38,146 nucleotides of DNA from Caldimonas sp. Its GTDB lineage: Bacteria > Pseudomonadota > Gammaproteobacteria > Burkholderiales > Burkholderiaceae_C. The notes beneath the pieces were generated by a model. The model was given only the letters and a program-made list of their open reading frames with translations. It had not been told where the DNA came from and did not search any database. A program made the translations under genes and the position numbers. Positions within the stretch are counted from its first letter, which is position 1. Every line of letters starts with the position of its first letter. Below are positions 1 to 38,146 of this stretch, piece after piece. The stretch lies in contig DASXXO010000155.1 in the NCBI GenBank assembly GCA_036503045.1, forward strand, positions 1 through 38,146, given 5' to 3'.

Positions 1-983
1 ATCTTGACTGCGTGCGGGCCCAGTTCCTTGGCCAGCCGGTCGAGGTAAGGTGCTGCCGTCCTGGTGAAGCCGGACTTGTCGACGTCGGTCACCACCTTGA
101 CGCCGATCGCCTTCAGCTTGGCGGCCGACTGATGCTCGAGCTCGAGCGCCTTCGCCGGTTGGATTCGACCGACCTCGTCGGCCGCGGTCGTTACCCATTT
201 CTTCTGGTCGGCGCTCAGGCTCTTCCACAGCTTGTCGCTGATCCAGACGAAGTTGTTGTTCGCCTCGTGCTCGGTCATGGACAGCACCGGCGCCACTTCG
301 TAGTGCTTGTTGACGAGGTATACGTTGACGCCGTTCTCGGCGACGTCGACGACGCCGGTCTGCAAAGAGGTGTAGACGCTGCCGAACGGCATGTGCACGG
401 TCTGCGCGCCGTAGGCCGGGAACATCGCGTCCTCGGTGGCCGTCGCCTGCACCCGGACCTTCAGGCCCTTGATGTCCTCGAGTTTTCTGATCTCCTTCTT
501 GCTGTACATGTTGCGCAAACCGAGCGTGATGACGGCCAGCACATGCCCGCCTTGGACGGTGTCCTCGACCATGTCCTTGACCGCTTGCACGACCATCGGA
601 TCGGCGAGCGATTTCTTCAGGTGATCCTCGGAGCGGAACAGGAAATGCAACGACATCACGCCTGCCTGCGGCGAGAGGGTCGCCGCGTTCGCCGCCGAGG
701 TGATGCAGAACTCGATGTCGCCCGCCTTCATGAGCTGCAGCACCTGCGGCTCTTGGCCGAGCTGCGCGCCCGGGTACTGGTCGATCAGCATCGTGCCCTT
801 GCTCAGCTCCTTGAGCCTCTCGGCGAAGATGTCGCCAGCGATGCTGTAGCCGGTGTTGCGCGGCTGGTCGTAGGCGAAGCGATAGTGCTTGACGTCTTGC
901 CCCCAGCCAGGCGATGACGCCGAGGTGGCGACCAGCGCCAGGGCCAATGCGCGCAAGATGCTCAGAGCGGTGCGATCTGCCAT
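1..983 (-). CDS. dctP: TRAP transporter substrate-binding protein DctP (3' end runs off the window)
   Basis: Not in the ORF track; translated by hand from ATG 983 with GGAGG SD. MADRTALSILRALALALVATSASSPGWGQ (signal peptide)...YPGAQLGQEPQVLQ...LEDIKGLKVRVQ...MPFGSVYTSLQTGVVDVAEN are DctP family motifs. No stop before the window edge. Confidence 0.9.
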   Translation of the reverse strand, partial: MADRTALSILRALALALVATSASSPGWGQDVKHYRFAYDQPRNTGYSIAGDIFAERLKELSKGTMLIDQYPGAQLGQEPQVLQLMKAGDIEFCITSAANAATLSPQAGVMSLHFLFRSEDHLKKSLADPMVVQAVKDMVEDTVQGGHVLAVITLGLRNMYSKKEIRKLEDIKGLKVRVQATATEDAMFPAYGAQTVHMPFGSVYTSLQTGVVDVAENGVNVYLVNKHYEVAPVLSMTEHEANNNFVWISDKLWKSLSADQKKWVTTAADEVGRIQPAKALELEHQSAAKLKAIGVKVVTDVDKSGFTRTAAPYLDRLAKELGPHAVK

Positions 984-1091
984 GGCTGTCTCCTCCAATT
1001 GGTGCAGAGCGCAGATGTAGCGGCAACGCCCGGCACGCGCAATTGCCGGATGCCCGGCGTTGTCCGGACAACCGTGCACAGAGGGACGCGA

Positions 1092-1107
1092 TGGCATACG
1101 TCTTGCA
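1092..1107 (+). promoter_or_regulatory. sigma54 (-24/-12) promoter of the triuret/biuret operon
   Basis: TGGCATACGTCTTGCA matches TGGCAC-N5-TTGCW with exact GG-N10-GC spacing, about 75 nt upstream of ATG 1182. Confidence 0.75.
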
Positions 1108-1181
1108 GAACCGCGCTGGTATACCGCCGCGTGCACCAGAGTCAGGCGAACGCGCGGGTCCACCAACAGCCGGGGAGCCCC

Positions 1182-2315
1182 ATGACCAATCGCTCGCACG
1201 ATTCCAGCCGCCGCCGCGCACTCGCGCAACTCTCTGCAGGCTCGCTTGCGACGCTCGCGCCGTGGGCGCTGCGGCCAGCGCTCGCGCAAGCCAAGGCGCT
1301 CACGGTCGGCGTCATCTACGTCGGTCCGCGCGACGACTTCGGCTACAACCAGGCACAGGCGCAGGCCGCTGCTGAGGTCAAGAAGATGCCCGGCATCAAG
1401 GTCGTCGAGGAGGAGAACGTCCCCGAGACGACCGCGGTGCAGAAGACGATGACCGGCATGATCCAGCAGGACGGCGCCACGGTCCTCTTTCCGACCTCGT
1501 TCGGCTACTTCGACCCGCACGTACTCGTGCTCGCGCCCAAGTTCCCCGACGTGCGCTTCTCGCACTGCGGGGGCCTGTGGACCGACAAGAACCCGAAGAA
1601 CGCGGGCAGCTATTTCGGCTACGTCGAGGAGTGCCAGTACCTGAACGGCGTTGTCGCGGGCCACATGTCGAAGTCGAAGAAGCTCGGCTTCGTCGCCGCG
1701 AAGCCGATCCCGCAGGTGCTGAAGAACATCAACGCGTTCACGATGGGCGCGCGCTCGGTCGATCCGAAGATCACGACGACGGTGATCTTCACCGGCGAGT
1801 GGTCGATGCCGGTCAAGGAAGCCGAGGCGACGAACTCGCTCGCCGACCAGGGCGTCGACGTCTTCACGATGCACGTCGACGGGCCGAAGGTCGTCGTCGA
1901 GACGGCGGCCAAGCGCGGCAAGATGGTCTGCGGCTACCACGCGAGCCAGGCCAAGCTCGCGCCGCAGGCCTACCTCACCGGCGCCGAGTGGAACTGGCTC
2001 ACCGCGTACAAGACGGTGATCGAGGCGGCGCAGACCGGCAAGCCGCATCCGAACTTCCTGCGCGGCGGCCTGAAGGAGGGCTACGTCAAGATGTCGCCGT
2101 ACGGCCCGATGGTGAGCGAGGCGGCGAAGAAGAACGCCGAGGACGTCAAGGCGAAGATGCTCGCCGACAAGTTCGACATCTTCCAGGGCGGCTCGGCCGG
2201 CCTCAAGGACAACAAGGGCGCGACCGTCATTGCCGCCGGCAAGATCATCAAGCAGACCGACGTCGAGCTCGAGAAGATGAACTACCTCGTCGAAGGCGTG
2301 GTCGGCTCGGCCTGA
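1182..2315 (+). CDS. BMP-family (purine/nucleoside-type) ABC transporter substrate-binding protein with twin-arginine-like signal
   Basis: Start trimmed to ATG 1182 (GGGGAG SD). SRRRAL signal, VGVIYVGPRDDFGYNQ, FPTSFGY, KLGFVAAKPIPQVLKNINAF are BMP/PnrA motifs. Confidence 0.9.
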   Translation: MTNRSHDSSRRRALAQLSAGSLATLAPWALRPALAQAKALTVGVIYVGPRDDFGYNQAQAQAAAEVKKMPGIKVVEEENVPETTAVQKTMTGMIQQDGATVLFPTSFGYFDPHVLVLAPKFPDVRFSHCGGLWTDKNPKNAGSYFGYVEECQYLNGVVAGHMSKSKKLGFVAAKPIPQVLKNINAFTMGARSVDPKITTTVIFTGEWSMPVKEAEATNSLADQGVDVFTMHVDGPKVVVETAAKRGKMVCGYHASQAKLAPQAYLTGAEWNWLTAYKTVIEAAQTGKPHPNFLRGGLKEGYVKMSPYGPMVSEAAKKNAEDVKAKMLADKFDIFQGGSAGLKDNKGATVIAAGKIIKQTDVELEKMNYLVEGVVGSA

Positions 2316-2319
2316 AGGC

Positions 2320-2405
2320 ATGACGCCCGCCGGGCTTACGGCTGCGCCGCAGCGCCATCCCCCGAGGGGGCCGCGGCCCCGCCTCCCGCGAACCCACGTT
2401 CGTGA
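2320..2405. repeat. Degenerate palindromic REP/MITE-like intergenic element
   Basis: GCTGCG-C-CGCAGC (2341-2353) and CCCCC-GA-GGGGG (2359-2370) palindromes. Resembles an intergenic repeat core I recall from Comamonadaceae genomes (not verified by search). Confidence 0.35.
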
Positions 2406-3496
2406 AAGCCTTCGCTGAGGTCGGCATCCCGATCGGCGCGCTCGCCGCGGCGCTGCTGCTGTTCGGCGGCTTCGTCTGGCTCGGCGGCGCGAGCCCTGTC
2501 GAAACCTGGAAGATCCTCTTCAAGGGCGCGTTCGGCGATTGGTTCTCCTGGCAGAACACGCTGCAGCGCGCAGCGCCGTTGATGCTGACCGCGCTCTGCG
2601 TCGCGCTGCCGGCGCGCGCGGGGCTGATCATCATCGGCGGCGAAGGCGCGGTCGTGCTCGGCGGCCTCGCCGCCGCAGCGCTGCCGTACGCCGTGCCGCT
2701 GCCCGGCAACGCGCTCGGCAGCACGCTTCTCTGCATCGCCGGAATGCTCGTCGGTGCGGCATGGATCGCGATCGCCGGTGCGCTGCGCCAGTACCGCGGT
2801 GTCAACGAGACGATCTCGAGCCTGCTCCTCGCCTACACCGCGATCGCGCTCTTCAAGCAGCTCGTCGAAGGGCCGCTGCGCGACCCGAAGACGCTCAACA
2901 AGCCGTCGACGCGCTCGCTCGTCGAGGCGCTGCAGATCGGCGGCATCGCCGGCTCGGACGTGCACTGGGGTCTCGTCCTCGGCGTCGTCGCTTGCATCGG
3001 CCTGGGCCTCTGGCTCGCGTTCACGCCGGGCGGCTTCGCGCTGCGCGTCGTCGGCGGCAACCCGCGCACCGCCCAGCTCGTCGGCCTGCCGGTCAGCCGG
3101 CTGGTCCTGCTCGCGTGCGCGCTCGGCGGCGCGTGCGCCGGGCTGGCGGGCGCGGTCGAGGTCGCGGCCGTGCACACGAATGCCAACGCGTCGCTGATCG
3201 CAGGCTACGGCTATGCCGGAATCCTGGTCGCGTTCATCGCCCGCCAGAGCCCGTTCGCGATCGTCCCGGTCGCGATCCTGTTCGGCGGCTTCGGCGCTGC
3301 CGGAAGCCTCCTGCAGCGCAGGCTCGGCCTGCCCGACGCGTCGGTGCAGGTGCTGCAGGGAATCGCCTTCGTGCTGATCCTCGCCAGCGAATCGCTGCGC
3401 GGCATCGATTGGGCGGCGCTCCGCGCGAGGCGCACAGAGCGCGTGGCGGAGATCGCACGCGCGACAGCCGCGCCGGTCGTGAAGGATGCGGCATGA
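2402..3496 (+). CDS. ABC transporter permease (CUT2/nucleoside type)
   Basis: Multi-TM protein; AAPLMLTAL, RGVNETISSLLL, GYGYAGILVAFIAR motifs. GTG start is uncertain. Confidence 0.9.
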   Translation: MKAFAEVGIPIGALAAALLLFGGFVWLGGASPVETWKILFKGAFGDWFSWQNTLQRAAPLMLTALCVALPARAGLIIIGGEGAVVLGGLAAAALPYAVPLPGNALGSTLLCIAGMLVGAAWIAIAGALRQYRGVNETISSLLLAYTAIALFKQLVEGPLRDPKTLNKPSTRSLVEALQIGGIAGSDVHWGLVLGVVACIGLGLWLAFTPGGFALRVVGGNPRTAQLVGLPVSRLVLLACALGGACAGLAGAVEVAAVHTNANASLIAGYGYAGILVAFIARQSPFAIVPVAILFGGFGAAGSLLQRRLGLPDASVQVLQGIAFVLILASESLRGIDWAALRARRTERVAEIARATAAPVVKDAA

Positions 3497-3521
3497 AGCG
3501 AAGCAGTGTTGAGGTCCTCGT

Positions 3522-4442
3522 ATGAGCCACGACGTCGTCGTCGCCTTGGTCGCGGCGATCGTCGGCGGCGCGCTGCGGGTCGGCGTGCCGTTCCTGTTCG
3601 TCAGCCTCGGCGAGTGCCTGACCGAGAAGTCGGGTCGCATCAACCTCGGCCTCGAAGGCGTCCTCGTGCTGTCGGCGATGGCCGGCTTCGGCGGCGCGTA
3701 CCTGACGGGGTCGCCGTGGCTCGGCGTCGCGCTCGCGGCGTGCGCGGGTGCGGCGCTCGCGCTGCTGCACGGCGTGCTCTGCTCGCTGCCGCGCGTCAAC
3801 GACGTCGCCACCGGCATCGCCTTGATGCTGTTCGGCACGGGCCTCGCGTTCTATCTCGGCAAGCCCTTGATCCAGCCGCAGGCGGCGCAGCTCCCGGGGA
3901 TCGCGCTCGGCGCCTGGAGCGACTCGTCGGTGGTCCAGGCGGCGCTCCAAATCAACCCGCTGCTGCCGCTCGGCATCCTTCTCGCGATCGCCATGAACCT
4001 CGGGTTCAACCGCACCCGCTGGGGCCTCCTTGTGCGTCTCGCCGGCGACTCGGCGAGCGCGACGAGGGCGCTGGGCTATTCGGTCGACGGGATCCGCGTC
4101 GCGGCGACGGTCGCCGGGGGCGCGATCGCCGGTCTCGGCGGCGCATCGCTCACGCTGTTCTATCCGGGCAGCTGGAACGAGGGCATCTCGAGCGGGCAGG
4201 GCCTGATCGCCGTCGCGCTCGTCATCTTCGCGCGCTGGAGCGCGCTGCGCTGCGTCGGCGCGGCGCTCCTCTTCGGCGGCGCCGGCGCGATCGGCCCGGC
4301 GCTGCAGTCGATCGGCGTCAGCCGGGGCTATTACCTGTTCGCCGCGGTGCCGTACGTGCTCACGCTCGTCATCCTCGTGATCAGCTGCCGGCCGGGAAGC
4401 GTCGCGCGCGGTAGCCCGGGCGAGCTGTCGTCGGTCAAGTAG
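3522..4442 (+). CDS. ABC transporter permease (CUT2/nucleoside type)
   Basis: LGECLTEKSGRINLGLEG, GQGLIAVALVIFARW, PYVLTL motifs. Confidence 0.9.
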   Translation: MSHDVVVALVAAIVGGALRVGVPFLFVSLGECLTEKSGRINLGLEGVLVLSAMAGFGGAYLTGSPWLGVALAACAGAALALLHGVLCSLPRVNDVATGIALMLFGTGLAFYLGKPLIQPQAAQLPGIALGAWSDSSVVQAALQINPLLPLGILLAIAMNLGFNRTRWGLLVRLAGDSASATRALGYSVDGIRVAATVAGGAIAGLGGASLTLFYPGSWNEGISSGQGLIAVALVIFARWSALRCVGAALLFGGAGAIGPALQSIGVSRGYYLFAAVPYVLTLVILVISCRPGSVARGSPGELSSVK

Positions 4443-4458
4443 CAGCAAAGGAGAGCGC

Positions 4459-5502
4459 ATGAGCGGTCTCGGTGGTCTCAACAAGTCGCCGAACGGCGTC
4501 GTCGTCGGCCTCGTGCAGCTGCAGCTGCCGGTGGTCGAGACGCCGGCGCAGCTCGCGGCGCAGGCGGAGCGCATCGTCCGGATGGTCGGCAAGGCGCGCC
4601 GCAACAACGCCGGCCTCGACCTCGTCGTCTTCCCCGAGTACGCGCTGCATGGCCTCTCGATGAGCACCGCGCCCGAGCTAATGTGCCGGATCGACGGGCC
4701 CGAGGTGGCGGCATTCCAGGCCGCTTGCATCGAGCACAGGCTCTGGGGCTGCTTCTCGTTGATGGAGTGGAACCCGAACGGCAACCCGTACAACACCGGC
4801 ATCGTCATCGACGACCACGGCGAGGTCGCGCTCTACTACCGCAAGCTCCACCCGTGGGTGCCGGTCGAGGCGTGGGAGCCGGGCAACGTCGGCATCCCGG
4901 TGATCGATGGGCCGAAGGGAATCAAGCTCGGGCTCGTCATCTGCCACGACGGCATGTTCCCGGAAATGGCGCGCGAGTGCGCGTACAAGGGGGCAGAGTT
5001 GATGCTGCGCACCGCGGGGTACACGGCGCCGGTCGCGCACGCATGGAGGATCACCAACCAGGCCAACGCGTTCCAGAACCTGATGGCGACGGCGAGCGTG
5101 TGCCTGTGCGGCAGCGACGGCAGCTTCGACTCGATGGGCGAAGGCATGTTCTGCAATTTCGACGGCACGGTGCTGGTCGAGGGCAGCCGCCGGCCCGACG
5201 AGATCATCACCTGCGAGATCCGCGCCGACCTCATCCGCGAGGCGAGGAAGCACTGGGCGGTCGAGAACAACCCGTATCAGCTCTGGCACCGCGGCTACGT
5301 CGCGGTGCAGGGCGGAGCGATGGACTGCCCGTACACGTTCATGCACGACATGGTCCACGGGCGCTTCCGCCTGCCGTGGGAAGACGAGGTCGTGCACATC
5401 GACGGCACGTCGTGCGGCTTCGCGCCGCCGACGCGGCGGCACGATCCGCACAACATGCTTCCCGGGGCCGGGGGCGAATTGCCCGGGCTGAAGGCTGCGT
5501 GA
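4459..5502 (+). CDS. amiF: Formamidase (AmiF type, nitrilase superfamily)
   Basis: Glu-Lys-Cys triad motifs [12 protein letters not shown] and ICHDG. The C-H-D context is AmiF-type rather than AmiE C-D-D. AGGAG SD. Confidence 0.85.
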
Positions 5503-5525
5503 GCATGCACGACACCGCGCGAGAG

Positions 5526-5628
5526 CGGGACGGTGGGGCGCTCCACGCTGCTCATGTCCCCCGAAGCCGGCCGGCGGCCGACTCCTCCTCCTCCTCTATT
5601 TCGCTGCGCAGAACGCCCCATCGTCCCG
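5526..5628. repeat. MITE/REP-like element with 18-bp imperfect terminal inverted repeats
   Basis: CGGGACGGTGGGGCGCTC (5526-5543) pairs with GAACGCCCCATCGTCCCG (5611-5628) at 16/18 positions. Internal ATGTCCCCCG...CTCCTCCTCTATTTCGCTGCG core. Confidence 0.6.
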
Positions 5629-5695
5629 ACCCTGCAGCGTCGTTGCCCCGCGGCTCTCCGCTGCTGGCTCGCGCCGACCGTCGAGCCGCAACCTC

Positions 5696-6406
5696 ATGAA
5701 CAAACACCCGCGCGTTGTCAATGCCGATCCGTACCCGTGGCCGTACGACGGCGACCTGCGCCCCGCCAACACCGCGCTCGTCGTCATCGACATGCAGACA
5801 GACTTCTGCGGCGCCGGCGGATATGTCGACAAGATGGGCTACGACCTGGTTCTCACGCGCGCGCCGATCGAGCCGATCAAGCGGCTCATGGCGCGCATGC
5901 GGGCGCTCGGCTTCCACGTCATCCACACGCGCGAAGGACATCGGCCCGACCTCTCGGACCTGCCGGCGAACAAGCGCTGGCGCTCGCGCCGAATTGGCGA
6001 AGGCGGGCGCGGGATCGGCGACGCGGGACCGTGCGGCCGCATCCTCGTGCGCGGCGAACCAGGCTGGGAGATCGTCCCCGAGCTCGCCCCGCTCGCCGGC
6101 GAAGTTGTCATCGACAAGCCCGGCAAGGGATCGTTCTGCGCGACCGACCTCGAGCTCGTCCTGCGCACGCGCGGCATCACGAACCTGCTCCTCGCCGGCA
6201 TCACCACCGACGTCTGCGTCTCGACGACGATGCGCGAGGCGAACGACCGCGGCTTCGAGTGCCTCGTCCTCGCCGACTGCACCGCCGCGACCGACCGCGG
6301 CAACCACCTCGCGGCGCTCAAGATGGTGACGATGCAGGGCGGCGTGTTCGGGGCGGTCGCCTCGTCGTCGGCGGTGCTCGAGGCGCTCGGGAGCCGGGGC
6401 GGATGA
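5696..6406 (+). CDS. biuH: Biuret amidohydrolase (isochorismatase-like cysteine hydrolase)
   Basis: [11 protein letters not shown]-terminus; Asp-Lys-Cys triad ([20 protein letters not shown]); BiuH-type signature residues [21 protein letters not shown]. Confidence 0.9.
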
Positions 6407-8043
6407 CCGCGCCGCTCGACCCCGTCCCGCCGCCGACCGGCGCGCTCGCGCTCGAGACGTTCGAGCTCACCAAGCGCTTCGGCGCGTTCACGGCGATGGA
6501 CCGCGTGACCATGACGGTCGCCGCCGGCTCGGTGCACGCGCTGCTCGGCGAGAACGGCGCCGGCAAGAGCACGCTCGTGAAGTGCGTCGCCGGCTCGCAG
6601 CGGCCCGACGGCGGCGCGATCGTCATCGACAGGCGAGAGCGCGACATCGCGACGCCGGTCGTCGCGCGCGCGCTCGGCATCGGCATGGTCTACCAGCACT
6701 TCACGCTCGCGCCCAACATGACGGTCGCCGAGAACCTGCTGCTCGCCGGCGGCCGCACGCCGGCGCTGATCGACTGGACGAGCGCGCGCGCCGAGCTGCG
6801 CGCGTTCCTCGCGACGACGCCGTTCTCGCTCTCGCTCGACGCGACGCCCGCATCGCTCTCGGCGGGCGAGAAGCAGAAGCTCGAGCTGCTGAAGCAGCTC
6901 TACCTCAAGCCGCGCCTCCTGATCCTCGACGAGCCGACCTCGGTGCTGACGCCGCAGGAGGCCGACGAGGTGCTCGCGTTCGTGCGCGCCGTCGCGCAGC
7001 GCGGCGAGTGCACGGTGCTCATGATCACGCACAAGTTCCGCGAGGTGATGGCGTACGCCGACGAGGTCACGGTGCTCCGGCGCGGCCGCAAGGTGCACGG
7101 CGCCGCGGTCGCCTCGACGACGCCGGCCGAGCTTGCGCTGGCGATGATCGGCGCAGGGGATGAGGGCGCGGCGGCGGCAGTGATCGACGAAGGGCACGCG
7201 GTCGCGCGCGTGCCGACCGACGCCAAGGCTGCACTCGCGCTCGAGGTCGCCGGCCTGGTCGCGATGGGCGATCGCGGCGCGATCGCCGTGCACGGCCTGT
7301 CGCTCGCGGTCCGGCGCGGCGAGATCCTCGGCATCGCCGGCGTCTCTGGCAACGGGCAGCGCGAGCTGATCGAGGCGATCGTCGGTCAGCGCCCGCGCAC
7401 GGCGGGCACGGTGCGCGTCGTCGGCCGTTCGTACGCCGGGCGGCGCTCGGAGAACCGCGAGCTGGGCTTGCGCGCGCTGCCCGAGGAGCCTTTGCGCAAC
7501 GCGAGCGTCGGCGAGCTGAGCGTCGCCCAGAACATGGCCCTGCGCGACTTCGACGAGCCGCCGCTGCGGCGCGCCCTGCTGCCCGGGCTCGCGTGGCTCC
7601 GCTTCGCCGCCTGGCGCGCGCGCGCGCGCGAATGGATCGCCGCGTACGGGATCAAGACGCGCAGCGAAAACGCGCCGATCGCGAGCCTTTCGGGCGGCAA
7701 CGTGCAGCGCGCGGTGCTCGCGCGCGAGCTCGCTGGCGAAGGCAACGTGCTGATCGCCGTCAACCCGGTGTTCGGCCTCGACTTCGCCGCCGTGCGCGAG
7801 ATCCATGCACGGATCCTGCAGGTGCGCGCGCGCGGCGCGGCGGTGCTGCTCGTGAGCGAGGACCTCGACGAGCTGCTCGAGCTCTCGGACCGCATCGCCG
7901 TCATGAGCGAAGGCCGGATCGTCTTCGAGACACCGGCCGCGGGCGCCGACCGGCGGACGATCGGCGCGCACATGGGCGGCGGCGAGCACCACGACGGCGC
8001 TGCCGCGCCCGCACTGGTGCAACGGCTCGCCGAGGCAGCATGA
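6403..8043 (+). CDS. ABC transporter ATP-binding protein (two ABC domains, CUT2 type)
   Basis: Start ATG 6403 overlaps the biuH stop (ATGA). [23 protein letters not shown]; second domain GVSGNGQ, LSGGNVQ. Confidence 0.92.
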
Positions 8044-8717
8044 AGACCTTCCACCTCGCGGCGACGCCGCTCGCATTCGACTTCCCGTCCGGGCGCACGG
8101 CGCTCGTGGTCATCGACATGCAGCGCGATTTCATCGAGCCGGGCGGCTTCGGCGCCTCGCTCGGCAACGACGTGCGCCGGCTGCAACCGTCGAACGCGCC
8201 GATCGCCGCGCTGCTCGCCGCCTGGCGCGCGCGTGACTGGCCGATCGTCCACACGCGCGAGGCGCACAGGGCGGACCTCGCCGACTGCCCGCCCGCCAAG
8301 CGCCTGCGCGGCAATCCGAGCCTGCGCATCGGCGACCCGGGCCCGATGGGCCGCGTGCTGATCGCCGGCGAGCCCGGCGCCGACATCATCCCGGCGCTCG
8401 CGCCGCACGATGGCGAGCTCGTCGTCGACAAGCCGGGCAAGGGAATGTTCTGGGCCACCGGCCTGCACGAGACCCTGCAGGCGCGCGCCATCTCGCACCT
8501 GGTCTTCACCGGCGTGACCACCGAAGTCTGCGTGCAGACCTCGATGCGCGAGGCGAACGACCGCGGCTACACGTGCCTGCTCGTCGAGGACGCGACCGGA
8601 AGCTACTTCCCGCAGTTCAAGCGCTGGACGCTGGCGATGATCGCCGCGCAGGGCGCGATCGTCGGCTGGCACGCGCAGTCGGCGGCGATCCTCGAGGCGA
8701 TCGAAGCGACGGGCTGA
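8040..8717 (+). CDS. trtA: Triuret hydrolase (isochorismatase-like cysteine hydrolase)
   Basis: ATGA overlap with the ATPase stop. Triad IDMQRDF, DKPGKG, TTEVC; TrtA-type signature residues [23 protein letters not shown], which differ from the BiuH copy at every diagnostic position. Confidence 0.87.
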
Positions 8718-8809
8718 GCGTCGCCGGCCTCGGCGTCGCGCCGCAGGCGACTCGCGCGCAGAGCGTCGCGGGATCAAACGCGCCGCGCCGGCGACGCGCG
8801 CGCCGCCGA

Positions 8810-8818
8810 TGGCACACT
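8810..8818 (+). promoter_or_regulatory. Extended -10 element positioned for a leaderless transcript
   Basis: TGG-CACACT followed by exactly 6 nt and then ATG 8825; no SD. Confidence 0.45.
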
Positions 8819-8824
8819 CGCGCG

Positions 8825-9703
8825 ATGCCCGAGCTGCCCGATGTCAGCGTCTATCTCGAGCGGCTCAATGCCAAGGTCGTCGGCCAGCGCCTCGAGCGCG
8901 TGCGGATCGGCCACCCGTTCCTGCTTCGCTCCGTGACGCCGCCGATCTCCGCAATCGAGGGCAAGGTGGTGGTCGGCGTCGAGCGGCTCGGCAAGCGCAT
9001 CGTGCTCGCGTTCGATGGCGAGCTCTTCATGGTCGTGCATCTGATGATCGCCGGCCGGCTGCGCTGGCTCGCTCCAGGCAAGAAGACCGCGCCCAATGCG
9101 CTCGCCTTCTTCGAGTTCGCGACCGGCACGCTCGCGCTCACCGAGGCGGGCAAGCAGCGGCGTGCGTCGCTCCACGTCGTCGCCGGCCGTGGCGCGCTCG
9201 CGGCGCTCGACGCCGGTGGAATCGACGTGATGACGGCGTCGCGCGACGCGTTCGCTGCGCGCCTCACGGCCGAGAACCACACCGTCAAGCGCGCGCTCAC
9301 CGACCCGCGCCTCTTCAGCGGCATCGGCAACGCGTACTCCGACGAGATCCTGCATCGCGCGCGGCTCTCGCCGCTCGCGCTGACGCGCTCGCTCGACGAG
9401 GCGACGATCGACCGCCTGTTCGCTGCGACCACGTCGACGCTCGCCGAATGGACCACGAGGCTCCTGCGCGAGGCAGGCGACTGGCCGGCCAAGGTCACCG
9501 CATTCCATCCGGCGATGGCGGTGCACGGCCGCTTCGGCCAGCCGTGTCCCGACTGCGGCGCTCCGGTGCAGCGCATCGTTCACGCAGACAACGAGACGAA
9601 CTACTGCGCGCGCTGCCAGACCGGAGGCAAGGTACTCGCCGACCGTGCGCTCTCGAAGCTCTTGAAGAGCAGCTGGCCGAAGCACATCGACGAGCTGCTT
9701 TGA
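8825..9703 (+). CDS. Fpg/Nei-family DNA glycosylase (MutM-like paralog)
   Basis: N-terminal MPELPDV (catalytic Pro/Glu), RLGKR, HLMIAG, H2TH motif [11 protein letters not shown], zinc finger CPDC...CARC. Confidence 0.9.
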
Positions 9704-9720
9704 GCGGCGGCCTGCCGCTC
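9702..9720. terminator. GC hairpin between convergent fpg-like gene and dps
   Basis: GAGCGGC-GGCCT-GCCGCTC; no U-tract. Confidence 0.35.
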
Positions 9721-9726
9721 GCGCCG

Positions 9727-10196
9727 CAACTCGAGCAGGCTGCGCAGCATCCAGGCGGTCTGCTCGTGCACACCGAGGCGCTGCGTCAAGAGGTCCGCGG
9801 TCGGCTCGTCGCCGGCTTTCGCGGCGAGCGGGAAGATGCCGCGCGCGGTGCGCGCCACGGCCTCGTGTCCGTCGACCAGGATGCGCACCATGTCGAGCGC
9901 CGCCGGCGGCGACTCGGGGACGTCCTTGATCGAGCTGAGGCGGCCGAACTGCGCATACGAGCCGGGGGCGGGATGGCCGAGCGCGCGGATACGCTCGGCC
10001 ACCGGATCGACCGCGTTCCAGAGCTCGGTGTACTGCTCCATGAACATCAGGTGCAGCGTGTTGAACGTCGGCCCGGTCACGTTCCAGTGAAAGTTGTGGG
10101 TCGTCAGGTAGAGCGTGTAGGTGTCGGCGAGCCGCTTCGACAGGCCACCGGCGATGGCGGCGCGGCCGGCCTCGTCGCGGGGGCGGGTTGCGCCAT
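9727..10196 (-). pseudogene. dps: Dps (DNA starvation/stationary-phase protection protein), frameshifted near the 5' end and lacking its stop codon
   Basis: Dps core [21 protein letters not shown]...AERIRALG...DEPTADLL...[13 protein letters not shown]. The nearest ATG (10196) is out of frame and stops after ~30 codons. TTG at 9727-9729 sits where the stop is expected, so the frame reads into the convergent gene. Confidence 0.75.
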
Positions 10197-10253
10197 GTTT
10201 TTTGTTCCGCGAGGAGAGGGATGAAACGGTAGCGCCGTTGGCGGCGGAAGCGG

Positions 10254-10290
10254 ATCGTTTTTGCCAAGCGCCGGGATAGACAGAGGGTTG
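10254..10290. promoter_or_regulatory. Putative OxyR-binding site upstream of dps
   Basis: ATCG-N7-CAAG-N7-ATAG-N7-GTTG versus consensus ATAG-N7-CTAT-N7-ATAG-N7-CTAT (10/16, exact spacing). It lies 22 nt upstream of a -10-like TACCGT (minus strand, 10226-10231). Confidence 0.4.
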
Positions 10291-10391
10291 CCCCAGAGGA
10301 CGTCGTCCGCCGGAATCCACCACAATCGTTCGCTGCGCGTCGAGACCGCAGGCGGTCGGCGCCCGGCCCCGCGCAATGGACGGAATTCGCC

Positions 10392-11276
10392 ATGTTGGAA
10401 TACAACCAAGACAAGCTCACCGCGGACGCGCTCGCGGTCTACGAGAAGACGCGCGATCCGCGCCTGCGCGAGATCATGAAATCGCTGGTCAAGCACCTGC
10501 ACGCGTTTGCGCGCGAGGTCGACCTGACCCCCGAAGAGTGGCTCGAGGGCATCCGCTTCGTCACCAGGACCGGGCAGATCTCGACCGACAAGCGCCCCGA
10601 GTTCATCCTCCTGTCGGACGTGCTCGGCCTGTCGATGATGGTCGTCTCGCTGCAGCAGGCGCGAGCGAGCGGCGGCGCGAAGGGCGCGACCGAAGCGACC
10701 GAGGCGACCGTCGAAGGGCCGTTCTACTGGCCCGGCGCTCCCGACGTCGCGCTCGGCACCGACATCGGCGAAGGCGTCCCGGGCGAGCCGGCGTTCTACT
10801 CGGGGCGCATCACCGACCTCGACGGCAAGCCGCTCGCCGGTGCGCTGCTCGACGTCTGGTCGGGCGACGGCGACGGCAAGTACGACCTGCAGCTCTCGGC
10901 CGAGCCGACGATGCGTGCGCGCGGGCGCTTTCGCACCGACGGCGAGGGCCGCTACTGGTTCTGGTCGATCCGGCCGACGTTCTATCCGGTGCCGGTCGAC
11001 GGGCCGGTCGGCGAGATGATGCGCGCGACCGACCGCAGCATCTACCGGCCGGGGCACATCCACATGATGGTCTCCGCCGTTGGCCACGTTCCGCTGACGA
11101 CGCACATCTTCGTCGCCAACAGCCCCTACATCGACGAGGACGTGGTATTCGGCAAGCGCGACAGCCTGGTCGTCGACTTCGCGAAGCATGCACCCGGCAA
11201 GGCGCCCGACGGACGCGAGATGACGGCGCCGTACCACTCGGCGAGCTACGACTTCCGCCTCGCGCCGACGCCGTGA
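10392..11276 (+). CDS. Intradiol ring-cleavage dioxygenase (hydroxyquinol 1,2-dioxygenase-like)
   Basis: [39 protein letters not shown]; Fe ligands Tyr (GKYD), Tyr (FYPVP), His-x-His (RPGHIH). Confidence 0.9.
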
Positions 11277-12079
11277 AGATCGGCAAGGCGACGGTGCCGC
11301 GCACCGCAATCTCGACCTCCGACGAGCACACGATCGTCGTGCGCGGGCGCGACCTCTCGAAGGAGCTGATCGGCAAGGTCTCGTTCGTCGAGCACTTCTT
11401 CCTGCTCCTCACCGGGAAGCTCCCGTCCGCCGGCGAAGCGGCAGTGCTGAACGCGACGCTGGTAGCGATCGCCGACCACGGCCTCGTGCCGAGCGTGCAG
11501 GCGGCGCGCATGACCTTCGCCGCCGCGCCCGACGCGATGCAGGGCGCGGTCGCGGCCGGGATTCTCGGCTGCGGCTCGGTCGTCCTCGGCTCCTCCGAGA
11601 CCGCGGGCCGCATGTACAGCGAGATCGACGCCGAAGTGCGATCGGGCAAGGCGATCGACGTCGCCGCGCTCGACGTGATGCGCGCGTGGCGCGCCGCCGG
11701 CCGGGCGATCCCCGGCTACGGTCACCCCCTGCACAAGGAGCGCGATGCGCGCGTCGGCGCGCTATTCGACGTCGCGCGTGCAGCCGGAACCGACCTGCGC
11801 TTCGTCGCCATCGCCGAGGCGGCCGAGGCGGCGATTCCCGCGCTCCTGAAGAAGGACCTGAAGCTCAACGTCTCGGGCGCGATTCCCGCAGTGCTGCTCG
11901 GCGCCGGCTTTCCGGTCGAGGCGCTGAAGGGCGTGCCGATCCTCGCCCGCACGGCCGGGCTGATCGCGCACCTCTACGAGGAGATCGGCCAGCCGATCGG
12001 CTTCGCGCTCTCGTACCAGGCGACGCGCGAGATGGAATACGACGGCGCGCTGCCGGCCGGCTTTGGCCGCCACGCGTGA
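11273..12079 (+). CDS. Citryl-CoA lyase-like protein (citrate synthase fold)
   Basis: GTG start overlapping the previous stop (GTGA). IVVRGRDL, DHGLVPS, IPGYGHP, LNVSGAI, ARTAGLIAH motifs. Confidence 0.82.
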   Translation: MKIGKATVPRTAISTSDEHTIVVRGRDLSKELIGKVSFVEHFFLLLTGKLPSAGEAAVLNATLVAIADHGLVPSVQAARMTFAAAPDAMQGAVAAGILGCGSVVLGSSETAGRMYSEIDAEVRSGKAIDVAALDVMRAWRAAGRAIPGYGHPLHKERDARVGALFDVARAAGTDLRFVAIAEAAEAAIPALLKKDLKLNVSGAIPAVLLGAGFPVEALKGVPILARTAGLIAHLYEEIGQPIGFALSYQATREMEYDGALPAGFGRHA

Positions 12080-12089
12080 GCGCGTCGCC

Positions 12090-13247
12090 ATGACGAAGGT
12101 CCTGGAAGGGATCAAGGTCGTCGAGCAGGGAACGTTCATCACCGGCCCCGCGTGCGGGATGTTGCTCGGCGATCTCGGCGCCGACGTGGTCAAGGTCGAG
12201 CAGCCGGGCAGCGGCGATCCGTTTCGCGCCTTCAAGGGCGGCCTCTACAGCCCGCACTTCCAGACCTACAACCGCAACAAGCGCAGCATCACGCTCGACT
12301 CGAAGAACGCCGACGACCGCGCCGTTCTCGACGCACTGATCGGCCAGGCCGACGTCTACATCCAGAACTTTCGACCCGGGGTTGCCGAGAAGCTCGGCGT
12401 CGGCGCCGTGCGCCTGCGCGCGCTCAACCCGCGCCTCGTCTACGCCTCGATCAGCGGCTTCGGCGCGAGCGGCCCGGCGGCGGCGCGGCCCGCGTACGAC
12501 ACCGTTGCGCAGGCGGCGAGCGGGTTCCTGAAGCTCCTCGTCAACCCCGAGAACCCGCGCGTCGTCGGGCCGGCGATCGCCGATGCGCTGACCGGGTTCT
12601 ACGCCGCCTACGGCGTGCTCGGCGCGCTTGTCGAACGCGGCCGCACGGGAGTCGGCCGCACGGTCGAGGTGTCGATGCTCGAGGCGATGGCGCACTTCAA
12701 CCTCGACGCGTTCACGCACTACTTCCAGGCCGACGAGGTGATGGGCCCGTACAGCCGGCCGCGCGTCTCGCAGTCGTACGTGCTCGAATGCGGCGATGGC
12801 AAGTGGATCGCGCTGCACATGTCGTCGCCCGAGAAGTTCTGGCAGGGTCTGGCGCAGGCGATCGAGCAGCCCGGCCTGTTCGACGACGCGCGCTTCGCGA
12901 CGCGCCAGGCACGGATCGAACACCAGGAGGCGCTGATCGAGCTGCTCGGCGCCAAGTTCGCGAAGCGCACGCGCGCCGAATGGTGCGAGCGGCTCGAGCG
13001 GCTCGACGTGCCGCACGCGCCGATGTACGACACCAGCGAGGCGCTGCTCGACCCGCAAGCGGTGCACCTGCAGCTCACGGCCTCGGCCGAGCACCCGGTG
13101 ATGGGGCTCTTCAGGACCGTGCGCTCGCCGGTGTCATTCGACGGCGAGCGCGCGCTCGACGTGCGGCCGCCGCCGATGCTCGGCGAGCACGGCGACGAGA
13201 TCCGGCGCGAACTGCAGAATTCCCAACGAAGGAGACAAGCCCCATGA
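12090..13247 (+). CDS. CaiB/BaiF (family III) CoA-transferase
   Basis: LEGIKVVE, GPACGMLLGDLGADVVKVE, NRNKRSITLD, QNFRPG, ISGFG, catalytic Asp in AIADAL. Confidence 0.92.
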   Translation: MTKVLEGIKVVEQGTFITGPACGMLLGDLGADVVKVEQPGSGDPFRAFKGGLYSPHFQTYNRNKRSITLDSKNADDRAVLDALIGQADVYIQNFRPGVAEKLGVGAVRLRALNPRLVYASISGFGASGPAAARPAYDTVAQAASGFLKLLVNPENPRVVGPAIADALTGFYAAYGVLGALVERGRTGVGRTVEVSMLEAMAHFNLDAFTHYFQADEVMGPYSRPRVSQSYVLECGDGKWIALHMSSPEKFWQGLAQAIEQPGLFDDARFATRQARIEHQEALIELLGAKFAKRTRAEWCERLERLDVPHAPMYDTSEALLDPQAVHLQLTASAEHPVMGLFRTVRSPVSFDGERALDVRPPPMLGEHGDEIRRELQNSQRRRQAP

Positions 13248-14458
13248 AGATCGACACCTTCTTCTCGCGCCGCGCGATGCTCGGCACTGCGCTGCTTGCG
13301 CTCGCCGCGCTCACTCCGCTCGCATCGGCTCAGCCCGCCGGCCAGCCGGTTCGCATCGGCAGCACGCTCGCGCTCACTGGCCCGCTCGCGGCGACGGCGC
13401 AGATCCACAGAATCGTCGGCGAGATCTACGTCGAGCAGCTCAACAAGCGCGGCGGCCTGCTCGGCCGGCCGGTCGAGTGGATCGTCAAGGACGACCAGAG
13501 CAAGCCCGATCTCGCGCGCACGCTTTACGAGCAGCTCATCACCGCCGACAAGGTCGACCTGCTGATGGGCCCGTACGCCACCGGCGCGATCCTCTCGGCG
13601 ATGGGCGTCGCCCAGCGCTACAACAAGGTGCTCGTCCACCACACGCTCGGAATTCCGTCGCTCGCCAAGTACGAAATGCAGTTCCCGGCCTGGTCGCTCG
13701 GCTCCGATCCGGCGACGACGGTTCCGAACACGCTCTTCGATGCGCTCGCCGCCGGGCCGAAGCCGCCGAAGACGGTCGCAGTCCTCACCAACAAGTTCCC
13801 GTCGATCCAGTTCATGACCGCCGGCGCGCGCGAGGTGCTGAAGAAGCGCGGCCTCACGGAGGTGCTGTTCCTCGAGTGGGACTTCGGCAACCGCGACTTC
13901 GGCCCGATCGCCAACCGTGTCAAGGACGCCAAGCCCGACTTCGTCTGGGTCGGCGCGATCGGCCTCGACGGCAACCTGCTGCTCGACGCGATGAAGAAGA
14001 TCGACTACGTGCCGCCGCAGCATTTCTATCTCTACCCGGCGCCGGGGCCGCTGGTCGCGCTGCCGGAGGCGAAGAACGCGCTCTCGGTGACGATCTTCGA
14101 GGAGCAGCCGCCGTTCACCTCCAACCCGGGCGCCGCCGAGTTCGTCAAGCTTTACCGCGAGCGCGCGACGAAGGCGGGCCTCGCCGATCCCTCGGTGGAA
14201 ACGCAGGCAGCTGCGTCGTATACCGCCTGGCAGATCCTCGAGGCGGGCGTCAACGCGACGAAGAGCCTCGACGACAAGGCGATCGCGACCTGGCTGAAAG
14301 CCAACCGCGTCGACACGATCCAGGGCAAGCTCCGCTTCGACGGCGTCGGCAACTTCGGCGACGACCTGATGCGCATCAAGCAGGTGCAGAACGGCCACTG
14401 GGTCGTCGTCTGGCCGAAGGAAGTGACCTCGGGCGGCGCCAAGCTGCTCGCTCCCTGA
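13244..14458 (+). CDS. Branched-chain amino acid (Liv/HAAT)-type ABC substrate-binding protein
   Basis: AGGAG SD and ATGA overlap. SRRAML signal, VRIGSTLALTG, GGLLGRPVE, DDQS, MGPY motifs. Confidence 0.9.
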   Translation: MKIDTFFSRRAMLGTALLALAALTPLASAQPAGQPVRIGSTLALTGPLAATAQIHRIVGEIYVEQLNKRGGLLGRPVEWIVKDDQSKPDLARTLYEQLITADKVDLLMGPYATGAILSAMGVAQRYNKVLVHHTLGIPSLAKYEMQFPAWSLGSDPATTVPNTLFDALAAGPKPPKTVAVLTNKFPSIQFMTAGAREVLKKRGLTEVLFLEWDFGNRDFGPIANRVKDAKPDFVWVGAIGLDGNLLLDAMKKIDYVPPQHFYLYPAPGPLVALPEAKNALSVTIFEEQPPFTSNPGAAEFVKLYRERATKAGLADPSVETQAAASYTAWQILEAGVNATKSLDDKAIATWLKANRVDTIQGKLRFDGVGNFGDDLMRIKQVQNGHWVVVWPKEVTSGGAKLLAP

Positions 14459-14471
14459 GCGGCGCGCCGCG

Positions 14472-15338
14472 ATGTCGGCGTTCACGCTGCCGAGCCCCTC
14501 TCTGCTCGCGCAAAGCGTCCTCTCCGGCATCTTCGTCGGTGCGCTCTACGGCCTCCTCGGGCTCGGGCTGAGCCTCAGCTGGGGGCTGCTGCGCCTGATC
14601 AACCTCGCCCACTTCGCGTTCGCGTTCCTCGCCGCGTACCTCTGCCTGCAACTCGCGTCGATGGGCGTCGACCCGCTCCTGACGCTGGTCGCGATCGTGC
14701 CGGCGTTCTTCGCGCTCGGCGTCGCGCTGCACTGGGTGATGGCACGCTTTTCGGTGACGCCGTTCAACTCGCTGCTGCTGACGTTCGGCCTGATGGGAAT
14801 CGTCGAGGCGATCATCCAGTCGATCTGGACCGCCGACTTTCGCAAGCTCGAGTCTGTCTACGCGAACCAGAAGTTCAAGCTCGGCGCGCTGTTCGTGCCT
14901 CTGCCCGAGCTGATCACGCTGGTCCTCGCGCTCGGCCTCGCCGGTGCAGTGTGGGCGGTGCTGCGCTTCACCGACCTCGGCAAGGCGCTCCGCGCCGCCG
15001 CCGAGGACGGACCGATTGCGTCGGCCTTCGGCGTCAACCGCAAGCGCAACGCGTTGCTCCTCGCCGGCACCTGCTCCGCACTGGTCGGCATCGCGGGCGT
15101 GTGTCTTGCGCTCAGCTTCACGCTCGCTCCGTCGCAGATGTACGCCTGGATCGGCGTCGTCTTCGCCGCCGTGATGCTCGGCGGCCTGGGCAGCGCGCTC
15201 GGGCCGCTCATCGCCGGCACGCTGATCGGCGTCAGCGAGGCGGTGACGATGGCGGTGACCGCGCCGTCGTGGGCGCCGATCGTCTCGTTCACGCTCCTCA
15301 TCGTCGTGCTCGTCTTGCGGCCCGGGAAGGCGGCGTGA
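14472..15338 (+). CDS. Liv-type ABC permease (LivH-like)
   Basis: GALYGLLGLGLSLSWG..INLAH, TDLGKALRA, LGGLGS motifs. Confidence 0.9.
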   Translation: MSAFTLPSPSLLAQSVLSGIFVGALYGLLGLGLSLSWGLLRLINLAHFAFAFLAAYLCLQLASMGVDPLLTLVAIVPAFFALGVALHWVMARFSVTPFNSLLLTFGLMGIVEAIIQSIWTADFRKLESVYANQKFKLGALFVPLPELITLVLALGLAGAVWAVLRFTDLGKALRAAAEDGPIASAFGVNRKRNALLLAGTCSALVGIAGVCLALSFTLAPSQMYAWIGVVFAAVMLGGLGSALGPLIAGTLIGVSEAVTMAVTAPSWAPIVSFTLLIVVLVLRPGKAA

Positions 15339-17089
15339 GGCGCACGCCCCTTGTCATCGTCGGGGTTGCGCTGCTGCTGGCGTTCATTCCGCGCCTCGGG
15401 TTGCCGGCCTTCTACGACTCGCTGCTCTACCTCATGCTGCACTGGATCGTGCTCGCGACCTCGTGGAACATCCTGTCCGGATACACCGGCTACTTCTCGT
15501 TCGGCCACGGCGCGTTCTTCGGCGCGGGGCTGTACACGACGAGCACGCTGCTGGCGCGCTACGACTGGCCGTTCCTCTGGACCTTGCCGGTCGCCGCTGC
15601 CGTCGCCGCGGTGCTCGGGGTGGCGCTCGGCACGGTGGTCTTTCGCGTCCGGAGCGTGCGCGGCGAGCTGTTCGCGCTGCTTACGCTCGCGATCACCTTC
15701 GTTCTCGGCACGATCGTCGGCAACACGCCGATCGACGGCGGCCAGGGCGTGTCGCTGACGTCGGTTTCGGTGCCACACATCGGCCCGACGCCGTCGTCGA
15801 CCTTCTACCTGCTCGCGCTCGCCGCGGCGACGCTCACGCTGCTCGTCGCCTGGGCGATCTACGTCTCGCGCTTCGGCGCGGGCCTGTTCGCCATCCACGA
15901 CGACGAGGATGCCGCCGAGGTGATGGGTGTGCCGACCTACCGCTACAAGCTCGCTGCGCTTGCGATCTCGTGCGCGCTCGCCGGCACCGCCGGCGGCATC
16001 CATGCGCTGTTCCTGTCGTATGTGACGGTCGGCGAGGTGTTCACGATCACGGTACCGCTGACGGTCGTGTTGATGAGCGTGCTCGGCGGAACGCGCCACT
16101 GGGCCGGCCCGGCGATCGGCGCGGTCGCGATCACCGGCCTTCTCTACAGCTTCACCGCCGCCGACAACGCCCTCGCCGGCAAGGCCGCGATCGGCGCAAT
16201 CCTGATCGCTGCGATCCTGTTCATGCCCGACGGCATCCTGCCGCGCCTGCAGCGGGCGTTCCGGCGCCGCGCGCCAGCGAGCGCGGCGGTCGAGCGCCAG
16301 GCCATCGACACCGCCGCGCCGCCGCTCGCGACGCGCAGGACGGACGCGGAGACGCCAGCCGGCGAGGTCGTCTTGCGCGTCACCGGCCTGCACAAGCGAT
16401 TCAAGGGCGTGCGCGCGCTCGCCGGGGTCGAAGTCGAGGTGCGGCGCGGCGAGATCCTCGGCCTGCTCGGGCCGAACGGCTCAGGCAAGTCGACCTTCAT
16501 CAACGTCGTCAGCGGCCACTACGCCCCGACCGCGGGCGAGATCGTCTTCGAGGGCCACGCGCTCGAGCGCCGCGCCGCGCATCGCATCGCGGCCGCCGGA
16601 ATCGCGCGCACGTACCAGATCCCGCGCCCGTTTGCGCACATGAACGTGCGCGACAACGTCGCGCTGGCGGCGATGTTCGGCGCCGGCATCCGAAGCCCCA
16701 GCGCGGCGCGCGCCGAGGCGCGCCAATGGCTCGCGTTCACCGGCCTCGACGCCAAGGCCGACGCGCTGCCCGACGAGCTCAACCTGCATCAGCGCAAGTT
16801 CCTCGAGCTCGCGCGCGCGCTCGCGTCGCGGCCGCGCCTCGTGCTGCTCGACGAGGTGCTGTGCGGGCTGACGCCGAGCGAGATCGACGGTGCCGTCGCT
16901 CTGATCCGCAGGATCCGCGACCAGGGGTCGACGATCGTCTTCGTCGAGCACGTGATGCGCGCGGTGATGGCGCTCACCGACCGCGTCGTCGTCTTCCACC
17001 ACGGCGAGCTGCTCGCCGAGGGCCGCGCCGCCGACGTGATGCAGCGCCCCGAGGTGATGACCGCGTACCTCGGACGCGCCCATGCTTGA
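15335..17089 (+). CDS. Fused Liv-type ABC permease/ATP-binding protein (LivM-LivG)
   Basis: GTG start overlapping the previous stop. SWNILSGYTGYFSFGH permease half is in frame with the GPNGSGKST / LLDE / VEH ATPase half. Confidence 0.88.
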   Translation: MRRTPLVIVGVALLLAFIPRLGLPAFYDSLLYLMLHWIVLATSWNILSGYTGYFSFGHGAFFGAGLYTTSTLLARYDWPFLWTLPVAAAVAAVLGVALGTVVFRVRSVRGELFALLTLAITFVLGTIVGNTPIDGGQGVSLTSVSVPHIGPTPSSTFYLLALAAATLTLLVAWAIYVSRFGAGLFAIHDDEDAAEVMGVPTYRYKLAALAISCALAGTAGGIHALFLSYVTVGEVFTITVPLTVVLMSVLGGTRHWAGPAIGAVAITGLLYSFTAADNALAGKAAIGAILIAAILFMPDGILPRLQRAFRRRAPASAAVERQAIDTAAPPLATRRTDAETPAGEVVLRVTGLHKRFKGVRALAGVEVEVRRGEILGLLGPNGSGKSTFINVVSGHYAPTAGEIVFEGHALERRAAHRIAAAGIARTYQIPRPFAHMNVRDNVALAAMFGAGIRSPSAARAEARQWLAFTGLDAKADALPDELNLHQRKFLELARALASRPRLVLLDEVLCGLTPSEIDGAVALIRRIRDQGSTIVFVEHVMRAVMALTDRVVVFHHGELLAEGRAADVMQRPEVMTAYLGRAHA

Positions 17090-17786
17090 GGTCCACGAGC
17101 TCCAGGTCTGGTACGGGGCGGCGCCGGCGCTCTGGGGCGTCTCGCTCGCGCTGCGCGCCGGCGAGCTGCTCTCGGTCGTCGGCCCGAATGGCGCCGGCAA
17201 GTCGACGCTCATCAACGCGATCGCCGGGATCGAGCCGGCGCGCGCCGGGCGCATCGTCTTCGCCGGCAAGGACATCACGCGTTGGCCACCGCATCGCTTC
17301 TGCGCCGCCGGCATCGCCGTCGTTCCGGAAGGGCGGCGCCTCTTCAGCGGCATGACGGTGCGCGAGAACCTCGAGCTCGGCAGCTACCTTCCGGCCGCCA
17401 AGGCCGAGCGCGCCGCGTCGCTCGACGCCGCGCTCGAGCTCTTCCCCGCGCTGCGCGAGAGGCTCGCCAGCCCAGCCGGCGAGCTTTCGGGCGGCCAGCA
17501 GCAGATGGTGGCGATCGCGCGCGCGCTGATGGCGCGGCCGCGCCTGCTGCTGCTCGACGAGCCGTCGCTCGGCCTGTCGCCCCTCATCGTCGAAGCCATG
17601 TTCGACGCGGTGCGCCGCATCAACGCGCAAGGCGTCGCGGTGCTGCTCGTCGAGCAGAACGTGGCGATGGCGATGTCGCTCTCGGACCGCGCCTACGTGC
17701 TCGAGGAAGGTCGTATCGTTGCCGAAGGCGAGCCGGACGACCTGCTCGCGCGCCCCGAGATCCAGCGCGCCTACCTCGGCGTCTGA
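17082..17786 (+). CDS. Liv-type ABC ATP-binding protein (LivF-like)
   Basis: GPNGAGKST, VPEGRRLF, LSGGQQQM, LLLDEPSLGL, VEQN. Confidence 0.92.
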   Translation: MLEVHELQVWYGAAPALWGVSLALRAGELLSVVGPNGAGKSTLINAIAGIEPARAGRIVFAGKDITRWPPHRFCAAGIAVVPEGRRLFSGMTVRENLELGSYLPAAKAERAASLDAALELFPALRERLASPAGELSGGQQQMVAIARALMARPRLLLLDEPSLGLSPLIVEAMFDAVRRINAQGVAVLLVEQNVAMAMSLSDRAYVLEEGRIVAEGEPDDLLARPEIQRAYLGV

Positions 17787-17826
17787 CGCGCCGGCTTGCG
17801 ATCGCAATCCATCGGAGATTCGAGCC

Positions 17827-18864
17827 ATGCTCTTTCCCACCACCATCGTCGGCAGCTTTCCCCAGCCCGAATGGCTGATCGACCGCGCCAGGCTCGCCGG
17901 GCGCTTTCCGCCGCGCGTGCGCGCCAGGGAGCTCTGGCGCGTCGCCCCCGAGTTCCTCGCCGAAGCGCAGGACGACGCGACCCTGATCGCGATCCGCGCG
18001 CAGGAGGAGGCCGGCCTCGACATCGTCAGCGACGGCGAGATCCGGCGCGAGAGTTACTCGAACCGCTTCGCGACCGCACTCGAAGGCGTCGATCTCGACA
18101 ACCCGGGCAGCGCGCTCGACCGCTCGGGGCATCCGAACCCGGTGCCGCGCATCGTCGGCACCATCCGGCGCAAGCACCCGGTCGAGGTCGGCGACCTCGA
18201 GTTCCTGCGCCGCCACACGACGCGCCAGACCAAGATCACCGTGCCCGGCCCGTTCACGATGCTGCAGCAGGCGCAGAACGACTTCTACGCAAGCGAGGAG
18301 GAGGCGGCGATGGACTACGCCGCCGCGGTGAACGAGGAGATCAAGGACCTCTTCGCAGCCGGCGCCGACGTCGTCCAGATCGACGAGCCGTACATGCAGG
18401 CGCGGCCCGAGAAGGCGCGCCGCTACGGCCTGCAGGCGCTCAACCGCGCGCTCGACGGCATCACCGGGACGACGGCGGTCCATATCTGCTTCGGCTACGC
18501 GGCGATCATCCACGAGCGGCCGAGCGGCTACTCTTTCCTCCCCGAGCTCGCGCAGTGCAGCTGCCGCCAGGTCTCGCTCGAGACGGCGCAGTCGAAGCTC
18601 GACTGCTCGGTGCTCGAATCGCTCGGCGGCAAGAAGCTGATGGTCGGCTGCATCGACCTCGCCGATCCCGCGGTCGAGTCGGCGGAGACGGTGGTCGCGC
18701 GGATCGAGCGCGCGCTGCCGTTCGTCGCGTCCGAGAACGTCATCCTCGCGCCCGACTGCGGCATGAAGTACCTGCCGCGCGCGACGGCTGTCGGCAAGCT
18801 GCGGGCGATGGTCGAGGCAGCGAAGATCCTGCGCGCGCGCCATGCGCGCACGGCCAACGCCTGA
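17827..18864 (+). CDS. Cobalamin-independent methionine synthase II family protein (MetE C-terminal/catalytic domain only)
   Basis: TTIVGSFPQP, AGLDIVSDGEIRR, VQIDEP; Zn ligands HIC(FG), E and PDCG. About 345 aa with no N-terminal folate-binding barrel. Confidence 0.85.
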   Translation: MLFPTTIVGSFPQPEWLIDRARLAGRFPPRVRARELWRVAPEFLAEAQDDATLIAIRAQEEAGLDIVSDGEIRRESYSNRFATALEGVDLDNPGSALDRSGHPNPVPRIVGTIRRKHPVEVGDLEFLRRHTTRQTKITVPGPFTMLQQAQNDFYASEEEAAMDYAAAVNEEIKDLFAAGADVVQIDEPYMQARPEKARRYGLQALNRALDGITGTTAVHICFGYAAIIHERPSGYSFLPELAQCSCRQVSLETAQSKLDCSVLESLGGKKLMVGCIDLADPAVESAETVVARIERALPFVASENVILAPDCGMKYLPRATAVGKLRAMVEAAKILRARHARTANA

Positions 18865-18871
18865 CGGCGCG

Positions 18872-19326
18872 GTGGGCGAGTTCGTCTTCGCGAGCCGATT
18901 GCCGCGCGTCGTCTTCGGCGCCGGCGCGCTGCGCCACCTGCCGCGTGAGCTCGAGGCGCTCGGCATCGCGCGCGCACTCGTGCTCTCGACGCCGGGCCAG
19001 CGCGCGCTCGGCGAGCGAGTCGCCGCGCTGCTCGGCGCGCGCAGCGCCAGCGTGTTCGCGCAGGCGGCGATGCACGTGCCGGCGGAGACCGCACGCGTCG
19101 CGTGCGACGAGGCGTGCCGCGTCGGCGCCGACGGTGCGGTCGTGATCGGCGGTGTTCGACCTCGGCGCCCGCCATAGCGCGCCGACCTCGCTCGCCGCGA
19201 TCGGCATACGCGCCGAGAGCCTCGACCGCGCCGCCGATCTTGCGCTACAGAACGAATATCCGAACCCACGCCGGCGCGATCCGCGCGCTCCTGCAGCGCG
19301 CGTTCGACGGCGCGCGCCCGGCCCGA
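18872..19326 (+). pseudogene. Maleylacetate reductase remnant (large internal deletion plus frameshifts)
   Basis: N-terminus RVVFGAG...ALVLSTPGQ...AAMHVP...GADGAVVIGG joins out of frame at ~19153 to the C-terminus FDLGARHSAPTSLAAIG..LDRAADLA..YPNPR, then shifts again to AIRALLQRAFDGARP. Confidence 0.85.
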
Positions 19327-19348
19327 GCAGCCGCGCGAATCGGCCGCG

Positions 19349-20275
19349 CTACTCGGTCAGCCGATGGACGCCCTTCAGCGGGCACGCGTAGATGGCGTTC
19401 CTCAGCGCCGCAATCGCCTCGTAGCGCGTGAAGCTGCGCCGCCACGCGACGACGACGCGGCGCGTCGGCACCGGCTTGGTGAACGGCACGTAGGCGATGT
19501 GCGGCTGCTCCTCGTCGGGCACCGAGAGCTGCGGGACGACGGTGACGCCCATCCCCGAAGCCACCATGTACTTGATCGTCTCGAGCGACGATCCTTCGAA
19601 GGTCTTGCGGATGCCCTCGGCATCGGCCGGCGCGAACTGCGCGTATTCGGGGCAGACCTCGAGCACGTGGTCGCGGAAGCAGTGACCCGTGCCGAGCAGC
19701 AGCATCTTCTCGGTCTTGAGCTCCTCGGCGCCGATCGCCTTGCGCTTGGCGAGCGGATGCGTCTTCGGCACCGCGACGACGAACGGCTCGTCGTAGAGCG
19801 GCGCGATCGCGAGGCCGGTGTCGGGAAATGGCTCGGCCATGATTGCCGCGTCGAGCTCGCCCGCGCGCAGCAGCTCGAGCAGCTTGGCGGTGAAGTTCTC
19901 CTGCAGCACGAGCGGCATCTGCGGGACGCGTTCGATCGCCTGGCGCACGAGCTCGGGCAGCAAGTACGGGCCGATGGTGTAGATCACCCCGAGCGAGAGC
20001 GGCCCGTTCAGCGGATCCTTCCTGCGCTTGGCGGTCTCCCTGATCTGCGCCGCCTGCTCGATGACCGCTTGCGCCTGGCGCACGATCTCCTCGCCGATCG
20101 GCGTCACACTCACCTCGTTGGCGCCGCGCTCGAAGATGCGCACGTCGAGCTCTTCCTCGAGCTTCTTGATCGACACCGAGAGCGTCGGCTGCGAAACGAG
20201 GCAGGCCTCGGCGGCGCGCCCGAAATGCTTCTCGCGCGCGACCGCGACGACGTATCGGAGCTCGGTCAGAGTCAT
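19349..20275 (-). CDS. oxyR: Hydrogen peroxide-inducible genes activator OxyR (LysR family)
   Basis: LysR HTH HFGRAAEACLVSQPTLS; redox Cys pair GHCFRDHVLEVC; EGSSLETI; downstream of recG. Confidence 0.93.
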   Translation of the reverse strand: MTLTELRYVVAVAREKHFGRAAEACLVSQPTLSVSIKKLEEELDVRIFERGANEVSVTPIGEEIVRQAQAVIEQAAQIRETAKRRKDPLNGPLSLGVIYTIGPYLLPELVRQAIERVPQMPLVLQENFTAKLLELLRAGELDAAIMAEPFPDTGLAIAPLYDEPFVVAVPKTHPLAKRKAIGAEELKTEKMLLLGTGHCFRDHVLEVCPEYAQFAPADAEGIRKTFEGSSLETIKYMVASGMGVTVVPQLSVPDEEQPHIAYVPFTKPVPTRRVVVAWRRSFTRYEAIAALRNAIYACPLKGVHRLTE

Positions 20276-20302
20276 GGGTCCGGCAATAGGTGGTGGGTGG
20301 CG

Positions 20303-21568
20303 TTAGCGCTTGGCAACGCGCTTGGTCGCCTCGATCTTCGCCAGGTCGAGGGCCTGCACCATGCCCTTGAGCGTTGCCATGTCGACGCGGCTCCCTTCGG
20401 CGGCGACGACCACGCCGTTGGCGAGGATCACCGCCATCTCGGCGTGGCTGCCGTCCTTCTGGTACTCCTCGTGGACCGTGCGGCCGCCTTCCTTGTAGAC
20501 CTTCTCGACCTTGCCGTCGGTCTCCTTGTCCATGGTCAGGTTGGCCCAGCCCGCCATCGTCGCCAGTCCGGCGAGGCCGCCGGTGTCGGTGATCGAGAGC
20601 TCGGCGCGCTTGTCGCCGGCCGCGTACGACGCCTTCGCGGACGAGGCGGCGATCCCCATGGCTTCGTTGCCCTGCGCCTCGATCGCGGTGCGCTTCATGG
20701 CGCCGATCGACTCCGGCAGCATCGACTTCAGGTCGGCCGCGGGGATCGGCGCGGCGTTGCCGCTGCCGGTCATCGCGCCGAGGATGTCGCCCATGGCCTT
20801 GCCGGCCGCAGCGCTGTCGCCTGACTTCTGCGCCGAGTCCATGCGCTGGCCGGCTTCTTCCATGCGCTTGGCCATGTCGGCCATCGCCGAAGGATTGATC
20901 GTCACGGTCGCGCCGTCGGGAGTCTTGATCTGCACCTCGGCGCCGCCGATCCCGGGCATCGAGGGACCGCCGACCGTACTGGCATCGAATCCCATCGGCC
21001 CGCGGCTGACGAACACCGACGCGACGCCGGCGACGACGATCGTCGCGACGATCGCGCAGACGATGACGACCGCCGTGTACGCGCCTGCCTTTTCCGGCGG
21101 GCAGCGCATCAGCACCGGCAGGCCGGTGTAGTAGAGGTAGATCGAGTAGAGCGCGAGCAGCAAGCCGAGCCAGGCAAGCGGCGGCAGCAGACTGAAGATG
21201 CCGCCGACGAAGCCGGCGGTGCTGCCGTAGGCGACGACCTTGAGCGCGGCCACGAAATCCTTGCTGCCGCCGAACGTCGGCGCGAGCGCGTTGACGATCC
21301 ACGCGAGCAGGTAGACGACCGCAAGCGAGAGCAGGTAGCCGACGACCATCTGGAGCAGGCCCGTCGTCACCGGCAGCTTCATCATGACGCCGAACCCGCC
21401 GACGCCGACCAGCGTCCAGCCGATGAACCCGGCGATCGCCGGAATCGCGGCGAGGAACACCACGTAGCGGCTGTAGATCGTCGCCGCGTCGCTCGGCTCG
21501 GCCGCGATCAGCGGCCAGGTCTCCTTCGGCTTCAGCAGGATGGACTGCACGCGTTCGATCAGCGACAT
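20303..21568 (-). CDS. Yip1-family membrane protein with soluble C-terminal domain
   Basis: ILLKPKETW, ALAPTFGG, ALKVVAY, YSIYLYYTGLPVLM form a 5-TM Yip1 domain, followed by ~220 aa of hydrophilic sequence. Confidence 0.8.
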   Translation of the reverse strand: MSLIERVQSILLKPKETWPLIAAEPSDAATIYSRYVVFLAAIPAIAGFIGWTLVGVGGFGVMMKLPVTTGLLQMVVGYLLSLAVVYLLAWIVNALAPTFGGSKDFVAALKVVAYGSTAGFVGGIFSLLPPLAWLGLLLALYSIYLYYTGLPVLMRCPPEKAGAYTAVVIVCAIVATIVVAGVASVFVSRGPMGFDASTVGGPSMPGIGGAEVQIKTPDGATVTINPSAMADMAKRMEEAGQRMDSAQKSGDSAAAGKAMGDILGAMTGSGNAAPIPAADLKSMLPESIGAMKRTAIEAQGNEAMGIAASSAKASYAAGDKRAELSITDTGGLAGLATMAGWANLTMDKETDGKVEKVYKEGGRTVHEEYQKDGSHAEMAVILANGVVVAAEGSRVDMATLKGMVQALDLAKIEATKRVAKR

Positions 21569-21595
21569 CGTCTCCTCCGTACGCGTTTGGCGCCG

Positions 21596-23653
21596 CTAGG
21601 CGTTCAGGTAGTCGGCGCGGCCGCCGAGCCAGCGCTCGATGTGGCGCAGCGCGGCCTCGGGATCTTGCTCCAGCAGACGCTCGGCCGCACGCCGCGCTTC
21701 GATGACGAGCGACTCGTCGAGCACCGGATCTGCGAAGCGCAGCAGCGCTGCGCCCGATTGTCGCGCGCCGAGGAACTCGCCCGGGCCGCGGATCGCGAGA
21801 TCGCGGCGCGAGATCTCGAAGCCGTCGTCGGTCTCGAGCATCGCCTTCAGGCGCTCCTTCGCGGTGTCGGAGAGCGGCGCGCTGTAGAGGAGCACGCAGA
21901 CGCTCGCCGTGCTGCCCCGCCCGACCCGGCCGCGCAACTGGTGCAGCTGGGAGAGGCCGAAGCGCTCCGCGTGCTCGACGACCATCAGCGACGCGTTCGG
22001 CACGTCGACGCCGACCTCGATCACCGTCGTCGCGACCAGGACGGCGATCTGGCCACCAGCGAAGAGCGACATCGCCGCCGCCTTCTCGGCGGCCGGCATG
22101 CGCCCGTGCAGGAGGCCGATCATCCGGCCGGGCAGCGCTGCGCACAGTTCGGCGTGGGTCGCGGTGGCGTTCTTGAGGTCGAGGGCCGCCGACTCGTCGA
22201 CCAGCGGGCAGACCCAGTAGGTCTGCCGGCCGCGCGCCGCCTCGTCGCGGATGCGCGCGATCACCTCGTCGCGGCGCGCGTCGCCAAAGAGCTTGGTGAC
22301 GACGGGCGTGCGGCCCGGCGGCAGCTCGTCGATCGTGCCGACGTCGAGGTCGGCGAACAGCGTCATCGCGAGCGTGCGCGGGATCGGCGTCGCGCTCATC
22401 ATCAGCAGATGCGGCTCGAGCGCGCCCTGGTCGTCCAGCTTGGCCCGAAGTGCCAACCTCTGGGCGACGCCGAAGCGGTGCTGCTCGTCGATGATCGCGA
22501 GGCCGAGGCGCGCGAAGCGAACCTGCTCCTCGATCACCGCGTGGGTGCCGACGACGAGCCCGGCTTCGCCCGACGCCACCCGCGCGAGCATCTGCTCGCG
22601 CTTCTTCCCTTTGCGGCTGCCGGTCAGCCAGGCGATGGTGACGCCGAGCGGCGCGAGCCAGCCGACGAGCTTCTTCAGGTGCTGTTCGGCGAGGATCTCG
22701 GTCGGCGCCATCAGCGCGCACTGCCAGCCGGCGTCGATCGCGCGCGCCGCGGCGAGCGCGGCGACCACGGTCTTGCCCGAGCCGACGTCGCCCTGCAGCA
22801 GGCGATGCATCGGCACCGCGCGCGCGAGGTCGGCGTCGATCTCGGCGCCGACGTGCCGCTGCGCGCGCGTGAGCGCGAACGGCAGCGCGGCGAGCAGCGC
22901 GTCATGCAGCTTGCCGCGCGCCGGCGCCATTGCCGGCGCGCGCTGGCGCTCCCGCCGCGCGAGCAGCTGCGACAGCTGCTGCGCGAGCAGCTCCTCGAAC
23001 CTGAGGCGCTGCCATGTCGGATGCGATCGGTCCTCGATCGCCTCCGCCGCGAGCCCGGGCGGCGGCTCGTGCAGATGCGCGAGCGCATCGCGCAACGTCG
23101 GCAGGCCGGCCGGGACGATGCCGGGCGGCAGGTGCTCGTCGAGGTCGGCGCGCGCGCGGCCGGCGGCGACAGCCTTGCGCAGCGTCGCCTGCGAGAGCTG
23201 CACGGTGCTCGGATAGACCGGCGTCAGCGCGGTCGGCAAGGGCGTTTCCGGCGTCACGACCTTGAACGACGGATGGACCATCTCGACGCCGAAGAATCCG
23301 CCGCGTGCCTCGCCGCGCGCGCGCACGCGCTTGCCGACCGCGAGTGCCTTCTGCGCCGACGGGTAGAAGTGGAGAAAGCGCAGGACCAGGTCGCTGCTCT
23401 CGTCGGCGATCTTGACGACGAGCTGCCGGCGCGGCCGGAACTGGATGCGCGAATCGCTGACGACGCCTTCGACCTGGCCGGTGTCGCCGTCGCGCAGCGT
23501 GGCGATCGGCACGATGCGCGTCTCGTCCTCGTAGCGCAGCGGCAGGTGCAGCGCGAGGTCGATGTCGCGCACCAGGCCGAGCTTCGCGAGTGCCTGCTCG
23601 GGCGCCGTCGGCGCGGCGACGGGCTTGGGCGCGCGCCGCAAGGGGAGGGCCAT
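21596..23653 (-). CDS. recG: ATP-dependent DNA helicase RecG
   Basis: [60 protein letters not shown]. Start trimmed to ATG 23653. Confidence 0.97.
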
Positions 23654-23672
23654 GGGAGAATTTTGCCCTGCG

Positions 23673-25879
<2,207 letters not shown>

Positions 25880-26089
25880 CGCGGGTGTCGTGGCGCGCCC
25901 GCGTCGGGCGCCCCTTACCCGCAACGCCATGGCGCGCCGACAGCCGGCCGGCCGGTCGCCGGCGTCGGCACGGGTCTAGCTTTTGCTGCGACGGTGTCGA
26001 GGATCGATGCCGCGTCGCCTCCGCCGCGGCGCCACGCGACAATCGGCGCGCACCGACGAAACTCTGCGCGAGATCTCGACGCCCGTTCA

Positions 26090-27040
26090 TTGATTCCAGC
26101 CAAGCCGCCGAACGCACTGCAGCGCTACCTGGGCGAACGTCTGATCGGCCCGGCGGCGCAGCACGTCCTGCGCCATCCGTGGTCCTTCCTCTGGCAGTCG
26201 ATCAACGGATTCCGAGCCAACCAGGGACTGCTCCTCGCCGGCGCGGTCGCGTACTACGCGCTGCTGTCGATCGTCCCGCTGCTGATCCTGACGGTCATCG
26301 CGCTCTCGCACTGGGTCGACCAGGGCGAGCTGCTGGCGACGCTCCATCGCTACCTCGAGTGGCTGATGCCAGGGCAGTCGCGCGCGATCGTCGGCGAGCT
26401 CGCCACCTTCCTCGCCCAGCGCCAGGGCGTCGGCCTGCTGCTGCTGGGGACGATGATCTTCTTCAGCTCGCTCGCGTTCACGGTGCTCGAGAGCGCGATG
26501 TCGGTGATCTTCCTGCACCGCGTGGTCACGCGGAAGCGCCGCTTCATCTTCTCGGCGCTGATTCCGTACGTCTACATCCTCTCGCTCGGCATCGGGCTTC
26601 TTCTCGTCACGCTCGTCGCCGGGAGCCTGCAGGCGGTCGGCAAGGAGAGCGTCGAGCTGTTCGGCCACGAGTGGCCGCTGAGAGGCGTCTCTGGCCTCCT
26701 GCTGTACCTGCTCGGGGTCGCCGGCGAGATCTTCGTCCTGACGTCGGTCTATCTCGTCATGCCGGTCGGGCGACTCGCCTGGCGGCACGCGCTGATCGGC
26801 GGCATCACGGCGACGGCGCTCTGGGAGATCACGCGCCACGTCCTCGTCTGGTACCTGGCGACGCTGTCGCAGGTGACCGTCGTCTACGGCTCGCTGACAA
26901 CTGCGATCGTCGTCCTGCTGAGCCTCGAGATCGGGGCGACGCTGCTCCTGTTCGGCGCGCAGGTCATCTCCGAGTACGAGCGGCTCGACCGCGCCCTCGC
27001 GGTTCAGGCCGAGCCGGGGTTCAGCACGGCGTCGGGCTGA
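26090..27040 (+). CDS. YihY/virulence factor BrkB family membrane protein
   Basis: AGAVAYYALLSIVP and VYGSL..IVVLL motifs. Start uncertain: TTG 26090 chosen; the frame is open from 25994. Confidence 0.85.
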   Translation: MIPAKPPNALQRYLGERLIGPAAQHVLRHPWSFLWQSINGFRANQGLLLAGAVAYYALLSIVPLLILTVIALSHWVDQGELLATLHRYLEWLMPGQSRAIVGELATFLAQRQGVGLLLLGTMIFFSSLAFTVLESAMSVIFLHRVVTRKRRFIFSALIPYVYILSLGIGLLLVTLVAGSLQAVGKESVELFGHEWPLRGVSGLLLYLLGVAGEIFVLTSVYLVMPVGRLAWRHALIGGITATALWEITRHVLVWYLATLSQVTVVYGSLTTAIVVLLSLEIGATLLLFGAQVISEYERLDRALAVQAEPGFSTASG

Positions 27041-27065
27041 GCCGCACCGCCGGCGCGGTGGCGGC
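27041..27065. terminator. GC hairpin between convergent genes
   Basis: GCCGCACCGC-CGGC-GCGGTGGCGGC stem-loop between the stops at 27040 and 27068. Confidence 0.4.
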
Positions 27066-27067
27066 GC

Positions 27068-28990
27068 TCAGGACGCGAGCAGCGCGCCGACGCGGTCGTG
27101 CAGCCCCGCGGGCGAGACCGCTGCCGGCGGCACCGGATCGCCGGCGACGAGACTGACGCGACTGAACACGCCGCGCCTGAAAGGCTTCGACATCGCTCGC
27201 CCGCCGGCGCGCGAGAAGAACGAACCCCAAACGTTTTGCAGCGCGATCGGCACCACCGGAACCGGGTTCGACGCGAGCAGGCGCATCACGCCGCCCTTGA
27301 ACTCGGCGAGCTCGCCGTCGCGCGAGATCGCCCCTTCGGGAAAGATGCAGAGCAGGTCGCCCTCCTCGAGCACTGCCTGCGCGCGCGCGAACGCCTGCTC
27401 GTAGATCCGCGCATCGACCCGCTGCGGCGCGATCGGGATCGCCTTGGCGAGGCGGAAGAACCAGCCGAGCACGGGCGTCTTGAAGATCTCGTGGTCCATG
27501 ATGAAGCGGATCGGCCGCGGGCTCGCCGCCATCAGCAGCACCGGATCGACGAAGCTCACGTGGTTGCAGACCAGGATCGCCGCGCCTGCGATCGGGATGT
27601 TCTCGTCGCCGCGCACCTTGAAGCGGTAGACGATTCGCGTGACGACGAAGGCGACGAAGCGGATCAGATACTCCGGCACCAGCATGAAGATGTAGAACGC
27701 GACGATCGCGTTCAGCACGCCGATCACGAGGAACACCTGCGGGATCGTCAGGCCGGCGCTGAGCAGCACCCCGACGATGATCGAGCTCGCGATCATGAAG
27801 AGGGCATTCAGGATGTTGTTGGCCGCGATGATCCGTGCGCGGTGGCTCGGCGCCGAGCGCATCTGGATCAGCGCGTACATGGGCACGCTGTAGAGGCCGG
27901 CGAAGAGCGACAGCAGGGCGAGGTCGGCCATCACGCGCCAGTGGCTGTGCTCGGCGAGGAAGGTCGCGATCGTGTAGCCCGCCGACGGCGGCAGGCCGCG
28001 CGCGGCGAAGTAGAGGTCGACCGAGAAGACGCTCATGCCGATCGCCCCGAGCGGCACCAGGCCGATCTCGACGTGGCGGCGCGACAGCACTTCGCAGAGC
28101 AGCGAGCCGACGCCGATGCCGATCGAAAAGACCACCAGGAGGAGCGACGCGACCTGCTCGTCGCCGTGCAGGACTTCCTTCGCGAACGCCGGGAACTGAG
28201 CGAGGAAGGCGGCGCCGAAGAACCACATCCACGAGATGCCGAGGAGCGACCGGAAGACGACCAGGTTGCCTTGTGCGAGCTTGAGGTTGCGCCAGGTCTC
28301 GCTGACAGGATTCCAGTTGATGACGAGACCCGGATCGGTCGAGGGCGACGGCGGCACCGCCTGCGCCGTCAGTCGGCCGAGCAGCGCGACGCTCACGCAC
28401 GCGATCGCGACATAGTGCGTTCCCCCCGGGACCGAGACCAGGAGGCCGCCGGCGACGTTGCCGAGCAGGATTGCCACGAACGTTCCCATCTCGACCATGC
28501 CGTTGCCGCCGGTCAGCTCGCGCTCGTTCAGGTGCTGCGGCAGGTAGGCGAACTTGACCGGGCCGAACAGCGTCGAGTGCAGCCCCATCAGGAAAACGCA
28601 CGCGAGCAGGACGAAGACGTCGGCGCGCAGGAACCCCCACGCGGCGAGCGCCATGATCGCGACCTCCAGCCACTTGACGAAGCGGATCAGGCGCGCCTTG
28701 TCGAACTTGTCGGCGAGCTGGCCGCTCGTCGCCGAGAAGAGCAGGAACGGCAGGATGAAAAGCGCGCCGATCACGAGGCCGGCGAGCGACGGCGGCAGCC
28801 AGCGCACCTGCAGCTGATACGTGATCAGGACCGTGAACGCGAACTTGAACAGGTTGTCGTTGCCGGCGCCGAGGAACTGGGTCCAGAAGAACGGCGCGAA
28901 CCGGCGCTGCCCGAGGAGGGCGAACTGGTTTGGGTGTGGGTGCGCTGCGCTCTCGGGCAGGTGCGCAGCGACTTCGGCGTGGCTGTTCAA
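27068..28990 (-). CDS. MFS (LplT-like) transporter fused to a PlsC-type acyltransferase
   Basis: FWTQFLGAGNDNLFK, GQLADKFDK, FGPVKFAYLP in the MFS part; NHVSFVD (HX4D) and FPEG in the acyltransferase part. TTG start with GGGAG SD. Confidence 0.88.
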   Translation of the reverse strand: MNSHAEVAAHLPESAAHPHPNQFALLGQRRFAPFFWTQFLGAGNDNLFKFAFTVLITYQLQVRWLPPSLAGLVIGALFILPFLLFSATSGQLADKFDKARLIRFVKWLEVAIMALAAWGFLRADVFVLLACVFLMGLHSTLFGPVKFAYLPQHLNERELTGGNGMVEMGTFVAILLGNVAGGLLVSVPGGTHYVAIACVSVALLGRLTAQAVPPSPSTDPGLVINWNPVSETWRNLKLAQGNLVVFRSLLGISWMWFFGAAFLAQFPAFAKEVLHGDEQVASLLLVVFSIGIGVGSLLCEVLSRRHVEIGLVPLGAIGMSVFSVDLYFAARGLPPSAGYTIATFLAEHSHWRVMADLALLSLFAGLYSVPMYALIQMRSAPSHRARIIAANNILNALFMIASSIIVGVLLSAGLTIPQVFLVIGVLNAIVAFYIFMLVPEYLIRFVAFVVTRIVYRFKVRGDENIPIAGAAILVCNHVSFVDPVLLMAASPRPIRFIMDHEIFKTPVLGWFFRLAKAIPIAPQRVDARIYEQAFARAQAVLEEGDLLCIFPEGAISRDGELAEFKGGVMRLLASNPVPVVPIALQNVWGSFFSRAGGRAMSKPFRRGVFSRVSLVAGDPVPPAAVSPAGLHDRVGALLAS

Positions 28991-29035
28991 AGGTTGCTCC
29001 CGTCGGGGGTGCGCGTACGGCGCGCTAGCGGCAAT

Positions 29036-29212
29036 CTAGCGTATCACCTGGACACTGCTGCCCAGGCCGTCGCGCTCGAGCCCGCGGAACACCGAGCCGA
29101 CCGGGACGGTTTCGATGCGATCGCTGAATCGCTTCTCGTTCGGATGGTCGTCGAAGGCGACGTTGGCGCTCGCGACGCGCGCGCCGAGGCGCTTGAACGC
29201 CGACAGGCGCAA
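29036..29212 (-). pseudogene. C-terminal remnant of a probable DUF2145-family gene
   Basis: LRLSAFKRLGARVASANVAFDDHPNEKRFSDRIETVPVGSVF...* has genuine codon bias. The motif NVAFDDHPNEKRFSDRIETV recalls DUF2145 C-termini (from memory, unverified). Confidence 0.5.
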
Positions 29213-29452
29213 CCGCCCCAGACCACGAGACGCCAGCGCGGCGGGTCGACGGTGCGGACCTCGTTGTCGCGAACGAACTTGGCGAGCACGAACGTCGCGG
29301 TGAGGCAGAACGCGTCGCCCATCACCATGAACGCGCGATCGAGATCGCGACCCGGAAGCCACGCGAGGCCGATCGCGCAGAGCGAGGCGGCGGTTGCGAA
29401 CGAGATCCAGAGCTGCGCACGCCACGCCTTGGTGCATCGTGATCGTCTGCAT
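29212..29452 (-). pseudogene. YiaA/YiaB-family inner membrane protein, frameshifted and truncated
   Basis: ATG 29452 with GGAGA SD gives MQTITM. A shifted frame then reads TKAWRAQLWISF...LPGRDLDRAFMVMG..FCLTATFVLAKFVRDNE...WRLVVWGG and similarity ends. Confidence 0.7.
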
Positions 29453-29633
29453 GGTGTTCTCCGCGATTGGTTGCAAGCAGCGGGGCGCATCTTGCGTGGC
29501 GCTCTTGCGCTGCGCCATCGCTCGCAAGGGCGTGGCAGCGGCCGGCACCGCGCGGCGCGTCCGGCGCTACCAGGCGCGCGACGATCGCGTTGTGGCAGCA
29601 TCGGCCGCCATGCCGCTGTTACCCGTCACGACC

Positions 29634-31220
29634 ATGTTCCCCGACCCGCCGCCGTTACCTCCTTTGCGCCGTCGCGCATGGCCTGCCCGCATCGCCGCCC
29701 TCGCCTTCGGTGCGCTCCTCGCGAGCTGCGGCGGTGGCGGTGGCGGCGGTGTAACGCCTGCGCCGGGCGTCGACGGGCCCGCGTGGTGGCAGTTCGGTCG
29801 CGATACGCAGCACACCGCCGGCGCCGCCGTCGCGACCCAGGACCTGAACCGCATCGCTTGGTCGACACCAGTCGACCTCGCGCCGCCGCGGCAGCTGAAC
29901 GGGACGCTCCTCATCCACTACGGCTCGCCGGTCGTCACCTCGCACAACACGGTCGTCGTGCCGGTGAAGACGGGCAGCGGCGGCGGCTATCGCCTCGACG
30001 CGCGCTCGGGCGTGAACGGCGAACTGATCTGGTCGGCGAGCACCGACTACGCGGTGCCGGCGCACAACTGGGTGCCGAGCTACAACATCGCGCTGACCAT
30101 CGGCAACCGGCTCTATGCGCCGGGGGCCGGCGGCAAGCTGCTGGTGATGGACGACGCCGATACCGCCGGCGGCGCGTTGCGCAGCGTCGTCTTCTATGGC
30201 GCGGCCACCTACAGCGCGACCCCTGCCGCGTTCGACGCCGGCGTGTTCGTCAACACGCCGCTGACGGTCGATGCGCAAGGCAACGTGTTCTTCGGCTTCA
30301 TCGTCACCGGCGCCAATCCGGCAGGTCTCACCAGCGGCATCGCGCGCGTCGACACGAGCGGCGTCGGCAGCTGGACGGCTGCCTCGATCGCGGCCGACGA
30401 CGCGACGATCGCGAAGGTCGCGATGAACAGCGCGCCGGCACTGTCGACAGACGCCAAGACCTTGTACGTCGCGGTGAACACCGCACCGGCCCCGGGTACG
30501 ACGCAGGTCGGCTACCTGCTCGCGCTCGACAGCGCGACGCTCGCGCTCAAGAGCAAGGTGCTACTCGTCGACCCGAAATCGGGAGTGCTCGCCTGGATGA
30601 GCGACGATTCGACCGCCTCACCGACGGTCGGTCCGGACGGCGACGTCTTCTTCGGCGTCCTCGAATCGACCTTCGGCACGCACGACGCGCGCGGCTGGCT
30701 GCTCCACTTCGACGCGACGCTCGCGACGACCAGCGTACCGGGCGGCTTCGGCTGGGACGACACCGCGTCGATCGTTCCGGCGTCGATGGTGCCGTCGTAC
30801 GGCGGCGCCTCGCCCTATCTGCTCATGACCAAGTACAACAACTACCAGGGTATCGGCAACGGCGACGGACTGAACCGCCTCGCCATCCTCGATCCGCGCG
30901 CGACGCAGGTCGATCCGATCTCGGGAGTCGCGATCATGAACGAGGTGCTGACGATCCTCGGCCCGACGTTCGAATCCGGCACCAGCGGCCCGGTGAAGGA
31001 GTGGTGCATCAACTCTGCCGCCGTCGATCCGGTCACGAAGTCGGTGCTCGTCAACAGCGAGGACGGCTTCCTCTACCGCTGGGATCTCGTCGCTAACCGG
31101 CTCAGCCAGAAGATCCAGCTGACGAGCGGCATCGGCGAGTCGTACACGCCGACCGCCATCGGCGCCGACGGCGCGGTCTACGCGATCAACAACGCTGTGC
31201 TGTTCTCGATCGCGAAGTAG
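29634..31220 (+). CDS. Hypothetical lipoprotein, probable PQQ-like beta-propeller
   Basis: Lipobox LASC followed by Gly7. Repeated beta-propeller-like units (WSTPV, SPVVT, APALSTD, SPTVGPDG, PTAIGADG..VYA). Alternative start at 29610. Confidence 0.7.
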   Translation: MFPDPPPLPPLRRRAWPARIAALAFGALLASCGGGGGGGVTPAPGVDGPAWWQFGRDTQHTAGAAVATQDLNRIAWSTPVDLAPPRQLNGTLLIHYGSPVVTSHNTVVVPVKTGSGGGYRLDARSGVNGELIWSASTDYAVPAHNWVPSYNIALTIGNRLYAPGAGGKLLVMDDADTAGGALRSVVFYGAATYSATPAAFDAGVFVNTPLTVDAQGNVFFGFIVTGANPAGLTSGIARVDTSGVGSWTAASIAADDATIAKVAMNSAPALSTDAKTLYVAVNTAPAPGTTQVGYLLALDSATLALKSKVLLVDPKSGVLAWMSDDSTASPTVGPDGDVFFGVLESTFGTHDARGWLLHFDATLATTSVPGGFGWDDTASIVPASMVPSYGGASPYLLMTKYNNYQGIGNGDGLNRLAILDPRATQVDPISGVAIMNEVLTILGPTFESGTSGPVKEWCINSAAVDPVTKSVLVNSEDGFLYRWDLVANRLSQKIQLTSGIGESYTPTAIGADGAVYAINNAVLFSIAK

Positions 31221-31253
31221 CCGCCGCGTCCGTCGCGCACTCGCGAGGCAACG

Positions 31254-32000
31254 ATGAGCACGACCCAGGACCTCGTCAGCGCATTGAAGGCCGAGCTACG
31301 GGCGGCCGGCGTGACCTACGCCGACCTCGCCGATGCGCTCGGCATGTCGGAGTCGAGCGTCAAGCGCGCTTTCGGGAAGGCCGACATGCCGCTCTCGCGC
31401 ATCGACGAGATGCTGCGCGTGCTGAAGATGGATTTCGCCGAGCTGGCGAGGAAGGTCGCCGACGCGCAGCCGCTCTCGCGCCAGCTCACGGTCGAGCAGG
31501 AAGCTGCGGTCGTGGCCGACCGGAAGCTCCTGCTGCTCGCGATCTGCTGCCTCAGCCAATGGAGCTTCGAGGCGATGACGCACGAGTACGCGCTGAGCGA
31601 CGCCGAATGCATCGAGTACCTGGCACAGCTCGACCGCCTCGACATCATCGAGCTGCGCGCGCTCAATCGCTACCGGCTCAAGGTCGCGAAAGGATTCCGC
31701 TGGCTGCCGCACGGGCCGGTGATGAAGTACTTCCGCGAGCACGTCGCGGCCGACTACCTGAGCGGCAGCTTCGACGGCGAGGGCGAGCTGATCATGCTGG
31801 TCCACGGCGAGATCACGCCGAGCCTTGCGAGCTCGCTGGTCGAGCGGCTGCGGCGCGTCGGCCAGGACTTCGCGCAGGCGCACCTCACGGACCAGCGGCT
31901 CCCTGAAGAGCAGCGCACGCCGTACACGTTGCTGGTCGGCATGCGCACGTGGCTGTTCGCAGCGTTTCGCGACCTGAAGCGCGAGCCGCCGACCTCCTGA
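31254..32000 (+). CDS. XRE/Cro-C1-type helix-turn-helix transcriptional regulator
   Basis: LKAELRAAGVTYADLADALGMSESSVKR HTH plus a conserved C-terminal domain (LDRLDIIELRALNRYRLKV..FRW.P.GPV). Confidence 0.82.
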   Translation: MSTTQDLVSALKAELRAAGVTYADLADALGMSESSVKRAFGKADMPLSRIDEMLRVLKMDFAELARKVADAQPLSRQLTVEQEAAVVADRKLLLLAICCLSQWSFEAMTHEYALSDAECIEYLAQLDRLDIIELRALNRYRLKVAKGFRWLPHGPVMKYFREHVAADYLSGSFDGEGELIMLVHGEITPSLASSLVERLRRVGQDFAQAHLTDQRLPEEQRTPYTLLVGMRTWLFAAFRDLKREPPTS

Positions 32001-32065
32001 AGCTTCGAGTCGGGGCCGATCGACTGGGCGGAACTGGATGGCGCAGATACGCCCGTGTGTCGCGA

Positions 32066-32908
32066 TCAGGCGTCGACGCGGTCGATCAGGAAGTTCGCGC
32101 CCGGATACTGGCCGAGCACGTCGACCAGATAGGGCAGCGTCGACGCCAGCGCAGCGTGCAGCGCGTGCGGCGGGTTGAGCACGAAGACGCCGCTGCCGGC
32201 AAGGCCGAAGCCGCGCGCGTCCGGCTCCTGGACCGTGAGTCGCGCGTGCAGCCAGCCCTTGGGGGCGAGCGCCGAGAGCCGACGCGGCAGCTCGGCGGCC
32301 TCGACCTTGGAGACCTGCGGATACCAGACGACGTAGATGCCGTCCGTGAAGCGCGTCAGCGCGTCGCGCAGCGTCGCGACCACTTTTCCATAGTCGGCAT
32401 TGCCCTCGTAGCTCGGATCGACGAGCACAGCGCCGCGCCGGGTCGGCGGCGGCAGCTGCGAGCGCAGCGCCGTGAATCCGTCGGCGTCGTAGACGGTCGC
32501 GCGGCGCTGGCCGGCGAGCGTCGCGCGCAGGATCTTCTGCTCGGTCGGATGGAGCTCGAACGCGCGCAACTCGTCCTGCGGGCGCAGCAACTGCAGCGCG
32601 AGCGACGGCGAGCCCGGATACTGCGCGAGCACGCCGTCGGGATTGAAGCGACGCACCAGCTCGACAAAGTCGGTGAGCGGCGCGGGGAGGTCGGTGCGCG
32701 TCCAGAGCAGGCCGATGCCGCGCTCGTATTCGGCATTCTTCTTCGCGTAGCGGCCGAGCAGCGAATAGCCGCCCGCGCCGGCGTGGGTGTCGACGAACCG
32801 GTAGCCCTTTTCCTTGGCACCCAGGTGGCGCAGCACGAGCATCAGGACGACGTGCTTGAGCACGTCGGCATGGTTGCCGGCGTGGAAGGCATGGCGGTAC
32901 GCGAGCAT
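32066..32908 (-). CDS. rlmJ: 23S rRNA (adenine(2030)-N6)-methyltransferase RlmJ
   Basis: MLAYRHAFHAGNHADVLKH, DTHAGAG, YPGSP, ELHP, DPSYE, VWYP. TGATG overlap with the MOSC gene. Confidence 0.95.
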   Translation of the reverse strand: MLAYRHAFHAGNHADVLKHVVLMLVLRHLGAKEKGYRFVDTHAGAGGYSLLGRYAKKNAEYERGIGLLWTRTDLPAPLTDFVELVRRFNPDGVLAQYPGSPSLALQLLRPQDELRAFELHPTEQKILRATLAGQRRATVYDADGFTALRSQLPPPTRRGAVLVDPSYEGNADYGKVVATLRDALTRFTDGIYVVWYPQVSKVEAAELPRRLSALAPKGWLHARLTVQEPDARGFGLAGSGVFVLNPPHALHAALASTLPYLVDVLGQYPGANFLIDRVDA

Positions 32909-33492
32909 CAGGCGCCCCGGCCGGTGCGCCCGCGAAACAGCTCCCGGATGCTCACCTCGCGCGGCCCGCTGGCGACGTCGAAGGCGTCGCCGACGCCGAT
33001 CGTCCCGGGCTCGCGCACCGCGAGATACCAGCCGCACCAGGCGCTCTCGGTCATCAGCTTGGCGGCGTGCTTGAAGCCCAGGGCGGCATTGAACTTGAAG
33101 CACGGCAGGCGCGGGGCGCTGACCGCGAGCGCGCATTGCGGAAAGCGCAGCACGTCGCCGACGAAGAGATCGGTCTCGACGATGCCTGCCGTGGTGAGGT
33201 TTTCCCCGAGCGATCCCGGCGGCAGCGGGTCGCCCCAGAGCGCGATGCCGGCCTGCGCGCGGACGGTCTGCCAGAACGGATAGTGCTCGCTCGGATACGC
33301 GTAGACCGCCCGGCTCACGCCGCCGTGGACGCGCAGGTCGGCCTGCTCGTCGCCGTCGATGCCGAGCGGCAGCAGCGCGCGCCGCCCGTCGACCGCGCGC
33401 TTGCCGATCGCGGTCAGGACGCACCGTCCGTCGATCGCCAGCGCGCTCGCGCGCCCGACGTTGACGCTCAGGACGCGTCCGGCAAGTGCCAT
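32908..33492 (-). CDS. MOSC-domain protein (YiiM-like)
   Basis: GIDGDEQADLRVHGG..RAVYAY..EHY, GENLT, PRLPCFK, GWYLAV..PG.I..GD. Confidence 0.9.
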   Translation of the reverse strand: MALAGRVLSVNVGRASALAIDGRCVLTAIGKRAVDGRRALLPLGIDGDEQADLRVHGGVSRAVYAYPSEHYPFWQTVRAQAGIALWGDPLPPGSLGENLTTAGIVETDLFVGDVLRFPQCALAVSAPRLPCFKFNAALGFKHAAKLMTESAWCGWYLAVREPGTIGVGDAFDVASGPREVSIRELFRGRTGRGA

Positions 33493-33502
33493 GGTGGCGC
33501 CG

Positions 33503-34309
33503 TCAGTAGCTCCGATAGCCGGGCTGACGGGCAACGACCGAACGCCCGCGCCCACCGGCGATCCAGGCGATGAAGATCTTGCCGGCCGGATGGCTGATGC
33601 GGAACGACCGCATCGCGTGGACGGGCTCGACGAGCGACGGGTCGCCTTCGGCCAGGACGACGAGCGGCGCGCCGCCGAGCGCTGTCCATGCACCGCGCTC
33701 GACGATCGCGTAGGCGCCGCGCGAGCGCACTTGCGCGGTGAAGCTGCGCCCCGGCTCGGCGGTCACGTACCAGGGCGCGACCGGCTCGATCAGCGCCGTG
33801 CGCCAGAGCGCCTGCTCGGCGAGGTGCACGCCAGAGCCGTCTCCCGGCGAAAGAAAGACGACGCTAGCGGGGTCGGCAGCGGCATTGGCGCGGATCTTCT
33901 CCAGGACCTCAACCGAGCTGCGGCTCGGCGGCGGCAGGCGACCCCGCACGCGCTCGGGCGGCGGGCCGACGACGATGAATTCGCCCGCCGCGATCGCGCG
34001 CCGGTCGTGCACCAGCCCTTCCCGCTCGAGCGCTTGCTCGGCCGCAGGCGCGTTGACGAGCGCCGCGTCGACCTCGCCGTTCTTGGCCGCCTCGAGCACG
34101 GCGAGCGCCGGACCGGGAACGAGCAGGATGGCGATCCCGGTATCGGCGCCGAACGCATGCTGCAGGCGGCGCGCCAGGCCGGAGTCATCGAGCGCGCGGT
34201 CGACCCCCAGGCGAAGCGGCCCGCCTCGCTCGGAAGGCTTCTGCGCCGACGCAGGCGCCGAGACAGCCGGCGTCGCCAACGCGGCGACAAAGAGACGGCG
34301 GCTCAGCAT
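33503..34309 (-). CDS. TupA-like (tungstate ABC) substrate-binding protein with degenerate anion-binding motifs
   Basis: Colinear with TupA (DSGL, DTGI, APAAE, FIVVGP, GDGSG.H..E..LW, WY, GAY, EGDP), but TTTS, VGTG and RGD.SGT are replaced. SRRLF signal. Confidence 0.75.
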
Positions 34310-34536
34310 CCGGTCATTATTGCGGCGCCACGGTCGATGGCCGGTCGGCACGGCCGATTGGCCCGGGGCTACACTCTCGTATCCCGAAAAACAGGCGCAA
34401 GAACGCCCCGCCGAGACCCCGATCTCACGAGTCGCGCATCGGCCGCTGCCCGCGGTGCCGGCCGCTCGCTCCCGTCCGCTCCTGTCCCGACTGGCCATCG
34501 CACCGTCGCGGGAATTTCGTTTGCTCTGAGCTGCTC

Positions 34537-36453
34537 ATGATTGCATCACCGACGAACCGTCTTCTGTCATCCGGGGGCGTCGTCCGCGCGCCGGCCCACG
34601 TCCGCCACGCGAAGCTGATCGAGTGGGTCGCCGAAATGGCGGCCTTGACGGAGGCGCGCGACGTCTATTGGTGCGACGGCAGCGCTGCCGAGTACGAGCG
34701 GCTCGCCGAGCAACTCGTCGCCGCCGGAACCTTCATCCGGCTCGACCCGGTGCTGCGCCCGCGCAGCTACCTCGCGCGCAGCAGCCCGAGCGATGTCGCC
34801 CGCGTCGAGGACCGCACCTTCATCTGCGCGGAGCGCGAGGAAGACGCCGGGCCGACCAACAACTGGAAGGCGCCGGCCGAGATGCGCGCGCTCCTCCAGC
34901 ACGGCCTGGCCGACGGCACGCCACCGCTCTTTCGCGGCTGCATGCGCGGCCGCACGATGTACGTCGTTCCCTTCTCGATGGGCCCGCTCGGCTCCGAGAT
35001 CGCGCACATCGGCGTCGAGTTGACCGACAGCGCCTACGTGGCGGTCAGCATGAAGATCATGGCCCGCATGGGGCGCGCGGTGCTCGAGGTGCTCGGCAGC
35101 GACGGCCCCTTCGTGCCGTGCATGCATTCGGTCGGCGCGCCGCTCGCCCCGGGCGAGAACGACGTGCCGTGGCCGTGCAATCCGGTCAAGTACATCGTCC
35201 ACTATCCCGAGACACAGGAGATCTGGAGCTATGGCTCGGGCTACGGCGGCAACGCACTGCTCGGCAAGAAGTGCTTCGCCCTGCGCATCGCCTCGAACAT
35301 GGGGCGCGCCGCAGCCAACGCCGCGCAGGGCCGGCCGGGCTGGCTCGCCGAGCACATGCTGATCCTCGGCGTGACGTCGCCGAGCGGCCGCAAGCATCAC
35401 GTCGCGGCGGCGTTCCCGAGCGCATGCGGCAAGACCAACTTCGCGATGCTGATCCCGCCGCCGACGCTCTCCGACTGGAAGGTGACGACGATCGGCGACG
35501 ACATCGCCTGGATCAAGCCCGGCAAGGACGGGCGGCTGTACGCGATCAACCCCGAGGCCGGCTACTTCGGCGTCGCTCCGGGGACCAACGAGAAGACCAA
35601 TCCCAACTGCATGGCGAGCGTCGGCCGTGACGCGATCTTCACCAACGTCGCGCTGACCGACGACGGCGATGTCTGGTGGGAAGGCATGACCGACGAGCCG
35701 CCGGCGCATCTCATCGACTGGCAGGGGCGCGACTGGACGCCGCAGATCGCGCGCGAGACCGGCGCGAAGGCCGCGCATCCGAACGCGCGCTTCACCGTCG
35801 CCGCGATCAACAACCCGGCGCTCGATCCGGCCTGGGATTCGCCCACGGGCGTTCCGATCGACGCTTTCATCTTCGGTGGTCGGCGCTCGACCACCGTGCC
35901 GCTCGTCACCGAGGCGCGCGATTGGACCGAAGGCGTCTACATGGCAGCGACCATGGGGTCGGAGACGACCGCCGCCGCCGCCGGCGCGCAGGGTGTCGTC
36001 CGCCGCGATCCGTTCGCGATGCTGCCGTTCACCGGCTACAACATGAGCGAGTACTTCCAGCACTGGCTCGACCTCGGCGCGGTCCTCGCCCGCTGCGGCG
36101 CCAAGCTGCCGAAGATCTTCTGCGTGAACTGGTTCAGGAAGGGTCCCGATGGCAAGTTCGTCTGGCCCGGCTACGGCGAGAACATGCGCGTCCTGCGCTG
36201 GATCGTCGAGCGCGTCGAAGGGCGTTCCGACGGTGCGCTGAATGCCTTCGGCGTCACACCGCGCTACGCTGACCTCGACTGGTCGGGACTCGACTTCGAT
36301 CCTGCGCGCTATGCGCTCGTCAGCAGCGTCGACCCCGAAGCGTGGGCCGGCGAGCTCGCGCTCCACGACGAGCTGTTCCGCCAGCTCGCCCATCGCCTGC
36401 CCGCCGAGCTCCCCGAGGTGCGCCGTCGTCTCGCCGCGCGTCTCGCCGGCTGA
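34537..36453 (+). CDS. pckG: Phosphoenolpyruvate carboxykinase (GTP)
   Basis: [75 protein letters not shown]. Confidence 0.97.
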
Positions 36454-36474
36454 CGCTCGGCCGGCCTCGGCTCG

Positions 36475-37233
36475 ATGAGCTCGCCCGAGTCGGCGCCGCC
36501 GTCGCGCGGCGCGGTCGCGGCCGCCGAGCAGGACCTGAGGGACCCCGAGTTCGCCGAGCTCGACGCGCTGCTCGCCGCGATTCCGGAGCCGCTCGAGCCA
36601 CTCGACGCGGTGATGCTCGACGGGTTCCTCTGCGGCGTCCTCGTCCAGCCGGTGCTTCCCGAAGTCGAGGACTGGCTGCCCTACGTCTTCGACGCCGGCG
36701 GCCATCGCTGGGGCGAGGCCGAGCCTTCGCACGAGCAGCGGCGCGCGCGGGCGCTCGTCCTGCGCCGGCACGCGGCGCTCAATCGCGCCATCGCCGAGGT
36801 CGGCGGGTTCGACCCATGCGTCCTCATGCCCGACGAAGGCGACGACGTCGAGGCGGCGGGGGGCGATCCGATCGTCGCGGCAGTCGGCCCGTGGGTCGCC
36901 GGCTTCGAGCAGGCGCTGCACCTCCTGCCTGCGCTCGTCGAGCTCGACGACCCGACGGTCGCGGCCGTGCTCGCGCGCCTGTTCCGATTCCTTCCCGACG
37001 ACGCCGGCGACGGCACGTCGGCGGGCCAACGCGAGCGGTTGCAGATCTCGCTCGACGACGCGATCGGTGAGCTCGTCGGCTGCGTCGCCGAGCTGTACGA
37101 GCTGACGCTGCCGCTTCGCTACAAGGTCGCGCCGGTGCGCCACGCCGCGCCGAAGGTCGGCCGCAACGATCCCTGCCCGTGCGGCAGCGGGCGCAAGTAC
37201 AAGCACTGCCACGGTGCAACGGCCGTGACCTGA
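36475..37233 (+). CDS. YecA/UPF0149-family protein with C-terminal SEC-C motif
   Basis: [38 protein letters not shown]. Confidence 0.88.
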
Positions 37234-38003
37234 TGCGCCTGCAGCTGCTGTCCGACCTGCATCTCGAAACCGAGGCGTACGACCCCCGGCCGGCCGAGGG
37301 CGCCGAGCTGCTCGTCCTCGACGGCGACATCGACAGCACCTGGGAATCGCTCGCGCGCTTTCGCCGCTGGCCGACCCCGGTCTTGTTCGTCGCCGGCAAC
37401 CACGAGTTCGACGGACGCGACCTCGGCGAAGCTCTCCCTGCGCTGCGCGCGCGCTGCCGTGAACTCGGCATCACGATGCTCGAGCGCGAGAGCATCGTGT
37501 TGACCGACGAAGCGGGCGCTCGCCTCCGCATCGTCGGCACCACGCGTTGGTGCGACTTCGACCTGTTCGGTCCGGCCCGGCGCGCGAAGGCGATGCGCGC
37601 CGGTGCGTACTTTCTCGGGGTGATGCAGGCGACGATCGAAGGCCGGCCAATCGACCCGGAGGCGATGCGCGCGCTCGGACTCGACTGCCGCGCCTGGCTC
37701 GCCGCCGAACTGCAGCGTCCGCGGGACGGTTGGGACAAGACGGTCGTCGTCACCCACTTCGCGCCCAGCGTCCGCAGCGCCGACCCGCGCTACGGCGCGC
37801 GCAGCGGCACCGCGAGCTTCTGCAACGCCGACGACGGCCTGCTCCCGTTCGCCGACCTCTGGCTGCACGGCCACCTGCACTGCGTCCACGACTACCAGGT
37901 CGCGCATGCGGGCGGCGCGACCCGCGTCGTTTCCAACGCGCGGGGCCACGACCGGCGCGGCGAGACCGGTGGGCACCGCCCGCGGCTCGTCCTCGAGGTA
38001 TGA
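37233..38003 (+). CDS. Calcineurin-like metallophosphoesterase
   Basis: TGATG overlap with the upstream gene. SDLH, GDID, GNHE, THFAP, HGHLH motifs. Confidence 0.9.
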   Translation: MRLQLLSDLHLETEAYDPRPAEGAELLVLDGDIDSTWESLARFRRWPTPVLFVAGNHEFDGRDLGEALPALRARCRELGITMLERESIVLTDEAGARLRIVGTTRWCDFDLFGPARRAKAMRAGAYFLGVMQATIEGRPIDPEAMRALGLDCRAWLAAELQRPRDGWDKTVVVTHFAPSVRSADPRYGARSGTASFCNADDGLLPFADLWLHGHLHCVHDYQVAHAGGATRVVSNARGHDRRGETGGHRPRLVLEV

Positions 38004-38026
38004 AACGGCGCGCCGCCGCGCGCCCG

Positions 38027-38146
38027 TCAGAACGTCGAGCGGCGGTGCACGCGCAATGCGATGCGGCTGGGCGGCGCCGCGCGCTCGCGCGCCGCGACCT
38101 CGGCCGCAGACTCGGGCTGGATCGTCGTGATCGCGTCGAGCCCGAA
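38027..38146 (-). CDS. C-terminal 39 aa of an unidentified gene entering from the window edge
   Basis: Open frame FGLDAITTIQPESAAEVAARERAAPPSRIALRVHRRSTF* with host-like codon usage, converging on the metallophosphoesterase. Confidence 0.5.
   Translation of the reverse strand, partial: FGLDAITTIQPESAAEVAARERAAPPSRIALRVHRRSTF

What the first reader, a model, noticed from the sequence alone, without database searches (positions are those of the whole stretch)
10392..19326. Orphan aromatic catabolic pathway: intradiol dioxygenase + citryl-CoA-lyase-like + CoA-transferase + ABC importer + MetE-like enzyme + maleylacetate reductase
Seen: nine tightly packed co-oriented genes, several with GTGA/ATGA overlaps. 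Established: hydroxyquinol 1,2-dioxygenase and maleylacetate reductase form the hydroxyquinol route, which normally ends via a family I 3-oxoadipate CoA-transferase and thiolase; neither is here. Instead there is a family III CoA-transferase paired with a citrate-synthase-fold lyase. Inference: an imported substrate or ring-cleavage product is CoA-activated and cleaved retro-aldol/Claisen-style, releasing acetyl-CoA. I know of no described pathway with this gene set.
Basis: partly seen in the sequence, partly recalled or inferred. Interest (0 to 1): 0.8.

Follow-up and report, generated by a model that had tools for sequence, protein, structure and literature searches.

The report
CoA-dependent ending for aromatic ring cleavage
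A soil bacterium carries a gene cluster, conserved in many Proteobacteria, that pairs an aromatic ring-opening enzyme with a CoA-transferase and an altered citrate-synthase-like protein, which likely split the opened ring into acetyl-CoA and a four-carbon acid by a route I found in no paper searched; the usual next enzyme, maleylacetate reductase, is a broken gene here.

Summary
Eight genes are intact as described. The ninth, maleylacetate reductase (MAR), is a pseudogene lacking about 620 bp; contigs from three separate soil studies carry the same deletion, and an intact paralog lies elsewhere in the genome. The cluster is conserved: among 80 related loci, 78 carry the CoA-transferase, 75 the dioxygenase, only 10 MAR. 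Nine of 20 cluster-bearing genomes had no MAR found. In more distant bacteria the CoA-transferase + citryl-CoA-lyase-like pair stays while the ring-opening enzyme switches among three unrelated classes (intradiol, LigAB-like, VOC hydroquinone-type). The lyase-like protein lacks the catalytic Asp (1 of 110 keep it), so it is no true citryl-CoA lyase. The MetE-like protein keeps all zinc and homocysteine residues. Best reading (about 0.5): a 2-substituted maleylacetate is CoA-activated and split to acetyl-CoA plus a maleate-type acid, bypassing MAR; a methoxy/hydroxy (syringyl- or phloroglucinol-type) substrate is the leading guess. Nothing is assayed. Ten literature searches found no description. 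This scan found sister clusters before on other DNA (LigAB-type and tandem-MetE versions).

The parts
10392..11276 (+). Hydroxyquinol-type intradiol dioxygenase, 294 aa
   Evidence: Best solved relatives 1TMX hydroxyquinol 1,2-dioxygenase (E 4e-75) and PnpC; Fe ligands Y164, Y198, H222, H224 plus R219 and D76 invariant in 84 of 84 homologs, H238 in 60 of 84; below catechol/chlorocatechol dioxygenase cut-offs
11273..12079 (+). Citryl-CoA-lyase-like protein (NF004868 subfamily), 268 aa, catalytic Asp replaced by Ser201
   Evidence: NCBIfam above cut-off; model pLDDT 93, best fold match 6HXP citryl-CoA lyase, TM 0.82, 34% identity; alignment to 6HXP; residue counts
12090..13247 (+). Family III (CaiB/BaiF) CoA-transferase, 385 aa
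   Evidence: PF02515 E 5e-106; D165 invariant in 99 of 99 (its role as the catalytic Asp is recalled); below every named equivalog cut-off; nearest solved: succinate-hydroxymethylglutarate CoA-transferase
13244..14458 (+). LivK/HAAT-type ABC substrate-binding protein, ligand unknown
   Evidence: PF13458; only weak solved relatives, E >= 5e-13; Atlas clusters carry only generic names
14472..15338 (+). LivH-type permease
   Evidence: PF02653
15335..17089 (+). Fused LivM permease - LivG ATPase
   Evidence: PF02653 + PF00005
17082..17786 (+). LivF-type ATPase
   Evidence: PF00005, NF008626 below cut-off
17827..18864 (+). MetE catalytic-domain-only (core) zinc protein, 345 aa; not MesD
   Evidence: PF01717; nearest solved 3RPD MesD, 197 bits; zinc ligands H219, C221, E252 in 51 of 51, C311 in 50 of 51; S10, E71, D186 in 51 of 51, aligning to 3RPD S22, E73, D188; 256 bits against the NF006589 cut-off of 392
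18872..19326 (+). Maleylacetate reductase pseudogene (about 620-bp internal deletion at about 19150, frame lost; further 11-bp gap at 19271)
10198..10391 (.). Intergenic region between dps and the dioxygenase; the divergent LysR gene found in relatives is missing, the last ~90 bp before the start codon are conserved
   Evidence: no sigma-70 consensus found

Best explanation
The cluster likely imports an oxidation-prone hydroxylated benzene, opens its ring with the dioxygenase to a predicted 2-substituted maleylacetate, would attach CoA to the acetate end with the family III transferase, and likely splits the resulting 3-oxoacyl-CoA with the altered citrate-synthase-fold protein into acetyl-CoA and a maleate-type four-carbon acid, so that maleylacetate reductase is not needed. 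Shown: the genes, their conservation, the loss of the catalytic Asp, the broken MAR, the swapping partners. Inferred: every reaction. The leading substrate guess is a 1,2,3,5-tetra-oxygenated ring (6-methoxyhydroxyquinol or 1,2,3,5-tetrahydroxybenzene, from syringyl lignin or phloroglucinol), because this pattern lets all three dioxygenase classes seen beside the CoA pair give the same carbon chain. With a hydroxy substituent the products would be acetyl-CoA and oxaloacetate; with a methoxy substituent the MetE-like protein would move the methyl group of methoxymaleate to homocysteine, giving oxaloacetate and methionine. Versions that carry LeuCD instead would hydrate maleate or citraconate.
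For: (1) CoA activation: 124 of 131 loci have CaiB (117), an AMP-ligase (2) or a PaaK-like ligase (5) within 9.5 kb (loci are not all independent). (2) Ring cleavage partner: 105 of 131 loci at the thresholds used, intradiol 83, VOC 14, LigAB-like 8, never two classes at once; intradiol and LigAB-like forms alternate inside one well-supported Rhizobiales clade of the lyase-like protein (8 rows, 100/99) in otherwise similar gene sets. The sphingomonad VOC partner has an H10/H88/E135 metal set and its best fold match is a VOC homogentisate (p-hydroquinone) 1,2-dioxygenase, 9U42, TM 0.77, 28% identity. p-Hydroquinone dioxygenases can give 2-substituted maleylacetates (PcpA to 2-chloromaleylacetate, abstract of PMC3204407). 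(3) MAR is dispensable: 10 of 80 loci, broken here, not found at E<=1e-50 in 9 of 20 cluster-bearing genomes, 8 of those 9 handles or records being large or near-complete. (4) LeuCD-type hydratase sits by the pair in 7 loci and never together with the MetE-like gene (55 loci); in the three genomes tested these are extra LeuC copies. LeuCD-type maleate hydratases are recalled (HbzIJ), not tested. (5) Quinone-handling neighbours (WrbA above cut-off, FMN reductases, YciI, nitroreductase) point to an auto-oxidising hydroquinone-type substrate. (6) Methoxy hints, from distant versions only: CYP199-like P450 in 6 loci, esterase-type hydrolases, PurU in L114, and intact homocysteine-binding residues of the MetE-like protein.
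Against: No reaction is assayed and no substrate is identified. The residue that would replace the lost Asp is unknown (position 201 varies: S 100, N 6, T 2, A 1, D 1 of 110; H154 109 of 110 and C100 103 of 110 are only candidates). The Burkholderiales cluster has no hydroxylase or demethylase, so the methoxy hints do not come from this locus. The MetE-like gene also occurs without the CoA pair (L129, L130, L131, L144-L150), so it may serve a separate step. 26 of 131 loci show no ring-cleavage gene at threshold (some at contig ends, some with a distant dioxygenase, some truly without, e.g. Bordetella L084/L085/L090/L093), and PaaK-linked members may act on another substrate. 11 of 20 genomes tested do have a MAR elsewhere, and 10 loci keep an intact MAR in the cluster, which fits a canonical route running alongside. 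This copy has lost its LysR regulator and may be decaying.
Confidence: 0.5

Rival explanations
1. Canonical hydroxyquinol route with replaced end enzymes: MAR (encoded elsewhere) makes 3-oxoadipate, the family III transferase replaces PcaIJ, and the citrate-synthase-fold protein replaces the thiolase.
For: Dioxygenase is hydroxyquinol-type; intact MAR in 10 of 80 loci, elsewhere in 11 of 20 genomes and on C104 of this genome.
Against: No MAR found in 9 of 20 cluster-bearing genomes, including 0 of 5 sphingomonads; LigAB-like and VOC partners would not both lead to plain maleylacetate; the MetE-like and LeuCD genes are unexplained; the genome has its own family I CoA-transferase.
Confidence: 0.15
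2. True citryl-type retro-aldol: the ring-cleavage product (a 3-substituted muconate or its lactone) is CoA-activated and hydrated to a tertiary 3-hydroxyacyl-CoA, then cleaved to acetyl-CoA and an oxo acid; the MetE-like zinc protein or LeuCD would be the hydratase.
For: Fold and substrate-side residues H69, H151, R160, R226 match citryl-CoA lyase; the nearest solved transferase acts on hydroxymethylglutarate; TctC-type carboxylate binders in 55 of 131 loci.
Against: The Asp whose loss traps citryl-CoA in ATP-citrate lyase (titles of 6ZNW and the D1026A entries) is absent in 109 of 110; the MetE-like protein keeps amino-acid (homocysteine) binding residues, unlike a simple hydratase.
Confidence: 0.15
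3. CoA is attached to an aromatic acid before ring opening, and the citrate-synthase-fold protein acts on the aryl-CoA or releases CoA (thioesterase or decarboxylating step).
For: PaaK-like and AMP-ligase partners in 7 loci; citrate synthases hydrolyse a thioester (established).
Against: Versions without any dioxygenase pair the two genes with MFS/TctC importers and LeuCD (L101, L109, L126), which fits an imported aliphatic diacid; intradiol dioxygenases are not known to take CoA esters (recalled).
Confidence: 0.1
4. The pathway is already described in a paper outside the searchable library.
For: The library lacks most subscription journals; one relevant paper (PMC10880611) was not held; the cluster lies in well-studied genera (Variovorax, Cupriavidus, Aminobacter, sphingomonads).
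Against: Ten searches gave no description; NCBIfam 2026 and PDB 2026 name no close characterised member.
Confidence: 0.1

Closest known systems
Hydroxyquinol pathway (hydroxyquinol 1,2-dioxygenase 1TMX/PnpC/TsdC, maleylacetate reductase, 3-oxoadipate CoA-transferase, thiolase)
   Same: Hydroxyquinol-type intradiol dioxygenase; YciI and quinone reductase neighbours in relatives; a MAR gene at the end in 10 of 80 loci.
   Different: MAR is optional and broken here; no family I transferase or thiolase in the cluster; a family III transferase and a citrate-synthase-fold protein are the conserved core.
Citryl-CoA lyase of Hydrogenobacter thermophilus (6HXP) and the CCL module of ATP-citrate lyase
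   Same: Same fold (TM 0.82), 34% identity, conserved His69, His151, Arg160, Arg226.
   Different: Catalytic Asp replaced (Ser201), the SAHGG His motif is SVVLG, the Arg of the C-terminal KRL motif is missing; partner is a CoA-transferase in an aerobic catabolic cluster, not citryl-CoA synthetase.
MesD core methionine synthase (3RPD; Price et al. 2021, PMC7857596)
   Same: Catalytic domain only; zinc ligands and homocysteine-binding residues conserved.
   Different: 197 bits to 3RPD against the paper's 560-bit ortholog cut-off (set for another MesD query); no MesX gene in the window's cluster or among the neighbour families scanned; sits in catabolic clusters.
Family III CoA-transferase + lyase modules (citramalate, hydroxymethylglutarate, itaconate; recalled)
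   Same: Activate a diacid with CoA, then cleave off acetyl-CoA.
   Different: Those lyases have HMG-CoA-lyase or CitE folds; here the fold is citrate synthase and the substrate comes from ring cleavage.
Gentisate direct-hydrolysis route (maleylpyruvate hydrolase, then LeuCD-type maleate hydratase HbzIJ; recalled)
   Same: C-C cleavage of a maleyl-carbonyl to release maleate or citraconate, hydrated by a LeuCD-type enzyme, as in 7 related loci.
   Different: No CoA step there and the leaving piece is pyruvate; here acetyl-CoA is predicted.

Membership tests
Hydroxyquinol 1,2-dioxygenase | Intradiol fold with 2-Tyr/2-His iron site and active-site Arg | tested here: met
   Y164, Y198, H222, H224, R219 in 84 of 84; alignment to 1TMX
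Hydroxyquinol 1,2-dioxygenase | Closer to hydroxyquinol than to catechol dioxygenases; Asp and His pocket residues (signature recalled) | tested here: met
   256 bits to 1TMX against 124 to the best catechol dioxygenase; D76 84 of 84, H238 60 of 84; position 108 is Glu, not the Phe of 1TMX
Hydroxyquinol 1,2-dioxygenase | Cleaves hydroxyquinol to maleylacetate | not testable with these tools
   Needs an assay
Hydroxyquinol (MAR) pathway | Intact maleylacetate reductase in the pathway | tested here: not met
   Pseudogene in the window; 10 of 80 loci
Citryl-CoA lyase (EC 4.1.3.34) | Citrate-synthase/CCL fold | tested here: met
Citryl-CoA lyase (EC 4.1.3.34) | Catalytic Asp of the NVDG motif | tested here: not met
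   Ser201; Asp in 1 of 110 homologs, an outgroup member
Citryl-CoA lyase (EC 4.1.3.34) | Citryl-CoA synthetase or CitF partner | tested here: not met
   Partners are CaiB or acyl-CoA ligases in the loci examined
Family III CoA-transferase | PF02515 full length with conserved Asp | tested here: met
   no named subfamily reached
MesD methionine synthase | Zinc ligands and homocysteine-binding Ser/Glu/Asp | tested here: met
MesD methionine synthase | Score above the family cut-off | tested here: not met
   256 bits against 392 for NF006589
MesD methionine synthase | MesX (PF08908) partner in the genome | tested here: inconclusive
   Not found, but the genome is 68% complete and no control genome rang
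Maleylacetate reductase | Full-length Fe-ADH protein of about 350 aa | tested here: not met
   About 208 codons missing, frame lost

The most novel reading that the evidence does not exclude
A widespread, undescribed lower pathway for syringyl-lignin- or phloroglucinol-derived tetra-oxygenated benzenes: three unrelated dioxygenase classes converge on 2-hydroxy/2-methoxymaleylacetate, a citrate-synthase-fold enzyme without the catalytic Asp hydrolyses its CoA ester to acetyl-CoA and oxaloacetate (or its methyl enol ether), and a new core methionine synthase family captures the lignin methyl group directly on homocysteine, without folate or B12.
Probability: 0.2. Interest if true: 0.85.

Novelty: new variant of a known kind. 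Interest (0 to 1): 0.64.

Why it matters
It would be a new way to finish aerobic aromatic breakdown, free of NADH-dependent maleylacetate reduction and thiolase, in common soil and water Proteobacteria; it would give a function to a large family mis-annotated as citryl-CoA lyase or citrate synthase (which also confounds reverse-TCA predictions), a new reaction for the citrate-synthase fold, and possibly a methyl donor for an untested core methionine synthase family. Cultured strains (Variovorax, Rhizobacter Root404, Aminobacter MSH1, Cupriavidus) make it directly testable.

Tried and rejected
Assembly error as the cause of the MAR deletion: rejected, three studies' contigs cross the junction (one may be the source sample). 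Fusion evidence: 14 longer proteins join the lyase-like domain to CaiB, a ligase or the MetE-like domain, but the three looked up are singletons and the three read have out-of-frame-looking linkers, so they show adjacency only. Pinoresinol pathway as the upstream source for the sphingomonad P450/GMC/MBL genes: the Pin enzymes are of other families (PMC12607616, part 1 of section 4 and section 8). MesD identity: below cut-off. Ser201 as a nucleophile: not invariant. Binding-protein ligand: PDB and Atlas gave only generic family names. Two papers that name citryl-CoA lyase were irrelevant. Promoter scan found nothing. No complex prediction was run, as no binding is claimed.


Full report
Observation. 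The window is contig C155 of a 3.0-Mb, 68%-complete Burkholderiales metagenome-assembled genome; its nearest named relatives are labelled Caldimonas/Rhizobacter and runs holding the DNA are soil metagenomes. They lie between dps and oxyR with no shift in GC. The ninth gene is a maleylacetate reductase remnant: against the 363-aa ortholog of L055, residues 95 to about 302 are missing (about 620 bp at about 19150) and the frame is lost. Contigs from three of the four runs laid, each a different study, cross this junction; a further 11-bp gap at 19271 is not shared by two of them. None of 48 other genomes of the genus shows the joined form. An intact paralog (66%) is on C104, and a family I CoA-transferase on C348.

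Conservation among close relatives. The lyase-like protein was used to fetch the best 80 of 232 loci from GTDB genomes. Of the 80, 78 carry the CoA-transferase, 75 the dioxygenase (two cut by contig ends) and 10 a MAR. Of the 49 with at least 9 kb downstream: CaiB 49, dioxygenase 43, ABC binding protein 36, MetE-like 35, TctC 35, YciI 15, MAR 9. A divergent LysR gene is in 68 loci; it and TctC are missing from the window, and no close LysR ortholog was found in the incomplete genome. The usual layout is LysR(divergent)-dioxygenase-lyase-like-CaiB-[TctC]-ABC-MetE-like-[YciI]-[MAR or amidohydrolase].

What distant versions show. I examined 131 loci with a lyase-like hit of at least 42% identity (some come from the same or close genomes). 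124 have a CoA-activating neighbour: CaiB 117, AMP-ligase 2, PaaK-like 5; several of the seven without are cut by contig ends. 105 have a ring-cleavage gene at threshold: intradiol 83, single-domain VOC 14, LigAB-like 8, never two classes. In Rhizobiales, intradiol and LigAB-like genes alternate among clusters with the same other genes and within one supported clade of the lyase-like protein. The LigAB-like protein is a distant relative of gallate dioxygenase (E 4e-21; below all cut-offs). The VOC protein models with pLDDT 86 and matches 9U42, a VOC homogentisate 1,2-dioxygenase, best. Frequent extras are quinone/FMN reductases, YciI, Dabb, nitroreductase, esterase-type hydrolases, an amidohydrolase (NF006056) and, in six loci, a CYP199-like P450. 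LeuCD appears in 7 loci and never with the MetE-like gene; in the three genomes tested it is an extra copy. A MAR was found at E<=1e-50 in 11 of 20 cluster-bearing genomes and not in 9, including all 5 sphingomonads tested.

The two odd enzymes. The lyase-like protein has the citryl-CoA lyase fold (pLDDT 93; 6HXP, TM 0.82) and keeps H69, H151, D158, R160, N199 and R226 in 110 of 110 homologs, but the catalytic Asp position holds Ser in 100, Asn 6, Thr 2, Ala 1 and Asp in only one outgroup member. In ATP-citrate lyase, Asp-to-Ala mutants are used to trap citryl-CoA (entry titles), so this subfamily is not a true citryl-CoA lyase. H154 (109 of 110) and C100 (103 of 110) are subfamily-specific candidates for a new catalytic role. 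The MetE-like protein keeps the four zinc ligands and the three residues that bind the amino acid in MesD 3RPD (residue roles from passages of PMC7857596), but is far below the MesD cut-off. It is 79% identical to the copy beside a LigAB-like gene in Aminobacter, and also occurs without the CoA pair.

Mechanism. Hydroxyquinol dioxygenases give maleylacetate (established); p-hydroquinone dioxygenases give 2-substituted maleylacetates (PcpA, abstract of PMC3204407) and fungal ones cleave methoxy- and dimethoxyhydroquinone without demethylation (passages of PMC12420386). A gallate-type enzyme would give the same chain from a ring oxygenated at 1,2,3,5 (inference). CoA on the acetate end of such a product makes a 3-oxoacyl-CoA whose hydrate or lactol resembles citryl-CoA; cleavage yields acetyl-CoA and maleate, citraconate, methoxymaleate or oxaloacetate (inference). 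LeuCD fits the first two, a homocysteine methyl acceptor the third, and the fourth needs no further gene, which fits versions that have only dioxygenase, transferase and lyase. I put this at about 0.5, and the methoxy/hydroxy substrate with methyl capture at about 0.2. Against it: no assay, no upstream hydroxylase in this cluster, an unknown catalytic residue, MAR available elsewhere in over half of the genomes tested, and loci without any dioxygenase.

Literature and earlier findings. Ten full-text searches of the open library found no description: combinations of citryl-CoA lyase with hydroxyquinol, CaiB, intradiol or aromatic catabolism gave 0 papers; maleylacetyl-CoA, methoxymaleylacetate, methoxymaleate, hydroxymaleylacetate and dioxoadipyl gave 0; listings (40 of 98 seen) showed nothing on this cluster. 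Seen: PMC7857596 (passages), PMC12607616 (abstract, part 1 of section 4, section 8), PMC12420386 (passages), PMC11005374 and 10.1101/2024.10.02.616266 (passages, irrelevant), PMC3204407 (start of abstract in a listing); PMC10880611 was not held. Subscription papers and all supplements were not seen; RB-TnSeq tables in supplements could bear on the substrate. Earlier notes of this scan describe LigAB-type and tandem-MetE sister clusters on other DNA; they agree but are not independent evidence.

Verdict. A real, conserved, apparently undescribed CoA-dependent lower pathway for aromatic ring-cleavage products; this copy has lost its regulator and its reductase. New variant of a known kind; interest 0.64.

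Noticed in passing
window 3522-8717: ABC transporter genes with a carbon-nitrogen hydrolase and two isochorismatase-family proteins, likely an amide or biuret-type catabolic cluster, separate from the finding.
   Followed up: no
window 9601-10197 (-), 19349-20275 (-), 21599-23653 (-): dps, oxyR-like LysR and recG flank the cluster; the same neighbours occur in several Caldimonas/Rhizobacter-type loci, so the cluster is a settled chromosomal resident.
   Followed up: partly
L151, L152, L153: The lyase-like + CaiB pair sits with an SDR, a biotin carboxylase/carboxyltransferase set, a GMC oxidoreductase and an isochorismatase-family gene, without a dioxygenase: probably another substrate.
   Followed up: partly
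L130, L131, L146, L147, L150: The MetE-like gene (57-61%) occurs with an FAH-family hydrolase and a polysaccharide-deacetylase-family gene, with an intradiol dioxygenase in Roseomonas, and without the CoA pair; FAH may replace the CoA pair.
   Followed up: partly
L113, L115, L118, L134, L138, L140, L141: Sphingomonad versions carry a second, distant MetE-core gene (about 25% identical) next to the first.
   Followed up: partly
L107, L119, L162, L163, L164: A separate clade pairs the lyase-like gene with a PaaK-like ligase and GntR.
   Followed up: partly
L127: In Niveispirillum the cluster adjoins protocatechuate 4,5-cleavage genes (LigAB, LigC-like).
   Followed up: no
G000 C411, C195, C250: Three further MetE-domain genes in this genome (35%, 27%, 30% to the cluster copy).
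   Followed up: no
L106:1-546: A predicted aac(3) aminoglycoside acetyltransferase lies 8.5 kb from the cluster on the Martelella plasmid; unrelated to the pathway.
   Followed up: no
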